Shown: piece after piece, positions 1 to 64,000 of the stretch
Position numbering within the stretch: the first letter of the stretch is position 1
Layout of the letters: each line of letters begins with the position of its first letter
Assembly (NCBI GenBank): GCA_025455015.1
Contig: JALONI010000003.1
Coordinates: forward strand, 8,195 to 72,194
Length of the DNA: 64,000 nt
Origin: Cyclobacteriaceae bacterium
GTDB lineage: Bacteria > Bacteroidota > Bacteroidia > Cytophagales > Cyclobacteriaceae
Direction of reading: 5' to 3'
Made by a program: the position numbers and the translations under genes
The notes under the pieces: generated by a model
What the model was told of the DNA's origin: nothing
What the model saw: only the letters and a program-made list of their open reading frames with translations
Databases searched by the model: none

Positions 1-378
1 GATGCTTCCGATGCGCTCCATGCTTTGATTTTCCTTGGTGTAGATGGTGATGCCCGTTGGATTTTCGATGTTGCTTTGGGGAATGTACAGCAATGCGAAG
101 TCGTCCGTTTTTTGATAACGCTTTTTGGCGCTATCCAGCGGAGGGGCCTCTTTCACCATGTTGAATCGTGAAGAGCTTTCAAAGTTAAACCGTCCGGTTT
201 CGTCTAACACATACACGATTTTGGGCTTGGCGCTCTGTTCTTCCTTGTATACGATGTAGCCAAACACACCAATGATGGCCGGGAAAATCAACGGCACCAG
301 GATGGTGGCAATCAAAAATGATTTTTTCTGTACGCGGATCAAAAACTCACGCTGGATGATCAACCAAGTCTTGTTCAT
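1..378 (-). CDS. ABC transporter permease (NatB/YhaP-like), N-terminal part; runs off the left edge
   Basis: Read by hand (not in the ORF track): ATG at 378 gives MNKTWLIIQREFLIRVQKKSFLIATILVPLIFPAII..., a typical ABC-2 permease start. Lies directly downstream of an ABC ATPase. Confidence 0.85.
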   Translation of the reverse strand, partial: MNKTWLIIQREFLIRVQKKSFLIATILVPLIFPAIIGVFGYIVYKEEQSAKPKIVYVLDETGRFNFESSSRFNMVKEAPPLDSAKKRYQKTDDFALLYIPQSNIENPTGITIYTKENQSMERIGSI

Positions 379-392
379 AAGTCAATGTCGGG

Positions 393-1334
393 TTAGGCTT
401 CTTGTAAATGTTTGCGCAGGGCTTCGTCTCCCTCGCCTTTCACCAGGCTGATGAATATTTCGGCCATGGTGGGCAGCTTTTGTTCAAAGCGGTACACTTC
501 GGTGCGGCTCACCAGTTCGCTCAGCAGTTGGTTGGGCGAGCCGATGCCATTGGCCGAGATCAACGTTTCAAAGTAGTTTTCGCCCAGCGCCTTTTGTCCG
601 GTCGCTTGAAAGGACGTGCCGGTCAGGCTGAGCGCGCCTTTGTGCTCCACCACAAATGTGTTGGACCGGTAGCTTTCTTTGACGTCTTTTTTCGAGCCCT
701 CCAGCACTTTTTTTGATTTGTTGATCATGGCGATGTGGTCGCACAGCGATTCCACCGTTTCCATGCGGTGCGTAGAGAAAATGATGGTGCTGCCGTTTTC
801 TTTTAGCTCCAGGATTTTTTCGGTGATGAGCTGGGCATTGACCGGGTCAAATCCGGAAAAGGGCTCGTCCAGAATGATGAGGCGCGGTTCGTGCAACACG
901 GTGCTGATGAACTGCACCTTTTGCGCCATCCCTTTGGACAGGTCTTCCACCTTTTTATTCCACCAGTCGCTGATTTCAAATTTTTGCAGCCACTTTTTGC
1001 TGCGGTCCAGCGCCTCCTTGCGGCTGAGGCCCTTTAACTGGGCCAGGTAGAGCAACTGCTCGCCCACATTCATTTTTTTATACAGGCCGCGCTCTTCGGG
1101 CAGATAGCCGATGAGCCCCACGTGTTTTTCCTGCAGCGGCTCGCCAAAGATTTTGATCTCGCCACTGTCACGGTTGATGATTTGGTTGACGATCCGGATA
1201 AAAGTGGTTTTACCGGCTCCGTTGGGCCCGAGCAATCCATAGATGGTTTTTTCGGGAATGGTAATGTCCACATTATCCAGGGCGGTGTGGGCGGTGTACC
1301 GTTTGGTCACGCCCCGAGCGATGAGTGCCTCCAC
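393..1334 (-). CDS. ABC transporter ATP-binding protein (NatA/YhaQ-like)
   Basis: Walker A GPNGAGKT, signature LSKGMAQ, Walker B IILDEP, H-loop STH; GTG start. Confidence 0.93.
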   Translation of the reverse strand: MEALIARGVTKRYTAHTALDNVDITIPEKTIYGLLGPNGAGKTTFIRIVNQIINRDSGEIKIFGEPLQEKHVGLIGYLPEERGLYKKMNVGEQLLYLAQLKGLSRKEALDRSKKWLQKFEISDWWNKKVEDLSKGMAQKVQFISTVLHEPRLIILDEPFSGFDPVNAQLITEKILELKENGSTIIFSTHRMETVESLCDHIAMINKSKKVLEGSKKDVKESYRSNTFVVEHKGALSLTGTSFQATGQKALGENYFETLISANGIGSPNQLLSELVSRTEVYRFEQKLPTMAEIFISLVKGEGDEALRKHLQEA

Positions 1335-1368
1335 AGGTGTATGGGTTTGTTGTTTAACGAGTTGGTTG

Positions 1369-1376
1369 CAAAAGTA
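1369..1376 (-). promoter_or_regulatory. Bacteroidota housekeeping-sigma -7 element (TACTTTTG)
   Basis: Matches TAnnTTTG about 35 nt upstream of the ABC ATPase start. Confidence 0.55.
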
Positions 1377-1552
1377 AAAAGAGAATTACAACCGCAACCC
1401 TTCGTACAACGAAACTGCCGGAAAATGGTTATCCGTGATTTTCGGAATAGCCCGCAGAACCTTGTTCACAACCGCCTGTCCGCTGGGGCGGACGACCTCA
1501 GCCACGAGCCGCGCTGGCTGATCCGGCAGGGCGAAAAAGCGGGTAGATGGCG

Positions 1553-2449
1553 TTAGTTGCGCTCCTTAAACACGATTTTGCCCATGCTCACGTCCAGATC
1601 GAACGTGAGTACATCCGGGGCATTTTTTGAATAGGAGGCATTGGCATAGGTGTTGGCGCCAATCTTTTTGAGGCTGCGGCCCAAGTGGATGCTGCACAAC
1701 CACGAGTCGTTAATCTTCACCAGCACGGGCACGTCCTCGGTGGGGAGTTGAATGATCAGATTGCCCGCGCCCACACTTCCGCGCACGCGGTTGTACACCG
1801 TGGGCTTGTCACTGAAATCGAGGTACATGTTTCCAAAGCCCACATCCAGCATGACCACTTTTGAGCGGGCCATGCTCATTTGGCGGGCGCGCAAGCTCCC
1901 CAAGTCAACTTTTACAAAGAAGGTGTCCATCTCCACCTGGTTTTGGCGGCCCGCATTGTATGATACGTTTACATCGGCACTGCCCGTATTGATCTTGAGT
2001 TTTTGCACCGCCAGGCCCGACAGGTCGATATTGGCGCTGCCGATGCCATAGTCAAAATCGAGCGCATACGGTTTCTCGCCCGTCAGGTACACCTTCCATA
2101 CCTTTTCTTCCAGGGCTGTCTCGCTGCTGCCAAACATTTGATAGGAGATTTTTTCGCCCACCCCCTTGCCCTGCTTCTGCTGCATGGCCAGGCGGATGCG
2201 GTAGGTACCATCGACCAACTCATTGCTGAACGAGTGGCCATAGGCTTCCAGGTCTTGATTGCTGTATACGTTGAGCAGCTCGGAGTGCTGGCTGGGACGT
2301 ACAAAGCAGTTGCCCGTTTTTGATTTCAGCACCAACTCCACGGCTTTGCAATCTTCCCGGTTGTCCACCGTGAATTGCTTTTTTAGCTGGGCCACCGCTA
2401 CCGAGGCCACGCCACAGAATCCCACCATCAACCAAATTGCTCCCCTCAT
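1553..2449 (-). CDS. Exported hypothetical protein with LiaF/DUF2154 (toast-rack)-like repeats
   Basis: Signal peptide MRGAIWLMVGFCGVASVAVA-Q; repeated motifs such as GIGSANIDLS, GSADVNVS, DLGSLRA, GFGNMYLDFS and GAGNLIIQLP. Confidence 0.6.
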   Translation of the reverse strand: MRGAIWLMVGFCGVASVAVAQLKKQFTVDNREDCKAVELVLKSKTGNCFVRPSQHSELLNVYSNQDLEAYGHSFSNELVDGTYRIRLAMQQKQGKGVGEKISYQMFGSSETALEEKVWKVYLTGEKPYALDFDYGIGSANIDLSGLAVQKLKINTGSADVNVSYNAGRQNQVEMDTFFVKVDLGSLRARQMSMARSKVVMLDVGFGNMYLDFSDKPTVYNRVRGSVGAGNLIIQLPTEDVPVLVKINDSWLCSIHLGRSLKKIGANTYANASYSKNAPDVLTFDLDVSMGKIVFKERN

Positions 2450-2642
2450 GTCTGTTTGTACGTGTCTTGGCCTCTGCGTGTTAGGCAGGTGTGCCAAAAG
2501 TTAAAAAAGCGTTAAAAAAGTATTATGTAGCGTTTTTATACGTGTCCAGGAGGACAAAGGTTGCCATCGGTTGCCGGAAAAAATGGCCGGGCCCGGGCTT
2601 GTTGAACTCGGACAGAACCGGGGCCCGGGCCTTCCGGGCAGA

Positions 2643-3404
2643 CTACAGCATCATACCCCCCGATACTTCGATGCGCTGGGCATTGACCCACCGCGCTTCC
2701 TCCGAGCATAGAAAGGCCACTACGCTGCCAATGTCGTCCGGCCGGCCCACGCGGCCGAGGGCGGTTATTGAGGCAATTTGTGCGTTTAACTCTTTGTTGT
2801 CACGCACCGCGCCACCGCCAAAGTCGGTTTCGATGGCCCCGGGTGCCACTGTGTTTACGCGTATTTTCCGGCTGCCGAGTTCTTTGGCCAGGTAGCGCGT
2901 AAGCGTTTCCACCCCGCCCTTCATGGCGGCATAGGCCGCATAGCCCGGAAAGGAAAATCGCGCCAAGCCGGTGGAGACTGTGATGATGCCACCGCCATCC
3001 TGCACCCAGGGCAGCAGGCGTTGGGTCAAAAAGAAAACGCCTTTCAGGTGTACGTTCATCAACTGGTCAAACTGCGTTTCGGTCGTCTCGGCAAAGGGGG
3101 CATGTATGCCCATGCCTGCATTGTGGATGAGGTAGTCAATTCGCGTGGATTTGAATTTCTCCCGCAGCGTGGTTGCCAGCGTGTCCACAAATAACGGATA
3201 CGTTTGAAAGGCGGCTACTTCCAAAGGCAATGCCACGGCTTTGCGGTGCATGGCTTCTATTTCGCGCACCACCGCTTCGGCCGCCTCTTTTTTGGATTGG
3301 TAGGTGAGGATGACGTCCAGCCCTTTTTGAGCCAGGCTGAGGGCCATGTTGCGGCCCAGGCCACGGCTGCCGCCTGTAACCAAGGCAATGTGTGTGTGTG
3401 TCAT
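2643..3404 (-). CDS. Short-chain dehydrogenase/reductase (SDR)
   Basis: TGGSRGLG, HNAG, catalytic YAAMK, VAPGAIETDF. Confidence 0.93.
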   Translation of the reverse strand: MTHTHIALVTGGSRGLGRNMALSLAQKGLDVILTYQSKKEAAEAVVREIEAMHRKAVALPLEVAAFQTYPLFVDTLATTLREKFKSTRIDYLIHNAGMGIHAPFAETTETQFDQLMNVHLKGVFFLTQRLLPWVQDGGGIITVSTGLARFSFPGYAAYAAMKGGVETLTRYLAKELGSRKIRVNTVAPGAIETDFGGGAVRDNKELNAQIASITALGRVGRPDDIGSVVAFLCSEEARWVNAQRIEVSGGMML

Positions 3405-3455
3405 GTTCTTTGCTCGTTTAAAACGATGCAAAGTTGGGTGTGCCGCCCCGTTTAA

Positions 3456-3492
3456 AAATGGTCACTGTTTCAGATTAAATGGTCACGGTTTC
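3456..3492 (-). promoter_or_regulatory. Two 16-bp direct repeats at 21-bp period, putative AraC-family activator sites for the SDR gene
   Basis: AAATGGTCACTGTTTC at 3456-3471 and AAATGGTCACGGTTTC at 3477-3492; a degenerate -7 box (CAACTTTG, minus strand) lies at 3429-3436. Confidence 0.6.
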
Positions 3493-3885
3493 CGTTTTTG
3501 ACGGCTGGCGGTTCGCCCATTGCTGCTGCCGGTACTGCTTGGGGGTAAAGCCGGTAAACCGTTTAAAGAATTTGGTGAAATTGGACGGATCGAACGTGAG
3601 CTTGTCGGCTATCGCCTGGATGCTCAGCTCGTTTTCTTCCAGCATTTTTTTGGCCACGGCAATCAGCTTTTCTTCCAGGTAGAAACACGGGTGGTTTCCG
3701 GTGGTGAGTTTGAGGGTGTTGCTCAAGTGCGTGGGGTGTATGTGCAAGCGCTCGGCAAAATCACGGATTTCATAAATGCGCGGCTCACGGCCCGCTAAAA
3801 AGTCGCGCAGGTGTTGGTCTACTTCGTGCAGGTATTGCTCGGTGATTTGATGTTGTCGCGCCAGTATTTTTTTGGGCAGGGCCAT
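3475..3885 (-). CDS. Single-domain AraC/XylS-family transcriptional regulator
   Basis: FAERLHIHPTHLSNTLK and IADKLTFDPSNFTKFFKRFTGFTPKQYR double HTH; about 136 aa with no effector domain. Confidence 0.88.
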   Translation of the reverse strand: MALPKKILARQHQITEQYLHEVDQHLRDFLAGREPRIYEIRDFAERLHIHPTHLSNTLKLTTGNHPCFYLEEKLIAVAKKMLEENELSIQAIADKLTFDPSNFTKFFKRFTGFTPKQYRQQQWANRQPSKTETVTI

Positions 3886-3898
3886 GGTGCCGGTTTGT

Positions 3899-5419
3899 TT
3901 ATCTGCGGGCGTTGGGAATGTCATCGTCTGCTTCTTCCTCGTCTTCGTCATCGCCCGGTTGGGGCATGGAAAACATGCTGCTGAGCAGGTCTTTGAATTG
4001 GAGGCCCGAGGTCAGGCTGTGTTTGCTGATCAGGCTGAACTCGGCCAGCCCGTGCAGCGCAAACTCCATCAAGAACGTTTTGATCGCTGGCGCCTGGTTT
4101 TGGTGAAATTCGGTGATCAACTCGGTCAGTCCCGGCACCGACTGCAGCCGTTTCTGGTACTCGGCATTGGGCAGGTCATGCAGGATGTCCAGCGTGTTCC
4201 CATCGCCAAACCAGGCGGTGATCTTTTTGTAGGGGCTCTTCTCCTTTTGCTTGCGAAACGTGTCGGGGTCGGGAAAATAATTGACAAACTGCGTGCGAAT
4301 GGCCTTGCCCAGCAGGCTTTGCGCCACAATGCCGGGGCCCTCTTGCTCGCCTTCGTACACCAGTTCCACCTTGCCCGTGATGGACGGGATGACACCGACA
4401 AAGTCTGACACGCGCACCGAGGTGTTTTTTTCGTTGTTGATGATCGTTCTTCGTTCGGCTGCTGCCATCAGGTTTTCGTAAGCCGAAATGGTGAGGCGTG
4501 CCGAAACCCCGCTTTTGGCATCTACGTACTCGCTCTTGCGCGCTTCAAAGGCGATCTGTTCCACCAGGTCTTTGGCGATCTCGTTGGATTGGATGGCTTT
4601 TCGCTGCTCTTCGCAGATGCGGGCTTCCTGTTGGGTGATTTTTTTGCCGATCTCCAGCGTTTTGGGGTAGTGGGTGATGATCTGGCTGTCGATGCGGTCT
4701 TTGAGCGGTGTGACAATGCTGCCGCGGTTGGTATAGTCTTCGGGGTTGGCCGTGAACACAAACTGGATTTCCAACGGCAGGCGCAGTTTGAACCCGCGTA
4801 TTTGAATATCGCCTTCTTGCAGAATGTTGAACAACGCCACTTGGATGCGCGCTTGCAAATCGGGCAACTCGTTGATCACAAAAATACACCGGTGCGAGCG
4901 CGGGATCAGCCCAAAGTGGATGACGCGCTCATCCGAGTAGGGGAGTTTCAGGGCGGCTGCTTTGATCGGGTCTACATCGCCAATCAAGTCGGCAATGGAC
5001 ACATCGGGTGTGGCCAGCTTTTCGGTGTAGCGTTCTTCGCGCGGCAGCCACGCAATGGGGGTGTGGTCGCCTTTTTCGGCCAGCCTATCGCGGCCGTAGC
5101 GCGAGATGGGGTTGAGCGGGTCATCGTTCAGCTCTGACCCTTCAATGATGGGGATGTATTCATCCAGCAGGTTTACCATCAATCGCGCCAAGCGGGTTTT
5201 AGCCTGCCCGCGCAAGCCCAGCAAGTTAATATCGTGCCCCGCCAGCATGGCGCGCTCCAGGTCGGGTATCACCGTTTCTTCATAGCCCCAGATGCCGTCA
5301 AACGGATTCTCCTTTTTGCGCAGCTTCGCTATCAGGTTGCTGCGCAACTCTTCGCGGATGGTGCGGCTTTGATAGCCACTCTTTTTTAGTTCGCCAACGG
5401 TTTTGATTGTGCTGTTCAT
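3899..5419 (-). CDS. AAA+ ATPase, magnesium-chelatase-like family
   Basis: Walker A GLRGQAKT, Walker B variant FVINELPDL, TANPEDYTNRG, LKDRI; paired with an upstream VWA gene. Confidence 0.85.
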   Translation of the reverse strand: MNSTIKTVGELKKSGYQSRTIREELRSNLIAKLRKKENPFDGIWGYEETVIPDLERAMLAGHDINLLGLRGQAKTRLARLMVNLLDEYIPIIEGSELNDDPLNPISRYGRDRLAEKGDHTPIAWLPREERYTEKLATPDVSIADLIGDVDPIKAAALKLPYSDERVIHFGLIPRSHRCIFVINELPDLQARIQVALFNILQEGDIQIRGFKLRLPLEIQFVFTANPEDYTNRGSIVTPLKDRIDSQIITHYPKTLEIGKKITQQEARICEEQRKAIQSNEIAKDLVEQIAFEARKSEYVDAKSGVSARLTISAYENLMAAAERRTIINNEKNTSVRVSDFVGVIPSITGKVELVYEGEQEGPGIVAQSLLGKAIRTQFVNYFPDPDTFRKQKEKSPYKKITAWFGDGNTLDILHDLPNAEYQKRLQSVPGLTELITEFHQNQAPAIKTFLMEFALHGLAEFSLISKHSLTSGLQFKDLLSSMFSMPQPGDDEDEEEADDDIPNARR

Positions 5420-5494
5420 TTACGTGATTTGATAGTGCCGGGGCCGCTGCCTCCGTGGTTGCCGTTCGGTACCGGAAGGCCGGTGCGCCACGGG

Positions 5495-6592
5495 TTAAAA
5501 ATTTTTACGTCTGTTTTTTTTGAAGTCTTCGAATACCAGGTTGCCCAGCCCCTGTAAGCTGCTGTAGTACGCGTTGCCGTTGTTGGCCTTGGTAAACTCG
5601 CGTACAAATGCCTTCAGGTAGGGGTCGGTGGCAATCATAAATGTGGTTACCGGAATTTTGAGTTTGCGCAGTTGCCCCGCCAGGTTGAGTGTTTGGTTCA
5701 GGATTTTCTGATCAAGGCCGAAGCTGTTTTTATAGTATTTGATCCCTTGTTTGATGCAGGTGGGCTTGCCATCGGTAATCATAAACACTTGCTTGTTGCT
5801 GTTTTTTCGCTTGCGCAAGATGTCCATGGCCAATTCCAAACCGGCCACAGTATTGGTGTGGTAGGGCCCTACTTGCAAATACGGAAGGTCCTTGATTTCA
5901 ATTTGCCACGCGTCATCGCCAAACACCAAAATATCCAATGTGTCTTTCGGATATTTTTTGGTGATGAGCTCGGCCAGTGCCATCGCTACCTTTTTGGCGG
6001 GCGTGATGCGGTCTTCGCCATACAAGATCATGCTGTGCGAGATGTCGATCATGAGCACCGTGGAGGTCTGCGTTTTAAATTCGCGCTCCACCACCTCCAG
6101 GTCATCTTCCGTCATGCGGAAGTCCTCGACTCCGTGGTTGATCTGCGCGTTGCGCAGCGAGTCGGTCATGGCAATGCTTTCCAGCGTGTCGCCAAACTCA
6201 TAGTCCCTGCGGTCGGTGGTGGGTTCATCGCCCCGGCCGTTGTGGGGGGTGCGGTGTTCGCCACCTTTGGTCTTTTTGAGCTTGCCAAAAATTTCTTCCA
6301 GTGCCGACTGGCGCAGGTTCTGCTCGCTTTTGGCTTTGAGTTTGAACTCGCCCTCGGGCCCCTCATCGGTGATGTAGCCGTTGCGTTTCAAGTCCTCAAT
6401 AAAATCGCCCATGCCGTAGCCGGGCGTAGTCAGTTTGTACTGCCTGTCCACCTCGGTCAGCCACTGCAGGGCTTCGCTCACGTTGCCCGAGGTGATCAGG
6501 ATCAGTTGCATAAAAATCTTGAGCAGCCGTTCAAAATCGGATTTCTCCGATGGCGGAGGGGGTGTGTATTGCGAAAAGCGGTGACCGAGCAT
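5495..6592 (-). CDS. VWA domain-containing protein
   Basis: MIDAS motif DISHS ... TNT ... ITDG in the C-terminal half. Confidence 0.88.
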   Translation of the reverse strand: MLGHRFSQYTPPPPSEKSDFERLLKIFMQLILITSGNVSEALQWLTEVDRQYKLTTPGYGMGDFIEDLKRNGYITDEGPEGEFKLKAKSEQNLRQSALEEIFGKLKKTKGGEHRTPHNGRGDEPTTDRRDYEFGDTLESIAMTDSLRNAQINHGVEDFRMTEDDLEVVEREFKTQTSTVLMIDISHSMILYGEDRITPAKKVAMALAELITKKYPKDTLDILVFGDDAWQIEIKDLPYLQVGPYHTNTVAGLELAMDILRKRKNSNKQVFMITDGKPTCIKQGIKYYKNSFGLDQKILNQTLNLAGQLRKLKIPVTTFMIATDPYLKAFVREFTKANNGNAYYSSLQGLGNLVFEDFKKNRRKNF

Positions 6593-6775
6593 GTGGCGTA
6601 AGCGGACAAACGTCCGAATGCACTAAGTAACCAAATATTGCCGGATTCTGTTCACGCCCATCGGAATTTGGTGCTATTTGTCGGGACATTCTGTTTGTTG
6701 AACGTACGCACACTACGTTCTTCGCCTATTCGTCTGATCTTGTCGGATTGTTGGATCACCATAACATCCGTTTGC

Positions 6776-6901
6776 ATGACGAAGAGAGTAATTTTTGGCT
6801 GTCTGTTTTTTGTGCTGCTTTTGGCGCAGGCATGCACGAGCTATTCGTGCCCTACGTACTCCCAGGCACCGGCTAAACAACCGGCCGCTAAGCGGATGTG
6901 A
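6776..6901 (+). CDS. Small (41 aa) putative lipoprotein
   Basis: MTKRVIFGCLFFVLLLAQA-C: basic N-region, hydrophobic core and lipobox, followed by TSYSCPTYSQ. Confidence 0.6.
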   Translation: MTKRVIFGCLFFVLLLAQACTSYSCPTYSQAPAKQPAAKRM

Positions 6902-6916
6902 GGGCGGCCGGGAGCG

Positions 6917-6985
6917 GGCCACGGTTGAAACCGTAGCCACGCATCGGATTGCCGGAAACAAAAAGGCCACGGTTACAGCCGTGGC
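6917..6985. repeat. Two REP-like palindromes (GCCACGGTT-n-RRCCGTRGC)
   Basis: ggccacggttgaaaccgtagcc (6917-6938) and ggccacggttacagccgtggc (6965-6985) between convergent genes; a related perfect copy is at 39751-39782. Confidence 0.65.
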
Positions 6986-7046
6986 TCGGAGGTTGAAGAG
7001 CCCGCCACGCGCTGTTAAAAAGCGGTTGGGGGCCCAAGTCTATCCG

Positions 7047-7712
7047 TTAATGAGGGTGATGGTGGGGCGCTGCCGCAGCCTTATCTTCCTTCGTTTTCAT
7101 GGTGCCATACACGTGGTCCCAAAAGGGAGACGATACGCCAAACACCACTTCGCCATTTTTATAGTGATGGATGCCGTGGTTAACCCACAGCACTTTCAGG
7201 AAATTTTTTGGTGGCGGATAGGCATGCACCAGGTAGTGCACCGAGAGGTAGTAGGCATAGCCCACCAAAAATCCGGGCAGAAACGAAAACACCAAGTCGC
7301 CCATCAACACGCGGAAGATCAACAACAGCAACGTGGCGATGGTGATGCTCACCAGCGGGGGCATGGCCAGCCGCTCTTTGTCTTTGGGAAACTCATGGTG
7401 CACGCCATGGATCAGGTATTGAATCTTTTTGCGCGTCTCCGTATAGATTTTCATGTGGAAGATGTGGCGGTGCGTATTGTACTCCACCCAGGTAAAGGCA
7501 ACAAAGCCAATGCCGAACATGGCGCTGGTCATCAGGGGCGAGAGCGAAGTATGGGTAATGCTCCAATACAACAGGGCGGCCGCATACACGCCAAAGATTG
7601 CTAACGGCACCGAAATGTGCGTGCGGCTCAGTTTTTCCAAGACGGGGCTTTGAAAAAGCTGTTTCGTTCCCCGGTTTTGAGGCTTAATGTCGGCTGTGTA
7701 CGTGGCTTCCAT
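7047..7712 (-). CDS. Fatty acid hydroxylase / sterol desaturase family (FA2H-like)
   Basis: Histidine boxes HRHIFH, HGVHH, HYLVH and HGIHH with hydrophobic spans. Confidence 0.88.
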   Translation of the reverse strand: MEATYTADIKPQNRGTKQLFQSPVLEKLSRTHISVPLAIFGVYAAALLYWSITHTSLSPLMTSAMFGIGFVAFTWVEYNTHRHIFHMKIYTETRKKIQYLIHGVHHEFPKDKERLAMPPLVSITIATLLLLIFRVLMGDLVFSFLPGFLVGYAYYLSVHYLVHAYPPPKNFLKVLWVNHGIHHYKNGEVVFGVSSPFWDHVYGTMKTKEDKAAAAPHHHPH

Positions 7713-7789
7713 TGAGTATCAAGTTTTAGCGTTAGTGTTTCTGGCGAGGGTTGGGTTTAGGTTTCGATAGTCATAACACCTGTGCGGGG

Positions 7790-8932
7790 CTATACCCCTA
7801 TGGGCACAACGGATTTTTCCATGACTTTGGTATAATACGATTCGTACAGCGGAAGGATGTTGGTGATGTCAAATTCTTTCGCCCGTTGGAGGGCATTTTC
7901 TTTGAACCGCGGCAAGTTGTTCTTGTCCAGCACAAAAAGCGCCTTGCGGGTCATATCGTCCACATCGCCCACCGGGCTCAAAAATCCGGTTACGCCTTGC
8001 AGGTTCAGCTCCGGAATGCCGCCCGAATCGGACGAGATCACGGGCACCTCGCAGGCCATGGCCTCCAGCGCGGCTAACCCAAAGCTTTCTTTTTCAGAGG
8101 GCAGCAAAAACAAATCGGCCACCGACAGCACCTCTTCCACCGCTTCCAACTTTCCCAAAAAACGGATGTCATCGCAAATGCCTAACTCCTTGCACTGCTT
8201 TTCGGCCTTGGTGCGCTCGGGCCCATCGCCAATCATCAGCAACTTGGCCGGTATTTCTTTGTGGATGTTGGCAAACACGCTGATCACATCGCCAATGCGC
8301 TTCACCTTGCGAAAGTTGGAAATGTGTACCACCAACATTTCGCCATTGGGGCAAATGGCTTTTTTGAAATGATCTTTTTTCTGCTTTTTGAACTTTGCCA
8401 AGTCAATGAAGTTGGGAATCACTTCAATCTCCTGGGTGATGCGGAAGGAGTCATAGGTCTGCTGGCGCAAGTCGCGCGAGACGGCCGTCACGCCATCCGA
8501 CTGGTTGATGCTGAAGGTGACCACCGGCTCGTACGAGGCATCTTTGCCCACCAGGGTGATGTCGGTGCCGTGCAGGGTTGTCACCACCGGAATGCTGATT
8601 CCCTGGGTTTTTAATATCTGCTTGGCCATGTACGCGGCCGAGGCGTGGGGGATGGCATAGTGTACATGCAAAATATCCAGCTTTTCGTTTTTGACCACGC
8701 TCACCATTTTGCTGGCCAGTGCCAGCTCATAGGGCGGGTATTCAAACAACGGGTAGGAGCGGAAGTCCACCTCGTGGTAAAACAGGTTCTCGTTGAGGAA
8801 GTCCAGCCGGCTGGGTTGGCTGTAGGTGATAAAATGCACCTTATGACCTTTTTGGGCCAGCCCTTTGCCAAGCTCGGTGGCCACCACGCCACTGCCGCCA
8901 AATGTGGGGTAACAAACAATGCCTATTTTCAT
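7790..8932 (-). CDS. bshA: N-acetyl-alpha-D-glucosaminyl L-malate synthase (bacillithiol synthesis, GT4)
   Basis: MKIGIVCYPTFGGSGVVATELG, HVHYAIPHA, TTLHGTDIT, SNFRKVKR, ESFGLAALEAM. Confidence 0.95.
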   Translation of the reverse strand: MKIGIVCYPTFGGSGVVATELGKGLAQKGHKVHFITYSQPSRLDFLNENLFYHEVDFRSYPLFEYPPYELALASKMVSVVKNEKLDILHVHYAIPHASAAYMAKQILKTQGISIPVVTTLHGTDITLVGKDASYEPVVTFSINQSDGVTAVSRDLRQQTYDSFRITQEIEVIPNFIDLAKFKKQKKDHFKKAICPNGEMLVVHISNFRKVKRIGDVISVFANIHKEIPAKLLMIGDGPERTKAEKQCKELGICDDIRFLGKLEAVEEVLSVADLFLLPSEKESFGLAALEAMACEVPVISSDSGGIPELNLQGVTGFLSPVGDVDDMTRKALFVLDKNNLPRFKENALQRAKEFDITNILPLYESYYTKVMEKSVVPIGV

Positions 8933-9027
8933 ACATGCCGGGCCCCGGTTACGGCTGGCCGCTTTGGTTTGTTTAACCTTTAAACGACCCCTTTAGTTTC
9001 GCCCGAGGGCGCGAAAAAGCGTGTTTT

Positions 9028-11874
9028 TTATTGTTTTTTAATGGCCCGGTACACCACGTCCTGAATGCGCGGCCGGATGTTGGCGGTTAACAACTTGGCG
9101 TTGTTCATGTTGGGGTGTACGCGGTTGGAAAGAAACACATACACCACCTCGGCTGCCGGATCTACCCACAGGCATGTGCCCGTAAAGCCGGTGTGCCCAA
9201 AGGTGAGGGAGGAGGCCCGTTCCGTTACCGGATTGGATTTGTCGCCCAGCAGGGGACCATCCCAGCCAAGGGCGCGCCTGCTGTTGGCATATTGCCTTCG
9301 GGTGAACAGGTCCACCGTTTCAGGCCGGTAGTACTCCATCCCGCCATAGCGGCCCTTTTGCAACAGCATTTGGCCGAGTTTGGCAAGGTCGCGGGCGGTG
9401 CCAAACAACCCGGCATGGCCCGCTATGCCTCCGTGCATGGCCGCGCCCTGGTCGTGCACATAGCCGATCAACAGCGATTTCCGAAACAACGTGTCATCTT
9501 CGGTGGGGGCTATGCAGGCCGCATCAAACCGCGTGCGTGGCAGGTAGCCCAGCGTGCCGGCCCCGAGTGGCTCGTACAGGTTTTGTTCCAAAAACTCTTC
9601 CATGGGCTGGTTGAGAAACTTTTCAGCCAGGCGATGCAACAGGTAAAAGCCCATGTCGCTGTAGCGATAATCATGCGGGGTGCGCACCGGCTTTTCGCGC
9701 ACTTTGGCCTTCACAATCCAACTCCACAAACTGTCTTTCATGGCTTTGGAGGCAAACAGGTTGTCGGCTACCGGAAAGGGGAAGTCGGGTGATGGTTCGG
9801 CCCGGTAGTAAAAGGTGTGCAGGGTGTCTTTGACGGTTTCGGCCCAAAACGGCAGAAATGGCCAAAGCCCGGCCTGGTGCGTGAGGATGTCTTTGAGCGT
9901 GTAGTCTTTTTTGTTCGAGTTTTTCAGTTCCGGCAGGTAGTAGGAGGCTTTTTTGTGGATGTCAATAAGCCCGCGGTCATACAAAAACATGATGGCCTGC
10001 AGCGTGGCCGCTACCTTGGTGATGGACGCCAGGTCGTACACGGTTTCATCGCTTACGCGGATGCGCTTGTCGTACGTAAGCCACCCGTATGATTTTTCAA
10101 ATACGACCTTTCCTTTGTGGGCCACCAGTACGTGGCATCCGGGTGTGGCGCCCATGGCGATGGCCTCTTCGGCAATGGCGTCAATGCGGGCCAGCGTGTC
10201 GCTGCTCATGCCGGTGGCTTCGGGCAACGCAAAACCCAATCGCTGCAAAGGGGTTGTGGCTAACGACAAGCCTGCGGGCAGCACGTTGGTTCGCACGGGC
10301 AACTCGCCTCGCGCGGGCAACGCGCCAAACAAAATCTGCGCGGTGGCCTTGGCGGCCCGCTCGGTGGCCTGATAGCCCGCCAGCAGCGTGAAATCGGGCA
10401 GCAGCCCATCCAGTAAAAAGGGATTTCCGAAGTGGCAAACGTAGACCATGCGCGATCGCTTCGCCAGCCGGGCCAGCACCTCCGTGGCCAGGTGCTCGGC
10501 CGAGGGATACACGCTTACTAAGAAGACCGCCTCGGCCCGGGCCGCGGGTAAGGCCGTGGTGTCCGCGGGCTTTGTCACATGCACCGTTTGCAGGGGCACA
10601 TATTTTTTCAAATAGCGCTCCCAGGGCTCGGCTTCCTCGGGCGTGCCGATGGTCACTGAAACGAATGTGCGATTGTCGAGCCACGTGATGGGCAATTCCT
10701 GCGTTTGGTTCACTACCGTGATGGCCTGCTCAAATACCTCCTCGGCCAGCCGGGCCGCGGGGCGGTGCGCACCCAAGGTTTTTGCGGCTCCGCGGTCCAC
10801 CAGGCGCGATTGTGACAGCCCCGCTTCGTATTTGGCTTCCAATATTTTTTTTGCCGAGGCGGCCACTTGGTCGCGCAGTTTTTTGTTGCGTTTGATGGCC
10901 TTGCTCAGTTTTTTCACCACCACGCTCGGGTCGCCCGGGTTCATGAGCACATCGTGGCCCGCCTCCAAGGCCAGCAAGGCCGCTTCGCCCGGGCGCGCTT
11001 TGGCCGTCAGCTTGGCCACGGTGGGAACATCCGCGAACGTGAGCCCCCGAAAGCCCAGCTTTTGTTTTAAGAAATCATTGATGACCACGGTAGAAACCGG
11101 TGCAGGGATCACGTTCTTTTTTTCCACGCTGGTGAAGTGCAAATACGAGGTGAGCACTCCGCCAATGCCGTGGCGTATCAACTCGATGTAGGGATAAAAC
11201 CCCAGCGTATCCAGCAAAGCCGTGTTGATTTGCACCGCGGTATCTACGGTGGCCGGTTCAACCGCTTGATGGGCATGGGTAGCCACGGCCATCACGCCCC
11301 CCTGTTGAAGTCCGTTGGCGTAGGCCACCGCCTTGCGCGCCACACGAAATTTATCGTTGGAGAGATACGACAAAAAGCGGTTGTGCGTGGTGGGCACGTC
11401 TACATCGGCTTGCGGGGCAAAGGTGATGTGTACACCCAATTGGCGCAGTAGCTTGGCATTTTCAAATCCCACTGCCCCCACCAGGCTGTCGTTCTTCAAG
11501 GCCCCCAGCACGATCGGGGGCGGCAGTCTGATCAGGCTATCCAGCGTTTGACCCGGTCCGTACTCGGCATCCATGGCCACCAACAGCGGCACGGGCGTCA
11601 GCGTCTGCAAAAAATTGACTGTGTTCACGTGACGAACAGGCGTGCCGGCTGTTATCCATACGCTGCCCGGGCGCCAGGTGCGCAGGTGACGTTCAAACGC
11701 AAGCAAGGCTTCGGGTGTGGCGGGGGCCGGGGCGCGTAGCATAATCAGCTGCCCGACCTGCTCACGCAACGTCAGCGTCCGGAAAACACTGTCCACCCAG
11801 ATGGTTTTTTCAGTCTGTGCGAGAGCCGGGGCGGCAAGCAGCGAAATGACTACCAGGAGGCAAACTTTTTTCAC
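9028..11874 (-). CDS. Exported GH3-like domain (degenerate active site) fused to a beta-lactamase-family serine hydrolase
   Basis: GTG start, then KKVCLLVVISLLAAPALA-Q. GH3 N-domain (LTLREQVGQL, DAEYG, GFRGLTFAD); C-terminal ASITK, YSD and GHTGFTG motifs. Confidence 0.88.
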   Translation of the reverse strand: MKKVCLLVVISLLAAPALAQTEKTIWVDSVFRTLTLREQVGQLIMLRAPAPATPEALLAFERHLRTWRPGSVWITAGTPVRHVNTVNFLQTLTPVPLLVAMDAEYGPGQTLDSLIRLPPPIVLGALKNDSLVGAVGFENAKLLRQLGVHITFAPQADVDVPTTHNRFLSYLSNDKFRVARKAVAYANGLQQGGVMAVATHAHQAVEPATVDTAVQINTALLDTLGFYPYIELIRHGIGGVLTSYLHFTSVEKKNVIPAPVSTVVINDFLKQKLGFRGLTFADVPTVAKLTAKARPGEAALLALEAGHDVLMNPGDPSVVVKKLSKAIKRNKKLRDQVAASAKKILEAKYEAGLSQSRLVDRGAAKTLGAHRPAARLAEEVFEQAITVVNQTQELPITWLDNRTFVSVTIGTPEEAEPWERYLKKYVPLQTVHVTKPADTTALPAARAEAVFLVSVYPSAEHLATEVLARLAKRSRMVYVCHFGNPFLLDGLLPDFTLLAGYQATERAAKATAQILFGALPARGELPVRTNVLPAGLSLATTPLQRLGFALPEATGMSSDTLARIDAIAEEAIAMGATPGCHVLVAHKGKVVFEKSYGWLTYDKRIRVSDETVYDLASITKVAATLQAIMFLYDRGLIDIHKKASYYLPELKNSNKKDYTLKDILTHQAGLWPFLPFWAETVKDTLHTFYYRAEPSPDFPFPVADNLFASKAMKDSLWSWIVKAKVREKPVRTPHDYRYSDMGFYLLHRLAEKFLNQPMEEFLEQNLYEPLGAGTLGYLPRTRFDAACIAPTEDDTLFRKSLLIGYVHDQGAAMHGGIAGHAGLFGTARDLAKLGQMLLQKGRYGGMEYYRPETVDLFTRRQYANSRRALGWDGPLLGDKSNPVTERASSLTFGHTGFTGTCLWVDPAAEVVYVFLSNRVHPNMNNAKLLTANIRPRIQDVVYRAIKKQ

Positions 11875-11972
11875 GCGGTGGCCGTTGGGTTTTTGTACCT
11901 TGCACGGTATTTCCGTGGGTAAAAGTACAAACAGAACGCGGGAGTTAGACAAATCGATGTGATTGTGTGGCC

Positions 11973-12353
11973 ATGAAGAAGAAACCCTTTTTGTCGTTGT
12001 TCACCAAAACACCTTCGCACCAGCGGTTCCAATACCAGCCGCGGTATTACGATCCGAAAAAGGAAGAGCTGGACGAGCGCGTGAAACGCATTCAGCAACA
12101 ATTGGCGCAGGAGCGGGGCGAAGTAGTTGCGCACCAGAGCGATATGGCCGATTACCGGTCGCGCATTGCCGGCTCCATGCAAGCCGCGCGCAAGCGCAGC
12201 GCTTCTAAAGAAGGGGGCGTGGTCATTGTGCGGTTGGCGATTTTGCTTTTTTTGGCCCTCATCATCATGGCTTATCTCACGTGGGGCAACAGTGCTTTGT
12301 ATCTGTTGATCGGTTTTGTGCCCTTGTATCTTTGGATGCGCTTTCGAAGCTAA
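11973..12353 (+). CDS. Conserved hypothetical membrane protein
   Basis: RFQYQPRYYDP motif, coiled coil and two C-terminal hydrophobic helices; upstream of mutL. Confidence 0.7.
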   Translation: MKKKPFLSLFTKTPSHQRFQYQPRYYDPKKEELDERVKRIQQQLAQERGEVVAHQSDMADYRSRIAGSMQAARKRSASKEGGVVIVRLAILLFLALIIMAYLTWGNSALYLLIGFVPLYLWMRFRS

Positions 12354-12408
12354 CCGCAGCCGGTATCATCTTTCCAACAATAGCCGCCCGGCATCGGTTC
12401 AGACATCG

Positions 12409-12416
12409 TATCTTTG
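12409..12416 (+). promoter_or_regulatory. -7 element (TATCTTTG) upstream of mutL
   Basis: Exact TAnnTTTG 15 nt before the ATG at 12432. Confidence 0.6.
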
Positions 12417-12431
12417 CGGTTCTTTAGCCTC

Positions 12432-14240
12432 ATGCCTGACATCATCCAACTCTTGCCCGACTCCATCGCCAACCAAATTGCGGCAGGCGAGGTGGTACAG
12501 CGGCCAGCCTCGGCCGTCAAAGAACTGATGGAAAACGCCATCGATGCCAAGGCCACCCATATCCAATTGATCGTCAAAGACGCGGGCAAATCGCTCATTC
12601 AGGTCATCGACAATGGCACGGGCATGAGTGCCACCGATGCACGCATGAGTTTGGAGCGCCATGCCACCTCTAAAATCCGCAAGGCCGAAGATCTCTTTAC
12701 CCTGCGCAGCATGGGCTTTCGGGGCGAGGCGTTGGCTTCGATCGCGGCTGTGGCACAGGTGGAGATCAAAACGCGCTTGGCCACCGAAGAATTGGGTACC
12801 TGCCTGGTGGTGGAAGCATCGGAAGTAAAAGCCCAAGAGCCGGTGGCCACCGAGCCGGGTACCCGCATCAGCGTGCGAAACTTGTTTTACAACATTCCGG
12901 CCCGCAGAAACTTTTTGAAATCAACCCCGGTAGAACTCCGGCACATCATCGATGAGTTCCAGCGGCTGGCGTTGGCGCACCCCAGCGTGGGCTTTATGAT
13001 GGCACATGGCGATGAGGTACTCATTGACGTGCCGCCCGCCAGGTTGGGGCAGCGCATTGTGAGTTTGTTTGGCAAATCGTACCAGCAACAGTTGGCCCCC
13101 GCCTTAGAGCAAACCGCCCTCGTGCGGATACACGGATACATCGGTCGCCCCGAGGCCGCCCGGAAGACGCGGGGTGAGCAATTCCTCTTTGTCAATCAGC
13201 GTTTCATCCGCAGCCATTATTTACACCATGCGGTGATGACCGCCTTTGAAGGGTTGCTGCCCGCGGGCAGTTTTCCGTTTTATGTGTTGTTTATCGACAT
13301 CGACCCCAGGCACATTGACGTAAACGTGCACCCGACCAAAACAGAAATCAAATTCGATGACGAGCGGGCGGTCTTTGCCGTCATGCTTTCGGCCGTGCGC
13401 CAGGCGTTGGGCAAACACAACCTTGCCCCGGTCATCGACTTTTCAAACGATGTCAACCTTTCCAGCAAGTTAGCCCACCAAACGGTGGATACGCGAACGT
13501 ATTTTGAAGAGCGGTTTGGTACGCTCTCGCAAGGAAAGACGCAGCCCGGCACCCAGCCATGGGAGCAACTGTTGGAGCACGAAGGCGCTAAAAACATACA
13601 GCCCGCGGAGGAAACCCGTCAGCAGGCGGTGCTGCTGGAAAGCAAAGTAAACCAAGCCGGGTCACCGGTTTCAGCGACAGGCGAGGCGTTCTTTCAGCTC
13701 CATGCCCGCTTCATCTTATGTGCGGTCAAAAACGGGTTGATGATCATTGATCAGCAGCGGGCGCACGAGCGCGTGCTGTACGAGAAGTACATGCACCAAT
13801 GGAAGGGCACCCCCGGGGCCAGCCAGCAAAGTCTTTTTCCGCAAACACTCACGCTGGGCGTGGCCGATTTCACCCTGCTGTTGGAGATGCACCAAGAGTT
13901 GGAACAAATGGGCTTTCGGTTGGAGGTGTTTGGAAAAAACACGGTTTTGATACGCGGCCTGCCAGCCGGTGCTTCCGTGGGCGAACGGGAGCTGGTAGAG
14001 GGCTTGCTGGAGCAGTTTAAAACGAACCAGGCGGAATGGCAGATACCAATGCGCGAAAACCTGGCGCGGGCGTTGGCCAAACGCATGGGCATCAAGGCGG
14101 GGCAGGCACTGCAGCTTGGTGAGATGAAAGCGTTGGTGGCCAACTTGTGGAGCAGCAGCAACCCGAACTTTTCGCCCGATGGCAGCCCAACATTTTTTAC
14201 TTTTGATACGTCTAAGATAGAAACCTATTTTACCCGTTAA
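12432..14240 (+). CDS. mutL: DNA mismatch repair endonuclease MutL
   Basis: IAAGEVVQRPASAVKELMENAIDA, GFRGEALASI, DVNVHPTKTE, DQQRAHER. Confidence 0.97.
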   Translation: MPDIIQLLPDSIANQIAAGEVVQRPASAVKELMENAIDAKATHIQLIVKDAGKSLIQVIDNGTGMSATDARMSLERHATSKIRKAEDLFTLRSMGFRGEALASIAAVAQVEIKTRLATEELGTCLVVEASEVKAQEPVATEPGTRISVRNLFYNIPARRNFLKSTPVELRHIIDEFQRLALAHPSVGFMMAHGDEVLIDVPPARLGQRIVSLFGKSYQQQLAPALEQTALVRIHGYIGRPEAARKTRGEQFLFVNQRFIRSHYLHHAVMTAFEGLLPAGSFPFYVLFIDIDPRHIDVNVHPTKTEIKFDDERAVFAVMLSAVRQALGKHNLAPVIDFSNDVNLSSKLAHQTVDTRTYFEERFGTLSQGKTQPGTQPWEQLLEHEGAKNIQPAEETRQQAVLLESKVNQAGSPVSATGEAFFQLHARFILCAVKNGLMIIDQQRAHERVLYEKYMHQWKGTPGASQQSLFPQTLTLGVADFTLLLEMHQELEQMGFRLEVFGKNTVLIRGLPAGASVGERELVEGLLEQFKTNQAEWQIPMRENLARALAKRMGIKAGQALQLGEMKALVANLWSSSNPNFSPDGSPTFFTFDTSKIETYFTR

Positions 14241-14249
14241 CCCGTACGC

Positions 14250-14876
14250 ATGTTCCAGTTGACCCCGGTTGTACGCAACCTCATCATTATCAATGTTGTG
14301 ATCTTTTTGGCGCAGATGGTTGTGCCGGTATCGGGGGCGTGCATTGAGCAGGCACAGTATTTCCCGGGTCTGTCAGGTCTGCTATCGTTGTGGCCGTTAA
14401 AGTCGTGCCCTTTCAGCCCCTATCAATTTTTCACGTACATGTTTGCCCACGGGGGGTTCGGTCATATTTTTTTCAACATGTTGGCCATGGCCTCCTTTGC
14501 GCCCGTTTTGGAGAACTACTGGGGTGAGAAAAAGTTTTTGACTTTTTACCTGATCACGGGCATAGGCGCAGGCGTGATCTATTCATTAGTCAATTATTTT
14601 ATTTCACCGGGCGATGGCGGCCCCATGCTGGGGGCTTCGGGCGCGCTGTACGGCATCATGATGGCGTTTGGCCTCATTTTCCCCAACATGGAAATCATGT
14701 TGCTTTTTCCGCCCGTGCCGATCAAGGCTAAATACATGGTGTTTTTGATCGGGGGCATTGCGTTTTTGTTAGACCGCAGCGGTACGGTGGCGCACGTGGC
14801 GCACTTTGGGGGGGCACTGGTGGCTTTTTTCGTGATTCAGTTTTGGCGCAGCCAGGGTCAGAACCGAAGGTGGTAG
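14250..14876 (+). CDS. Rhomboid intramembrane serine protease
   Basis: HGGFGHIFFNM, GASGA, AHVAHFGG. Confidence 0.93.
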   Translation: MFQLTPVVRNLIIINVVIFLAQMVVPVSGACIEQAQYFPGLSGLLSLWPLKSCPFSPYQFFTYMFAHGGFGHIFFNMLAMASFAPVLENYWGEKKFLTFYLITGIGAGVIYSLVNYFISPGDGGPMLGASGALYGIMMAFGLIFPNMEIMLLFPPVPIKAKYMVFLIGGIAFLLDRSGTVAHVAHFGGALVAFFVIQFWRSQGQNRRW

Positions 14877-14912
14877 TTTGGGGTTATTAACTAGACAAAA
14901 CCGTTTTTATTT

Positions 14913-15818
14913 GTGTTAGACGAATTCAAAAACGCCTTTCAACGGCCCAACAACGCACACATCCAGTTGATCATCATCAACGTGGCCGTGTTTGTGGTGC
15001 TGGCGGTGTTTTTTGTCGTTCTCACCGCCTCCGGCCTGTCAGACGTGTTCGACACGATCCATCGCCAACTGGCCATCCCGGCTCCGCTTTTCTCCTTTAT
15101 CGCCAAGCCGTGGACGATCATCACCTATGCATTCGTTCATGACCTGTCCGGCATTTTTCACATCCTGTTCAACATGCTGGCCTTCTATTGGTTCGGTAAG
15201 TTGTTTGTGGAGTACCTGGGAAGCGACAAGCTCACCGCGCTGTATGTGTTGGGGGCCATCACGGGCGCGTTCTTTTATCTGCTCATCTACAACACCCTTC
15301 CGTTTTACCAAACGCGGGTGCCCGTGGAAGGGATGGTGGGCGCTTCGGCTGCCGTCTATGCGGTGCTGGTGGCCACGGCCACACTGCTGCCGGACTATAC
15401 TTTTTTCTTGTTGTTTTTTGGCCCCGTGCGGATCAAGTACATCGCGTGGATCTACATCGTGATCTCCTTCTTGGGAGCGGTGGGACCCAATGCCGGAGGA
15501 AACGTAGCCCATTTGGGGGGAGCGCTCATCGGCTACGTGTACATCAAGCAACTGCAAGTGGGGGTGGACTGGGGCGGCTGGATAACGGCCGTACTGGAGT
15601 GGACCAAAAACCTGTTCAAACCTTCGCCTAAAGTCAAAGTGAGCTATCGCAAAAAAGAAACGGTGACATCCTCTGCGGCCAAAACGGCCTCCCAAAGTTT
15701 CTCCAAAACCACACAAGAAGAAATTGATGCCATTTTGGACAAGATATCCGAACGCGGCTATGAGAGCCTATCCAAAGAAGAGAAAGAGAAACTCTTCAAC
15801 GCGAGCAAAAAACAATAG
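14913..15818 (+). CDS. Rhomboid intramembrane serine protease with C-terminal soluble tail
   Basis: HILFNML, GASAA, VAHLGG; C-terminal EIDAILDKISERGYESL. Confidence 0.92.
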   Translation: MLDEFKNAFQRPNNAHIQLIIINVAVFVVLAVFFVVLTASGLSDVFDTIHRQLAIPAPLFSFIAKPWTIITYAFVHDLSGIFHILFNMLAFYWFGKLFVEYLGSDKLTALYVLGAITGAFFYLLIYNTLPFYQTRVPVEGMVGASAAVYAVLVATATLLPDYTFFLLFFGPVRIKYIAWIYIVISFLGAVGPNAGGNVAHLGGALIGYVYIKQLQVGVDWGGWITAVLEWTKNLFKPSPKVKVSYRKKETVTSSAAKTASQSFSKTTQEEIDAILDKISERGYESLSKEEKEKLFNASKKQ

Positions 15819-15836
15819 CTCGGATCCATTCCTGAC

Positions 15837-16883
15837 TTAACTTTTGTTCGCCAGTTGCCCACAGGCCGCATCAATGTCTTTGCCGCGGCTCTTGCGGATG
15901 CGCGTGGTGATGCCGTGGCCCTCCAATAGCTCCTGGTACATGCGCAGGGCTTCATCGCTGGCTTGTTGAAAGGCCCCATCATCAATAGGGTTGTATTCGA
16001 TCAGGTTCACCTTGCAGGGCACGTGTTGGCAATACTTCAATAAGGCTTCGGCATGGGTGCGTGTGTCGTTGATGCCTTTCCACACCACATACTCGTACGT
16101 CACTTTGCGCTTGCGTTTGGCATACCAATATTTTAACGCTTCGGCCAGTTCTTCCAGCGAGTTGGACTCGTTGATGGGCATGATGGCGGAACGGGTCTCG
16201 TTGATGGCATCGTGCAGCGACACCGCCAGGTTGAACTTCACTTCGTCATCAGCCATTTTTTTGATCATTTTGGCGATGCCCACGGTGGAGACCGTGATGC
16301 GCTTGGGTGCCATGTTGAGCCCCTTGGGTGAAGTGATTTTATCGATCGCCTCGATCACGTTGGCGTAATTCAGCAACGGCTCGCCCATGCCCATAAACAC
16401 GATGTTGGTCAGGGGCCGCCCAAAAAACAGTTCACTTTGTTGCTGGATGGCCACCACCTGGTCATAGATTTCATCGGCATTGAGGTTGCGCATGCGTTTC
16501 AGCCGGGCGGTGGCGCAAAATTTACAATCGAGGCTACAGCCCACTTGCGAAGACACGCAGGCCGTGATGCGTTTTTCCTTGGGGATCAGCACCGACTCCA
16601 CAATGAGGCCATCGTGCAGCTTCACGGCATTTTTGATGGTGCCGTCCACGCTGCGCTGCATCTGGTCTACCCGAATGTGGTTGATGACAAAATGCGCTTT
16701 GAGCAGCTCGCGCGTGGGAAGCGAAAGGTTGGTCATTTGGTCGAAGTCTTTGGCCGACTTTTTCCAGAGCCACTCATATACCTGTTGGGCGCGAAAGGGC
16801 TTGTCGCCCTGCTCCACAAAGAAGGTTTTGAGGTCTTCGAGCGAGAGTTTTCGGATGTCGCGCTGGGTAGCGGTGGAAACCAT
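15837..16883 (-). CDS. rlmN: 23S rRNA (A2503)-C2 methyltransferase, radical SAM
   Basis: CVSSQVGCSLDCKFC, VFMGMGEP, RGKDIDAACGQL. Confidence 0.96.
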   Translation of the reverse strand: MVSTATQRDIRKLSLEDLKTFFVEQGDKPFRAQQVYEWLWKKSAKDFDQMTNLSLPTRELLKAHFVINHIRVDQMQRSVDGTIKNAVKLHDGLIVESVLIPKEKRITACVSSQVGCSLDCKFCATARLKRMRNLNADEIYDQVVAIQQQSELFFGRPLTNIVFMGMGEPLLNYANVIEAIDKITSPKGLNMAPKRITVSTVGIAKMIKKMADDEVKFNLAVSLHDAINETRSAIMPINESNSLEELAEALKYWYAKRKRKVTYEYVVWKGINDTRTHAEALLKYCQHVPCKVNLIEYNPIDDGAFQQASDEALRMYQELLEGHGITTRIRKSRGKDIDAACGQLANKS

Positions 16884-16887
16884 GGCG

Positions 16888-16895
16888 CAAAGGTA
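16888..16895 (-). promoter_or_regulatory. -7 element (TACCTTTG) only 4 nt from the rlmN ATG
   Basis: Minus strand reads TACCTTTG-CGCC-ATG. Confidence 0.55.
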
Positions 16896-16915
16896 GGGAA
16901 GTTCAACCAATCCAT

Positions 16916-17248
16916 TTACGCTGGGGACAACAGGTTAATCAACCAACTGAGTTCTTTTTTGCTCAAGGTTGCCTGCTCCGACTTGTCGTAAATATCCAGA
17001 AGAAAAACACGTCTTTTCGTATAACGAACATAGGTTATCAACCGGGCACCGCCACTTTTCCCTCGCCCCTTGCTGGTAATGCCTACTCGCACTTTAAAGC
17101 AGTCTTTTGAAATCGGGGTGCCCAAAAAAGGTTTACTGGCGAGTTGCTCCACAATTGGAAGAAGGTCACTCCGAATGGATCGATAGCGTTTTGATAGGCG
17201 CTTTAGTTTCTTTTCAAAGTTCTCGGTGGCAATCACCTCAAAGCTCAT
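16916..17248 (-). CDS. Type II toxin-antitoxin RelE/ParE-family toxin
   Basis: MSFEVIATENFEKKLKRL, KVRVGITSKGRGKSGGARLI, LLDIYDKSE; AT-rich. Confidence 0.88.
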   Translation of the reverse strand: MSFEVIATENFEKKLKRLSKRYRSIRSDLLPIVEQLASKPFLGTPISKDCFKVRVGITSKGRGKSGGARLITYVRYTKRRVFLLDIYDKSEQATLSKKELSWLINLLSPA

Positions 17249-17453
17249 CAAGCAACTGTTTGGCTGTCTTCAATTTTTTTTTGCCTTTTTCGTAAAGGTG
17301 AACCTCTCGAAACGCGTCAGACAAGTCGTTCACAAGCTTTCCTTTTTGGGGGTCGTCAATAATCTTGAGTAGTCGAACATAGTCCAACTGTTTAATCAAG
17401 TCCAGGAAAAAGGAAGCCTTCCGCTTTTCTCTGATGTCGAGAAGTATTTTCAT
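17238..17453 (-). CDS. Putative cognate antitoxin
   Basis: 71 aa ORF overlapping the toxin start by 11 nt; own -7 box TAACTTTG at 17473-17480. Confidence 0.75.
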   Translation of the reverse strand: MKILLDIREKRKASFFLDLIKQLDYVRLLKIIDDPQKGKLVNDLSDAFREVHLYEKGKKKLKTAKQLLDEL

Positions 17454-17477
17454 GTTGGAAACGATAAGTTGACAAAG

Positions 17478-17915
17478 TTACTTAATCCGTGTCAATTCTT
17501 TCACCTCGCAGTCTTTACCCCCAAGGTGGAAGCGCAACACCCCGGCCGACAGTTCTTCGATGATCAATTTCTGCGTCATCAGGCCGGATTTTTTGTCCAA
17601 CAACAGCAGCTCGTTGCCGTTGACGCGGTAGCGAAACGCGTGCATTTTGTCACTTCGCCTTTTGCCAACGGTGAAAATGACTTCTTCGCCTGTGCCATTT
17701 TCGTGAAAGCGGATGATCCGCGCCACCCCTTCGCGCGAGGCACCAAAATGGGGCAACAGCTCTTTTTCCGTGTCACTGTCTGCACCGCTCACCTGTTCCT
17801 GGAAACAGGTTTTTTCGGCACTGATTTGCCATGTGCCCGGCAATGCGTTTGATTGGGCAAAGCCTGCATGTGCGGTGAGCCAGCAAACGGCTGCGAGGAT
17901 CATCGTATTTTTCAT
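17478..17915 (-). CDS. Exported hypothetical protein, lipocalin-like
   Basis: Signal peptide ending AGFA-Q; LPGTWQIS (GxW motif) and a beta-rich body. Confidence 0.6.
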   Translation of the reverse strand: MKNTMILAAVCWLTAHAGFAQSNALPGTWQISAEKTCFQEQVSGADSDTEKELLPHFGASREGVARIIRFHENGTGEEVIFTVGKRRSDKMHAFRYRVNGNELLLLDKKSGLMTQKLIIEELSAGVLRFHLGGKDCEVKELTRIK

Positions 17916-17969
17916 AGAAGAAGTGTTTTGTTTGATAAATTTAGGCAACCAATACGTACTCGTACAAAA

Positions 17970-19217
17970 ATGAAACCACTTTTTGGGTCGTTGGCAGTGG
18001 CGCTTTTGCTGGTGGCCTGCCAGCGCGAGATAACCCCCGACAAGAACCTGCTCGAAAACCTGATGAAAGCCCGGCCGGAACTGTTTAGCCGACTATTGGC
18101 CGAGCGCGACACGCTGGAGGTTCAACTCATCTACACGCAGATAGACCGCGATGAAAACAATGTACCCGCGTTTCGCACGTTTTCATTCAATGTAGATTCC
18201 AACCGCTACTTTTATCCCGCCTCAACCATCAAATTGCCGATGGTGCTGTTGGCTTTGGAGAAGTTGCACGATCTCGACATCGAAGGGCTTGACCGGTTCA
18301 CACCCATGTTCCACGACAGTGCCTATCACGGGCAGCTATCGGCCCACGCAGACACTACCTCGGCTTCGGGCCTGCCCTCCATCGACCACTACGCCAAGAA
18401 AATATTGATCGTGAGCGACAATGACGCAAGCAACCGCCTGTATGAATTTGTGGGCCAGCAGCGCGTGAACGAGTCGCTGAACGCACGCGGGTATCGCTGC
18501 CGGATCGTACACCGACTGGAACGGCCGCTCACACCCGATGAAAACCGCCACACCGAGGCGGTGCGTTTTGTCAAAGACGGGCAAGTCCTTTTTCAACAAC
18601 CGATGCTTGTGAATACCGACTCCCTCCGCCCCGATAAAATCGTCAAGAAGGGAAGCGGCTTCCTGCGCAACAATACCGTCATAAACGAGCCGTTTGATTT
18701 TACGTACAAAAACTTTTATCCGATTACCACCCAGCAAAAGCTGCTGCGCGCGCTCCTTTTTCCGGAGTCGGTGCCCGCAGCTCAGCGATTCAACCTGACG
18801 CCCGAAGAGCGGAGGGCCGTGCTCGCGTATATGTCGCAATGGCCCCGGGAGTCGGACTATCCACCCTATGCCAAAGACACCACGTTGTACGATGCGTACT
18901 GCAAGTTTTTTATGTATGGCGAAGATCGCCAGCCCGTCCCCCAACACATCCGCATCTTTAACAAAGTGGGCGATGCGTACGGATTTTTGCTGGACAATGC
19001 CTACATCGTGGATTTTGAAAACAAGGTGGAGTTTATGCTCACCGCGGTCATCAACACCAATACCGATGGGGTGTACAACGATGGGCGATACGAATACTCG
19101 ACTGTGGGGTTCCCGTTTTTCAAAGACATTGGCCGCGCGGTGTATGACTACGAGCTCCAGCGAAAGCGACCGCATGTGCCCGACTTATCAGCGTTCAAGC
19201 TAACATACAGTAGGTAA
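17970..19217 (+). CDS. Serine hydrolase lipoprotein (class A beta-lactamase/PBP-like)
   Basis: Lipobox LLVA-C; FYPASTIK (SxxK), SDN, NKVG. Confidence 0.85.
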   Translation: MKPLFGSLAVALLLVACQREITPDKNLLENLMKARPELFSRLLAERDTLEVQLIYTQIDRDENNVPAFRTFSFNVDSNRYFYPASTIKLPMVLLALEKLHDLDIEGLDRFTPMFHDSAYHGQLSAHADTTSASGLPSIDHYAKKILIVSDNDASNRLYEFVGQQRVNESLNARGYRCRIVHRLERPLTPDENRHTEAVRFVKDGQVLFQQPMLVNTDSLRPDKIVKKGSGFLRNNTVINEPFDFTYKNFYPITTQQKLLRALLFPESVPAAQRFNLTPEERRAVLAYMSQWPRESDYPPYAKDTTLYDAYCKFFMYGEDRQPVPQHIRIFNKVGDAYGFLLDNAYIVDFENKVEFMLTAVINTNTDGVYNDGRYEYSTVGFPFFKDIGRAVYDYELQRKRPHVPDLSAFKLTYSR

Positions 19218-19297
19218 AGGGCGGTCGAAAATTAAGTCTTGCCTCTTGTTTGAAAATCATTCACAAACCCTGATTTTTCGCGCCTCAATTTTTCGCT

Positions 19298-20374
19298 ATG
19301 CAAAAGACAAACGCCATTGTGCTGACGGCCGGCTACCTTGACACAAGCAGTGGCAAGACCGCCCACGGGCTCATCCGCGGCACCGATCGCTTCACGATTG
19401 TCGGTATCATTGACCCCAAGCACCCCGGCAAAGACGCAGGTGAAGTATTGGATGGCAAAAGGCGCAACATACCCGTGTTTGCCACCATGGAGGATTTTGC
19501 CAAGGCCGGTGGCCAAGCCGAGTACTGCATCATTGGCGTGGCTACGAAGGGCGGCATCATCCCCGACTCGTTGCGGATGTTGCTGACCGAAGCCTTGCAG
19601 CGCGGCTATCACCTGGTGAACGGCCTGCACGATTACGTGAGCGACCACGAAGAACTGGCTGCGCTGGCAAAAGCCAAGGGGCTGCAAATTATTGACGTGC
19701 GCAAACCCAAGAAATTCAAAGACCTGCATTTTTGGTCGGGCGAGATACGACACGTAACGTGTCCCAAAATTGCCGTGCTCGGTACGGATTGTGCGCTGGG
19801 CAAACGTACCACCACGCGGTTTTTGGTGGAGGCGATGAAGAAGGCCGGCTATAAAGCCGAGATGATTTATACCGGACAGACCGGCTGGATGCAAGGGGCC
19901 AGGTATGGCTTTATCTTCGACTCCACACTGAACGATTTTATTTCGGGTGAGATGGAACATGCCCTGGTGCGTTGTTGGCAAGAGGCCAAGCCCGATATCA
20001 TTTTCATGGAAGGCCAATCTTCGCTGCGCAACCCAAGCGGCCCGGCCGGAGCTGAGTGGATTGTGTCGGCTGCGGCCGATGCGGTGGTGTTGCAACACAA
20101 CCCCGCGCGCAAGCAGTACAAAGACCTGGAGTTTTATCCCGCCTATCTGCCGGATGTCAAAGACGAAATCGAGTTGATCAGGATATACGGTGCGCCTACG
20201 GTGGCGCTGACGGTGAATACAGCCAAGCTGGCCGAAGCCGATGCGCGCAGCTATGCCGCGGAAAAAGAAAGGGAACTGGGCATACCCGCCATTTTACCGT
20301 TGGAAGACGGAGTGGAGCGGTTGATCCCGGTTTTTAAGGAAATGATCGATCACTCGCTGACCAGAAGAAAATGA
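19298..20374 (+). CDS. DUF1611 family protein (DgcN-like D-amino-acid N-acetyltransferase)
   Basis: GKTAHGLIR, VLGTDCALGKRTT P-loop, TGQTG, EGQSSL. Confidence 0.85.
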   Translation: MQKTNAIVLTAGYLDTSSGKTAHGLIRGTDRFTIVGIIDPKHPGKDAGEVLDGKRRNIPVFATMEDFAKAGGQAEYCIIGVATKGGIIPDSLRMLLTEALQRGYHLVNGLHDYVSDHEELAALAKAKGLQIIDVRKPKKFKDLHFWSGEIRHVTCPKIAVLGTDCALGKRTTTRFLVEAMKKAGYKAEMIYTGQTGWMQGARYGFIFDSTLNDFISGEMEHALVRCWQEAKPDIIFMEGQSSLRNPSGPAGAEWIVSAAADAVVLQHNPARKQYKDLEFYPAYLPDVKDEIELIRIYGAPTVALTVNTAKLAEADARSYAAEKERELGIPAILPLEDGVERLIPVFKEMIDHSLTRRK

Positions 20375-21438
20375 AAATCAAATCGATCCAGTCGTGGACG
20401 GCCGACCTTGGCAACAGCAAGCCGTATACCATTGCCTTCAAAACGGTGGATGAAGTGCGCAATGCCTTTGTGCTGATCACCCTGGAAAACGGCACCACGG
20501 GTATCGGGGCGGGCAACCCGAGCGAGTATGTCACGGGCGAACGTTTTGCGCAATGCGAAGCGGCCTTGAGCGAAGGAAACTTGCAGTTTTTACTGGGGCA
20601 AGACATCCGCGCGTTCCAGCAACTTCTGTTTGAAGTGTGGAAACGCTTTCCATCCAATCCCGCGGCCCGGGCTGCGCTGGACATTGCCCTGCACGATGCG
20701 TTTACCAACTACCTTGGAATCCCGCTGGTCAAATTCCTCGGGCAAAAAATCAAATCGCTGCCAACCTCGAATACCATTGGCATCAAAAACGTGGCCGACA
20801 CGTTGAAGGAAGCCAAAGAATATGGCGCGCGTGGCTTCACTGTTTTGAAAGTAAAGCTCGGCAAAGACCTGGACGAGGACATTGAGCGGTTGATAAAGCT
20901 GCGCGAGGTGTTCGGTAAAAAGTTCACGATCCGCATCGATGCCAACCAAGGCTACACGTATCAGCAGACCCTCGATTTTGTGCAGCGCACAGCGCACCTG
21001 GATGTTGAGTTGATTGAACAACCGCTTCCCGCGAAAGCGGTGGCAGAGATGAAACAACTGCCCGCACACATTCGCGCGAAGATTGCCGCAGACGAGTCGC
21101 TGCTGACTCCGAAGGACGCCCTGGAGTTGGCCCTGGCGCCCCGCGCAGCGGGCATCTTCAACATCAAGTTAATGAAATGCGGGGGGGTGAGCCAAGCCCT
21201 GAAAATTGCCGACATCGCACTCCAAGCCGGCATTGACTTGTTCTGGGGCTGCAATGACGAGAGCATTGTGAGCATCACGGCCGCACTTCATGCCGCCTTT
21301 GCCTGCCCGCACACAAAATATATTGACCTGGACGGCAGTTTGGATTTGCTGCGCGATGTGGTGAAAGGTGGCTTTGTCCTGAAAGATGGGGTGATGACCT
21401 GTGCCGATAAGCCCGGCTTGGGCGTGGCGCGAATCTAA
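20371..21438 (+). CDS. Enolase-superfamily dipeptide epimerase / N-acyl amino acid racemase (DgcA-like)
   Basis: KVKLG, DANQG, EQP, DES, NIKLMKCGG, DLDG; ATGA overlap with the DUF1611 gene. Confidence 0.9.
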   Translation: MKIKSIQSWTADLGNSKPYTIAFKTVDEVRNAFVLITLENGTTGIGAGNPSEYVTGERFAQCEAALSEGNLQFLLGQDIRAFQQLLFEVWKRFPSNPAARAALDIALHDAFTNYLGIPLVKFLGQKIKSLPTSNTIGIKNVADTLKEAKEYGARGFTVLKVKLGKDLDEDIERLIKLREVFGKKFTIRIDANQGYTYQQTLDFVQRTAHLDVELIEQPLPAKAVAEMKQLPAHIRAKIAADESLLTPKDALELALAPRAAGIFNIKLMKCGGVSQALKIADIALQAGIDLFWGCNDESIVSITAALHAAFACPHTKYIDLDGSLDLLRDVVKGGFVLKDGVMTCADKPGLGVARI

Positions 21439-22391
21439 CCGTGCAAATGCTGCAACAGCAAATGTAGTCTGTCAAATTGCCGACCGTCTGCAAACCATTG
21501 GTTATTGCCCACACGCACCTGGCTGCCCTCGTGGGCAGTTACTTCATAGCCTTCTCGCTCCAAGGCATTTTTTGTCCAAAGGAAAACGGGCCCTTCGCCC
21601 AACAGGCTGATTTTTTTTGTCCGGTGGATGGCATGCGTGATGCGGCCCGTGCGCAAGTCAAATCCTTTTAGCTGAAACACCGCATCAAAGGAGCCATCCA
21701 ACACCAGATCTTCCGGGATGCCGCGGGTGAGTGTGCGCTGCTGCGTGATGAGCCAAATTTCATCGGCCATTTGCAGGGCCAAGTCGAGTTCATGCGTTGC
21801 CAGAAGTACGGCTTTGTGGGTCTGGTGGGCCAGCGCGCGCAGCAGGGTCATCGTCTCCACGCGGTTGTTCAAGTCCAGGTGCGCGGTCGGCTCGTCCAGC
21901 AGCAGGATGGGGGTGTCTTGTGCAATGGCCCGTGCAATCATGGTCATTTGCAGTTGCCCATCGCTCAGCGAAGTCACGGGTTGATCGGCCCACGGGCGGA
22001 TGTGGGCGCGGGCGATGGCGTCATCGATCTTTGATTCATCTTCGCGGGTGGGCTGCAGGTGCCAGGGCAGGTAAGGGTATCGCCCAAAGGCCACCAACTC
22101 GCGCGCGGTCATGTTGGGGGCTTGCACCCGGTCCGTCAGTACCACGGCTACCCGCTGCCCTTCGTTGATGTTAGGGGTATGATGGGTGATGTCACCGGCC
22201 AAGGGTTTTTGCAACCCGGCCAACGTGCGCAACAGGGTGGATTTGCCGATGCCGTTGGGCCCCATAAAGCAAATGAGTTTTCCGGGGTGCAGTGCCACGT
22301 GCAAGTTGGCCAGTACCACGCGGGCGGTGTTGCCCGTTCCATAGCCCACGCTCAGCCCCTGCGTGGTCAGCAAAGGGGTGGGGTGCATCAT
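21435..22391 (-). CDS. Cobalamin/iron-complex ABC transporter ATP-binding protein (BtuD-like)
   Basis: GPNGIGKST, LSDGQ, LLLDEPTAHLD, ATHEL. Confidence 0.9.
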   Translation of the reverse strand: MMHPTPLLTTQGLSVGYGTGNTARVVLANLHVALHPGKLICFMGPNGIGKSTLLRTLAGLQKPLAGDITHHTPNINEGQRVAVVLTDRVQAPNMTARELVAFGRYPYLPWHLQPTREDESKIDDAIARAHIRPWADQPVTSLSDGQLQMTMIARAIAQDTPILLLDEPTAHLDLNNRVETMTLLRALAHQTHKAVLLATHELDLALQMADEIWLITQQRTLTRGIPEDLVLDGSFDAVFQLKGFDLRTGRITHAIHRTKKISLLGEGPVFLWTKNALEREGYEVTAHEGSQVRVGNNQWFADGRQFDRLHLLLQHLHG

Positions 22392-23548
22392 GGCAGGGCG
22401 CGATGAAAATACAAGGTGTGCCGGGGAAGCAGTTGTGGGTGGGCGATCTTCACCAGGTCTTTGAGGATGAGATCGGGCCGCAGGTAGCCCAGTTCCAAAA
22501 ACTCACTTCCGCCTTTGGCCCCGGTGCGTGCGTTGTACGAGTACACACGCTTATTTTGAAAGGCATCGAAGAGGGCATACCGGCTGTCGGTGTTTTTGAT
22601 TTCCGCCCGCGAGGTGTAGGAGGCAACTCCGATCCAATAATCCGCGTGCTTGGCCCGCGTGTACACCGCTTCAAACGAAAGTTCTAAATAGCCCTGGGTG
22701 GAGTCCGCCTGCCATAAATAGTCATAGCCCGCATCGCGCAGCAAACGGGCTGCATAGTTTTGCCCACCGGGCAGAAACCATCCATCGCCATAGGCAATGC
22801 CACTGAACACCGTTGGTTTTCGGGTGTCGGTCACCAGGGCTTGCGTACGCAGATATTCGTTTTCAATCATGGCAAAGACCGAGTCGGCCTGTTTTTCGCG
22901 GCCCAGCAGTGCCCCCATCAGCTTGATCCATTCGGCACGTCCCAGGGGGTGCTTCTCCAGGTATTCTGCGTTGATGACCACGGGTATGCCCAGGTCACTG
23001 ATTTTCCTGAGCTGCCCCAAATCCTTGGTCATGGTGTACCCCATCACCACTTCGGGTTTAAGCGAAAAGAGCCTTTCCAGATCCATGCCCTTGTCGATCC
23101 CCAAGTCCGCCACTTTGCCCGCATCAATACGCTGCCGCATGACGGGCGAGCTGATGTAGTCAGTGGTCGGAAAACCGATGAGCACGTGGCTGCCGCCCAG
23201 GTAGTCGAGTAAAGGGATATGGGTGGTGGAGGTACACACCAGGGAGCTGACGGGCACTTCAATGATAGTCGTCTGCTTGTCTGTTTGGGGCGGTGTCGTG
23301 CCTTTGGGCACCAGCAGATAGCTGTACCCTTCGGTGGCGTTGAGGTGGGGATACGTGACGGTTACCCGCGTGACGGTACCTTCCCGTTGCAGGCGAAAAC
23401 CGGTGGCGTAGCGAAGGGAATCGCGCCCGGGCGTAGCAGCGGTGGGCGGCTGATCGCGCCCGCATGCCATCAGAATAACGACCAACGCCCAGGTGCCAGC
23501 GGCAAAGGACGGAAAGAAGCGAGAATGGATACGGCTATTCGCGGTCAT
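22388..23548 (-). CDS. Cobalamin/iron-complex ABC substrate-binding lipoprotein (BtuF-like)
   Basis: Lipobox ILMA-C; LRYATGF, VCTSTTH, AEYLEKHPLGRAEW, RPDLILKDL. Confidence 0.88.
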   Translation of the reverse strand: MTANSRIHSRFFPSFAAGTWALVVILMACGRDQPPTAATPGRDSLRYATGFRLQREGTVTRVTVTYPHLNATEGYSYLLVPKGTTPPQTDKQTTIIEVPVSSLVCTSTTHIPLLDYLGGSHVLIGFPTTDYISSPVMRQRIDAGKVADLGIDKGMDLERLFSLKPEVVMGYTMTKDLGQLRKISDLGIPVVINAEYLEKHPLGRAEWIKLMGALLGREKQADSVFAMIENEYLRTQALVTDTRKPTVFSGIAYGDGWFLPGGQNYAARLLRDAGYDYLWQADSTQGYLELSFEAVYTRAKHADYWIGVASYTSRAEIKNTDSRYALFDAFQNKRVYSYNARTGAKGGSEFLELGYLRPDLILKDLVKIAHPQLLPRHTLYFHRALP

Positions 23549-24554
23549 GCGGGTACACGTTTTTCATCAATTGCCGCGCTGCCGAGGGCGCGCTGAGTTT
23601 TTTTGATTTGACCAGGGCATTCATCTGTTCTTGCTGTTGTTTCAGGTTGGCCGATCGGTTTATTTGTTCGTAGATCAGTCGTTGCACCGCTTCGGCAAAC
23701 CATGCTTCGGCTTGGTGTTCGCGTTGGAGATCAAAAAAACCACTGCGCTGGGTGTGCGCCCGGTAGTGCTCGGCTTGTTGCCACACGTCAGCGATGCCTT
23801 CGCCCGTCAGGGCCGAGGTGGTTAATACGGGCACTTTCCACCCCGAGTCGGGCAGGGGGAACAAATGCAAGGCGTGAAGCAAATCTGTTTTGGCCTGCCG
23901 GATACGCGATAGATTATCGCCATCGGCTTTCGTCAGCACGAGCGCATCGGCCATTTCCAGGATGCCCTTTTTGATGCCTTGCAGCTCATCGCCAGCACCG
24001 GCCAGCAGCAGCAAAATGAAAAAGTCTACCATGCTGCGCACACCCGCTTCCAATTGGCCAATGCCCACGGTTTCGATGACGATCACCTCGTACCCGGCCG
24101 CTTCGCAAAGCACCATTGCCTCGCGTGTGCCGTGCGCCACTCCGTTTAGTGCTTCGCCCGAGGCGCTGGGGCGAATGAACGCGCGCGGGTTTCGGGTCAG
24201 TGTATCCATACGGGTTTTGTCGCCCAAAATGCTACCATGGGTACGTTGGCTGCTGGGGTCAATGGTGAGCACCGCGATCTTTTTTCCGGCCACGTTGGTC
24301 ACGTGCTGGCCCAACGCCTCAATAAACGTGCTCTTGCCCACGCCCGGCACCCCGGTAATGGCCAGGCGAAAGGCATGGCCGGAGAACGGCAGCAATGCTT
24401 CCACCAACGCTTCCGCCAGCGCCTGGTCAGTCGGGCGTTGGCTCTCCATCAGCGTGATGGCACGACTGAGCACAGGGGTATTGCCGCTGCGAATACCGTG
24501 GATGTACTCGGCCAGTGTGAGTCGCCCGGGTGCTGCGGGTGGATGGGATTGCAT
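23535..24554 (-). CDS. meaB: Methylmalonyl-CoA mutase-associated GTPase
   Basis: ITGVPGVGKST, IDPSS, SILGDKTRM, IETVGIGQ, GDELQGIKKG, TKADG. Confidence 0.93.
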   Translation of the reverse strand: MQSHPPAAPGRLTLAEYIHGIRSGNTPVLSRAITLMESQRPTDQALAEALVEALLPFSGHAFRLAITGVPGVGKSTFIEALGQHVTNVAGKKIAVLTIDPSSQRTHGSILGDKTRMDTLTRNPRAFIRPSASGEALNGVAHGTREAMVLCEAAGYEVIVIETVGIGQLEAGVRSMVDFFILLLLAGAGDELQGIKKGILEMADALVLTKADGDNLSRIRQAKTDLLHALHLFPLPDSGWKVPVLTTSALTGEGIADVWQQAEHYRAHTQRSGFFDLQREHQAEAWFAEAVQRLIYEQINRSANLKQQQEQMNALVKSKKLSAPSAARQLMKNVYPHDRE

Positions 24555-24557
24555 GGC

Positions 24558-24575
24558 GTAAATTTCTAAATTTAC
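24558..24575. promoter_or_regulatory. Perfect 8-bp inverted repeat in the 39-bp meaB/CHASE2 divergent gap
   Basis: GTAAATTT-CT-AAATTTAC. Confidence 0.4.
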
Positions 24576-24593
24576 TCGTTCTGAGGATATCCT

Positions 24594-25937
24594 ATGCGAA
24601 AGAATGTATTTCAAGCGGCCGCCATCACGGTGTTTGTGTTTGCCATGATGTGGTTTGTGTCGAAGATCACCGACTTTAAGTTTTTCAACGCTTTTGATCC
24701 TATTTCGCAGGCGCTGTCGGACTTTGAGTTGACGGACTATGCCTTTTCAAACCTGCGGCCCGACCCCCTGGTGGATCAGCGGATCGTGGTGGTCAACATC
24801 GGGCCGCTACCGCGGATGGGCCTGGCCCAGCAAATCAGCCTGATCAGCCAATACAAACCCAAAGCCATCGGGTTGGATGTGTACGTGGGTTGCGAGGGCG
24901 GGCTGCGCGACTCCATCAATTGCCGGCCACTGCTCGATACGCTCGGTAACCTGATGTTGAGCAACGCCATTCAGGAAGCGGGCAACGTGGTGATCGTATC
25001 CAAGTTGTTACAGAAAAAGAGCACCATCAAGGCCGGTCTTTACAATGTGTTAGACTCCGTACAATATGCCGATGACATATTTACCAACCATGCCCACAAT
25101 GCGTTTGCCAACCTCATTACCAATGCCGACTACCAAGACGATGTAAAGTTATGTCGTTCGTATATGCCCTCGTATGTCATTGATGGAAAAACGCACTATG
25201 CCTTCGCTACGCAATTGGCCATGATGTATGACTCGGCCAAGACGCAACGATTTTTGGCGCGCGCCAAAAGAGAAGAACTCATCAACTACCGCGGCAACAT
25301 TGAAGTGCAAGCCATCAAACTGGATGTTGACCGGGAGAAAAAAACATCTACCACCAACTACCCGGTATACTTTTATGCGGTCGATGTCGACCAACTGGCG
25401 CGGGGCGAAGTGCTGGGCGAACTTTTCACCAACTCCATTGTGCTGCTCGGCTACCTGGGCGACTACTTTGGCGACCCCGCCTGGGAGGACAAGTACTTCA
25501 CGCCTCTGAACAAAAAAGTGGCCGGGCGCGCCAACCCCGATATGTTTGGGGTGGTGGTGCACGCCAATATCATCGCCATGATTTTGAACGAAGACTACGT
25601 GGACGAGTTGGCCGAGTGGCAGAAATATGCCATCTCCATTGTGCTCTGCTTTTTGACGGTGTTGTTTTTTATCTACCTGGATACCCACTACCAGCGGTGG
25701 TTTGATGCGGCTTCCGTGGGCGTGCAGATACTTCAATTGATCCTCATTTCGCTGTTGATCATGGAGGTGTACGCGTTGTACAGCTTCAAACTCGATTTGA
25801 CAATCACGCTGGCGTCCACGGCCCTGGTGGGTCCGTGTTACGATGTGTACAAGAGCGTGCAAAACGAGATTAACTACCGGCTTACCAAACGCAGACGGGC
25901 GGCATTAAACCGTCAAAAACAAGAGAACTTGGCATGA
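24594..25937 (+). CDS. CHASE2-domain membrane sensor with no cytoplasmic output domain
   Basis: N-terminal TM; RIVVVNI, PKAIGLDV, IVLLG and GVVVHANIIAMIL CHASE2 motifs; three C-terminal TMs; only about 30 aa of basic tail. Confidence 0.85.
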   Translation: MRKNVFQAAAITVFVFAMMWFVSKITDFKFFNAFDPISQALSDFELTDYAFSNLRPDPLVDQRIVVVNIGPLPRMGLAQQISLISQYKPKAIGLDVYVGCEGGLRDSINCRPLLDTLGNLMLSNAIQEAGNVVIVSKLLQKKSTIKAGLYNVLDSVQYADDIFTNHAHNAFANLITNADYQDDVKLCRSYMPSYVIDGKTHYAFATQLAMMYDSAKTQRFLARAKREELINYRGNIEVQAIKLDVDREKKTSTTNYPVYFYAVDVDQLARGEVLGELFTNSIVLLGYLGDYFGDPAWEDKYFTPLNKKVAGRANPDMFGVVVHANIIAMILNEDYVDELAEWQKYAISIVLCFLTVLFFIYLDTHYQRWFDAASVGVQILQLILISLLIMEVYALYSFKLDLTITLASTALVGPCYDVYKSVQNEINYRLTKRRRAALNRQKQENLA

Positions 25938-25978
25938 TTTTTCCTTTACCCACCCCGCTTTTGAACTCGACACCCTAC

Positions 25979-26860
25979 ATGAAAAAGACCTTTCTGCTGC
26001 TTTTTTGGACGATTTTGACGTTGGAGGTGGCCCGGGCGCAGGACTACACGTTTCGCGTGTTGGCCACCAAGGGTACCAGCCAAGTGAAAACGGGCGGGGC
26101 CTGGCAGCCGCTGAAAACGGGCGCCAAGCTCCAGACGAATGACGAGTTGAAGCTGGACGCCAATGCCTATGTGGCGCTGGTGCACAAAAGCGGCACACCC
26201 TTGCAATTGAAAGAAAAAGACACGTACCAGGTTTCCGCGCTCGCGTCCAAGGTGGGCCCCGGCTCCAGCGTAGTGAGCAAATACACCGATTTTATCTTGA
26301 GCAGCAACTCGGACGAAGCACGGAAAAACCGCATGGCCGCCACCGGGGCTGTCACCCGTGGGGGCGATATCAAGATTCTGTTGCCCAAAGGAAAGGCGGC
26401 TGTCTATTTTGATCCGGCCGTATTCATCACCTGGGAGGCACAACCGGGCGTGACCCACTATGTGCTGATCGTCAAAGACCTGGTGGATACTGAACTTTCG
26501 CGCCAGGAAGTAGCGGGCAACAGCGTGGTACTGGATTTAGGTAAAGACACCTACGCAGGCACGCCCGTGGTGATGGTGGAAGTGCACACCCAAGGCTCGG
26601 CAAAGAAGTCAGAGCCGTACGCCATCAAAAAAGTGGCTACCGCAGAATATGAACGCGTGAAAACCCTGCTGGCCGACCTGGGCGGCCGCGCCACCAGCGA
26701 AGATGCCCTGGACCAATACATCATGGCCGGATTTTACGAACAGAACAAACTACTCATTGATGCCCAAAAGAGCTATCACCACGTGCTGACGCAATTGCCC
26801 GATGTGGCCGAATTCCGGGAGGCATACAAAGATTTTTTATTCCGAAACAAACTCAACTAA
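25979..26860 (+). CDS. Exported FecR-like/DUF928-like protein, paralog 1
   Basis: Signal peptide ending VARA-Q; beta-rich N-domain, conserved KYTDFILSSNSDE...KNRMAATG linker, TPR-like C-terminal helices. Alternative start at 25934 has an ATGA overlap with the CHASE2 stop. Confidence 0.7.
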   Translation: MKKTFLLLFWTILTLEVARAQDYTFRVLATKGTSQVKTGGAWQPLKTGAKLQTNDELKLDANAYVALVHKSGTPLQLKEKDTYQVSALASKVGPGSSVVSKYTDFILSSNSDEARKNRMAATGAVTRGGDIKILLPKGKAAVYFDPAVFITWEAQPGVTHYVLIVKDLVDTELSRQEVAGNSVVLDLGKDTYAGTPVVMVEVHTQGSAKKSEPYAIKKVATAEYERVKTLLADLGGRATSEDALDQYIMAGFYEQNKLLIDAQKSYHHVLTQLPDVAEFREAYKDFLFRNKLN

Positions 26861-26876
26861 CCGAAACGAGATCCCT

Positions 26877-27785
26877 ATGAAAAAGAATATTCTGACGATG
26901 TTGTTGAGCGTGGGCACGCTGGGCGTGTTTGCGCAAGAGTACGTCTTCAAGGTATTGGCCAACAAAGGGGCCAACGAAGTCAAAACCAGCGAAGGATGGA
27001 CACCCATTAAAACCGGGGCCAGCTTGAAGCAAACCGATGAATTGAAGATCGTAGACAACGCCTACATGGGGTTGGTGCACTCCACCGGTAAGCCCATTGA
27101 GATCAAACAGGCCGGCAACTACTCCATCGCCCAGTTGGCCTCCAAGATCACCGCGGGCACCAGTGTGATGAACAAATACACCGACTTTATTTTGAGTTCC
27201 AACTCAGACGAAGGAAAGAAGAACCGGATGGCGGCCACCGGGTCCGTGTCGCGTGCGGTCGGTGCCGGGGCGTTAAAGGTGTTTATGCCGCCCGCCCAGG
27301 CAGCCGGTGTTTTTGGAAACACTGCGGTCGTCAACTGGGAGGCGCGTGAGAACGCCAGCCCGTATGTGGTGACTGTGCGAGACATGGAGGATAATGTGTT
27401 GTTCACCACAGAAACACCCCAAACCCAAATGGTACTTGATCTGAGTGACGCTACGTTCGCTTCGCAGACGGCCGTGCTGGTGGAGGTGCGCACCAAGGCA
27501 GACGCCAAAACCCTATCGGAACGATACGTGATCAAACGATTGAACAATGCCAACAAAGACAAGATCAAAAAATTGTATGCCACCGATTTGGGAGCGGGGG
27601 TAGAAGAAGAGTCCGCCTTAAATAAAATTGTGTTGGCGTCTTTTTATGAGCAGAATGGACTACTGATCGATGCCATTGCCGCGTATGAGCAGGCCATCAA
27701 GTTGGCCCCCGAGGTGCAGGATTACAAAGATGCCTATGCCGGATTTTTGGCACGAAACGGCATCAAGGCCGAAGAGAAGAAATAA
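26877..27785 (+). CDS. Exported FecR-like/DUF928-like protein, paralog 2
   Basis: Signal peptide ending GVFA-Q; colinear with paralog 1 along its whole length. Confidence 0.75.
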   Translation: MKKNILTMLLSVGTLGVFAQEYVFKVLANKGANEVKTSEGWTPIKTGASLKQTDELKIVDNAYMGLVHSTGKPIEIKQAGNYSIAQLASKITAGTSVMNKYTDFILSSNSDEGKKNRMAATGSVSRAVGAGALKVFMPPAQAAGVFGNTAVVNWEARENASPYVVTVRDMEDNVLFTTETPQTQMVLDLSDATFASQTAVLVEVRTKADAKTLSERYVIKRLNNANKDKIKKLYATDLGAGVEEESALNKIVLASFYEQNGLLIDAIAAYEQAIKLAPEVQDYKDAYAGFLARNGIKAEEKK

Positions 27786-27802
27786 CCCGCTTTTCAGCAC
27801 TG

Positions 27803-27834
27803 AAAAAAACCCCCGTCCGAAGCGGGGGTTTTTT
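27803..27834. terminator. Intrinsic terminator
   Basis: AAAAAAACCCCCG-tccgaag-CGGGGGTTTTTT directly after paralog 2. Confidence 0.85.
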
Positions 27835-27858
27835 CGTGGTTGAGCGCCCGTTCCTACG

Positions 27859-27889
27859 TTTGCCGGGCAACATTATTCCCCTATTTTTG
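27859..27889 (+). promoter_or_regulatory. Bacteroidota -33/-7 promoter of sucD
   Basis: TTTG (27859-27862), 19-nt spacer, TATTTTTG (27882-27889). Confidence 0.65.
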
Positions 27890-27909
27890 TCACGCTAACA
27901 AATTTGCCC

Positions 27910-28788
27910 ATGAGTGTACTCGTCAACAAGAATTCGCGCATCATTGTACAAGGTTTTACCGGCTCGGAAGGCACCTTCCACGCAGGCCAGATGATTGAAT
28001 ATGGCACCCACGTGGTGGGCGGTGTGACGCCCGGCAAGGGTGGGCAAGTACACCTGGGCAGGCCCGTTTTCAATACCGTCAAAGAAGCGGTGGAAAAAAC
28101 CGGTGCCGATGTGTCCATCATTTTTGTGCCACCCGCATTCGCGGCCGACTCCATCATGGAAGCAGCCGATGGGGGCATCAAAGTCATTGTGGCCATCACC
28201 GAGGGCATCCCGGTCAAAGACATGATGATCGCCAAGCAATACATCAAGAACAAACACGTGACGTTGGTGGGGCCTAACTGCCCGGGCGTCATTACGCCAG
28301 GCGAGGCCAAAGTGGGCATCATGCCGGGGTTCGTATTCAAAAAGGGCCGTATTGGCATCGTGTCCAAGTCGGGCACCCTCACCTATGAGGCGGCCGACCA
28401 AATTGTAAAGGCCGGGTTGGGCGTTTCCACCGCCATCGGTATCGGGGGCGATCCCATCATCGGCACGCCCACCAAAGAAGCGGTGGAATTATTGATGAAC
28501 GACCCCGAAACGGATGCCATTGTGATGATTGGCGAGATCGGTGGAAACTACGAGCCGGTAGCTGCCCGGTGGATCAAAGAAACGGGTAACAAGAAGCCGG
28601 TGGTTGGCTTTATTGCGGGACAAACCGCACCGCCCGGCCGCAGAATGGGCCATGCCGGGGCCATCATTGGCGGGGCCGATGATACCGCTGCTGCCAAGAT
28701 GAAAATCATGCGCGAGTGCGGCATCCACGTGGTGGAATCGCCCGCCCTAATCGGTGAAACGATGGTGCAGGCCTTAAAAAAGCAGTAG
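27910..28788 (+). CDS. sucD: Succinyl-CoA synthetase alpha subunit
   Basis: [39 protein letters not shown]. Confidence 0.97.
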
Positions 28789-28790
28789 AA

Positions 28791-29294
28791 TTGAGATTTG
28801 CGAGCTACTTATTGTTTGGACTCACAGTAAATGTTGTCTGTGCGCAAACTCCAAATTGGAAAATTGAAAATGGAGAGCCGATTCTGGAGCTAATTGCAAA
28901 CGATAAAACAAAAAGTTATTTCATCACAGTTCTGAAATCCAAGAGCTATGTTGATAGGATAGATACATCAGGTCATTTACTTGCAACGTTGAAGCGAGTT
29001 TATATTGATTCTTACAAGTATGGAGGCAATCTTGGAACGAATGGCTTCCTCACGACCGGCAAGTGGGATGGAGTCATAAAAATTGATTTTAAAGACAATA
29101 GGTACAGATTTCAGTTATTCGATTTGGTTAGTCATATTGATGACTTAACGGGTACTCCAGTTTCCGCTACCTTACGCGAAATGGTTATTAAAAAGTCAGG
29201 GGAGTTCAAACCAGCTCAAAAACAGACACTTGAGATAATTAGACATTGGGCTCGCGATGAATTCCTCTTGGTAGATATCGATGGAGATTGGTGA
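28791..29294 (+). CDS. AT-rich exported hypothetical protein, DUF4468-like
   Basis: TTG start, signal peptide ending VVCA-Q, IKIDFKDNRYRFQL motif; markedly lower GC than the flanks. Confidence 0.55.
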   Translation: MRFASYLLFGLTVNVVCAQTPNWKIENGEPILELIANDKTKSYFITVLKSKSYVDRIDTSGHLLATLKRVYIDSYKYGGNLGTNGFLTTGKWDGVIKIDFKDNRYRFQLFDLVSHIDDLTGTPVSATLREMVIKKSGEFKPAQKQTLEIIRHWARDEFLLVDIDGDW

Positions 29295-29325
29295 AAAGCA
29301 CGCGATCAAAACCGCGGGCTTTTTT
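29294..29325. terminator. Probable bidirectional intrinsic terminator
   Basis: AAAAGC-a-CGCG-atcaaaac-CGCG-g-GCTTTTTT between convergent genes. Confidence 0.6.
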
Positions 29326-29348
29326 GTTGGCAACTATGCTCTTGCCGG

Positions 29349-30695
29349 CTACAGTAGCTCATTGGCCAAGTTGGCCAACTCCGAGCGTTCGCCCTTTTCA
29401 AGCGTCACATGAGCATACAGCTCGTGGTCTTTCAACCGGTCGATCAGATAGGAAAGGCCATTGCTTTGCGAGTCGAGGTAGGGGGTGTCGATCTGGTGGA
29501 TGTCGCCCGTGAAAATGATCTTGGTGTTTTCGCCCGCCCGCGTGATGATCGTTTTTACCTCATGGGGCGTCAGGTTCTGTGCCTCGTCCACGATAAAGCA
29601 GATGTTGGAAAGGCTCCGCCCGCGGATGTAAGCCAGCGGGGTGATCACCAACTTTTCGTTTTGTACCATCTCGGTGATTTTGGAGTACTCTTTGTCCGAT
29701 TCGCTGTATTGGTTTTGGATAAATTTCAGGTTGTCCCACAGCGGCTCCATGTACGGATTCAGTTTGGACTTGATGTCGCCCGGCAGGTAGCCGATGTCTT
29801 TGTTGCTAAGGGGCACAATGGGGCGCGCGAGGTAGATCTGTTTGTATTCGCGTTTTTGCTCGAGCGCAGCCGCCAGTGCGATCAATGTTTTGCCAGTACC
29901 CGCCACGCCCTGCATGGATACGAGCTTGATCTCGGGCTTCAACACGGCATGGATGGCGAAGGCCTGTTCGGCATTGCGCGGTTTGATGCCGTAGGCCAAT
30001 CGTTTTTCTACCTGTTCGATCATGCCATTGGCCGAGTTGTAAAATGCCAATACCGACTTTTTGCCGCTGCGCAAGATGTAGTAGTGATTTTTCAATGGCT
30101 TCTCTTTTCCCAGCACCTCCTCGGGCGGGCAGTAGCCTTTTTCATAGATGAGGTTGATCATATCGGGGGCCACCTCGTCAATGACCGTGCGGCCCGTGTG
30201 CAGCGAGCTGATGTTTTGGACTTTGCCGGTGGTGTAGTCTTCGGCCTGCAAGCCGAGGGCTTTGGCCTTTAGCCGCAGGTTGATGTCCTTGGATACGAGA
30301 ATCACCTTACGGCCCTTTTCCTCTTTTTGCAGCAGTAGCGCGGCATTCAAAATGCGGTGGTCGGCCTTGTCTTCGTTAAACACTTTGTTGGCATCCATGC
30401 GGTCCGTGCCGCCTGTGTCCATCACCACCTTGAAGTTACCTTTTCCCTTTCCGTTGATGGGGTTCCACTGGTGCAGCATCTGGTCTTTGGCCAGTTTATC
30501 GATGAGGCGGATAAACTCGCGGGCCTCAAAGTTTTTGGTGTCGTTTCCCTTTTTGAAGTTGTCCAGTTCTTCGAGCACGGTGATGGGGATGCCGATGTCG
30601 TGCTCGTCAAAATTCAAGATGCTGTTGTGTTCATAAATGATGACGGAGGTGTCAAGTACAAAAATCTTTTTTTCTTTTTTGGCGGATTTGGACAT
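29349..30695 (-). CDS. PIN-PhoH fusion protein (PhoH2-like)
   Basis: FVLDTSV PIN start, LVSKDINLRLKA, GVAGTGKT, YIRGRSL, DEAQN, TGDIHQID. Confidence 0.93.
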   Translation of the reverse strand: MSKSAKKEKKIFVLDTSVIIYEHNSILNFDEHDIGIPITVLEELDNFKKGNDTKNFEAREFIRLIDKLAKDQMLHQWNPINGKGKGNFKVVMDTGGTDRMDANKVFNEDKADHRILNAALLLQKEEKGRKVILVSKDINLRLKAKALGLQAEDYTTGKVQNISSLHTGRTVIDEVAPDMINLIYEKGYCPPEEVLGKEKPLKNHYYILRSGKKSVLAFYNSANGMIEQVEKRLAYGIKPRNAEQAFAIHAVLKPEIKLVSMQGVAGTGKTLIALAAALEQKREYKQIYLARPIVPLSNKDIGYLPGDIKSKLNPYMEPLWDNLKFIQNQYSESDKEYSKITEMVQNEKLVITPLAYIRGRSLSNICFIVDEAQNLTPHEVKTIITRAGENTKIIFTGDIHQIDTPYLDSQSNGLSYLIDRLKDHELYAHVTLEKGERSELANLANELL

Positions 30696-30885
30696 AGGCA
30701 GGGGGTTAAATGAAAAATCGCGAAGACACGGCTCTCACAATGGTGTAAAAAAACCTTGCAAGTATGAACCGTAGCTTCGCGACATTCGTAACGTATCGGA
30801 AACTTACGAAGGGAAAACGGGAAAAAGCAAATCTGGGCCGTAATCTTTTCGTGGTGAAATCGTGTAGTGCTTGAAGCCGCGCGGG

Positions 30886-31530
30886 CTAACGCCTTGAATA
30901 CAAATCGCCTTTTTCGGTGGGCGTGATTTTCAAGACATCGCCCAACACCAGCAGAACCAGTTTGCGGGCGGCTTGAAACCGGCTCAGCCCTGCCAGTTGC
31001 CGAAAGCCCGCCAGCGTGATGGTGTCATGTGTTTCCAGGTACTGCATCAGTGCTTTTTCATGCTCGCCAAAGGCGAACCGGATGTCTTTGCCTTGGCGTG
31101 TCCTGCGGATGATCTCACACATTTCAGCACTGGCTTGCACACTCATGTCTTTGTGGCGCACGTAGCTCTCGGGCGGTCCCTCGCGGGGCTTGAAGTAATG
31201 CGGGCGCTTGGGGCTGATGGGCACATCCAGCCTGACCACAAACCGATCGGCAGCCACGGCCACGGTGGTCTCGGTGAAGTGAAAGAGCGGGCGCGCATAC
31301 TGCTTCACGGCTTCCGCGATGACGTGCAACTCTTCGCGGGGGTATTTGACACCCGGCAGCGAGCCCTTGTCATCCACGCCTACCAGCAGCGAGCCCCCCT
31401 CGGTATTGGCAAAGGCGATCATCTCGCGCACGATCTTATCTGGATGGGAAGCCTTCCGTTTGAACTCCAGGTGCAGGCCTTCACCCTGGGCTACCAATTG
31501 GCTGAGCGAAACAAGGGCCTCTGAACGCAT
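30886..31530 (-). CDS. Schlafen/AlbA_2 domain protein with C-terminal HTH
   Basis: GEGLHLEFKRK, IAFANTEGGSLLVGVDD; C-terminal winged-helix-like segment. Confidence 0.85.
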   Translation of the reverse strand: MRSEALVSLSQLVAQGEGLHLEFKRKASHPDKIVREMIAFANTEGGSLLVGVDDKGSLPGVKYPREELHVIAEAVKQYARPLFHFTETTVAVAADRFVVRLDVPISPKRPHYFKPREGPPESYVRHKDMSVQASAEMCEIIRRTRQGKDIRFAFGEHEKALMQYLETHDTITLAGFRQLAGLSRFQAARKLVLLVLGDVLKITPTEKGDLYSRR

Positions 31531-31617
31531 GGCTCAAGCTACAAATTTGGGGTTGGAAAAACCTACCGGCACCGGTCAAACAAAACGCGCGATGACGCGC
31601 GCGGGCCCCAGGGCCGA

Positions 31618-32730
31618 CTAGTGGAAGTATTCCTTCATGCGCTCGAAAAAGCCTTTTTCGTTTTCGTCCGGGTTTGGCTGAAAGTTGGGGCTATTGCGCA
31701 GCGACTCCAGTTTGGCTTTCTCGTCTGCGCTGAGTTTTCGGGGCGTCCACACGTTTACGTAAATCAATTGATCGCCCGTGCCGTAGCCGTTCACATCGCG
31801 CACGCCTTTTCCGCGCAAGCGCAGGATTTTTCCGCTTTGCGTGCCGGGGTCAATCTTCACGCGCACTTTGCCGCCTATCGAGGGGACTTCTACCTGCGTA
31901 CCCATGGCCGCATCAATGAAGCTGATGTGAAGGTCATAGATGAGGTTGTTGCCATCGCGCTTCAGGTGTTTGTCTTCCTGCTCTTCGATGAGGATCAGCA
32001 AGTCGCCCGGTACGCCACCGCCAGGGGCATCGTTGCCTTTGCCCGACATGGCCAGTTGCATGCCATCGCTAACCCCGGCCGGTATTTTTACGGTGATCAT
32101 GTCTTCTTTGCTCACCAATCCGGAGCTGTCCACTCCGGGCGGGCGTTTGTCCAGGATTTGACCGGAGCCGCCACACGTGGGGCATGTGGTGGTGCTAACC
32201 ATCTGCCCCAGCATGGTATTCACCACTTTGCGCACCTGCCCCTGGCCCCCGCATGTTTGGCACGTTTTGTAGCTGACGCCCTCGGCCTGCACCAACCGGT
32301 TTACTTTGATTTTTTTCTCTACGCCATTGGCGATTTCGTCCAGCGTGAGTTTGAGTTTGATGCGCAGGTTGGAACCCTTGCGCTGCCGCGAACGGCCCCC
32401 GCTTCCGCCAAAAAAACTATCAAACGGGCTGCCGCCCCCGAAGATATCCCCAAACTGGCTGAAGATATCGTCCATGTTCATGCTGCCGCCCCCAAAGCCC
32501 CCCTGGCCGGGGCGGGCATGGCCGAAGCGGTCATACTGTGCTTTTTTCTCGGGGTTGCTCAGCACTTCATAGGCTTCGGCCGCTTCTTTGAATTTGTCCT
32601 CGGCTTCTTTGTTGCCGGGGTTTTTGTCCGGGTGATATTGAATGGCCACCTTCCGATAGGCCTTTTTTATCTCCTCAGCGGAAGCGTTTTTGCCAACGCC
32701 CAGTACTTCGTAGTAATCTCTCTTTGCCAT
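31618..32730 (-). CDS. dnaJ: Chaperone DnaJ
   Basis: J-domain HPD, G/F-rich region, CxxCxGxG repeats (only two intact). Confidence 0.97.
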
Positions 32731-32764
32731 GTGCGCATCAAATGAAAAAAAATGAAAATGAGGG

Positions 32765-33325
32765 CTATGCGCCCACCACTACTTTGGCGAAGCGGATCAC
32801 CTTGTCGTGGAGAAAGTACCCCGGCTCTACCACGTCTACAATTTTGCCTTTGAGTGACTCTTCGGGTGCCGGCAGTTGGGTGATGGCCTCGTGCAAGTCG
32901 GGGTTGAACTCCGAAGCGCGCGTATCGCCCATGGGTTTCACCCCGTTTTGTTCCAGCACCTTCTTGAATTTATTCTGGATGAGGAAGAAGCCCTCCAAGT
33001 CTTTGTCGCTTTTTTCGCGGAATGCTTTCTCGGCCCGGTCCATGTCGTCCGCTACGGTCAAAAAATCGCGCAGTAACTTTTCATTGGCCGTTTGAATGAG
33101 TTCCAATCGTTCTTTGGCCGAGCGCCTGCGGAAGTTGTCAAACTCGGCATACAGCCTCACGTACTTGTCTTTTGCTTCTGCCAATTCGTCCTGAAGCTTT
33201 TTGAGGGCTTCGGCCGGTCCTTTTCCGGCTTCGGGGGCCTGCGCTTTTTCTGTGGCTGTTTGATTGATTTCCGGGTTTTCTGCCTTGTTTTCAACGGTTT
33301 GCTCCGTAGGTACCTGGTTTTCCAT
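32765..33325 (-). CDS. grpE: Nucleotide exchange factor GrpE
   Basis: [36 protein letters not shown]. Confidence 0.96.
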
Positions 33326-33347
33326 GCCTTCGCTTATTTGTGCGCTG

Positions 33348-33386
33348 CAAAGACACAACAATTTTGCCAAACACGGAAAAGTGTCA
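33348..33386 (-). promoter_or_regulatory. Possible sigma54-like promoter for grpE-dnaJ
   Basis: Minus strand: TGACA (33386-33382), TGGCA-N6-TTGT (33369-33355), then TGTCTTTG (33355-33348). Confidence 0.4.
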
Positions 33387-33403
33387 GATTGACAACGAAG
33401 AGG

Positions 33404-34570
33404 CTAAAAGCGGCTTTTGCGCCACAAGTCAATGGTGGAATACCAGTCTTCGGCAAAGCGGTTGTCGCGCAGCAGTACAAAGTTGTTGGCATCGTACACG
33501 CTGCCCACTTTTACAAACGTATAGCGCGCGCTGCTGGCGCGGTAGTACCACACTTCGTTGCCTCCGTTGCGGCTCACTTCATCGGGCGGCCCAAAAATCA
33601 AATAGACCATACCGCGATCTGTTTTCCAGCCTTCTTTGTACGAGGTGAAATAGAGGTTGGCCAATTCCACCCTGCGGAAGTAATTGCGCATAAAGATCTT
33701 CGCCCGCTCCTTGTCGCGCGTAAAGTCCAACACCACCTTGTCAAACTTGGCTTTTTCTTCCCCGGCTGCCTCAATCTGGCTGTACTCCTCGCTGGTGGTC
33801 ACAAAGATCATTGGCTCCTTGAGCCCTTGTATAGTGGTGTACTTGGGGTATGATCGGTTTCGCACCAGATAGCTAAACCCGGTAGCCGCGGTGGTGTCCG
33901 TCTGAAACAGGTAGAGTCCTTCCTGAAACGGTTTGAATAAATCGCCCGGTTGCAAAAAGAAAAGGGAATCGTAAAACAGAAATTGATCCGACTTGCCCTG
34001 CTCGGCAAAGGGCGGGTACGCAGGCTTGAAGGGGGCCTGGTAATACGACACGGCCACCGGCTTGTTCAGGTCGTTTTTGAGCGTGTATGTTTTTCCCACC
34101 GTCAGGAACCGATCGCTCACCCACGCACCTTTCTCGTCTTCGAGCCAGCCATCCACCGGATAGCTGGCCTCGATGGGGTAAAAGAACGTCCAGCTCTTTT
34201 GCGTGCCTTTGTTTTTGAAGCGCATCACCAACAGCCACGGTTTTTCGGGTTTGTCAAAAACGAGCGAGGCGTAGCGCGTTTCGCCCTGGGTTATCCATTG
34301 GGTAGAATCGAACGGCACGGGCACGCCTTGGCGCTGGGTGTAGGAGTCCCTGCGCTCGGCCGCCACCTCATATTGCTGGATGGTGAAAGCGCCCCCCGTA
34401 TTTGTCCACTTGAGCCACACGCGCACTTGGGCCTCGCTGCGCACCACGCGGCCATGGGCTTGCAGGGTGCTCTGCGGGTCGTACCAGTCGTTGAAGTTGA
34501 GGCCCGTGAGCGGCTGTGCCCACCCTGCGGTGCCCGTGGCCACGGCCAACAAAAAAACAATTACTCGCAT
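33404..34570 (-). CDS. GWxTD domain-containing exported protein
   Basis: Signal peptide ending AGWA-Q; EGWKTDRGMVYLIFGPPDEV. Confidence 0.9.
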   Translation of the reverse strand: MRVIVFLLAVATGTAGWAQPLTGLNFNDWYDPQSTLQAHGRVVRSEAQVRVWLKWTNTGGAFTIQQYEVAAERRDSYTQRQGVPVPFDSTQWITQGETRYASLVFDKPEKPWLLVMRFKNKGTQKSWTFFYPIEASYPVDGWLEDEKGAWVSDRFLTVGKTYTLKNDLNKPVAVSYYQAPFKPAYPPFAEQGKSDQFLFYDSLFFLQPGDLFKPFQEGLYLFQTDTTAATGFSYLVRNRSYPKYTTIQGLKEPMIFVTTSEEYSQIEAAGEEKAKFDKVVLDFTRDKERAKIFMRNYFRRVELANLYFTSYKEGWKTDRGMVYLIFGPPDEVSRNGGNEVWYYRASSARYTFVKVGSVYDANNFVLLRDNRFAEDWYSTIDLWRKSRF

Positions 34571-34716
34571 ACGATCACAATCTTACGATACAAACGCAGA
34601 ACCAGGGCATTTTGATACGGAAAAAACAGGCGGAAAGCACCCTCAGCGGCCGTTCTGCGCACGGGCGCGCCTGAGCGGCATAACTACCACAGAAACCGTT
34701 ATTTTTGCTGCCCGTT

Positions 34717-35499
34717 ATGGCCAGCGTTTACACCACCGAGATCACCTCTGACCAGCTTGCGTCCGACAACCCCATACACCAGCGGCTGCTGATGCCCTAT
34801 GTTTGGGTGGCCGATGTGGTGGCGGGGCACCTATTGGAAGTGGGCTGTGGCGAAGGCCGCGGCATTGGCTGGCTGATGCCGCGCGTAACCCGTTACAGTG
34901 CCATCGACAAAATCGAAGGTGCCATCCAACGGCTTCGAACCAACCATCCGCAAGGCCAATTCATCAGTGGCAACATCCCTCCGCTGATGGCCTATGCCGA
35001 TCAGTCGTTTGATTGCGTGGTAAGTTTTCAGGTAATTGAGCACATCGAAGACGATGGGCTTTTTTTGAAAGAGATATACCGTGTATTGAAACCGGGCGGC
35101 ACGGCCTACCTCACCACACCCAACCGGCCGCTATCGCTGTCGCGGAATCCGTGGCACATACGCGAGTACACCGCGTTGGAGCTGACCAAGCTGGCACAAC
35201 GATACTTTGATCAGGTGGAAATGAAAGGCATTACGGGCAATGAAAAAGTGATGCAGTACCACGAGCGCAACCGGCAGTCGGTGGCGCGGCTGATGCGCTG
35301 GGACGTACTTAACCTTCAGTATCGCCTGCCGGCCTGGATGCTGCGCCTGCCGTATGAGTTTATGAACCGGCTTAACCGCAACCGCCTGAAGAACCACGCA
35401 GACGAGCTGGTGATGAGTATCTCACACCGCGACTACTACGTAACCGACCAATCGGAACGCGCGCTGGATCTTTTTTTGATTGCCAAACGGGCAGGCTGA
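34717..35499 (+). CDS. Class I SAM-dependent methyltransferase
   Basis: LLEVGCGEG, SFQVIEH, TTPN, NPWHIREY; -7 box TATTTTTG at 34700-34707. Confidence 0.9.
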   Translation: MASVYTTEITSDQLASDNPIHQRLLMPYVWVADVVAGHLLEVGCGEGRGIGWLMPRVTRYSAIDKIEGAIQRLRTNHPQGQFISGNIPPLMAYADQSFDCVVSFQVIEHIEDDGLFLKEIYRVLKPGGTAYLTTPNRPLSLSRNPWHIREYTALELTKLAQRYFDQVEMKGITGNEKVMQYHERNRQSVARLMRWDVLNLQYRLPAWMLRLPYEFMNRLNRNRLKNHADELVMSISHRDYYVTDQSERALDLFLIAKRAG

Positions 35500-35528
35500 T
35501 GTCAACCTCAACAGCCCGGTGGGCCGCG

Positions 35529-38489
35529 TCACATATCTCTGCGCGGCACCATGCCGCCTATCTGTAGGCTTTCGATGTGGCGATTGTAGGCTTCTTCCAT
35601 GCGCTGGGCCAGTTCCGTTTCGCCATTTTCGTATAAGATGCTCTGCAACGCATTGAGCACATACATGCCGGAGCGCAGTTCGTTGCTGAAGCCGCCCCCC
35701 TGGGCAATCAGATAGCCCGCCATTTCGTCTGCCCTGCGGCCCACGGTGTTGGCCATTTCAACGGCCTGGTCTTTTTGCCCCAGTTGGAAAAGCAAGTCGA
35801 TGGTGGTAGGTGCGGTTTGGTCGTAGAACACCCCTTTGTCGGGCATTTTGCTCAGTGAAAACTGCATCACCTCGTTGGCTTTTTCCATTTTGTTTTCGTC
35901 AATCAACGCCTGTACTACGGCATTGAAGGAGGCCCGGTGGTTGAGCACAAAACCGCGGTAATCTTCGTTGAAGTAAAGGTTCTCGTTATCCAGCCCGCTG
36001 TAGCGGAATTTGGACGTCATGTTGTTTACCGCCACCTCCGTGTTCACCAGGTATTCGCGGTCTTGCCGGTTGTTGCGCACGGGCAAAATGCGGTAAGCAT
36101 TGCCCTCCTGCACTGCGTAGGGCGCCAGATCAAAATTTACCTGGTCGAGGGAGGTGGGGTTGAAGTACACCGGCCGCTCCCATTTATTGGTGACCAGGAT
36201 GTCCAAGATCGCTAGGTCTTTTTTCTCCAACCCACCTCGTAGCAGGCGCAATTGCATTTGATCCACCAGCAGGCTGTCCATGGCCGGAGGGATGATCCCC
36301 TGCTGCCGGACGGCCTCCGTGTCCACGCGGATCGTCAGTATTTTGCTCGGTACTACGTTGCGGTCGCCATTGCGCAGTTGTTGATAGTCTTTTGACAGCA
36401 ATCCGATGTATTCTTGGGCATCGATGGCTTTCAACTTATAGTCCATAAACGGCAAATAGTCGTTGGGCCCGCCTTGTTGGTAGTTTTTCAGCGACAGCGT
36501 GAACGGAAAAGTATCGGACCCATAGGCTTTGCGAGTCATTTGATCGATGTACCAGTCGGTATTGAAATAGCTGAGCACTACTACGCGCACATCGGTGCGT
36601 ATGCCTTCCACTTCTTGGGCATACCATAGCGGGAAGGTGTCGTTGTCGCCCCCTGTAAACAAGATGGCGTTGGGGGCGCATGATTCGAGGTAATTGCGGG
36701 CGGAGTCCACCGAGAAGAAGCGGTCGGCCCGGTTGTGGTCATCCCATCCTTGCTGCGCCATGATGGCGGGGGCCGTGAGGCCGATCAAGGTGGCCACCAG
36801 GGCTGATGTTTTGGCACTCTTCAAAAAGGAATTAAACAGGTCGGCAAAGCCGATGACCGCCAAGCCTATCCAAAAACAAAAGGCGTAGTAGGAGCCCGCA
36901 TAGATGTAATCGCGCTCGCGCGGCTCGGTGGGTGGCGAGTTGAGGTAAATGACGATGGCCACCCCCAGCATGATAAACAGTAACCCCACGATAGAGAACC
37001 CTTTGGTGTCTTTGACCAACTGAAAAAACATACCGGCCAACCCCAGGAAGAAGGGGATCATGTAGAAGTTGTTTCGGCCTTTGTTCTTGGCCAGCGTTTC
37101 GGGCAGATTTTGGCTGCTGCTGAGCAAGTTTAATTCATAAGCTCCTTGTTCGTCACTCTCGCGGCCCGAGAAGTTGAACATAAAATAGCGCACGTACATG
37201 TGGCCAATCTGATGGCGAAACATAAAACCCAGGTTTTGCCAGAAGGTGGGTATCTGGCCTTCTTCCAGGCCTATAATGCGTTTGTAGGTCTCCTTGTGAT
37301 CGGGGTTCCACGCACGGGGCAGGATCGTTTTGTGCTCGGGCGAGTACACCAACTCATACTTGCGGTCGGTGATCTCGTACGTGTCCTTTCCTTTGGTATA
37401 AACCGGATCGGTCATTTGGATGTCGATGGGTGAACCCGCGGTAAAATAGTGCCCTGACAGCAGTGGCCGGCTTCCGTATTGCTCGCGCTTCAGGTAGCGG
37501 ATGAAGCTCATCACATCTTTGGGCGCGTTTTCATTGATGGGCGGGTCGTAGTTGGAGCGGATGACAATGATGGCATAAGACGCATACCCGATGAGGATAA
37601 AGGCCGTTGAGAGCGCAAACGTATTCCAGATGGGGTGGTTGTTTTTGTGGGTCCAGAAAATGGCAGCCGCCAGGCCGGCTATCAACACCAACATGAACAC
37701 CACTACGCCCGAGCCAAAGCCCATGCCCAACGTGTTCACAAAAAAGATTTCGAAATGCCCCGCCAGCGTGGGCAACCCGGGTATGATGAATTCGCTGATG
37801 AACAGCACCAAGGCCCCGCTGATGCCCAGCGTGATCACGATACCCCAAACGGTGGGTTTGTATTTTTTGAAGTAGAAAACGAGCGCCAGCGCGGGCATGG
37901 CCACCAAGTTGAGCAAGTGCACACCAATGGAAAGGCCCATCATGTAGGCAATCAAAATAATCCATCGGTTGGCCTTGGCTTCGTCCGTCATCAAATCCCA
38001 TTTAAGCATGGCCCACACCACAAACGCGGTAAAAAACGAGGACATAGCGTACACTTCCGCCTCCACGGCCGAGAACCAAAAAGAATCGGAAAAGGTGTAA
38101 GCCAAGGCCCCCACGGCACCCGCGCCCATCAATACCCAGGTATTCTTCTCCAGGTCTTCGTCATTTTTGATCACCATCATTTTGCGCCCCACCAGCGTGA
38201 TGGACCAAAACAAAAACAAGATGGTAAACGCGCTGGCCAGCACGCTCATGAAGTTAATCCAGTAGGCCACCTGGGTCACATCGCCCAGGGCCAAAAACGA
38301 AAACATACGGCCCATCAGCATGAACAGGGGCGCACCCGGGGGGTGTGATACTTCCAGTTTGTAGGATACAGCAATGAACTCACCGCAATCCCAGTAGCTC
38401 GCGGTTTCCTCCATCGTAAGCCAATAAGTGACAAGCGAAATGGCAAACACCACCCATCCGGAAAGGGTGTTGATTCTCTGATAGTTCAT
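35529..38489 (-). CDS. DUF2723 family GT-C membrane protein (putative protein O-mannosyltransferase)
   Basis: ASYWDCGEFI, HPPGAPLF, WFSAVEAEVYA, PRERDY, GDNDTFPLWY; many TMs plus a periplasmic TPR-like tail. Confidence 0.85.
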   Translation of the reverse strand: MNYQRINTLSGWVVFAISLVTYWLTMEETASYWDCGEFIAVSYKLEVSHPPGAPLFMLMGRMFSFLALGDVTQVAYWINFMSVLASAFTILFLFWSITLVGRKMMVIKNDEDLEKNTWVLMGAGAVGALAYTFSDSFWFSAVEAEVYAMSSFFTAFVVWAMLKWDLMTDEAKANRWIILIAYMMGLSIGVHLLNLVAMPALALVFYFKKYKPTVWGIVITLGISGALVLFISEFIIPGLPTLAGHFEIFFVNTLGMGFGSGVVVFMLVLIAGLAAAIFWTHKNNHPIWNTFALSTAFILIGYASYAIIVIRSNYDPPINENAPKDVMSFIRYLKREQYGSRPLLSGHYFTAGSPIDIQMTDPVYTKGKDTYEITDRKYELVYSPEHKTILPRAWNPDHKETYKRIIGLEEGQIPTFWQNLGFMFRHQIGHMYVRYFMFNFSGRESDEQGAYELNLLSSSQNLPETLAKNKGRNNFYMIPFFLGLAGMFFQLVKDTKGFSIVGLLFIMLGVAIVIYLNSPPTEPRERDYIYAGSYYAFCFWIGLAVIGFADLFNSFLKSAKTSALVATLIGLTAPAIMAQQGWDDHNRADRFFSVDSARNYLESCAPNAILFTGGDNDTFPLWYAQEVEGIRTDVRVVVLSYFNTDWYIDQMTRKAYGSDTFPFTLSLKNYQQGGPNDYLPFMDYKLKAIDAQEYIGLLSKDYQQLRNGDRNVVPSKILTIRVDTEAVRQQGIIPPAMDSLLVDQMQLRLLRGGLEKKDLAILDILVTNKWERPVYFNPTSLDQVNFDLAPYAVQEGNAYRILPVRNNRQDREYLVNTEVAVNNMTSKFRYSGLDNENLYFNEDYRGFVLNHRASFNAVVQALIDENKMEKANEVMQFSLSKMPDKGVFYDQTAPTTIDLLFQLGQKDQAVEMANTVGRRADEMAGYLIAQGGGFSNELRSGMYVLNALQSILYENGETELAQRMEEAYNRHIESLQIGGMVPRRDM

Positions 38490-38644
38490 GCGCACGGTCG
38501 TAATAAAATAGAAGTGCGAAAATAGCGAAATAAACACCAACTGCCGCCCTCTTTTGGAGGGATGGCCGCGAGCCGTTAAACCGCTATGCGCCAAGGCAGC
38601 AACGCCCCGCTGGCAGCCAAATTGTATCTTTCGCCCGCAATCCA

Positions 38645-39748
38645 ATGGAACCCATCCCTTTTTTTTCGCTGGAGGCAGTGCACGCACGCATCCGCCCGGC
38701 CTTGATGCACGCGTGGGACAACATGCTGCTAAACGGCCACTTCATTTTGCACGAGCGCGTGGCTGCTTTTGAGCAAGCCTATGCCCACTACCACGGGGTG
38801 GCGCATGCGGTGGGGGTGGGCAATGGGCTGGATGCGCTGTACCTGGCTTTGCGCGCGGGCGGCATCGGGCCGGGCCATGAAGTGCTGGTGCCCTCGCACA
38901 CCTGCTATGCCACGTGGCTGGCGGTGGTGCGCACCGGGGCCACACCCGTACCCGTGGAGGTGGATGCCAGTTTAACCATCAACCCGCACCGGGTGGAGGA
39001 AAAGGTGACCCACAAGACCAAGGCTATTGTGCCCGTGCATTTGTATGGGCACCCGTGCCAGATGGATGCCATCATGGCGTGGGCCACAAAGTACGAGTGG
39101 TGGGTGGTGGAGGACAACGCCCAGGCGCAGGGGGCCTCGATACACGGCATTCAAACCGGAGCGTGGGGACATGCCAATGCCACCAGTTTTTATCCCACCA
39201 AAAATATAGGCGCGTTGGGCGATGGCGGGGCAATAACCACTACGCACGCTTCGGTGGCTGAGTTTGTAACACACGCCCGAAATTACGGGGCCGCTCGGAA
39301 GGACCGGCATGAAACGGAAGGCATCAACTCCCGGCTAGACGAGTGGCAAGCCGCGGTGCTGCTCATCAAATTGCGCGAGTTAGATCGGCTGAACGCGGAG
39401 AGGCGCGCCTTGGCAGAGGTGTACTTCCGCCTGTTGCAAAATGTGGGTGACCTGGTTTTGCCGCCCAAGCCCACCGACCAGGCGCAGCCCGTTTTTCACC
39501 TGTTTGTGATCCAAACCAACGTGCGCGATGCGTTGCGGGCCCATTTGCAGAAACACGGCATTGACACGGCCGTTCATTATCCAACGCCCATCCACCGGCA
39601 GCCTGCGATGGCGCACCTGGGCCTTGCCAAAGGCAGCTTGCCCATGGCCGAGCGGCTGGCCCAAACCGTGTTGAGTTTGCCGCTCTATCCGGGACTTACC
39701 GTTTCGCAATGCGAGCGTGTGGCGGAGGCTATTCGGCAGTTCTTTTGA
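38645..39748 (+). CDS. DegT/DnrJ/EryC1/StrS sugar aminotransferase
   Basis: VGNGLDAL, VPVHLYG, EDNAQA, SFYPTKNIGALGDGG, NSRLDE, LSLPLYP. Confidence 0.93.
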   Translation: MEPIPFFSLEAVHARIRPALMHAWDNMLLNGHFILHERVAAFEQAYAHYHGVAHAVGVGNGLDALYLALRAGGIGPGHEVLVPSHTCYATWLAVVRTGATPVPVEVDASLTINPHRVEEKVTHKTKAIVPVHLYGHPCQMDAIMAWATKYEWWVVEDNAQAQGASIHGIQTGAWGHANATSFYPTKNIGALGDGGAITTTHASVAEFVTHARNYGAARKDRHETEGINSRLDEWQAAVLLIKLRELDRLNAERRALAEVYFRLLQNVGDLVLPPKPTDQAQPVFHLFVIQTNVRDALRAHLQKHGIDTAVHYPTPIHRQPAMAHLGLAKGSLPMAERLAQTVLSLPLYPGLTVSQCERVAEAIRQFF

Positions 39749-39750
39749 AA

Positions 39751-39782
39751 CACCGGGCCACGGTTTCAACCGTGGCCCGGTG
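39751..39782. repeat. Perfect 15-bp-arm palindrome, REP-like
   Basis: CACCGGGCCACGGTT-TC-AACCGTGGCCCGGTG between convergent genes. Confidence 0.75.
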
Positions 39783-39806
39783 CCATGCGATCAGCCAAAT
39801 CCGGGC

Positions 39807-41033
39807 CTACATGTTCTTGACGATCTCTTTTCCAAACTCCGAGCACTTGAGCAACGTGGCCCCTTCCATCAGCCGATGGAAATCATACGTGACGCGCTTC
39901 GAGGCAATGGCGGCATCCAGCCCCCGGTAGATCAGGTGTGCCACTTCGTTCCAGCCCATGTATTCAAACATCATCGCCCCCGAAAGGATGACGGACCCCG
40001 GGTTTACTTTGTCTTGCCCCGCGTACTTGGGGGCCGTGCCGTGCGTGGCTTCAAAAATGGCGTGGCCCGTCACGTAGTTAATGTTTCCTCCCGGGGCTAT
40101 GCCGATACCGCCTACGATGGCTGCGGCCGCATCGGAAATGTAATCGCCATTGAGGTTGGCGGTGGCCACCACCGAGTACTCATCGGGGCGAAGAAGGATC
40201 TGCTGCAAAAAGGCATCGGCAATGGCATCTTTGATGATGAGTTTGTGACCGTTTTTTTCGACCACCTGCCACGGGCCGCCATCTAAGTCCACCGCGCCAA
40301 ACTCGCGCTTGGCCAACGCATAGCTCCAATCGCGAAAGCCACCCGAGGTAAACTTCATGATGTTGCCTTTGTGCACAATGGTGACGCTGGGCAGCTTGTG
40401 GTCGATAGCAAATTGAATGGCCGCGCGCGTCAGGCGCTCGGTGCCTTCAATGGAGATGGGTTTAATGCCAATGCCGGAGGTTTCGGGGAAGCGGATTTTC
40501 TTGTACAGCTTGGGGAAGTTGTCTTTCAGCAGCCCCATGAACTTTTTGTTTTCCGCGGTGCCCTGCTGGAATTCGATACCGGCATAGATGTCTTCCGTAT
40601 TCTCACGAAAGATGACCATGTTGCTTTTTTGCGGTTCGCGCACGGGCGAGGGCACACCTTTGAACCAGCGCACGGGACGCAAGCACACGTACAGGTCAAG
40701 TTCCTGGCGCAAGGCCACGTTCAACGAGCGGATGCCACCGCCCACGGGGGTTGACAGCGGTCCTTTGATGCCCACCAGATAGCTGCGAAAAACATCCAGT
40801 GTTTCATCGGGCATCCAGTTGCCCGTCAGGTTGAATGCCTTTTCACCGGCCAGTACTTCTTTCCACTGGATTTTCCGTTTGCCGCCATAGGCCTTCGCTA
40901 CGGCCTCGTCAAACACGTGCTTGGCTACAGGCCAGATGTCCACACCGGTGCCATCACCTTCGATAAACGGGAGGGTCGGGTGGTCCGGAACATTCAGCTT
41001 ACCGTTGCTGATGCTGATTTTTTGATCGCTCAT
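39807..41033 (-). CDS. icd: NADP-dependent isocitrate dehydrogenase
   Basis: [55 protein letters not shown]. Confidence 0.96.
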
Positions 41034-41179
41034 GGGGGTGGGGAGTTTTTGTGGGGTTAGTCAGAATGAGTTGGCGAAATTAGGAAATGCCGTTGCCCCC
41101 ACCAAATGGGGTGAAGACCGGTTGGTTGAGGACTGGACACGGCCATATTTTTGTTCGTGCCATTTACTATCTTTATCGC

Positions 41180-41410
41180 ATGGAAAGATACCACCATATC
41201 ACATTTGATCAACGTGTGTTGGGCGGGAAACCAATTATCAGGGGGACCCGCGTTAGCGTAGAGCTGATATTGGAGTGGATAGCTTCCGGGGCTTCTGTGG
41301 GAGATATTTGTCAACGCTATCCCCATTTGTCGGAGGAAGCGGTGCGAGAGGCAATACACTACGCAAACGACATTTCGAAAAACGAAATCTTGATCGAATC
41401 AAAAATGTAA
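41180..41410 (+). CDS. DUF433 family protein (putative antitoxin)
   Basis: VLGGKPIIRGTRVSVELIL ... YPHLSEEAVREAIHY; -7 box TATTTTTG at 41145-41152. Confidence 0.9.
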   Translation: MERYHHITFDQRVLGGKPIIRGTRVSVELILEWIASGASVGDICQRYPHLSEEAVREAIHYANDISKNEILIESKM

Positions 41411-41796
41411 TTCAATTTTCTGCATCTCCCATTCTGACGGACGAGAATGTCCCTCCCCAGATTGTCGACTTTGTCCGCTCCGAAGGCTTGATTGTTTCGG
41501 ATGTTTTGAGCTTGGGTAGGCAGGGGGCTAGTGACTTGGAAGTCGCCAACTGGGCCAGAAATCATGGTCATGTTGTTGCGACACAAGATCAGGACTTTGG
41601 GAGATTACTACATCTTACAAAAGAAAAAAATATTGGTGTCGTTTATCTACGGCCTGGGCATTTTGGGTCCGCCATTCATATTTCCTCTTTGAAGAGATTG
41701 CTAGAGATAAACCCCATCCTACACGCCCCATTTATTGTAATAATCCACAATAATGGCTCTACCATCCGGTTAAGGATCCGGAATTCAATAGTGTAG
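41410..41796 (+). CDS. DUF5615/VapC45-like PIN toxin, start codon unclear
   Basis: ILTDENV, SDLEV, ATQDQDFG. No nearby in-frame ATG/GTG/TTG; ATT at 41410 or 41431 or CTG at 41434 are candidates. Confidence 0.7.
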   Translation: MQFSASPILTDENVPPQIVDFVRSEGLIVSDVLSLGRQGASDLEVANWARNHGHVVATQDQDFGRLLHLTKEKNIGVVYLRPGHFGSAIHISSLKRLLEINPILHAPFIVIIHNNGSTIRLRIRNSIV

Positions 41797-41804
41797 AGAC
41801 GCTT

Positions 41805-42629
41805 TCAGTATCCTTCCTCTTTGCTGGGAAAAGCCTTGCGTTTTACATCGCCCACGTAGGTTGTCACCGCTCCGGTAATCACGTTGTGCAAGTCGGCATA
41901 CCTGCGCAAAAAGCGCGGCTTGAATTCCTGCGTGATGCCAAGCATGTCTTGCATGACCAATACTTGCCCGTCCACTTCGGCCCCCGCGCCAATGCCAATG
42001 ACGGGGATGGTGAGCGCTGCCGCGACTTTTTTGGCCAGCTCGGCCGGGATTTTTTCCAGCACCAGGCCAAAGCACCCGCACTCTTGCAGCAGGTGTGCAT
42101 CGTCCAGCAACTGATTGGCCTCGGCCTCTTCTTTGGCGCGCACCGAGTAGGTTCCAAATTTGTAGATCGACTGCGGGGTGAGGCCCAGGTGGCCCATGAC
42201 CGGCACACCCGCGCTGAGGATGCGCAGCACCGAGTCTTTCACTTCATGGCCGCCTTCCAGCTTGACGGCATGCGCGCCTGACTCTTTCATGATGCGGATA
42301 GACGACCGGAGGGCCTCGCCCGAGCTGCCCTGGTAATGTCCAAACGGAATGTCTACCACCACCAGCGCACGCTTCACAGCCTTCACCACCGAGGTGGCGT
42401 GGTAGATCATCTGGTCGAGCGTGATGGGCAAGGTGGTTTCATTGCCGGCCATCACGTTGCTGGCCGAGTCACCCACCAGTATCACATCCACACCTGCTCC
42501 GTCAATGATTTTGGCCATCGAATAATCATACGCGGTAAGCATGGCAATTTTTTCGCCACGCTTTTTCATTTCCTGAAGCTGGTGAGTGGTTACTTTTTTT
42601 TTGATGTCTTGTTGTTTGTGAACGGACAT
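41805..42629 (-). CDS. panB: 3-methyl-2-oxobutanoate hydroxymethyltransferase
   Basis: [37 protein letters not shown]. Confidence 0.96.
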
Positions 42630-42712
42630 GAGAAGGCGTTTTAGAAAAATTGCGTACTCCAAATTCGACATGCCACCGGGTGGTGATCAACCGCTATCCC
42701 CGCAAAGGGCTG

Positions 42713-43222
42713 TTAGGTCAAATACACGGCTGAGTTCTTGCCCAGCACTACCTCCACATGATCTTTTAACGTGGTGGCCAACTCAAACCCCGTGAACGTA
42801 GGCTGCATAGGGTATTGCGAATGGCTTCTGTTCACCAGCACGGCCACTTGTATTTTCTTGATTTCAACGGACAAAAAAGGCCGAAGGGCAAAGGCGAGCG
42901 TTTTGCCGGTGTTTAGCACGTCATCCACCAGCACGATCGCCTTTTTCTTCAGTGTCTTCACCTCCACGTCCAGCACCACCTCCGGTTGCGTGAGGGCCGC
43001 TTTGTCTACCACTACCCGGGCCAGGGACACGGGCCAGGGCGCGATGCCTTTCAATTCCTTTTGGAGCAGACCGGCCAGCACATACCCTTGTCCATCAATG
43101 CCCACCAGCGTTAATTCCTTCACGTCAAAGTTGCTTTCCAGTATTTCAAACGCAATGCGTCTGATTTTTTGATGCACTTGTGTGGCCGACAGGACAGGCG
43201 TTTTTTCCGATACGAGCGTCAT
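42713..43222 (-). CDS. Phosphoribosyltransferase (PyrR-like)
   Basis: IRRIAFEI; PRPP loop VLVDDVLNTGKT. Confidence 0.85.
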   Translation of the reverse strand: MTLVSEKTPVLSATQVHQKIRRIAFEILESNFDVKELTLVGIDGQGYVLAGLLQKELKGIAPWPVSLARVVVDKAALTQPEVVLDVEVKTLKKKAIVLVDDVLNTGKTLAFALRPFLSVEIKKIQVAVLVNRSHSQYPMQPTFTGFELATTLKDHVEVVLGKNSAVYLT

Positions 43223-43689
43223 GACGGGATGGGCACTACTTTGCTGTCTTTGAAAGTCGATAGAATGACCGTGGTCTGCATGTTGTCCACCACCTCAATG
43301 TTGGACATCTCTAACATAAATTGCTGGTAGGTAGGGATGTCGGTACTTACGATTTTGAGGATAAAGTCCGCTTGGCCGGTTACGTGGTGGCACTCGACCA
43401 CTTCATCGATTTTATTGATGGCGGCAATAAATTTTTCAATGTTCTCCTTGTTGTGCCCTTTAAGCGACACAGTCACAAACGTACAGACGCCCATGCCAAT
43501 GCTGGCCATGTCGATAACGGCATGGTAGCTACGGATGACCCCGGCATTTTCAAGCTTTTTCACGCGCTCCAACGTGGGCGCAGGCGATAGCCCGATTTCG
43601 GAGGCTAATTGGGCGTTGGTGATATTGGAGTTGGCTTGCAGGAGTTCCAATATCTTTCGGTCGATGTTATCAAGTTTTACTTGTTTCAC
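43219..43689 (-). CDS. Lrp/AsnC family transcriptional regulator
   Basis: LDNIDRKILELLQ, IGLSPAPTLERVKKLE, CHHVTGQADF; probable GTG start at 43689. Confidence 0.93.
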   Translation of the reverse strand: MKQVKLDNIDRKILELLQANSNITNAQLASEIGLSPAPTLERVKKLENAGVIRSYHAVIDMASIGMGVCTFVTVSLKGHNKENIEKFIAAINKIDEVVECHHVTGQADFILKIVSTDIPTYQQFMLEMSNIEVVDNMQTTVILSTFKDSKVVPIPS

Positions 43690-43844
43690 GGGGTACGGTT
43701 GGGTGTTTGGGGGGGTGATGGATACGTTATCCTTCGGTAAAAATAGAAGAATTTTTCGGTATCCCTTTGCCCGGTTTTCGGCACGGAGGCTACGCCAAAA
43801 AGGGGGATGGTGCGGGCTCGGCAGCGTGTGACCGACCGTTTTTC

Positions 43845-46800
43845 TCACCGGTGTACCACCAGCCGGTGCGTCACCGATTGGCGCAGGTCATGGACACGCA
43901 AAAAATAGATACCGGCCGGAAGTGAGGCAACGGATACCCGCCACTGATTGAAGCCGGCTTGCGCGGGCACCTCTTCGCCCCACAGCCGCTGGCCCTGCGT
44001 GCCAAAACATTCAATTTGCACACGCCCTTCGGCTGACGCGATCATCTCCAATACCACGTCATCTGTGGCCGGGTTGGGATACGGCAACAAGAAAATGGAG
44101 GCAGGCTCCAGGTTGATGCACGCTTGGTTATTGGCTACATCCACATCGTTGGGCACGGCCAGTTCGGCACAGAGGTACTGCGTGCCGGGCAAGAGCTCCG
44201 TGGCCAGCGTGTAGATAGCGGTAGCATCGGGTGCCAGGGTGGCCACAATCGTCTCTTGTATTTTGCTGCCTCCGGCCACGTGCAAAACTACTACCGGATT
44301 AACCAGCGGGATGTTTCCACGGTTGGTGACTGTGATGGATAGTCGCTGGGTGGACGGCTGACTGCCGGGCGTCAATTGAGCGGCCACGGCAAACGCATCG
44401 GGCGCAGCCACCACGGCAAAAATCATTTGTGTACTCACAGACTGGCAGCCGTTGTTGTCTCGGGCGGTCAGCTCAACTGGATAAACTCCTGTTTCTGAAA
44501 ACGTAAACAAGGGTGAAGGCTGCGTGGTGGTACTATTTACGGCATCGTTGAATTGCCATACGTACGAAGTGGCATTGCTCGAAGTATTGGTAAACGCCAC
44601 GTTGAGCGGAGGAGGGCCAATGGTGGGCGTGGCCACAAACGAGGCGGTAGGACCGGGCCCCACCACGATGGATTTGGTGAGCGAATAAATGCACCCGGAC
44701 TGCCGTGTCACGTCCATGCGCACAGGGTAGGAGCCGGTGGCCGCAAAGGCATGCAGTGAGGGGGAGCCGGTGCCCGTGCCTCCATCACCAAAAGTCCAAG
44801 TCCAAGCCGCGGCAGGGTCGGTGCCTCCGGGGTTGGCTTCCTCAAAACGCGCCTCCCGATTAACGCAATTGTTGGTGACGGAAAAATCCAACGCGGGCAA
44901 CACAGGCACCACGACCGCTTTGGTGCGGGTGCCAATACATTGGTTGGGCGCTGTGGCCCGAAGTTGCGCGGTGAAGTTTCCGGGCGTGGAAAAGCGGTGG
45001 GTCGGCTGGCGGACGGTGTATGATGAACTTGCAATGATCCATTGCCAAGCGGTGGTGGTGGACGGGCCGGACTCGGTGAAGACGGTGTTCTGACCGACAC
45101 AGGCAGGCGTCACCGTGAAGTCTACTGTGGGCGAAGGCAAAATCGAAATCATTTTTTCGAAGAAGCCGACACAGCCAACGTTGGTGGTGGTAGTTAAGCG
45201 TACGGTGTAATCGCCTGCTTGTGCATAGGTGTAGGTGGGCAGGGAGCCCGTGCCGGTTCCTGCGCTGGCATCGCCAAATGCCCACACCCATGAACTGATG
45301 TTGCTGTCTGCGGGCGGAGGTGTGGCATCGCGGAACTGAGCCGGGGAGCCGCTGCAGGAGAACGGGGGCAGGTCAAGTGAGAAGTTGGTTTGAGGCACCG
45401 TGCGGATGACGACCGCTGCCGTTTTGCTGTTCACACACCCGTTAGCGCTGGAGGCACTCAGCGTGGCCTGGTAGGTGCCGGGTGTCGTGTACACATGGGT
45501 GGGGCTTGCCGAAGTTGATGCGTTGCCATCGCCAAAGTTCCATGTGTAGGACGTTACACTTCCGGTAGTACCATTGGTAAACACCGTTTGATTGTCTTCG
45601 CAAATGCCAGCGAAGGAAAAGTCGGTGGTCGGTCCGGTTTGTACGGGACCAATGGATTGGCTGTTGCTGTTGGAGCAACCGGGAAGGGAAGTCACTAATT
45701 GGACGGTCTTGGTGCCGGTGGTGGCGAACACCAGCGACAGATCGCGTGTAGAGGCAACAGCGGAGCCATCAACAGACCACTCGTAGACCAGGTTTCCGTC
45801 AAACACATCGGGAGTGGTATTTACAAAGGTCGTTTCGCCCCCCGTGCAAACCAACCCACTCGGTGCGGTGAAGCTGGGTGTTGGGGGATCGTAAATACTG
45901 ATCGCGGACGCGGCAAAATTGCGACAGCCATTGGCCGCCTCCACGCGCAGCGACACCGGGTAAGATCCCGCGGCAGCATAGCTATGGGATGGGTTTGCCA
46001 GAGCGGACACGTTGCCATCGCCAAACGACCAATCAAAACTGACCAAGGGTTGGTTGGACGATAACACAAAATCCACCGGGGTGCTGGTGCAGCGGGTGAG
46101 GTTCACGAAATCCAGCGAAGGTGCGGATAGTGGATCAATCGTGAGGATATGGGTCGTTTCGATCGGTTGCCCAGTTCCGGTGGGCCGTGCAAACAGCGAG
46201 ATCGCGTACGTTCCTGCGGTGTTGTACACCACGGGAGCGGGCGCTTGACCTGCCGTATGGTCAAGGGTGCTGCCGCACGATTGCGGAAAACTAATCCGGT
46301 ACAAGTCGTTGGATTGCCAATTGCTGGTAAAAATGAAATACCGACTCTTATCGCGCACGCCCCGTATCTTCAGGTTCGAGGAGAGAACGCCTTGTGAGCC
46401 CAGGTTGTCGGTCGTGACAACATCGTTTTCGATGTCGGCACCAAAATTCATTCGAAAAAGACTTCCTTGATCGGTACCGACAAAGGTTTTGAATTCGTTG
46501 TTTTCCTTCACGGCCCAAACACCCGCGGCCGAAAAACCTTCCAACGCAGTACTGGTGATGCGCTCAGCCGTTGGGATGGAAAAGAGCGTGGCACCAAAAT
46601 GGAGGCGATAGAGTCGGCCATTGGCCACTGAAACGGCAAAGCCATACCATTGATTGCCAGAGGAGACAAAACTCAAATCGCCCACCGTAGACGCACCCAC
46701 GATGTTGCCGGACTCCAGCACATTCGAAGCACCCGGCAGGCTGGCTAGGTCACTGCCAAAGTTGACGAGCGTGATATTGAATGCATTGGTCAACCCCACC

Positions 46801-48512
46801 ACCCAGCGTGCACCATCGTGTGCTACGTCCACACCTCCGTTGCCAATGGCATCGCCCGCCAAAATGCCGCTGGCGGTGATGCCCGAAGCCGGGCCCGCCA
46901 CGGAAGTTCCAAGTTCCAACCGAATCAGTTTTGAGCCAACGCGGTTGCTGATGAACGCAAAATGACGAGTGCCGTCAAAAACAAGTCGAACGGCTTGCGG
47001 TCCGTTTAGCAGGCCTCCCGGATTTCCCAGGTTGGTGACAGTTGGGGCACTATTGTTCAAGTCGGCCCCGAAATCCAGACGGAAAATCGAGTTGCCCAAG
47101 AGGTTGCAATAAAACCCGTACCACCTTCCGTTCTCGAACGCAAAGTCCATGCCCACGATCACATTGCCCCCCGCACTGCTTAGATTGAAAAACTGCGCAG
47201 CGTTCGGGTTTCGTTCCAAATCGCCTTGGCAAAAATCCCACTCAAACCCGGTGGCGTTCACCGAAGTGTTCGTCAAGGGGATACGCTCGCCCAGGCATCC
47301 TTCCGCGGCCGCGGAAAACGAAACCGTGGGTTGCGCCAGCAAAGAAGCAACGCCTACCAGAACAAAGAGGGCGGTTACGAAGACGCGTGCGTGGGTCAGC
47401 GCTTGGTCATAGACCTTTTTGAGTCGCAGCGAGGTGTTTTCAAGACTGAAACGTTCCGTCACATCTTTCTTTCCATCGGTAGCCAAGCGTTGTTGCAGCG
47501 ATTCGTCCAGAGCCAAGGTTACCATGGCATTGGCCATCGCAGGTACATCCTTATTCGGCACGAGTATCCCTGTTTCCATGTGTTTGACAATTTCGCCCGG
47601 CCCCCCGCAGTCAGTGGCGATCAACGGCCGTGCAAAGAAAAGAGCCTCCAAGCAAACGATTGAGAATGACTCCGACTCCGAGAAGTTCAAAATAATCTGT
47701 GATTGCTTATATTCTGTTTCCACGTCTTTGGTAAACCCCCGCCAAGTAACTTTTGACGCAATGCCCGCCCTCTCCGCCATGCGTTGAAGTCGTACTAAAT
47801 AATCTCTGTTTTTCGCTTGGCCTAAATCGCCCCCCACAAATGTCAGTCGCCACCCGGGCAGCTGGTCATGTACCTGGGCGAAGGCACGCAAGGCGAAGTG
47901 CTGGCCCTTTCCCTCGGTGTAGTTGGCCAAGTACAAGAAACTGGGGTTCTCAGGCCGCGAGGTGATCTGGGCAAGTTGTTCGCGGGCCGGCAACTCATTG
48001 TAAATAACATCAATGGCGTGACTGGCAGGCAGTTGGTTGACAACGCTATGAGATACAGCCACCATCCGAAAGGCATATCGGTTGTGCAACCCCAGCCAGA
48101 AGCGAAAAAGCCAACGCGGGAACTTCGCGGGCAAAAAGCGAATGTGGCAAACATACGGTATCCGAGAGCCCGTCAGCCGCAGCATGACGGGCAAGAGGTT
48201 GTAGAGGTCGTTTACATGAATGATATCCGCTTTTTCCTGGCGGACTATCTTTCTCAGTCGATAAGCATTGATGATCAACACGGGCCAGTAGGCTAGGAGG
48301 TCCATCGGTCTCCGGCTCAGTTCGCGCATGGGTAGTGTGTGTACCCGCGAAAATCCGTGTGCATACACATGCCGTGTTCCTTCGGCTGGGCGTGGCATCA
48401 CAAATACGAATTCGAAGTGTGCCCGCAGGTCTTCGGCCGTCCGTAAAATGGATTTCAGCGCGCCCGTCAGGCCTTGGCTGTTTTCGATGACTAGTATGAC
48501 CGGCTTGCGCAT
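43845..48512 (-). CDS. In-frame fusion: GT4 glycosyltransferase + internal signal peptide + propeller-like domain + PKD repeats + CARDB-like domain + T9SS type A CTD
   Basis: N-terminal GT-B (SQGLTGA, ESFSIVCLEA, ATDCGGPGEI); ARVFVTALFVLVGVASLLA-Q; about 8 PKD units (WSFGDG); CTD PYPNPA...LPAGIYFLRV. Confidence 0.85.
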   Translation of the reverse strand: MRKPVILVIENSQGLTGALKSILRTAEDLRAHFEFVFVMPRPAEGTRHVYAHGFSRVHTLPMRELSRRPMDLLAYWPVLIINAYRLRKIVRQEKADIIHVNDLYNLLPVMLRLTGSRIPYVCHIRFLPAKFPRWLFRFWLGLHNRYAFRMVAVSHSVVNQLPASHAIDVIYNELPAREQLAQITSRPENPSFLYLANYTEGKGQHFALRAFAQVHDQLPGWRLTFVGGDLGQAKNRDYLVRLQRMAERAGIASKVTWRGFTKDVETEYKQSQIILNFSESESFSIVCLEALFFARPLIATDCGGPGEIVKHMETGILVPNKDVPAMANAMVTLALDESLQQRLATDGKKDVTERFSLENTSLRLKKVYDQALTHARVFVTALFVLVGVASLLAQPTVSFSAAAEGCLGERIPLTNTSVNATGFEWDFCQGDLERNPNAAQFFNLSSAGGNVIVGMDFAFENGRWYGFYCNLLGNSIFRLDFGADLNNSAPTVTNLGNPGGLLNGPQAVRLVFDGTRHFAFISNRVGSKLIRLELGTSVAGPASGITASGILAGDAIGNGGVDVAHDGARWVVGLTNAFNITLVNFGSDLASLPGASNVLESGNIVGASTVGDLSFVSSGNQWYGFAVSVANGRLYRLHFGATLFSIPTAERITSTALEGFSAAGVWAVKENNEFKTFVGTDQGSLFRMNFGADIENDVVTTDNLGSQGVLSSNLKIRGVRDKSRYFIFTSNWQSNDLYRISFPQSCGSTLDHTAGQAPAPVVYNTAGTYAISLFARPTGTGQPIETTHILTIDPLSAPSLDFVNLTRCTSTPVDFVLSSNQPLVSFDWSFGDGNVSALANPSHSYAAAGSYPVSLRVEAANGCRNFAASAISIYDPPTPSFTAPSGLVCTGGETTFVNTTPDVFDGNLVYEWSVDGSAVASTRDLSLVFATTGTKTVQLVTSLPGCSNSNSQSIGPVQTGPTTDFSFAGICEDNQTVFTNGTTGSVTSYTWNFGDGNASTSASPTHVYTTPGTYQATLSASSANGCVNSKTAAVVIRTVPQTNFSLDLPPFSCSGSPAQFRDATPPPADSNISSWVWAFGDASAGTGTGSLPTYTYAQAGDYTVRLTTTTNVGCVGFFEKMISILPSPTVDFTVTPACVGQNTVFTESGPSTTTAWQWIIASSSYTVRQPTHRFSTPGNFTAQLRATAPNQCIGTRTKAVVVPVLPALDFSVTNNCVNREARFEEANPGGTDPAAAWTWTFGDGGTGTGSPSLHAFAATGSYPVRMDVTRQSGCIYSLTKSIVVGPGPTASFVATPTIGPPPLNVAFTNTSSNATSYVWQFNDAVNSTTTQPSPLFTFSETGVYPVELTARDNNGCQSVSTQMIFAVVAAPDAFAVAAQLTPGSQPSTQRLSITVTNRGNIPLVNPVVVLHVAGGSKIQETIVATLAPDATAIYTLATELLPGTQYLCAELAVPNDVDVANNQACINLEPASIFLLPYPNPATDDVVLEMIASAEGRVQIECFGTQGQRLWGEEVPAQAGFNQWRVSVASLPAGIYFLRVHDLRQSVTHRLVVHR

Positions 48513-48572
48513 GGGGGTAGAAAAGCAAGCGAAAGATAGACAACCGCGGGCATACCAACGCAGCGGCAAGAG

Positions 48573-49781
48573 TCAGAGGGCAGACAGGCAAGAGGCTACT
48601 TCGCTTCGCCATTTTTGCACAGAGAGGGCAAGCGTAAAATCCTGGCTGCGAAGCTGCGCGCGTGATCCTCGTGCCGCTCGCCCCTCGTTCACCAGCCGGT
48701 CAATAGCCCAGGCCCACCAGCGTTGTTCGTCAGTTGCCGATAGATGCGGGGCAACCAAGTAACCATAAGGCGTTTCAAGCACCGCATCAAACGGCTCCTG
48801 GCGGGGGTTCAGTATTTCTTGCGGGCCATAAGGGCAATTGCGCGCCACCACCGGAAGCCCGCACGTCATGGCCTCAATCAGGGCCATGGGAAAACCCTCG
48901 AACAGAGAAGGAAACAAAAAAACGCTGCCTTGTTGCAGAAACACGAATGGATTGTCTTGGTATCCCATAAAAAAAACAGACTGACTGGCGCGCGGTGTCT
49001 CGGTCGTGCGCGCATCGTAAAAATCAAGGTGGAGCAAAGCCGCCAGCTCTGTCAACCGATCCATCTCCGGGCCAGAGCCAATCAGAACCAAGTGATACTT
49101 TTGCTGCCAGGCCGGATCGGCAAAAAGACTAATCAGTAGCCGATGATTTTTTTCGGGGGCAAGTCTTCCATGCGTGATGAGCACGGGCTTTTCGAACAGG
49201 GGGGCCGTGTGTGCGGGAAGGGCTTGGTTGGCGCTGGCGCGGATGACATTGAGGTCGGTGCCGTTTTCGATCACACACAACCGATCCGGACGGAGGCCGT
49301 AGTCACTCAGCAATTCGTTTTTTATTCCCTCGGATACGGCAATGAGGCGATCGGCCCGTTGGTACAACGCAGGAATCAGCAGGCGTTTTCGAACCCACCC
49401 CAGCCAGCCAGCAATGGCCTGATCATGGCTTTTTGAACCGTGGATGCATAAAACCACCTTCTCCGACCGGGCCGACAAAATATTTACATAGTCGGCTCCT
49501 TCCAAATGGCTGATGGCGATGTCAATGGCCAACTCCCTTTTCAGTTGACGGAGGCGGAGGACGCGTTTGACGAAGTTGACGGCTTTTGAGAACCACGTGG
49601 TGCCGGCCGGCACTTCGAGCGACCGTATCGGATTGCCCGTGGGGTAGGCGTGGCCAAAGTCAAAATTGAAAACACATTCAATCACCTCGTACTCCGTGGC
49701 TAGCGCGATGGCCACCTCGTGGAAGACGCGCTGCGCTCCGCCAAAGCCCGCGTTGGGTATGATCATGAGTACTTTCTTCAT
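48573..49781 (-). CDS. Glycosyltransferase family 4
   Basis: GFGGAQRV, GRLAPEKN, EGFPMALIEAM. Confidence 0.92.
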   Translation of the reverse strand: MKKVLMIIPNAGFGGAQRVFHEVAIALATEYEVIECVFNFDFGHAYPTGNPIRSLEVPAGTTWFSKAVNFVKRVLRLRQLKRELAIDIAISHLEGADYVNILSARSEKVVLCIHGSKSHDQAIAGWLGWVRKRLLIPALYQRADRLIAVSEGIKNELLSDYGLRPDRLCVIENGTDLNVIRASANQALPAHTAPLFEKPVLITHGRLAPEKNHRLLISLFADPAWQQKYHLVLIGSGPEMDRLTELAALLHLDFYDARTTETPRASQSVFFMGYQDNPFVFLQQGSVFLFPSLFEGFPMALIEAMTCGLPVVARNCPYGPQEILNPRQEPFDAVLETPYGYLVAPHLSATDEQRWWAWAIDRLVNEGRAARGSRAQLRSQDFTLALSVQKWRSEVASCLSAL

Positions 49782-50671
49782 CGCCAGGCAATCTTTTTTA
49801 GAACGGCCCAAAAACGTTTTCGCGTCAGTACCCATAGAGATGAGGTGGCAGCCCGCCACGCATAGTGGCGCGCGCGTTTTTTGTTTTTTGAACTGGCAAA
49901 AGCCAGCGCTACAAACGAATAGCGGTCGGCCCGAAATAAGTTGATCGCGTGTGTGCCATAGCGTTCGGTGAAGGCCGGATGCTGCGCTACCCAATCGGCA
50001 AAAAAAACATCGCGGATTTCAACTTTTTCGGGCGCCAACTGAAACAGGCTTCGGGCGGGGTGCTGCACCATCGAAAACGTGGGTTCGTTCAGCTCGATAA
50101 AGGGGTGTTGGGTGTGTATGCGTAACCAAAGCTCCCAGTCTTCGGCCGTGATCAAGGCCCGGTCTTCGCGAAAGGGAAACTCAAGCGCCACTTGACGTTG
50201 AAGAAAGACAGCGTTAGCAGCCAGAAAGTTGTTGAATAAAAGTGCGCGGGTGAAGGTACCCTTGCCCCGCTCCATCCGTCCCATCCGTACGCCCGCCTCA
50301 TCGATGAAACGATAGTGACTGAAAACGACCGTGGGCTGTTGCCTTTGGTGGATAAAGGCGTGTACCCGTTCCAACCGGTCGGCATCCATCACATCATCAC
50401 TGTCGAAAAAATTGACGTACGTCCCCGTTGCCAGCCGCGTTCCCGTATTTCGCGCTACGGCCCGCTCTTGGTTGCGCTGAGCATGATAGATGATGGGGTT
50501 GTTGGCCAGACAGTGGCTGATCGCCTCCCCCGTGCCATCGGTACTTCCATCATCTACAATGATCAGCTCGAAGTCGCGAAACGTTTGCGACAACACCGAA
50601 CTAACCAGCCGCAGCAGTTGGTCTTTGCGGTTATAGGTTGGAACAATGATCGAAAAAAACGGGCGGTTCAT
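49778..50671 (-). CDS. Glycosyltransferase family 2
   Basis: SIIVPTYN, VDDGSTD, FFDSDD, EDWELWLR. Confidence 0.93.
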   Translation of the reverse strand: MNRPFFSIIVPTYNRKDQLLRLVSSVLSQTFRDFELIIVDDGSTDGTGEAISHCLANNPIIYHAQRNQERAVARNTGTRLATGTYVNFFDSDDVMDADRLERVHAFIHQRQQPTVVFSHYRFIDEAGVRMGRMERGKGTFTRALLFNNFLAANAVFLQRQVALEFPFREDRALITAEDWELWLRIHTQHPFIELNEPTFSMVQHPARSLFQLAPEKVEIRDVFFADWVAQHPAFTERYGTHAINLFRADRYSFVALAFASSKNKKRARHYAWRAATSSLWVLTRKRFWAVLKKIAWR

Positions 50672-50686
50672 GACAAGTGTACAAAG

Positions 50687-51532
50687 CTAAAACTGAATGG
50701 CTTTGTTTAGCGCACCCAGGCACTCAAAAAGAAAGGTGTACACCCGCCCATACGTGCGCACCATAAAATGATGAAGATTATCGCGCAGTAGTTTATTTTT
50801 TTGTTCGTTAAGTTGCTGATTGGTAGCACTGCCGGAGAAGTGATGGATGACAACGATACGCGGATCGTAGTAGATTTTCCGGCCGTGTTTATGTAGTTGG
50901 TAGCACCATTCCAGGTCTTCCTGATACATGAAATAGGTTTCGGGGAGTTTCCGGCCGGGAAATATCTTCAGCAGATCGCTGGAGAAACAAAAGAAGGTTC
51001 CCCAAATCCAATCCGGATAGACAGGCGAGAGGTGATCAAAAAAGCCACCCAACAGCCACCGGCCACGGGCGTGCTTGGAGAGCAACTTCTGAAGGCGGAA
51101 CAACTCAGCTAATTGAAGCGAAAGCGAAGGAAACCGGCCGCACTGAGGCTGTACTTCGCCTGAAGGGTACACCAGCTTGCCCGTAACTACCGCCACTCCT
51201 TCGCGCTGTTTGTGGCGCAGCAACTGATGCGCGTGCCCAATGGCATTGTCGATCAACTCGGTGTCGCTGTTCAGCAAGAGCAGGGTGCCGCCCTGCGCAG
51301 CCGCCAGGCCGCGATTGTTGCCTTTGGCAAAGCCTTCGTTGCTTTGACTCTTGAGCAGTATGACTGAGGGAAACCGTTGGGTGAACGCTTCTGCGGGGCA
51401 CTCGGTCGAAGCGTTGTCCACCAGGATCACCTCAAAAGAGACACCGGTGGTATGCCGGTAAATTGACTCCAAACAGGCACAGGTAAGTGCATACGTGTTG
51501 TAATTGACAATAATGATCGAAACCTCAATCAT
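50687..51532 (-). CDS. Glycosyltransferase family 2 (rhamnosyltransferase-like)
   Basis: SIIIVNYN, VDNAS, GFAKGNN, LLNSD, FMYQED. Confidence 0.92.
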   Translation of the reverse strand: MIEVSIIIVNYNTYALTCACLESIYRHTTGVSFEVILVDNASTECPAEAFTQRFPSVILLKSQSNEGFAKGNNRGLAAAQGGTLLLLNSDTELIDNAIGHAHQLLRHKQREGVAVVTGKLVYPSGEVQPQCGRFPSLSLQLAELFRLQKLLSKHARGRWLLGGFFDHLSPVYPDWIWGTFFCFSSDLLKIFPGRKLPETYFMYQEDLEWCYQLHKHGRKIYYDPRIVVIHHFSGSATNQQLNEQKNKLLRDNLHHFMVRTYGRVYTFLFECLGALNKAIQF

Positions 51533-52682
51533 GCGTGTGCGGCTCGATGATTTGATACCAATAGGCCTGCCCGGTCTTTTCGAAATGGAAAGCTTGGGCA
51601 ATGGTTTTTGCTCGTTGGCTCAATTTACCCCGCTCGGAGGGATTTTGGGCCAGGCGTACGATGGCGTTTGCTACTTCGGATATGCGCGCGTGGCCTCGCT
51701 CATCTACGTCAATCAACAGGCCGCCCGGCCCGCCCGGCAAGTCGACCACCTCGGGTATGGCTCCCACCCGCGTGGCAATGACCGGTTTGCCCAGCCGGAA
51801 AAAGTCGAGCAAGGCAATGCCAAAAGCTTCGTAATGGCGTGAGAGTACCAGCCCCACATTTACGTGTTGGAGCACCGCTTGGGGGGCCGTTATGCGGCCG
51901 TGAAAAATCATGGAGTGCTCGTGCGCGAATTCCTGTCGCAGCGCGGCCAGCTCGGGGCCATCACCAACGAAATGCAGTTCAAGGGCCGGCACGGATTTTC
52001 GGGCTTGCACGAAAGCCTCTGCCGCTTCACGCCATCCTTTGTAGGCAACACCCCGGCCAATCATGCCCAACCGGAAGGCCGTTCCTTCTTCGCGTTTGGC
52101 TGCCAGGGGCTCATGGGTTGCTTGCCACCCATTGTAGATAACGCGGGACGGGACACCCCACTTTTCCGCAATGGTGGCCTGACACCAGCGCGACACCGAG
52201 ACCACGCGGTGTGCCTGCACGAGGGCACTGGTGTCAATCGGTGTTTTGTCCACTGCGGCATAGCTGTACTCGCCATGCTCCACCACCCAATGAGGCACCG
52301 CATTGTGGGCGCGGTAGCGGTGACAGAACAAATCGGCATCAAGCGAGTTGGAGATAACCACCTTCACTTTTTTGGCGCGGATGAGATACCGGAAGTAGTG
52401 CGCGGTGAGTCTGTCTTTCAGATTTGGCAGGCCCATGCGCGCAGCCACCGCATTAGCCTTCCAAAAAAAATAATCTAGCCAGCGCCCCCGGAAAAGAGAC
52501 GCCACGCGAATACCGCGCGACCGAAGTGTGGCATAGTAGGCGCGATCCCACGTGCTGAAAACGGGAAAGAGGCATGCAGCCACGCCTTTTTTGTTCAGGT
52601 AGTCGCACAGGTCGGCTGCGAATGTTTCCGCACCGCCAATTTGGATCGACCAAACCACCACCAAAACCACCGGCTTACGCAT
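51525..52682 (-). CDS. Glycosyltransferase family 4
   Basis: IGGAE, GRGVAYKG, EAFGIALLD, VGAIPEVV. Confidence 0.9.
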   Translation of the reverse strand: MRKPVVLVVVWSIQIGGAETFAADLCDYLNKKGVAACLFPVFSTWDRAYYATLRSRGIRVASLFRGRWLDYFFWKANAVAARMGLPNLKDRLTAHYFRYLIRAKKVKVVISNSLDADLFCHRYRAHNAVPHWVVEHGEYSYAAVDKTPIDTSALVQAHRVVSVSRWCQATIAEKWGVPSRVIYNGWQATHEPLAAKREEGTAFRLGMIGRGVAYKGWREAAEAFVQARKSVPALELHFVGDGPELAALRQEFAHEHSMIFHGRITAPQAVLQHVNVGLVLSRHYEAFGIALLDFFRLGKPVIATRVGAIPEVVDLPGGPGGLLIDVDERGHARISEVANAIVRLAQNPSERGKLSQRAKTIAQAFHFEKTGQAYWYQIIEPHTHD

Positions 52683-53850
52683 GGATCAAGCGGTTATAGA
52701 GCGAACAGTATTGGTCAACACATGTTTCCATCCGAAATCGCAGCGTGGCTTGACTGGCCGCTTGGCTGTGCTGGGCGTACAGTGCTTCGTTCAGAACATA
52801 CCGTTCCATGGCCTCTGCCAAATCTACGGAGCGCGGCTCTTTTTCGGCCGTTAGCGGCAGCAACTGACCGCAGGTGCCCGAAGGCGCATGAACAATCTCG
52901 GGGATACCACCCAGTTCGCTGGCGATCACCGGCTTGTTGGCCAGCAGGTACTCGATCACGGTGGTGGGTAATCCTTCGTAGTAACACGAAGGGGCCAACC
53001 CCACATCCATTGCCTCAATGTAGTCGCCCACGAGCGGTGTTTCTTCGACCAGGTGTATGTTCGTTTCAGTTATGGAGAGGCCGTTCTGCCGGAGAAACGC
53101 TTTCGTGACTCCCACCAAAATCAAGTGTGTCGTTCGCTTTGTTCGGGTTTGAAAACTCAGGAAGGCCTCCACGGCAAGGTGCCAACCTTTCTGCCGAGAC
53201 GCGCGCCCCACCATCCCAAAAACAAAAGCATCACTGCCTATGCCCAACGCTGCACGGGCAGCGTAACCGGCTGTTTGGGTGGCTTTTGCCACACCGTTGT
53301 AAATAACCTCTACGGGGGCCGTGAGTAGCGAGGCTTCCTCCGTCAACCACTTTTTTCCCGCGTATGACACCGATACAATGGTTGATACCTGCCGCAAAAA
53401 TGGCTGAAGGGAAAAATTTGGCTGTTGGGCCCAATAGGCAATTTCGTTGTGGTCGGTAAACACCACTTTTTTTGCAGGGGAGAACTTCGCCATGCGCAGA
53501 TGATCGGCATACGCGCTGTGGCTGTGAATGACATCGATACGATACCACCAAACACAAAAGGCAAAAAACCCATTGGTACACATTTTATGAATGTGAGTCG
53601 GCCCGCCAAGGGCCGCGGAAAGCGCGTTTACCTTCCATGCCACGAAGTTGAGGATTGGTACTGTATGCAGGGAGCGTAGGGTAATGCCGGGTAGCCGCGC
53701 CATCTTTTTGTGCAGCGAGGCCCCCCGGGGGTTGCTTTCGACAAATACGATGACCCGATGGCCGCGCTTGGCAAGTTCGCTGGCCAGGTTGCTGACCATT
53801 ACCTCGGTGCCACCCAGTTGCAACGACCATGTGGACAACAGGATATTCAT
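52675..53850 (-). CDS. Glycosyltransferase family 4
   Basis: LGGTE, GRASRQKG, EGLPTTVIE, GGIPEIV. Confidence 0.9.
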   Translation of the reverse strand: MNILLSTWSLQLGGTEVMVSNLASELAKRGHRVIVFVESNPRGASLHKKMARLPGITLRSLHTVPILNFVAWKVNALSAALGGPTHIHKMCTNGFFAFCVWWYRIDVIHSHSAYADHLRMAKFSPAKKVVFTDHNEIAYWAQQPNFSLQPFLRQVSTIVSVSYAGKKWLTEEASLLTAPVEVIYNGVAKATQTAGYAARAALGIGSDAFVFGMVGRASRQKGWHLAVEAFLSFQTRTKRTTHLILVGVTKAFLRQNGLSITETNIHLVEETPLVGDYIEAMDVGLAPSCYYEGLPTTVIEYLLANKPVIASELGGIPEIVHAPSGTCGQLLPLTAEKEPRSVDLAEAMERYVLNEALYAQHSQAASQATLRFRMETCVDQYCSLYNRLIHA

Positions 53851-53852
53851 GG

Positions 53853-54641
53853 CTACCGGCCCTCGTTTGGTGCGGCCGTTCGCTTCTCGCCCATCAGAAT
53901 AAACACACTGGCATCTTCCGCGGGTCCCTCAATCGGCCGTATCACAAAGTCTTCTGCTACGGTGGCATCTGTGATGTCCGATAAAAAATTCACCACCGGT
54001 TTTCCCAACAGTCGTTTGATGGCATTCTTCACCCGCATATAGGGTGTAGACTGAATGGTAAAGTGCAACTCCAGAATATTTTTTTTTAAGTACTGAAACC
54101 GCTGGAAGGGAAGGCTTTCGTCTTGTCGATAGTGGCCTGTGATGTGAAAATACCGGGAAAACACTTCGCGAAATTCGGTCAGTGTCAGTTCGTTCACATG
54201 AAAGGGGTTGTGGATACCTTGCGCTGAAAACTTTTGCTTGTTGGGTGTACTGCAGAGGAGGCTGCCCCCGGGCTTTAGCAACCGGCTCATTTTCTCCAGA
54301 AAATCGCCTGGTTCGGGCAGGTGTTCCAACGTTTCGAAGCTCACGATCAAGTCGTACAGTGGTTGGTCAGCGGCCAGGGCTCGATAGTCGCTCTGCACAA
54401 ATTCAATGGAGCGGCTATAGTTTTTTTTCGCAAAGGTGATGGCCTCTTCGGAGATATCAACACCGCACACCCGGGTGGCGCCCAACTGGTGGATAATCGC
54501 GGAGCCGTAGCCAACGCCACAAGCAATATCCAAGACAGACTTGCCCGCGTAGTGTGCACCAAAATAATGGTAGCGTTGCAAATGGTCGGCACTGTACTTT
54601 TCCCATGCCAAGGTACCGGGTGTCAATCGTTCTTCGGCCAT
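53853..54641 (-). CDS. Class I SAM-dependent methyltransferase (putative glycan O-methyltransferase)
   Basis: HLQRY, LDIACGVGYG, SFETLEH, STPN, NPFHVNEL. Confidence 0.9.
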   Translation of the reverse strand: MAEERLTPGTLAWEKYSADHLQRYHYFGAHYAGKSVLDIACGVGYGSAIIHQLGATRVCGVDISEEAITFAKKNYSRSIEFVQSDYRALAADQPLYDLIVSFETLEHLPEPGDFLEKMSRLLKPGGSLLCSTPNKQKFSAQGIHNPFHVNELTLTEFREVFSRYFHITGHYRQDESLPFQRFQYLKKNILELHFTIQSTPYMRVKNAIKRLLGKPVVNFLSDITDATVAEDFVIRPIEGPAEDASVFILMGEKRTAAPNEGR

Positions 54642-54644
54642 ACG

Positions 54645-55850
54645 TTAGTTGGTCAGCGTAAATTGTACGGGCCACCACAGGTAAGAGGCTTTGCGCGGAG
54701 GCGTTTTCTTGGTGCCCCAAAGGTCGCGCTCTTTTACCTCAAACGTAGCCGCCTGCTCGATAATGTGGGTATCGGATTTTTCATCTCCGAAAAACAACGA
54801 CACCGTGTATTTACCCTCCATCAGGGGAACGGCTCCCAACTGGCACGTAATGGTGCCGGTGGTGCCTCTGAATGTTTCTTGTCCGTCTTTTTGGTAGCGG
54901 TTGTTGGCATTGATCAGCTTTGTGCCATCTATTGAGCTCACCACCATCCCCAAACACGGGTGAATTTCCTTTTCGCTCACATACGTGGCCCGAAGGACAA
55001 TGGATTCGCCAAAGTAGTAAACGGGCTCTTGGCGGTCGGCAAACGTGAGCGTGTCCAGCCATGCGTGCGCATCCAGCGGTTTTGGGAGTTTGATTTCCGT
55101 CTGCGATACCAAATTGCGCGAGTTGTACTGCTCAATGACATCGGCCACCGGCCCGGCAAAAATGTGTTGTCCGCCTTCCAAGAGTACCGCCCGGTCGCAG
55201 AGATTTTCAACGGCCGCCATGTTGTGGCTTACGAACAAGATGGTACGCCCGCTTTTGCTCACATCTTCCATTTTGCCCAGGCACTTTTTCTGGAATTCTG
55301 CATCGCCCACAGCCAGTACTTCGTCAATGATCAAAATTTCAGGCTCCAAAAAGGCGGCCACGGCAAAAGCCAGACGTAATTGCATGCCGCTCGAGTAATG
55401 CTTCAGCGGAGTATCCAAAAACTTCTCCACCCCGCTAAACGCCACGATCTCATCAAACTTTTGTTCGATTTCTTTTCGCTTCATGCCCAGCAGCGAACCG
55501 TTCAGGAAAACATTTTCGCGACCGGTCAGTTCGGGGTGAAAGCCCGTACCCACTTCCAGCAAGCTGGCAATGCGTCCGCGCGACACAATGCGCCCCGTGG
55601 TGGGTGGGGTGATCTTGGACAGTATCTTCAACAGTGTGGATTTGCCGGCCCCATTTCGCCCAATAATCCCCATCGATTCGCCCGGCATCACGCTAAAAGA
55701 CACCTCGCGCAGCGCCCAAAAATCTTCGGCTTCCGTTTTGTCAAATGAAAACGTGTGCCACAACCGCTCGCGAAAGCTCAAGTACGGACCCGCCCGGTGG
55801 CTGATGCGGTACTTCTTGCCTACATGGTCCACTTCCAGAATCGGCTTCAT
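54645..55850 (-). CDS. wzt: Polysaccharide ABC exporter ATPase with C-terminal carbohydrate-binding domain
   Basis: GRNGAGKST, GFHPELTGREN, YSSGMQLRLAF, DEVLAVGD, plus an extra about 150 aa Wzt-C-like domain. Confidence 0.93.
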   Translation of the reverse strand: MKPILEVDHVGKKYRISHRAGPYLSFRERLWHTFSFDKTEAEDFWALREVSFSVMPGESMGIIGRNGAGKSTLLKILSKITPPTTGRIVSRGRIASLLEVGTGFHPELTGRENVFLNGSLLGMKRKEIEQKFDEIVAFSGVEKFLDTPLKHYSSGMQLRLAFAVAAFLEPEILIIDEVLAVGDAEFQKKCLGKMEDVSKSGRTILFVSHNMAAVENLCDRAVLLEGGQHIFAGPVADVIEQYNSRNLVSQTEIKLPKPLDAHAWLDTLTFADRQEPVYYFGESIVLRATYVSEKEIHPCLGMVVSSIDGTKLINANNRYQKDGQETFRGTTGTITCQLGAVPLMEGKYTVSLFFGDEKSDTHIIEQAATFEVKERDLWGTKKTPPRKASYLWWPVQFTLTN

Positions 55851-56677
55851 CACGCAAAGTCGGCAAAAAAGTCTTCGGTGCGCTTGAAGTAAACAGCGCC
55901 TATGAGCAGAAAAATGACATTGGCACCCAAGCTGATCGCCACCAGCCAGCCATCGTGCCACTGGCCGGTAAGCGGGTACCGAAACAGTTCCACCACCGCA
56001 TACATGGGCGACAGCGCCAACGCGTATTGCAGCGCGGGCACGTCAATCAACGTGATGGGATAGATGACGGGCGTCAAAAAAAATAACACTTGAACCAAGA
56101 AAGGGATCACATACCGGAAGTCGCGGTACTTGACATTCAAAGCCGACAGCCACACACCCAGCCCCAACGTAGCCAACGCGCCCACCAGAATACACATGGG
56201 CCAAACAAGCACGGCCCACCAGAAAACCGGTTGCTGGTATGCGATCAGCAACAGCGCAAACAAGACAAACCCCATGAGCGTGTCAAACAAGGCTACTAAA
56301 ATGGAGGAGATCGGGATGACCAAGCGGGGGAAATAAATTTTTTTGATAATGGGGGCGTTGCTGACCATGCTGTTGGCCGCGCTGGTGAGGCCTGACGAAA
56401 ACAAGTTCCAAACCAACAGCCCCGAGAACACATAAATGGGGTAGGGCAGGTTGCCCGAGGGGATGTTCAGCGCACGGCCAAAAAAGAACGTGAAGATCAC
56501 CATCATCAGCAGCGGTTGAAGAATGGCCCACAAAAAGCCGAGCACCGTTTGTTTGTACTTGATTTTGATGTCGCGCCACGTAAAAAAGAAAAACAGTTCG
56601 CGGTACCGCCACAATTCACTGAAATGAAAAACCCCACGCCTGGACGCATCAATGGTAAACTCGGTCGGTTCGGGCAT
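55850..56677 (-). CDS. wzm: Polysaccharide ABC exporter permease
   Basis: RDIKIKYKQTVLGFLWAILQP, KKIYFPR, LNVKYRDF. Confidence 0.93.
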   Translation of the reverse strand: MPEPTEFTIDASRRGVFHFSELWRYRELFFFFTWRDIKIKYKQTVLGFLWAILQPLLMMVIFTFFFGRALNIPSGNLPYPIYVFSGLLVWNLFSSGLTSAANSMVSNAPIIKKIYFPRLVIPISSILVALFDTLMGFVLFALLLIAYQQPVFWWAVLVWPMCILVGALATLGLGVWLSALNVKYRDFRYVIPFLVQVLFFLTPVIYPITLIDVPALQYALALSPMYAVVELFRYPLTGQWHDGWLVAISLGANVIFLLIGAVYFKRTEDFFADFA

Positions 56678-56730
56678 AAAGTACGGGCGCAGAGGTTCGC
56701 CCCAAATTGCGACTTTTGCACAAAAATAAG

Positions 56731-57813
56731 ATGAAAATCCTATTTCTGGCACCCTATCCCCAAAATCAGGCTCCCTCGCAGCGATTTCGCTTTGAACAGT
56801 ACTTGCCCGTACTTTCCCAACAAGGCCATTACTGGGAGTTTCATGGGTTTTTGGACTCGGCTTCGTGGCGTATTTTGTTTGTGCGAGGTAAGGCACTGCG
56901 CAAGGCCATGGGGGTAATGGAGGGTTTTCTGAGGCGGAGTTTGCTATTGACTCGCTTACATGCGTTTGATGCGGTATTCCTGCACCGCGAAGCGGCTCCT
57001 TTGGGGCCACCCGTTTTTGAGTGGATCATAGCAAAGGTTTGGCGCAAGCCGCTGATTTATGATTTTGATGATGCCATTTGGCTGCCGGACAACATCCAAG
57101 AAGGGAGGGCTATGCGGTGGCTGAAATACCGCAGTAAAGTGGCGCTCATTTGCCGTTGGAGCCGGGCCGTTAGTGCGGGCAATGACTACCTGGCCGCCTT
57201 TGCCAGGCAGCATGCTCCCCGGGTGGTGGTAAACCCCACCACCATTGATACCGAACAAATGCACAACCCGGCTCACTTCCGCAACGCTGACAACCGCCCC
57301 GGCCGTGTAGTGATCGGCTGGACCGGCTCGCACTCCACGCTCAAGTACTTGAAAGGGATGGAGCCGGTTTTGAAACAATTGTCCGACACCTATGCGCACG
57401 TCCACTTTTTATTTATTGCCGACCAGCCTCCTTCGCTCGCGTTGCCGCGCACCACGTTTGTCCCTTGGTCGTTGGAGACCGAGATCAGCGCCTTGGCTGC
57501 GATAGACATCGGCATCATGCCCTTGCCTGACGATGCGTGGGCCAACGGGAAGTGCGGGTTCAAAGCACTGCAATACATGGCCTTGGAAAAAGCGGCCGTA
57601 GTCTCGCCCGTGGGCGTAAATACAACCATCGTGACGGATGGTTCTAACGGGCTGCTTGCCGCCACGCCCGAGCAGTGGCACCGCGCCCTGGAACAATTGA
57701 TTCAAGACCCCGCGTTGCGCCAACGCCTCGGCCAAGCGGGCAGGCTGCGGGTACAACGCGCCTATTCAGTTGTTTCGAATACCGAGCGGTTTCTCTCTTT
57801 GTTCGACAAATAG
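56731..57813 (+). CDS. Glycosyltransferase family 4
   Basis: APSQRFRF, YDFDDAIW, GWTGS, KCGFKALQYMA, SPVGVN; divergent from wzm. Confidence 0.9.
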   Translation: MKILFLAPYPQNQAPSQRFRFEQYLPVLSQQGHYWEFHGFLDSASWRILFVRGKALRKAMGVMEGFLRRSLLLTRLHAFDAVFLHREAAPLGPPVFEWIIAKVWRKPLIYDFDDAIWLPDNIQEGRAMRWLKYRSKVALICRWSRAVSAGNDYLAAFARQHAPRVVVNPTTIDTEQMHNPAHFRNADNRPGRVVIGWTGSHSTLKYLKGMEPVLKQLSDTYAHVHFLFIADQPPSLALPRTTFVPWSLETEISALAAIDIGIMPLPDDAWANGKCGFKALQYMALEKAAVVSPVGVNTTIVTDGSNGLLAATPEQWHRALEQLIQDPALRQRLGQAGRLRVQRAYSVVSNTERFLSLFDK

Positions 57814-59093
57814 TAAATCAACACAAGCCCCACCAAATAAAAAGGCAACAGTGGTATCTTGTACCGTGTAAGGGTGCCAAAATTGAAGGTAGACACGCCC
57901 ACCCCAAATGCGAAAGTGATGCTGAAGGCAAAACAAAAGACCACGTGGGGATTGGAAAAAGCCCGGAAAAAAGAAAGCGGCCCTCGGAAAAAGAGGAACA
58001 GTGTGAACAGCAAGAAAAACAGGCTCTCTAACGCAGACAGGAGCATCAAGGGGTTTCGAACTTCCCACAGGTAAGGCCGAAAAAGCGACACGTTGACACC
58101 GCTGGGGGCCAGTTTCAGCATGCTGGCAAACGAGCCATCCAGTTCACCCAGCGAGTACCCGCTGCCGGCATCGCGCCCGGAATAGTACCGGATATCATAG
58201 GCGGTGATGCGTGCCGTGCGGGCCAGGTTTTGAAGCGAATACTTACTACCGCCCTCGCTCACCTGCGCGAGGCCCACGTAAATGGAGGCCAAACAAACGA
58301 TCGCGAACACGGGCACTAAGATGGCCTTGAGCATCCGCGAGCGGATGGCAAAAAAGTACTTGGAATAGACCCAAAACAAAGCGGCCGGGAGGTAGCAAAG
58401 CAGGATGTATTGCTTGATGTGGTAAATCAGGTACACGCTGAGGCCGAAAACAAGCAGCAGGCGTGTATTTACTTTTTTCTTGATCAGCAGCCGATGGATG
58501 GCGAAGGTGAGGAGTCCCAGCGCACCCAACGTCATGGTGTCTTTCAAAATGCCTGACCCCCAAAAAAAGACAGACGGAATAAAAAGCGTGGCCGTTGCAA
58601 TCCACCGATGGAGGAGCGGGAATTCCTTATAGAAGGTGAGAAACAAGGCCCATGAGCCCACAAAACTGAAGAGCGCAAAAAGCACGGCCGTGGCCGAATA
58701 GGTCGAGAACGTGAGCAGGTCGAAAAACGCAGCTACCCGCACCACGAAAAAAGACTGTGGGTCGTGGTAGAATAGAATGCGCGAGTGATAGCTGTACAAA
58801 TCCGGGTCGCTGCCAGGCGCATGGAACAGCAGTCGGAGCCCTTTGCTAAAATCATCGGTGAAGGCTTCCCAAATGATACGGCTGCCAAAAGTGTGGTAGT
58901 TGAACGTATCGCCCCCGGAATAGTAAAACTGATAGAGAAAGCCCAGCGCCAGGGCCCCCAAAATTTTGACCGCCAGCGCAGGGTAAAAATACTTTCGGTT
59001 CACGGCATCGGTCACGAACGGGCGCACAATGAAGGCCGCCACCAACAGAACGATCAGCAACAGCGGGGTTACAATCAAGTCGCGAAGCTCCAT
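57762..59093 (-). CDS. Polytopic membrane protein, possible Wzy/ligase/GT-C type
   Basis: About 11-12 hydrophobic spans; YYSGGDTFNY in the first loop; large loop before NFGTLTRYK; next to the glycan locus. Confidence 0.6.
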   Translation of the reverse strand: MELRDLIVTPLLLIVLLVAAFIVRPFVTDAVNRKYFYPALAVKILGALALGFLYQFYYSGGDTFNYHTFGSRIIWEAFTDDFSKGLRLLFHAPGSDPDLYSYHSRILFYHDPQSFFVVRVAAFFDLLTFSTYSATAVLFALFSFVGSWALFLTFYKEFPLLHRWIATATLFIPSVFFWGSGILKDTMTLGALGLLTFAIHRLLIKKKVNTRLLLVFGLSVYLIYHIKQYILLCYLPAALFWVYSKYFFAIRSRMLKAILVPVFAIVCLASIYVGLAQVSEGGSKYSLQNLARTARITAYDIRYYSGRDAGSGYSLGELDGSFASMLKLAPSGVNVSLFRPYLWEVRNPLMLLSALESLFFLLFTLFLFFRGPLSFFRAFSNPHVVFCFAFSITFAFGVGVSTFNFGTLTRYKIPLLPFYLVGLVLIYYLSNKERNRSVFETTE

Positions 59094-59098
59094 ACCGG

Positions 59099-60286
59099 CT
59101 AATCTCCTTTTTCCAGATTCTTTAGTCGTTTTTTGGCGTCTTTAAACGCCTCGTCTTTTCGGCCCGCTTGGCGCTTCACTTGCTGGAAGTACGCCCGGGC
59201 CGCCTTCTTGTCGCCCTGTTTTTCACAAATCTCGCCCAGCGAGATCAGCGCAAACAGGTAGTAGCCTGATTCGGTCGCCCCGATTTGTTCGGCAAACCGC
59301 ACCGTCATCTCATAGTACTTTCGGGCTTCGCCATAGTTTCTGCGCACCTCGTTTACCTGCCCCAGGAAGAAGGCGGCATACCTTCCGCTGGTAGCCTCGT
59401 AGCCCACATGGCCACTATCCATGCGGGCCAAAATATGGTGCGAAACGCGCTCCACGTCCACCAGGGCGCCCCGCGCATACAGCATGCGTGCATAATAGCG
59501 ATGGAAATAGGCGTTGTCGGGGTAGGTTTCATACAAATACTTCGCGATTTCGTACGCGCGGGCTTGGTCGTTTTCGTAGCTGTTCAAGATGCGCATCAGC
59601 CATACCATCGCTTCCGTGCGCGTGTAGAACGCATTGTATGACACTTCCTTAAGTTGCTTCAGGCCAAGCTGCTTGTCGCCTTTGCGGAAAAACCAAAGCA
59701 AGGGTTTTAAGGCCGGATAGTTTTCGGGCACCCACACCGAGAAGTAGTTGTACAAGGCATCACCAAACAAAAGCTCCGGGCTCAGGTAGTTTTGGTCGCG
59801 GCATTCTTCCATGTAGTTGAGTGCTGTTTTGCCGGCCGAGGCGGCTTTGCGCCAATTTTTGCGCTCCTCGTCTGAGTACAGCCGCCCTTTAAAGCCATAG
59901 GCTGCCGCCAGGAAAAACGATGACTCCAGTTTGTATTCGGGGTACTTCTTTCGGAGCACTTCCGCAATGGAAATGGTGCTGTCCATGTAGGCCAGAAAGC
60001 GCTCATCGTGCGAGGGGTTGCGCGTATCGGGCATGATCTTCCACCACTCGCTCAAGCCCAGCAAAAAGTAGGGCAGCGGATGCCATTTGTATTTTTGTTT
60101 GAACCAGCGAAACTGTTGTTCCGCCCGCTCAAACTTAAAGTTGTACATGTCGTTTAAGGCCTGTGTGGCTTCAATTTGCACGTTGATGTCAGCAATGAGT
60201 ACGCGCGTGGTGTCTTTACGGGGTGTTTGGGCGTATGTGCCCGAGGCCACAAAAAAAAGAATCAGAAAAAGAAACTCCGCGCGCAT
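59099..60286 (-). CDS. Exported tetratricopeptide-repeat protein
   Basis: Signal peptide ending GTYA-Q; helical A/Y/L repeat pattern (FERAEQQF, YGEARKYY, KKAARAYF). Confidence 0.8.
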   Translation of the reverse strand: MRAEFLFLILFFVASGTYAQTPRKDTTRVLIADINVQIEATQALNDMYNFKFERAEQQFRWFKQKYKWHPLPYFLLGLSEWWKIMPDTRNPSHDERFLAYMDSTISIAEVLRKKYPEYKLESSFFLAAAYGFKGRLYSDEERKNWRKAASAGKTALNYMEECRDQNYLSPELLFGDALYNYFSVWVPENYPALKPLLWFFRKGDKQLGLKQLKEVSYNAFYTRTEAMVWLMRILNSYENDQARAYEIAKYLYETYPDNAYFHRYYARMLYARGALVDVERVSHHILARMDSGHVGYEATSGRYAAFFLGQVNEVRRNYGEARKYYEMTVRFAEQIGATESGYYLFALISLGEICEKQGDKKAARAYFQQVKRQAGRKDEAFKDAKKRLKNLEKGD

Positions 60287-60331
60287 GTTCAAGAGGAGTG
60301 CAAGTTAATAAAATCTTACCTTGGAAACGGA

Positions 60332-60961
60332 ATGAACACCTCGCCCACCACTTCGGTTTTTGAAGTGAACCGCCCGTTGGCCTTTGCTTTGCTTTGCGCC
60401 ATTTCCTTCCTGCTGCTTTTCATCAAAAAAAACTTCATTGAGTATGAAACGGCCGCCTTTGAATTTTTGCAAGACCGCCCCGAGGGCACCGTCTTGCGTC
60501 TGCTCAGCGCGCTGCAGTTTGTGTCCATCCCGCTCGTGTACGCATGGAAGTTCACCGTGATCGGTTTTGTGTTGTGGATGGGATGCTTCCTGTTTGGCTT
60601 CCGCATCTCCTTTGCGCAATGCTGGGGCATCGTCTTGTTGGCCGAGTTTGTATTTGTCATTCCCGAAATCATTCGTATAGCGTGGTTTCTTTGGGTGGAA
60701 ACAGACCCCGCCCTGTCTGATATTGGCCGGTTTTATCCGCTGTCGCTCATGCACTTTTTTGATTACTACGCCATTGACCCGCGCTTTGCGTACCCGCTGC
60801 GGTCGGTCAATCTCTTTGAGATCGGCTACGTATTTACGTTGGTGCAGGGGGTGCATTTTTTCGCTAGGCGCGACAAGCAACATGCTTGGTGGATCGTGAG
60901 TTGTAGTTACGTGTTGGTATTCGTGCTGTGGCTCGTTTTTTATATGGTGGTCTACAAATAG
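60332..60961 (+). CDS. Hypothetical integral membrane protein (Yip1-like, about 5 TM)
   Basis: Alternating hydrophobic spans; YPLRSVNLFEIGY motif. Confidence 0.65.
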   Translation: MNTSPTTSVFEVNRPLAFALLCAISFLLLFIKKNFIEYETAAFEFLQDRPEGTVLRLLSALQFVSIPLVYAWKFTVIGFVLWMGCFLFGFRISFAQCWGIVLLAEFVFVIPEIIRIAWFLWVETDPALSDIGRFYPLSLMHFFDYYAIDPRFAYPLRSVNLFEIGYVFTLVQGVHFFARRDKQHAWWIVSCSYVLVFVLWLVFYMVVYK

Positions 60962-61011
60962 CGAGTTCCGCCTTCTTTTTTTTACCTTGGCCCCGTTGGC
61001 TATCTGAATCT

Positions 61012-62877
61012 ATGAGGAAAATAATGTCCCGCTTGCCAAAGTGGGCGGTGCTGATGTTTGCCATGCCTTGCCAGGTGTGGACCCAGGAGCTTCCCGTCAT
61101 CACCGGCAAAACATTGACAGCTGTGGAGGTGTACCGTTATTTAGAGCGCCACAAAGAGGCCGAAACCATTACGTTTTCTCGGTGCCGTATTACGTACACC
61201 GAGCAAGACGATGACTATCGGTTTGCGTGGGATGATTTCCAGGATTTTGAGAGTGCCAGTGGGTATCAGGGCTCCGTGGCCAAACCCCGTATTGATGCCA
61301 CCGTCATTTTTTCGGAATGCGCGTTCAACCCAACGGCTAATCGGCAAGTACAGTTTTCGAATTACTATTTCCGGGGCAAAGTTCAATTGGATAATTGCAC
61401 CGGTTATGGCGTTCAATTCAGCCGGTGTGTTTTTTGGAATGGCATGGCCACCAATGATCTGCGCTTTCGCTACTTGCAGCTATCGTATTGCCAGTTTTAT
61501 GATGCCTTCAGTTTCAATGACGATGAGATCACTCAGTTAAAACTGGACCACTGCCACTTTGTGCGCAACGATAACTCGGTGGCGTTTGGGTTTGACTTTG
61601 TGAACCGGAATCAGTTTTATGACTTTTACATTGATGGCTGTGAATTTCTGGACCAATCGCGAGAGTCGAAAGAGGTGGCTAGCGATAGCCTGGTACATGC
61701 CAACAATTTGTTGTACCTGCAAACCTTTGACGTAGCCCACTTTAGAGCCACGCGCTCGCTTTTTGACTGCTCGCTGGTGCTGGGCGACTTTGCTGCGGAG
61801 AAGGCGTTTGTGTTTTCTAATAACCGGTATTTTCAAAAAGTCATCTTTGAGCAGGCCCCTAACATCCCCACCGAGGGGTCTGTATTTTCGTTTGCCGATT
61901 TGGTAACGGTGGCACCTGGCCGAAGAAATACGGCCGATTCGCTAAGTGTTAAAATCGGAGTGATCCGTGAACTGCCGGGCGATGTATACCTGTATTACCG
62001 CTATGATAGCGACTGGGAATATGCCAAAGATCAGGTTCGCCCCTGGATCGACACCGCCCCCGAGAAGCAGATCATACCCGTGTACAGTAAGTTGCTGTCT
62101 GTGTTTGACGCCACCGCGGACATTGAGTCCTATAACCTATGTTTTCGGCAGATGAAGCGTATCGAGAAAACAGCCTCCAAAATACGCTGGGAAACACAAC
62201 AGCGATTTATTGACTGGTTTCGGTGGAAGATGGACATCTTTCTGGAGAAGTTTAGCGCCTACGGCACGGATCCGGTACTGTCGCTATTTAATTCCTTTTT
62301 GGTCATTTGTGCCTTTGCGTTGATCTACATCGTGTTCCCCAGCGAAGAAGACAATCTACGTTTCCACAATATTCAGGCAGCTGTGTATCGCTACGTGTCG
62401 CATTTTGCCGAACAGCAAAAACAGTTTTTCACTACCGATGAATTGTATCAGCGCGACTTGGAGGCCGGTCGTGCCATGAAACAACAACTGAAATCGAACA
62501 TGGAGCGTCTTCCCCCGGTTATTTCGGTCCTCGGCATGCCCTTTTATTACGTGTCTTACTTCTTCGCGTTCGTCCGTCACCGCATCCGAAGCATGGTGCG
62601 GTTCAATATTTACCAAGATTGGACCGATCTCAACGCCCGGGGGCGGCTAAAAACCTCGCTGGTCGTAAGTTTGAATTTTATGGGATTTCTTTTGTGGGGA
62701 TTGGTGATGCGCCTGGTGAACGGATTTACGCTGAGCTTAAATGCGTTTGTTACACTGGGGTATGGCGAGATTGAAGCCAAGGGCATTGCCCGGTATTTTT
62801 GCGTGATTGAAGGTTTGGTAGGATGGTTTTTGCTCAGCGTGTTCAGTGTGTCGCTCATTAGCCAGATACTACAATGA
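61012..62877 (+). CDS. Potassium-channel-like protein with exported pentapeptide/beta-helix-like N-domain
   Basis: Signal-like N-terminus ending VWT-Q; repeated F-x-x-C-x-F units; C-terminal pore helix FTLSLNAFV, filter TLGYGE and inner helix. Confidence 0.75.
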   Translation: MRKIMSRLPKWAVLMFAMPCQVWTQELPVITGKTLTAVEVYRYLERHKEAETITFSRCRITYTEQDDDYRFAWDDFQDFESASGYQGSVAKPRIDATVIFSECAFNPTANRQVQFSNYYFRGKVQLDNCTGYGVQFSRCVFWNGMATNDLRFRYLQLSYCQFYDAFSFNDDEITQLKLDHCHFVRNDNSVAFGFDFVNRNQFYDFYIDGCEFLDQSRESKEVASDSLVHANNLLYLQTFDVAHFRATRSLFDCSLVLGDFAAEKAFVFSNNRYFQKVIFEQAPNIPTEGSVFSFADLVTVAPGRRNTADSLSVKIGVIRELPGDVYLYYRYDSDWEYAKDQVRPWIDTAPEKQIIPVYSKLLSVFDATADIESYNLCFRQMKRIEKTASKIRWETQQRFIDWFRWKMDIFLEKFSAYGTDPVLSLFNSFLVICAFALIYIVFPSEEDNLRFHNIQAAVYRYVSHFAEQQKQFFTTDELYQRDLEAGRAMKQQLKSNMERLPPVISVLGMPFYYVSYFFAFVRHRIRSMVRFNIYQDWTDLNARGRLKTSLVVSLNFMGFLLWGLVMRLVNGFTLSLNAFVTLGYGEIEAKGIARYFCVIEGLVGWFLLSVFSVSLISQILQ

Positions 62878-64000
62878 TGCGCTTGCTTTTTACGCTGGTG
62901 GCTGTTGGGGTGTTGATGTCATGCAGCAACCGCGCGCGAAATGACGAACGGCTGTTGTGGGAGTACTACAGCGGATTTACCTATCCGCCCGAGTTATTTG
63001 ACAGCCTGATGCGCCAAGCCCGCACCGAAAAGACAAAACAATTTTTTTGGGGCATGCGTTGTTTTGAGAAATACGACCAGTTTGACAGTGTCTCGTGTTA
63101 TGACAGCGCCCGATTTATTTTTGATGCGCTCATCCGCGATGAACCCGACAGCTACTTGGGCTATTTAGGCAAGGGCATTCTGCTTACCGAACGTGGCCGC
63201 AAGAACCGCGGCAAGGGTTTACCATTTAGGCATTACCTCGACAGCGCGGAGAGCTGTTATCGACTGGCCACGGCCAGGCAACCCAATCATGGCGCGGTGT
63301 ATTATTACCGCGGGCGCAACCAATACAACATCAACGTGGATACGATCAATCCGCTGGCCATCGCGTATTTGGACACAGCCGCGCAGTTTCGGGGCAGCTT
63401 TTTTAAGGCCAATGAGCGGTCGGCCGAGTTTCTTTCGCACTACCTGGATTTATCCGAAAAGCTGGACAGCAACAGCCATGCGCGCTTTCAATCCATGTTC
63501 CCCAGTGCCGAGGAGCGCATCAAGTATTACTTTGCCCGAAGCTTGGCGATCGACTCCGGCTGGTACCAGACGTATCAGGGCATCGCGAAAGCCACGCACG
63601 TCTATTCGGCCCGCGAGCGTATCTACTTCTTGAGCAAGGGTATCGCCCTTGCGGTGAACAAAAAATCACGCGACTCACTGGACCTCATGTTGGCACTGCT
63701 CCACATTTACCATCATGACTTGCATGATTTTGAAACGGCCCGCTCGCTGGTTCAGCAACTTCACCACCTGGATGCCAACGCACAGAAATCATTGGCGTGG
63801 GCGAATTACTACCTGGGCGAGCCGGCCGCGGAAACACAACAAGGCTTTTACAACCTACGCGATGTGAGCGGAAATGAGGGGTGGCAGGAGCGCGTTCAAT
63901 ATGCGCAACTAACAGGGGCCTACGACTCCGCCCATGTTTACCTGGACCGCTGGAAAAAAGCCAACCCCGATCGGGCTTTTTGGGCCGACTACGAACGCGC
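62874..64000 (+). CDS. TPR-like lipoprotein, partial (runs off the right edge)
   Basis: Read by hand (absent from the track): MMRLLFTLVAVGVLMS-C... stays open to the window end; ATGA overlap with the channel stop; helical repeats (AVYYYRGRNQY, LAWANYYLG). Confidence 0.8.
   Translation, partial: MMRLLFTLVAVGVLMSCSNRARNDERLLWEYYSGFTYPPELFDSLMRQARTEKTKQFFWGMRCFEKYDQFDSVSCYDSARFIFDALIRDEPDSYLGYLGKGILLTERGRKNRGKGLPFRHYLDSAESCYRLATARQPNHGAVYYYRGRNQYNINVDTINPLAIAYLDTAAQFRGSFFKANERSAEFLSHYLDLSEKLDSNSHARFQSMFPSAEERIKYYFARSLAIDSGWYQTYQGIAKATHVYSARERIYFLSKGIALAVNKKSRDSLDLMLALLHIYHHDLHDFETARSLVQQLHHLDANAQKSLAWANYYLGEPAAETQQGFYNLRDVSGNEGWQERVQYAQLTGAYDSAHVYLDRWKKANPDRAFWADYER

Follow-up and report, generated by a model that had tools for sequence, protein, structure and literature searches.

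A three-gene operon on the + strand encodes a CHASE2 protein that lacks an output domain, followed by two secreted paralogs, here called partners A and B, and a strong terminator. It lies in a window of 64,000 nucleotides, the whole stretch of DNA that was analysed. We favour, with moderate confidence, the view that the system is an envelope-confined, output-less variant of a CHASE2/MtxA-like pair. In such a system the receptor would be bound by its partner, and proteases, where present, would be tethered or regulated by the pair or would cut it. The definition of CHASE2 as a sensor domain goes back to 2003 (Zhulin et al. 2003, as cited in PMC8195603). No ligand for it is named in the literature searched, and searches combining CHASE2 with FecR, CHAT or caspase turned up nothing published on CHASE2 proteins without an output, or on the proteins paired with them in Bacteroidota. 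The operon and its surroundings contain the following features.

24555..24593, no strand: divergent intergenic spacer between a minus-strand MeaB/ArgK-like gene and the CHASE2 gene (ends from the ORF table)
24594..25937, + strand: CHASE2 gene, 447 aa, with PF05226 as its only Pfam domain
25979..26860, + strand: partner A, 293 aa, secreted, best described as MtxA-like; alternative start at 25934
26279..26359, + strand: conserved motif of partner A, translation KYTDFILSSNSDEARKNRMAATGAVTR, ending in G-x-V-x-R (V125, R127)
26877..27785, + strand: partner B, 302 aa, tandem paralog of A with the same layout
27174..27254, + strand: conserved motif of partner B, translation KYTDFILSSNSDEGKKNRMAATGSVSR
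about 27806..27834, + strand: intrinsic terminator AAAAACCCCCG-loop-CGGGGGUUUUUU, which closes the three-gene operon

The terminator hairpin has a folding energy of -22.4 kcal/mol (z -2.58, RNA fold). At the other end, the MeaB/ArgK-like gene probably starts at 24554, and two TAAATTT(C/A) words in the spacer look, by eye, like the Bacteroidota -7 promoter element. These words are a candidate promoter; a sigma-70 scan gave no promoter match in 24555..24593. Partner B starts 16 nt past the stop of partner A. The first-pass annotation of this DNA had raised a possible ATGA overlap between the first two genes. The overlap can be read at 25934, across the CHASE2 stop, but as the true start of partner A it was rejected. 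All homologs begin at MKK (25979), so the gap between the CHASE2 gene and partner A is probably 41 nt. The arrangement is far above chance because the same layout recurs in every related locus examined. A genome-wide scan counted one CHASE2 gene and two partner genes, and across Cytophagales the operon sits amid housekeeping genes (MeaB-like, sucD) in stable synteny. Among archived reads, only two DNA metagenome runs, one of them wetland, hold the sequence, and no RNA runs holding it were found.

As a rule, CHASE2 domains come joined to an output domain. Pfam assigns this protein PF05226 alone, at residues 70-354 (E 1.4e-18; 67.9 bits, with a cut-off of 26.3), a search of NCBIfam returned no match, and neither collection reveals a cytoplasmic output domain after the last transmembrane (TM) helix. 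The AF2 model (pLDDT 73) has helices at 2-25, 341-365, 370-396 and 403-446, which predicts a first TM helix, a periplasmic domain of about 26-340 and three further TM helices. With one TM helix before it and TM helices after it, the CHASE2 domain is predicted to face the periplasm. The protein stops about 25-30 residues past the last TM helix in a basic tail, and its N-terminus is also basic. Pfam, NCBIfam and AF2 agree with the earlier description of a CHASE2 protein with three TM helices that stops some 30 residues later; with no such domain in the protein itself, its output, if any, has to work in trans, as proposed then, or stay in the envelope. Foldseek found no significant PDB relative for the CHASE2 model (best E 0.19).

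This protein is a genuine, conserved output-less form. A homolog search returned more than 1,600 sequences of the same length (~440 aa) that carry PF05226 alone, at 56-93% identity. An output domain is absent in all 120 of the CHASE2 matches listed and in 19 homologs from other families or classes of Bacteroidota, and the CHASE2 open frames across the classes sampled span 383-498 aa. Purifying selection acts on all three genes, with dN/dS values of 0.036 for CHASE2 and 0.10 for each of partners A and B, all three calculated with dS against the closest relative near saturation. The output-less form is also present in soil bacteria that are in culture and harmless, among them Chryseosolibacter histidini and C. 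indicus. The number of equal-length homologs, the low dN/dS and the short frames in all classes sampled rule out a truncated copy, a doubt that had been raised earlier. Conservation is concentrated in the periplasm: every residue that is invariant phylum-wide (D48, N68, D95, R188, P304, N306, P315, M317, A324 and N325) lies there. Sequence varies across the phylum in the TM3-TM4 region and in the tail; within Cytophagales, the TM3/TM4 region retains the polar residues W369, D371, S374 and Q378 and a GPCYD motif. The most conserved loops are modelled with low confidence in the AF2 monomer, which fits an interface that folds upon binding.

The partner gene is a constant neighbour. CHASE2 lies directly upstream of it in 78/78 assessable Cytophagales loci (from a set of 80), and the pair is adjacent in loci fetched from 19 other Bacteroidota genomes. 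It was seen at fifteen loci of the phylum sample and at five in further genomes; in genome G004 a contig break splits the pair. The linkage of the paralogs to CHASE2 genes elsewhere, on which the first-pass reading depended, is therefore real. Of the Bacteroidota genomes sampled, about 5-7% have the pair, and sister genera of the same family lack it. Clustering of the neighbours at 21 loci from distinct lineages revealed no conserved third gene or output besides C14 and CHAT proteases; the other neighbours reflect local synteny (MeaB, sucD, UvrD, NfeD/SPFH, M16 peptidases, T9SS cargo). The conserved core is the two-gene CHASE2/partner pair. The three-component module suggested earlier exists as a linked operon, but its third component is a lineage-specific tandem duplicate, of a kind that arose at least four times. 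Partner B, not A, is nearer the single-copy partners of other Cytophagales, being the best tblastn match for most single-copy loci.

Partners A and B share 45% identity over 302 aa (E 4e-89), which together with the signal peptide and the hairpin bears out their description as colinear secreted paralogs ahead of a strong terminator. Partner A has more than 1,600 homologs of ~298 aa, and the family comprises about 1,300 clusters at 50% identity. Its signal peptide spans residues 1-20 and is cut after ARA, before QDY. In the AF2 model (pLDDT 80.5), an N-terminal beta domain (25-84) precedes two helices and a disordered loop, and the C-terminal half consists of an Fn3/Ig-like domain (147-218) and TPR-like helices (221-289). 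The FYEQN-LLIDA helices reported at the C-terminus are present in both paralogs in the pairwise alignment. Single partner sequences all fall under the Pfam cut-offs for TPR, the matches of partner B being sub-threshold, and a profile built from partners across the phylum aligns at positions 251-292 with OGT and consensus TPR chains (best E 2.2e-8).

The near-identical linker strings noticed at first are exact at 26279-26359 and 27174-27254. They had been summarized as a conserved R-x-G linker. The linker is indeed conserved, but the only motif in the partner that is invariant phylum-wide is G-x-V-x-R within that linker, with G[AGS]VxR in 113/113 partner sequences. Residues 123-128 of partner A have a pLDDT below 50, and the motif lies in a loop predicted to be disordered and exposed. 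Between A and B the Ig-like domain is the most diverged part (37% identity, against 71% for the motif). This divergence is consistent with the speculation that the duplicated partners provide two input specificities.

FecR (PF04773) and DUF928 (PF06051) had been put forward as families to compare with the partners, and neither gave a match above its cut-off. None of 62 partner members matches PF04773 (52 members at E <=0.1 and 10 distant ones at E <=1), and FecR membership found no support in four tests. The two genes in this genome that match PF04773 are neither partner A nor B, and hhalign of the partner against them gave a probability of 0.2%, a weak test because the template has only 2 sequences. 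The sole hint of FecR is a sub-threshold match to the NCBIfam LapA retention module (E 3.9e-4, 20.6 bits against a cut-off of 50). Membership in DUF928 was likewise not supported, all matches being sub-threshold and seen in 5/52 members (best E 0.0049). The match of partner member L013 reached 16 bits against a cut-off of 26 and aligned residues 283-336 with positions 127-180 of the 184-position profile. These matches are confined to the C-terminal helices, leaving the beta domains and the motif uncovered, and suggest a similar helical C-terminus in the partner.

The best match for the partner is MtxA, by fold, layout and gene context only. MtxA is M. gryphiswaldense MGR_0208 (PDB 4Z29), a secreted protein of 313 aa (PMC4439547). 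In a Foldseek search of the PDB with the partner A model, its C-terminal domain, 4z29_A, ranked first (E 9.3e-5, probability 1.00), with a target-normalised TM of 0.51 over 179 columns. The partner model shares with MtxA an Ig/Fn3-like domain packed on TPR-like helices, and both partners are secreted proteins of about 300 aa (293 and 302) that adjoin CHASE2 in every locus examined. PDB profile searches with a close profile (A1) and a phylum-wide profile (A4) did not find 4z29 at E up to 10, and PF22121 (MtxA_C) matched only 2/52 partner members, at E 0.063 or worse.

Caspase-type proteases are enriched near the pair. In 8/20 genomes carrying the pair, from 7 genera, an exported protease of the C14 or CHAT type is encoded no more than 10 kb away, where 0.56 genomes were expected (P about 1e-7). 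The linked proteases whose N-termini were read have signal peptides, and in G217 and G337 the genome's only C14 gene abuts the CHASE2 gene. Six of the 20 genomes, from two families, have neither C14 nor CHAT anywhere, so caspase-type proteases cannot be a general or essential partner. No protease occurs within 9 kb in the 80 Cytophagales loci, nor in the present window. The present genome encodes three C14 and three CHAT genes, all off the window's contig (C37). At least two of its C14 proteins, on contigs C89 and C152, have signal peptides, and the C89 protein shares 46% identity over 278 aa with the caspase linked to the module in G217. Of the co-occurring proteases and kinases that the first-pass annotation had recommended looking for, C14 and CHAT genes thus turn up beside the pair in other genomes and unlinked here, and no candidate sensor-less kinase was identified.

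In the mechanism that we propose, an inner-membrane CHASE2 protein with its conserved parts in the periplasm would act with two paralogous periplasmic MtxA-like proteins, and the CHASE2/MtxA-like pair is the obligate core of the module. In other bacteria this core carries a cytoplasmic output, either a cyclase (mtx clusters) or a histidine kinase beside a LysM-FecR protein (Burkholderia). In several Bacteroidota lineages, genes for exported caspase-family proteases (C14 or CHAT, with TPR) accompany the pair instead. The invariant helix-helix-GxVxR segment of the partner may bind to the conserved loops of the periplasmic CHASE2 domain. The complex would then act inside the envelope, and no second messenger would be made. 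Where exported caspase-type proteases exist, the pair may tether them, regulate them or be cut by them. Bacterial orthocaspases and metacaspases cleave after Arg or Lys, which makes the exposed Arg of G-x-V-x-R a candidate P1 site. Since the present lineage has no cytoplasmic output, we infer the binding of the partner through this loop, the action in the envelope and the link to proteases, which in this genome would be unlinked ones. A bolder version is rather unlikely: the physiological ligand of CHASE2 domains would be the MtxA-like protein, recognized through the G-x-V-x-R loop, and not a small molecule. In the output-less Bacteroidota form the whole circuit would lie outside the cytoplasm, with the CHASE2/partner complex as a membrane-anchored receptor for exported caspase-family proteases, which it would recruit or gate or which would cleave it, and partner duplication would diversify recognition.

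The pair could alternatively be a true transmembrane sensor. Lateral contacts of its four-helix bundle, or of its short basic tail, would pass the signal to a kinase, a cyclase or some other membrane protein encoded elsewhere, and the partner would only present a ligand as a co-receptor, in the manner of periplasmic binding proteins. CHASE2 is normally the input domain of kinases and cyclases, Cytophagales retain W369, D371, S374, Q378 and GPCYD in TM3/TM4, and genomes that lack caspase and CHAT genes altogether still keep the module. However, across the phylum the periplasmic residues are conserved while the TM helices and tail are not. Proteases aside, no third gene is conserved with the pair in any lineage, and a candidate sensor-less kinase or cyclase was not identified. 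We regard this possibility as unlikely, about on a par with the bolder version above.

A non-signalling role is somewhat less likely still. The pair would then serve the envelope in a structural or housekeeping capacity, for example as a membrane-anchored scaffold or chaperone, and the partner would use its TPR and Ig-like domains to bind periplasmic or outer-membrane clients. Such domains are generic protein-binding modules, the Cytophagales operon has a stable place among housekeeping genes, and deletion of mtxA in Magnetospirillum gave no phenotype. Yet a presence as patchy as that of the pair is unusual for housekeeping, the same pair is joined to signalling outputs elsewhere, and recurrent duplication of the partner better fits diversification of specificity than a fixed structural role. 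As for a decayed receptor that lost its output by truncation and lies beside unrelated genes, only the general rule that CHASE2 is fused to an output speaks for it. Homolog lengths and identities, dN/dS, the short frames in all classes sampled and the complete linkage to the partner refute it and leave it a negligible probability.

Although the crystal structure of MtxA has been solved, its relatives and function have been unrecognised so far. An MtxA-like protein now appears as the invariable genomic companion of a large output-less CHASE2 family, which is the simplest version of the system. Sensors of this type may bind the partner rather than a small molecule. The question of what CHASE2 domains sense becomes a defined binding and cleavage experiment. 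The statistical tie to exported caspase and CHAT proteins is a lead on the role of bacterial extracytoplasmic caspase homologs. If the bolder version is true, the module would do in the periplasm what a caspase platform under adaptor control does elsewhere.

The closest known system is the mtx cluster of magnetotactic bacteria, where a gene for a CHASE2 adenylate/guanylate cyclase comes after that for MtxA (PMC4439547, PMC5088516). In both systems the gene for the secreted protein adjoins that of a CHASE2 membrane protein, and the partner, of ~300 aa, follows the same predicted order of signal peptide, N-terminal beta domain, exposed linker, Ig/Fn3-like domain and TPR-like helices; in MtxA the linker ahead of the Ig domain is cut by trypsin (PMC4439547). 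The systems differ in that the CHASE2 protein of the mtx cluster has a cyclase, whereas the Bacteroidota protein has no output. The gene order is also reversed, with mtxA preceding CHASE2 there and CHASE2 preceding the partner here. Furthermore, the partner is duplicated here, the phylum is Bacteroidota and not Proteobacteria, and there is no sequence-level match to MtxA.

The Burkholderia 'BiofilmReg' operon encodes a response regulator, a LysM-FecR periplasmic protein and a CHASE2 histidine kinase, and disruption of its response-regulator gene yields a biofilm-deficient strain (PMC5192318). It too joins a CHASE2 membrane protein to a secreted accessory protein, and its biofilm defect suggests that such pairs can belong to one signalling unit. 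Its partner has LysM and FecR (PF04773) domains and its CHASE2 protein has PAS-HisKA-HATPase domains and a cognate regulator, whereas the present operon has none of these. According to the first-pass annotation, CHASE2 often has DUF928 or CHAT proteins as neighbours in cyanobacteria. The weak profile matches suggest that DUF928 proteins resemble the partner in their helical C-terminus; they differ in that all partner matches lie under the family cut-off and leave the beta domains and motif uncovered.

Associations of caspases with CHASE2 are known from metacaspase-CHASE2 fusions in cyanobacteria (PMC3501461), from EACC2-caspase-CHASE2 proteins (PMC8195603) and from a Psychroflexus torquis metacaspase island that includes a CHASE2 protein (PMC3914696). 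An MtxA-like partner is described in none of these three papers. The Bacteroidota pair is similar in that CHASE2 is tied to caspase-family proteases, with exported C14 or CHAT proteases beside the pair in at least seven genera, and unlike these systems in that the present window and the 80 Cytophagales loci have no linked protease. Moreover, the caspase of the fusions is cytoplasmic, whereas the proteases linked to the Bacteroidota pair, where their N-termini were read, carry signal peptides.

The window carries an operon for a CHASE2 membrane protein that faces the periplasm and for periplasmic proteins resembling MtxA, of which the module has one or two. Here it occupies positions 24594-27834 of the plus strand, as three closely packed genes followed by a terminator:

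24594-25937, plus strand: CHASE2 gene, 447 aa (PF05226)
best start 25979 (alternative 25934), plus strand: partner A gene, beginning at the MKK start of its homologs
start 26877, plus strand: partner B gene, 16 nt past the stop of the partner A gene
about 27806-27834, plus strand: terminator, a GC-rich hairpin and then a T run (RNA fold -22.4 kcal/mol)

The ATGA overlap of the CHASE2 stop with a possible partner A start, reported in the first-pass annotation, is present in the sequence. The start at 25934 was set aside in favor of 25979 because every homolog begins at the MKK of the signal peptide. The tandem partners A and B are 45% identical across 302 residues, and translation confirms the linker strings quoted for them earlier, KYTDFILSSNSDEARKNRMAATGAVTR in A and KYTDFILSSNSDEGKKNRMAATGSVSR in B. 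The source assembly (3.4 Mb, 154 contigs, 96% complete) has exactly one CHASE2 gene and exactly two partner genes, A and B. Its closest relatives are Ohtaekwangia-like Cytophagales MAGs, and two DNA metagenome runs, including a wetland one, contain the window sequence. Divergent from the CHASE2 gene lies a MeaB/ArgK-type GTPase gene (23535-24614, minus strand). Read from the TTG at 24614, its longest ORF would extend over the CHASE2 start; a likelier beginning is the ATG at 24554 (MQSHPP...), which leaves 39 nt between the genes. The order ABC-type binding protein, MeaB, CHASE2, partner(s) and sucD is kept in the closest genera (L004, L005).

The CHASE2 protein matches PF05226 with an E value of 1.4e-18 (67.9 bits, cut-off 26.3), and no second domain was found in Pfam or NCBIfam. 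In its AlphaFold2 model (pLDDT 73), a helix at the N-terminus (2-25) precedes an alpha/beta domain that extends to about residue 340, and three long C-terminal helices follow at 341-365, 370-396 and 403-446. Basic residues at both ends give a predicted N-in, C-in topology, in which the CHASE2 domain would face the periplasm. A cytoplasmic tail of about 27 residues leaves no space for an output domain. Among 5.8 billion proteins searched, 1,667 relatives were found; all 120 of the matches listed have PF05226 as their sole Pfam domain, measure 402-456 aa and share 56-93% identity. Compared with the closest relative, locus L026, the CHASE2 gene has a dN/dS of 0.036 and the partner genes 0.10 each, with dS near saturation. 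The output-less form is thus a genuine protein family and not a truncation, since the listed relatives are equally short and single-domain and the CHASE2 gene has a low dN/dS. Phylum-wide, all invariant CHASE2 residues are periplasmic, and the TM3-TM4 region and tail are variable, which argues against a conserved cytoplasmic read-out. Three cysteines (C100, C110 and C187; window about 24891-25154) are invariant in the Cytophagales family, in the motifs CEGGLRDSxNC and KxCR, but are not kept across the phylum. A periplasmic disulfide specific to this lineage is possible.

The pairing of CHASE2 and partner is strict. In a protein search the partner has 1,696 relatives, about 298 aa in length and free of Pfam domains. 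When 1.84 billion cluster representatives were searched with a profile (E up to 0.001), 1,300 clusters at 50% identity were found, and nearly all those among the matches listed are about 300 aa and aligned end to end. Of 301 genomes sampled evenly across the phylum, 13 have the partner. It lies directly downstream of a short CHASE2 gene in 12 of these, and a contig break divides the pair in the thirteenth. Four further sampled genomes have a short CHASE2 gene and no match to the partner; ORF clustering identified a divergent partner downstream in each. From a partner-profile scan of 185,579 species genomes, 80 Cytophagales loci were kept; in all 78 that include upstream DNA, the gene immediately upstream is CHASE2, in the same orientation. 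The first-pass annotation had named two grounds for doubting its module, truncation of this copy and lack of linkage to CHASE2 genes elsewhere. Both fall away because short CHASE2 proteins are the rule and linkage is complete. The two genes are co-inherited throughout, under purifying selection. When the ORFs of 21 loci from distinct lineages were clustered, the pair alone proved universally conserved; protease genes excepted, the other neighbors reflect local synteny. An orphan third partner copy (L113:9157-10059; genome G199, contig C20) lacks a nearby CHASE2 gene. Its flanking genes encode a Na+/H+ exchanger and a DEAD-box helicase, and its motif is degenerate (KASVGTRAVGG instead of G-x-V-x-R).

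The module had been described as three-component. A third gene is indeed present here, but the conserved core is the gene pair, and the third gene is a recurrent tandem duplicate. Two tandem partners occur in 19 of the 80 Cytophagales loci, and a maximum-likelihood tree of 113 partner proteins requires at least four independent duplications. Besides the window, only its two closest relatives (L026 and L027) have the A/B duplication. A and B each retain every one of the 47 positions that are invariant in the family alignment. Their identity is 71% in the motif segment, 50% in the N-terminal beta domain, 41% in the TPR-like helices and 37% in the Ig-like domain. If A and B have diverged in specificity, the Ig-like and TPR parts are the likeliest places. 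At two loci of another class (L008 and L009; genomes G045 and G273), two tandem CHASE2 genes of about 415 aa each precede one partner, a reversed duplication that hints at heteromeric assemblies.

The predicted structure of the partner (AlphaFold2, pLDDT 80.5, pTM 0.73) begins with a signal peptide, followed by:

25-84: small all-beta domain
99-108 and 112-121: two helices
123-128: low-confidence loop
147-218: seven-strand Fn3/Ig-like domain
221-289: four TPR-like helices

The top Foldseek match in the PDB is the C-terminal domain of MtxA (4z29; E 9.3e-5, probability 1.0). PF22121 (MtxA_C) matched only 2 of 52 partner members, weakly, and neither of two partner profiles recovered 4z29 by sequence. 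The similarity to MtxA is therefore confined to modeled structure and gene context. FecR membership, which the first-pass annotation had proposed to check, is unsupported: PF04773 matched none of 62 partner members, a genome-wide scan found two PF04773 genes, neither of them A or B, and hhalign against those two, a small template, gave a probability of 0.2%. DUF928 fared no better, with sub-threshold matches restricted to the C-terminal helices. That C-terminus is genuine TPR and matches OGT TPR chains (E 2.2e-8). Family-wide, the predicted signal-peptidase site (AxA|QDY; partner A residues 18-23, window about 26030-26047) leaves a near-invariant N-terminal Gln. This fits the Bacteroidota 'Q-rule', by which a mature N-terminal Gln becomes pyroglutamate.

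An alignment of 27 partners across the sampled phylum families (17-51% identical to A outside its closest relatives) has six invariant columns: the start Met, G32, V125, R127, P136 and W152. G123 is nearly invariant. The signature G-[AGS]-V-x-R, mostly with Gly next, is found in 113 of 113 extracted partner sequences, and the segment KYTDFILSSNS-EAKKNR-ATGAV-R is almost invariant among Cytophagales partners. AlphaFold2 confidence is lowest exactly at G-x-V-x-R, and the low-confidence CHASE2 stretches (27-49, 101-105, 176-186 and 298-317) coincide with its most conserved motifs. Because the highly conserved segments of both proteins are unfolded in the monomer models, we infer that they may form an interface that folds on binding. 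At locus L015 (genome G207), a 395-aa partner variant (4816-6003, minus strand) directly adjoins a gene for a C14-TPR caspase. Eleven tandem GWGVGDKG copies replace its helix-helix-GxVxR segment and could represent the exposed basic loop in multi-site form; the canonical partner at this locus (7689-8624) retains A-V-S-R-G.

Exported proteases of the caspase family are often found near the pair. In seven genera, signal-peptide proteins with Peptidase_C14 (C14) and TPR, or with TPR and CHAT, are encoded beside it or a few kb away. A C14/CHAT gene lies within 10 kb in 8 of 20 pair-carrying genomes, against 0.56 expected from copy numbers (Poisson P about 1e-7; 2e-6 when genera are counted). In G217 and G337, the genome's sole C14 gene abuts the CHASE2 gene. 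In six of the 20 carriers, which belong to two families, C14 and CHAT genes are absent from the whole genome, and all 80 Cytophagales loci lack them within 9 kb. The proteases are thus frequent associates of the pair, not obligate components. The CHAT proteases that the first-pass annotation suggested looking for do occur in the source genome and are linked in relatives, but not in the window: three C14 and three CHAT proteins are all encoded on other contigs. Two of the C14 proteins have clear signal peptides. One signal-peptide C14 protein, of 667 aa (contig C89), is 46% identical to the module-linked G217 caspase over the Ig-plus-caspase region. Genes of one ORF similarity cluster, c7 (L011:7188-8486, the matching genes of L012 and L014, and L016 from 10457 and from 11774), directly adjoin the pair in two unrelated families (f36, f3). 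The L011 product resembles an insulinase-type (M16) peptidase by eye, and the adjacency could reflect chance or a second protease link.

Our favored reading, held with somewhat better than even confidence, is that the partner uses its invariant segment to bind the CHASE2 domain and that the complex acts in the envelope, since nothing conserved faces the cytoplasm. Where present, exported caspase-family proteases would be anchored or regulated by the complex, or would cut it at the exposed Arg. Orthocaspases and metacaspases of bacteria cleave specifically after Arg or Lys. The cleavage detail is held with much less confidence than the general picture.

A transmembrane sensor could instead signal laterally to an unlinked membrane enzyme, a reading we regard as rather unlikely. 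An envelope scaffold without any signaling role appears quite improbable. A decayed receptor can be practically dismissed, as the equally short relatives, the complete linkage and the dN/dS of 0.036 all stand against it. Published papers mention such associations of CHASE2 only in passing: metacaspase-CHASE2 fusions (PMC3501461, PMC8195603), an island of Psychroflexus torquis where metacaspases occur together with a CHASE2 protein (PMC3914696), and a Burkholderia operon for a LysM-FecR protein and a CHASE2 kinase (PMC5192318). In the literature searched, no paper was found on the output-less CHASE2 family of Bacteroidota, on how strictly it is paired, on the repeated duplication of the partner or on the G-x-V-x-R signature. 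For CHASE2 receptors that have a periplasmic companion of the MtxA type, the literature offers no more than an unexplained gene neighborhood. New here are a Cytophagales form that is duplicated and protease-free, statistics on linkage and enrichment, and the carriers without any caspase-family protease. The closest counterpart is MtxA itself, a 313-aa secreted Magnetospirillum protein whose gene precedes a CHASE2 adenylate cyclase gene (PMC4439547). Its deletion gave no phenotype, and its authors reported no homology to other proteins (PMC4439547). Its parts are in the same order as those of the partner, and trypsin cleaves it in the linker just ahead of the Ig-like domain (PMC4439547).

Follow-up and report, generated by a model that had tools for sequence, protein, structure and literature searches.

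A probable lineage-specific fusion of a GT4 glycosyltransferase to a T9SS propeller/PKD cargo through a former signal peptide

In a Cyclobacteriaceae bacterium, one open frame encodes a GT4 glycosyltransferase and then, without interruption, a surface protein of the kind exported by the T9SS. Are the two made as one natural polyprotein, did a mutational accident join them, or is the sequence itself wrong? An earlier note, made from the letters of the DNA alone, had proposed that signal peptidase splits the precursor into a membrane-anchored enzyme and a secreted carrier, fixing their production at 1:1. Here, the window (the whole stretch of 64,000 nucleotides that was analysed) was compared with homologous loci and with independently assembled contigs covering the same junction.

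Parts of the fused frame

The open frame spans 43845..48569 on the (-) strand and has no interior stop. Its start was placed at the ATG at 48512 because of the alignment to the orthologous GT4 of L032 (MTKPRILIIENS versus MRKPVILVIENS), a choice by homology that gives an ORF at 43845..48512 (-) with a product of 1555 aa and a stop codon at 43845-43847. The uninterrupted passage from GT4 to cargo described in the earlier note was confirmed, with no in-frame stop at the junction. Residues 1-371 (47400..48512, (-)) form a complete GT4 (Pfam Glyco_transf_4 / Glycos_transf_1), as had been claimed for about 370 aa. The Pfam domains lie within residues 17-349 (PF13439/PF13579 at 17-172, PF00534/PF13692 at 180-349) and the full-length NCBIfam GT4 profiles were matched to their final positions at residues 372-373. 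Both Rossmann-like GT-B halves of the family are thus present and the profile is covered to its C-terminal end.

The cargo begins with a Cys-containing lead-in and a beta-propeller (residues 394-741, 46290..47333, (-)) that belongs to no Pfam family and was recognised from an AlphaFold2 model (pLDDT 85.2, pTM 0.83). When its function was sought through the fold, Foldseek returned propeller matches only, the top ones all being generic (TM about 0.55). PKD repeats follow at about residues 742-1370 (44403..46289, (-), borders approximate; PKD_4, six stretches, E 3.9e-73), and then a region conserved in homologues, about residues 1371-1477 (44082..44402, (-)), for which no Pfam match was found at E<=0.01. 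At the extreme C-terminus, residues 1478-1553 (43854..44081, (-)) form a type A T9SS sorting domain (Por_Secre_tail/TIGR04183, PF18962) that scores above the curated cut-offs (TIGR04183, 34.1 bits versus 23; PF18962, 34.9 versus 27, E 1.9e-8). The propeller, the PKD portion and the type A sorting domain named in the earlier note were all recovered; its "CARDB-like" label, for the region at about residues 1371-1477, found no Pfam support at E<=0.01. The host genome also encodes core T9SS machinery (GldM_1st, 77 bits; SprA_N, 486 bits). These profile matches identify the cargo as a T9SS substrate, and its host genome carries GldM and SprA.

A former signal peptide at the junction

Across the junction the chain reads Y368-D-Q-A371-L372-T-H-A-R376, continues with an uncharged run of 17 residues ending at A393, and proceeds from Q394 into PTVSF. 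Leucine 372 is encoded by CTG (47399-47397), and the peptide encoded across the junction is VYDQALTHAR (semi-tryptic form, VFVTALFVLVGVASLLA). Residues 372-393 (47334..47399, (-)) align with the N-terminal signal peptides of seven stand-alone homologues, Gln being found at +1 in 8/8 sequences. The segment has an n-region (L)THAR, an h-region VFVTALFVLVGVASLL and a c-region ending LLA, with a predicted SPase I site between A393 and Q394 (47334/47333). Within the compared set it is the most hydrophobic (Kyte-Doolittle 2.24 over 19 aa). R376, the h-region, A393 and Q394 together conform to the Q-rule described for Bacteroidota Sec/SPase I signal peptides (PMC5837995, PMC10653852). Judged from this alignment, the hydrophobic segment inside the fused chain was once a genuine Sec/SPase I signal peptide, in agreement with the signal peptide followed by Gln noticed earlier. 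Cleavage after A393 would be mechanistically reasonable because the segment aligns with signal peptides, the +1 Gln is invariant and a T9SS is encoded, and it is plausible that signal peptidase I cuts this internal ex-signal peptide.

T9SS cargos carry an N-terminal Sec signal peptide, and in the homologues the corresponding segment is indeed N-terminal. Here it is internal and no canonical start precedes it: there is no ATG, GTG or TTG between the end of the GT4 and the hydrophobic core. What stands at this place is CTGA (47396..47399, (-)), the putative remnant of an NTGA stop/start overlap, in which CTG occupies the position of the old cargo start codon and TGA (47398-47396), the old GT4 stop, now lies outside the GT4 frame. 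The out-of-frame micro-ORF ATG ACC AAG CGC TGA (47396..47410, (-)) is present as reported in the earlier note and is probably a chance by-product. Use of its ATG at 47410 as the cargo start (MTKR...) would need an extra base, and the GT4 would then overrun about 50 codons into the cargo. Codon 372 was preferred because it lines up with Met-1 in the homologues and, in P0009, with MAHAR.

Relatives, independent contigs and the origin of the fusion

In all relatives examined, GT4 and cargo are encoded on separate frames, most of them coupled by a 4-nt overlap. The closest syntenic locus, L032 from a JGI metagenome, has a stand-alone GT4 of 377 aa (53% identity to the window GT4 over 369 aa) and a cargo with 37% identity, joined by an ATGA overlap. 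The congeners G001 and G008 also have an ATGA overlap at this junction, and G003 and G015 have short gaps. These five unfused pairs match the window in their two proteins and in the order and strand of the genes. They have the same cargo signal peptide and Gln and the same flanks (a variable glycan cluster upstream; AsnC, phosphoribosyltransferase and PanB downstream), and their junction falls within a few bases of the window's. They differ in having a stop and a start, whereas the window, with one base more or two fewer, encodes a single chain. It should be noted that the nearest relative is 37-53% identical, so that the ancestral junction is deduced from distant loci and not read from a sister strain. 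Several relatives have some gene other than the window's GT4 upstream of the cargo. In G002 a different gene precedes a GTGA overlap at the cargo start. L031 has TGA, 2 nt and then ATG, its cargo beginning MAHAR where the window has LTHAR; the GT4 at this position in L031 was rejected as an orthologue (E 0.59) and is a different GT4.

No other GT4-cargo fusion was found by a word-indexed search of 5.8 billion proteins with the junction-centred query region, nor among the best 150 matches when 1.84 billion representatives were scanned with phmmer. P0119 (745 aa), which matched in two stretches, was rejected as a tandem GT4-GT4. A protein-pattern scan of JGI metagenome contigs for closer relatives yielded 241 pattern matches, 0 of them confirmed, and a search of these contigs for an un-inserted allele with the exact junction pattern, in which the extra base was made optional, returned 0 matches; in both cases the nearest records possibly lie outside the scan, which makes these two negatives weak. 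A fused architecture shared among relatives, as expected of an established polyprotein, is not what these data show: each relative has two genes, and no fused homologue was detected. By these comparisons, the fusion is confined to one near-clonal lineage. The earlier note had asked whether the fusion recurs in related Cytophagales, and no recurrence was seen in these comparisons. It had also named separate genes in all close relatives, with initiation at about 47399, as the pattern that would count against its reading; the first half of that pattern, the separate genes, is what we observe in all relatives examined.

The fused frame is real DNA. Logan contigs of two runs, X1 and X2, from different studies (2023 and 2020), cross the junction with 0 differences and 0 gaps relative to the window. 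They were independently assembled, at depths of 43 and 9.6, and X1 is considered a separate data set because it differs from the window by 28 SNPs away from the junction. Among the runs searched, only X1 and X2 contained the junction; X3 consisted of 151-260-bp fragments at depth 2, with the junction outside them. The earlier note had called for reads to be mapped across the junction; the contigs compared here favour the fusion, and an assembly error was dismissed because the X1 and X2 contigs share the junction without an indel. These are consensus contigs, beside which a minority un-fused allele may exist. X1 and X2 are near-clonal (0 differences across 29 kb), so the persistence of the allele says little about how well it is tolerated.

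A single base can account for the junction. Without the C at 47399, GCG-CTG-ACC becomes GCG-TGA over GTG-ACC, which yields a 371-aa GT4 ending KKVYDQA* and a cargo beginning M-THARVFV... (GTG-ACC-CAC) with the canonical 4-nt overlap. Only 1/46 single-base deletions, that of 47399, gives both this GT4 end and a GTG 22 codons before Q394, which makes the C at 47399 a candidate inserted base. The earlier argument that a two-gene layout would require two changes or an overlap of about 50 codons, with no obvious single error, is wrong, since this one deletion brings back the stop together with a canonical start codon. The junction is explained equally well by the loss of 2 nt from an ATGA overlap. 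In the host genome, ATGA overlaps are an ordinary kind of junction (39% against a 9% baseline), and GTGA overlaps (22/246) equal CTGA and are not enriched above background. Because GTGA is not enriched, an ancestor with a GTG start is not specially favoured, and a +1 insertion into GTGA and a -2 deletion from ATGA are held to be equally acceptable. Among coupled junctions in prokaryotes, the -4 nt overlap is the most frequent (PMC10666635).

We consider it very probable that the fusion in the window is real and specific to this lineage, and that the two genes it joined, for the GT4 and for the T9SS propeller/PKD cargo, were separate but translationally coupled in the ancestor. In the ancestor, the TGA stop of the GT4 would have overlapped the NTG start of the cargo by 4 nt, as in relatives today. 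A frameshifting micro-indel within the last GT4 codons would then have moved TGA out of frame, joined the GT4 frame to that of the cargo and, by the same event, changed the cargo start codon into CTG. The simplest routes would be a C inserted at 47399 into GTGA, or a 2-nt deletion immediately before ATGA. The fusion looks like a tolerated accident and not like a system maintained by selection, and it may be very young because the strains are near-clonal.

Four other accounts have to be weighed against this one. The reading closest to the earlier note is that of a selected polyprotein, in which co-translation and SPase I cleavage fix a 1:1 output of membrane-anchored GT4 and glycan-carrying T9SS cargo. 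The two parts are indeed intact and each single-copy in the host genome, the junction is common to two sampled strains, and the conservation of the GT4-cargo pair, which in relatives is usually joined by an overlap of 4 nt, suggests that it is of some importance to produce the two together. Translational coupling, however, already links the two outputs where no fusion exists. The two genes are retained in all relatives examined, the closest syntenic ones included, several relatives have another gene upstream of the cargo, and the scan of representatives gave no second fusion among its best matches. The carrier strains being near-clonal, their sharing of the allele is no evidence of persistence under selection. 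We regard a selected polyprotein as improbable, and the designed 1:1 production proposed in the earlier note was not upheld. A nascent loss of function is unlikely too, but less so. Here, a signal peptide placed behind a folded 371-aa domain would be poorly targeted or cleaved, the cargo and perhaps the GT4 would be inactivated, and the frame would be intact only through recency. In favour of this, the fusion stands alone in a near-clonal lineage, the canonical cargo start codon is gone, a recombination-like SNP tract lies immediately upstream, and inactivating variation is frequent in surface proteins and glycan loci. Against this, the segment is hydrophobic to TM grade, it is common for bitopic N-in/C-out proteins to carry a large cytoplasmic N-domain, the 4.7 kb ORF is free of secondary lesions, and two samples collected about three years apart both have this allele as their consensus.

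The two remaining accounts would leave the organism with two proteins. Recoding could act through a -1 slip on C-AAA-AAG (47421-47415), ending the GT4 at the TGA at 47409-47407, or through an internal start at CTG 47399, to which the micro-ORF may contribute. A dnaX-like AAA-AAG motif does lie 15 nt upstream with a stop three codons on in the -1 frame, and the stop of the micro-ORF overlaps CTG. The slip motif is imperfect, however, its first position being C and not A, CTG is a very weak start codon and all these elements could occur by chance within 40 nt, so we give recoding very little credence. Least probable of all is a sequencing or assembly artefact, in which the extra base is wrong and the organism has two genes. 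Removal of a single base does give a perfect two-gene layout and the genome is a MAG of 154 contigs, but the two data sets described above, from different studies and years, are identical over the junction, and GCGCTGA is not a homopolymer.

Predicted processing and genomic setting

If the fusion of two coupled genes is as described, ribosomes would translate a single chain of 1555 aa, and the former signal peptide (R376, a hydrophobic core of 16-17 residues, LLA|Q) would emerge behind a folded, cytoplasmic GT4. It would most likely enter SecYEG as an N-in/C-out signal anchor, and signal peptidase I would then probably cut after A393. The expected products are a GT4 that ends in a membrane tail of 22 residues and a cargo close to its native form, with a (pyro)Gln N-terminus (pyroGlu-QPTVSFSAAAEGC), that would be exported by the T9SS. 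That insertion, cleavage and export proceed in this way is possible, but we would not count on it. That the chain is made and works as a natural polyprotein, giving a membrane-tethered GT4 and a pyroGlu-capped, T9SS-exported cargo, is likewise proposed only tentatively. Targeting might suffer from the folded domain of 371 aa at the N-terminus, and a loss of function is an equally possible reading of the fusion.

A comparable arrangement, reportedly shown experimentally by Thony-Meyer et al. (about 1989-1991), is the FbcH cytochrome b/c1 precursor of Bradyrhizobium japonicum, a polyprotein said to be split at an internal signal peptide. Both cases have one ORF, an internal Sec-type signal sequence and a proposed signal-peptidase split into two proteins. 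The window differs in being a singleton, in having a soluble cytoplasmic enzyme where FbcH has a polytopic membrane protein, and in that its cleavage is a prediction. Left uncleaved, the predicted chain would resemble the bitopic type II inner-membrane proteins of the ToxR/CadC and RseA type, which have a large cytoplasmic N-domain, a positive residue, one hydrophobic span and a large periplasmic part. Their anchors, however, are not cut by SPase I and belong to evolved architectures, whereas the span in the window would have been a signal peptide until recently, and its A-x-A-like site is intact and followed by Gln at +1. A GeneTack survey (PMC3711429) covered singleton cases in prokaryotic genomes in which neighbouring, overlapping genes change frame or fuse. 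In these, as in the window, adjacent frames are merged or split by micro-indels that fall on or close to a stop/start overlap. Such fusions usually join two cytoplasmic proteins, and it is unusual for a cytoplasmic enzyme to be joined to a Sec/T9SS substrate by way of the substrate's signal peptide.

If the fused chain is still processed, a Sec signal peptide would work even behind a folded cytoplasmic enzyme of 371 residues, one micro-indel at a 4-nt stop/start overlap could make a cytoplasmic-to-secreted polyprotein, and such an allele would survive in the wild. Should the polyprotein reading be true, a de novo GT-to-secreted-protein polyprotein would have been caught at birth. For annotation, a long ORF that joins a cytoplasmic to an exported protein calls for a comparison of the relatives' junctions before anything else; here, this comparison reduces an exotic-looking architecture to a simple, datable mutation.

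Upstream of the fused ORF lies a co-directional glycan cluster (48573..57010, (-)) comprising Wzm, Wzt (with Wzt_C), a methyltransferase, GT4, GT4, GT2, GT2 and GT4. Downstream is an Lrp/AsnC regulator (43219..43848, (-), longest ORF; the true start is probably later), a flank kept in all syntenic relatives, and the gene order cargo-AsnC-PRTase-PanB is conserved between the window and the relatives. As a separate observation, the propeller/PKD T9SS cargo has a conserved place at the 3' end of variable glycan loci, where translational coupling often links it to the final glycan gene, and this is the more general lead, distinct from the fusion.

The fused frame and its junction

Positions 43845..48569 (-) of the window form one uninterrupted open frame. 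The alignment of MRKPVILVIENS with MTKPRILIIENS, from a stand-alone GT4 orthologue, places the start at the ATG at 48512, yielding a fused product of 1555 aa. Pfam assigned the two halves of the glycosyltransferase (GT4; residues 17-172 and 180-349), six stretches of the PKD region and a Por_Secre_tail (residues 1478-1553), while the NCBIfam GT4 profiles reached their last positions at residues 372-373 and TIGR04183 scored 34.1 bits on the fused protein against a cut-off of 23. Residues 394-741, the beginning of the T9SS surface protein (the cargo), are without a Pfam family and are predicted with confidence to adopt a beta-propeller fold (pLDDT 85.2, pTM 0.83), for which a structure search gave generic propeller matches only. 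In the phmmer match list, the same module is also found internally (~residues 750-1150) in many proteins of 1900-3400 aa; it is thus a widespread, unnamed module without a Pfam family.

The junction reads ...Y368 D Q A371, L372, T H A R376 V F V T A L F V L V G V A S L L A393, Q394 P T V S F, with L372 encoded by CTG (47399-47397, (-)). No in-frame stop is present at the junction, no ATG, GTG or TTG lies between it and the hydrophobic core, and an out-of-frame micro-ORF, ATG ACC AAG CGC TGA, occupies 47410-47396 (-). The fused frame is thus confirmed, the earlier note having described the frame, the junction without a stop and the micro-ORF accurately. A C-AAA-AAG at 47415-47421 (-), 15 nt upstream of the junction, resembles a dnaX-type -1 slippery site; the -1 frame meets a TGA three codons on (47409-47407), overlapping the ATG of the micro-ORF. 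A -1 slip there, if used, would release a stand-alone GT4 ending ...LKKGL, and the resemblance is probably due to chance.

The junction is carried by contigs of two public sequencing runs from different studies, X1 (2023, depth 43) and X2 (2020, wetland, depth 9.6), which were compared with the window as independently built consensus contigs. Both show 0 substitutions and 0 gaps over 46900-47900. Since these independent contigs match the window across it, the junction is not an assembly error. Both are also identical to the window over 20000-39999; over 40000-59999, X2 is again identical, which makes it the probable source sample, and X1 differs at 28 positions, all within 48997-57292, with 0 indels. 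The X1 and X2 strains are near-clonal and their agreement therefore says little on evolutionary persistence.

Two genes in relatives and a probable single-event origin

A cargo homologue lies in an open frame in 20 of the 24 same-genus genomes and, where the contig holds the whole gene, these frames span ~1180-1230 aa, as much as the cargo part of the fused protein has on its own. In G001, G003, G008 and three G015 loci, the gene directly upstream, read in the same direction, is an orthologous GT4 with 38-44% identity and a frame of 377-409 aa. The junction is ...YDLALKTK*, aaATGAaa in G001 and ...LYDSLFL*, ttATGAta in G008, and consists of short gaps in G003 and G015; G002 has GTGA after a different upstream gene, and in G023 6 nt separate the cargo from an epimerase-like gene. 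The loci of the two closest metagenomic cargo homologues, L031 and L032, are fully syntenic with the window (GT4, cargo, AsnC, phosphoribosyltransferase, PanB). In L032, from a JGI metagenome, the GT4 is 53% identical to that of the window over its full length and the junction is ...QYDSILRV*, gtATGAtt; L031 reads TGA ct ATG GCG CAC GCT AGG (M-A-H-A-R) where the window has CTG ACC CAC GCA CGC (L-T-H-A-R). When the junction was aligned with seven homologue N-termini, their Met-1 fell at most 2 residues from L372, and the +1 Gln, one Phe and one Cys were invariant. As Met-1, MAHAR and the invariant Gln align there, codon 372 is taken to have been the start codon of the ancestral cargo gene, and residues 372-393 its signal peptide; the relatives' junctions display the ancestral two-gene state.

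The earlier note held that a two-gene layout needs two changes or a ~50-codon overlap, a view refuted by the sufficiency of a one-base deletion at 47399. The junction DNA is ...CAA GCG CTG ACC CAC...; when the C at 47399 is deleted, the GT4 frame ends CAA GCG TGA (371 aa, ending KKVYDQA*) and the cargo frame opens GTG ACC CAC GCA CGC..., with the product M-THARVFVTALFVLVGVASLLA|Q, a layout corresponding to the classic 4-nt GTGA stop/start overlap. Among 46 single-base deletions around the junction, only that at 47399 brings back both a stop and, ahead of the hydrophobic core, a canonical start. A 2-nt deletion directly before an ancestral ATGA is an alternative single event that would yield the present sequence equally well, and any +1 or -2 shift lying between the Y-D conserved in the tail of the GT4 and the TGA would fuse the frames. 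In this genome, TGA stops preceded by A open a downstream frame of at least 150 codons in 136 of 350 cases versus ~9% for C, G or T, and ATGA overlaps are routine. GTGA overlaps are not enriched, so neither of the two single events is preferred. In prokaryotes, coupled genes most commonly meet in a -4 nt overlap (PMC10666635). Fusion of adjacent overlapping genes by a micro-indel, as in the window, is a known kind of event; singleton frame transitions with fused or split neighbour genes are on record (PMC3711429).

When 5.8 billion proteins were searched with a region centred on the junction, the window's own protein was the only one to give full coverage, and the best 150 phmmer matches to residues 150-800 among 1.84 billion representatives were cargo-type or GT4-type proteins only. 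Neither close relatives nor the un-inserted allele turned up in scans of metagenome contigs, a weak negative, since records nearly identical to the window may be missing from the collections scanned. In these searches the architecture cytoplasmic GT4 - internal signal peptide - T9SS cargo appeared nowhere else. P0119 (745 aa), the sole two-stretch GT4 candidate, was rejected as a fusion relative: it is a GT4-GT4 tandem in which one GT4 subfamily occurs twice, at 34% and 31% identity to the GT4 of the window. Neighbouring genes have been fused elsewhere in this family as well.

Probable fate of the fused chain

With the stop lost, ribosomes would read through the junction and, CTG being a poor start codon, should produce most of the cargo within the 1555-aa chain. 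The former signal peptide has a positive residue, R376, and an uncharged core of 16-17 residues; averaged over 19 residues, its Kyte-Doolittle hydrophobicity is 2.24, the highest of the aligned set and a value that would suit a membrane span. Many bitopic N-in/C-out proteins have large cytoplasmic N-domains. The c-region, LLA|Q, follows the Q-rule (PMC5837995, PMC10653852) for SPase I substrates of Bacteroidota. The genome encodes GldM and SprA, and both the GT4 and cargo genes are single-copy.

Given the transmembrane-grade segment, the bitopic precedents, LLA|Q, GldM/SprA and the single-copy genes, membrane insertion and cleavage of the chain may tentatively be taken as the single most likely outcome, with working processing at somewhat less than even odds. 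Cleavage would give back a near-native cargo and leave the GT4 ending in 22 residues of membrane tail; such a tail would be a plausible site for an enzyme that works on lipid-linked intermediates in the neighbouring Wzm/Wzt-type glycan pathway. Nascent loss of function is a less probable reading, to which we give roughly one chance in four, and partial or mixed outcomes, artefact and recoding share the remaining probability. The earlier note proposed that signal peptidase cuts the precursor into a membrane-anchored GT4 and a secreted cargo; this mechanism is plausible, the processing signals being present, whereas design or selection is without support. Nor is the proposed fixed 1:1 production needed, as relatives couple both genes by termination-reinitiation at the 4-nt overlap. 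The FbcH cytochrome b/c1 precursor offers a comparison case for a fused gene, and the window fusion is similar to it in logic. Tested for the conservation expected of an evolved polyprotein, the window fusion did not show it.

The surrounding glycan locus

All 28 differences between X1 and the window fall in the 8.3-kb block 48997-57292, the Wzm/Wzt/methyltransferase/GT cluster directly upstream of the fused gene, and the flanking 29 kb (20000-48996) has 0. Within well-supported gene bodies the differences are mostly synonymous, and the block has the appearance of a tract exchanged by recombination, in a surface-glycan locus, between strains that are clonal elsewhere. The longest ORF of the Wzm (ABC-2) gene, 55850-57010 (-), begins ~135 codons ahead of the domain; its codons 21-75 hold a cluster of five 'non-synonymous' X1 differences, which suggests that this stretch is non-coding and that the true start lies further downstream.

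In L013, L014, L015, L031, L032 and the window (41805-48512), the propeller/PKD T9SS cargo always closes the 3' end of a variable locus for glycan biosynthesis and is followed by the conserved AsnC, phosphoribosyltransferase and PanB genes. Its upstream neighbour differs between loci (orthologous GT4, unrelated GT4, UDP-sugar epimerase/decarboxylase-like or GDP-fucose synthase) and often overlaps the cargo gene by 4 nt. This placement and the frequent overlap suggest that the cargo is co-expressed with whichever glycan its locus makes.
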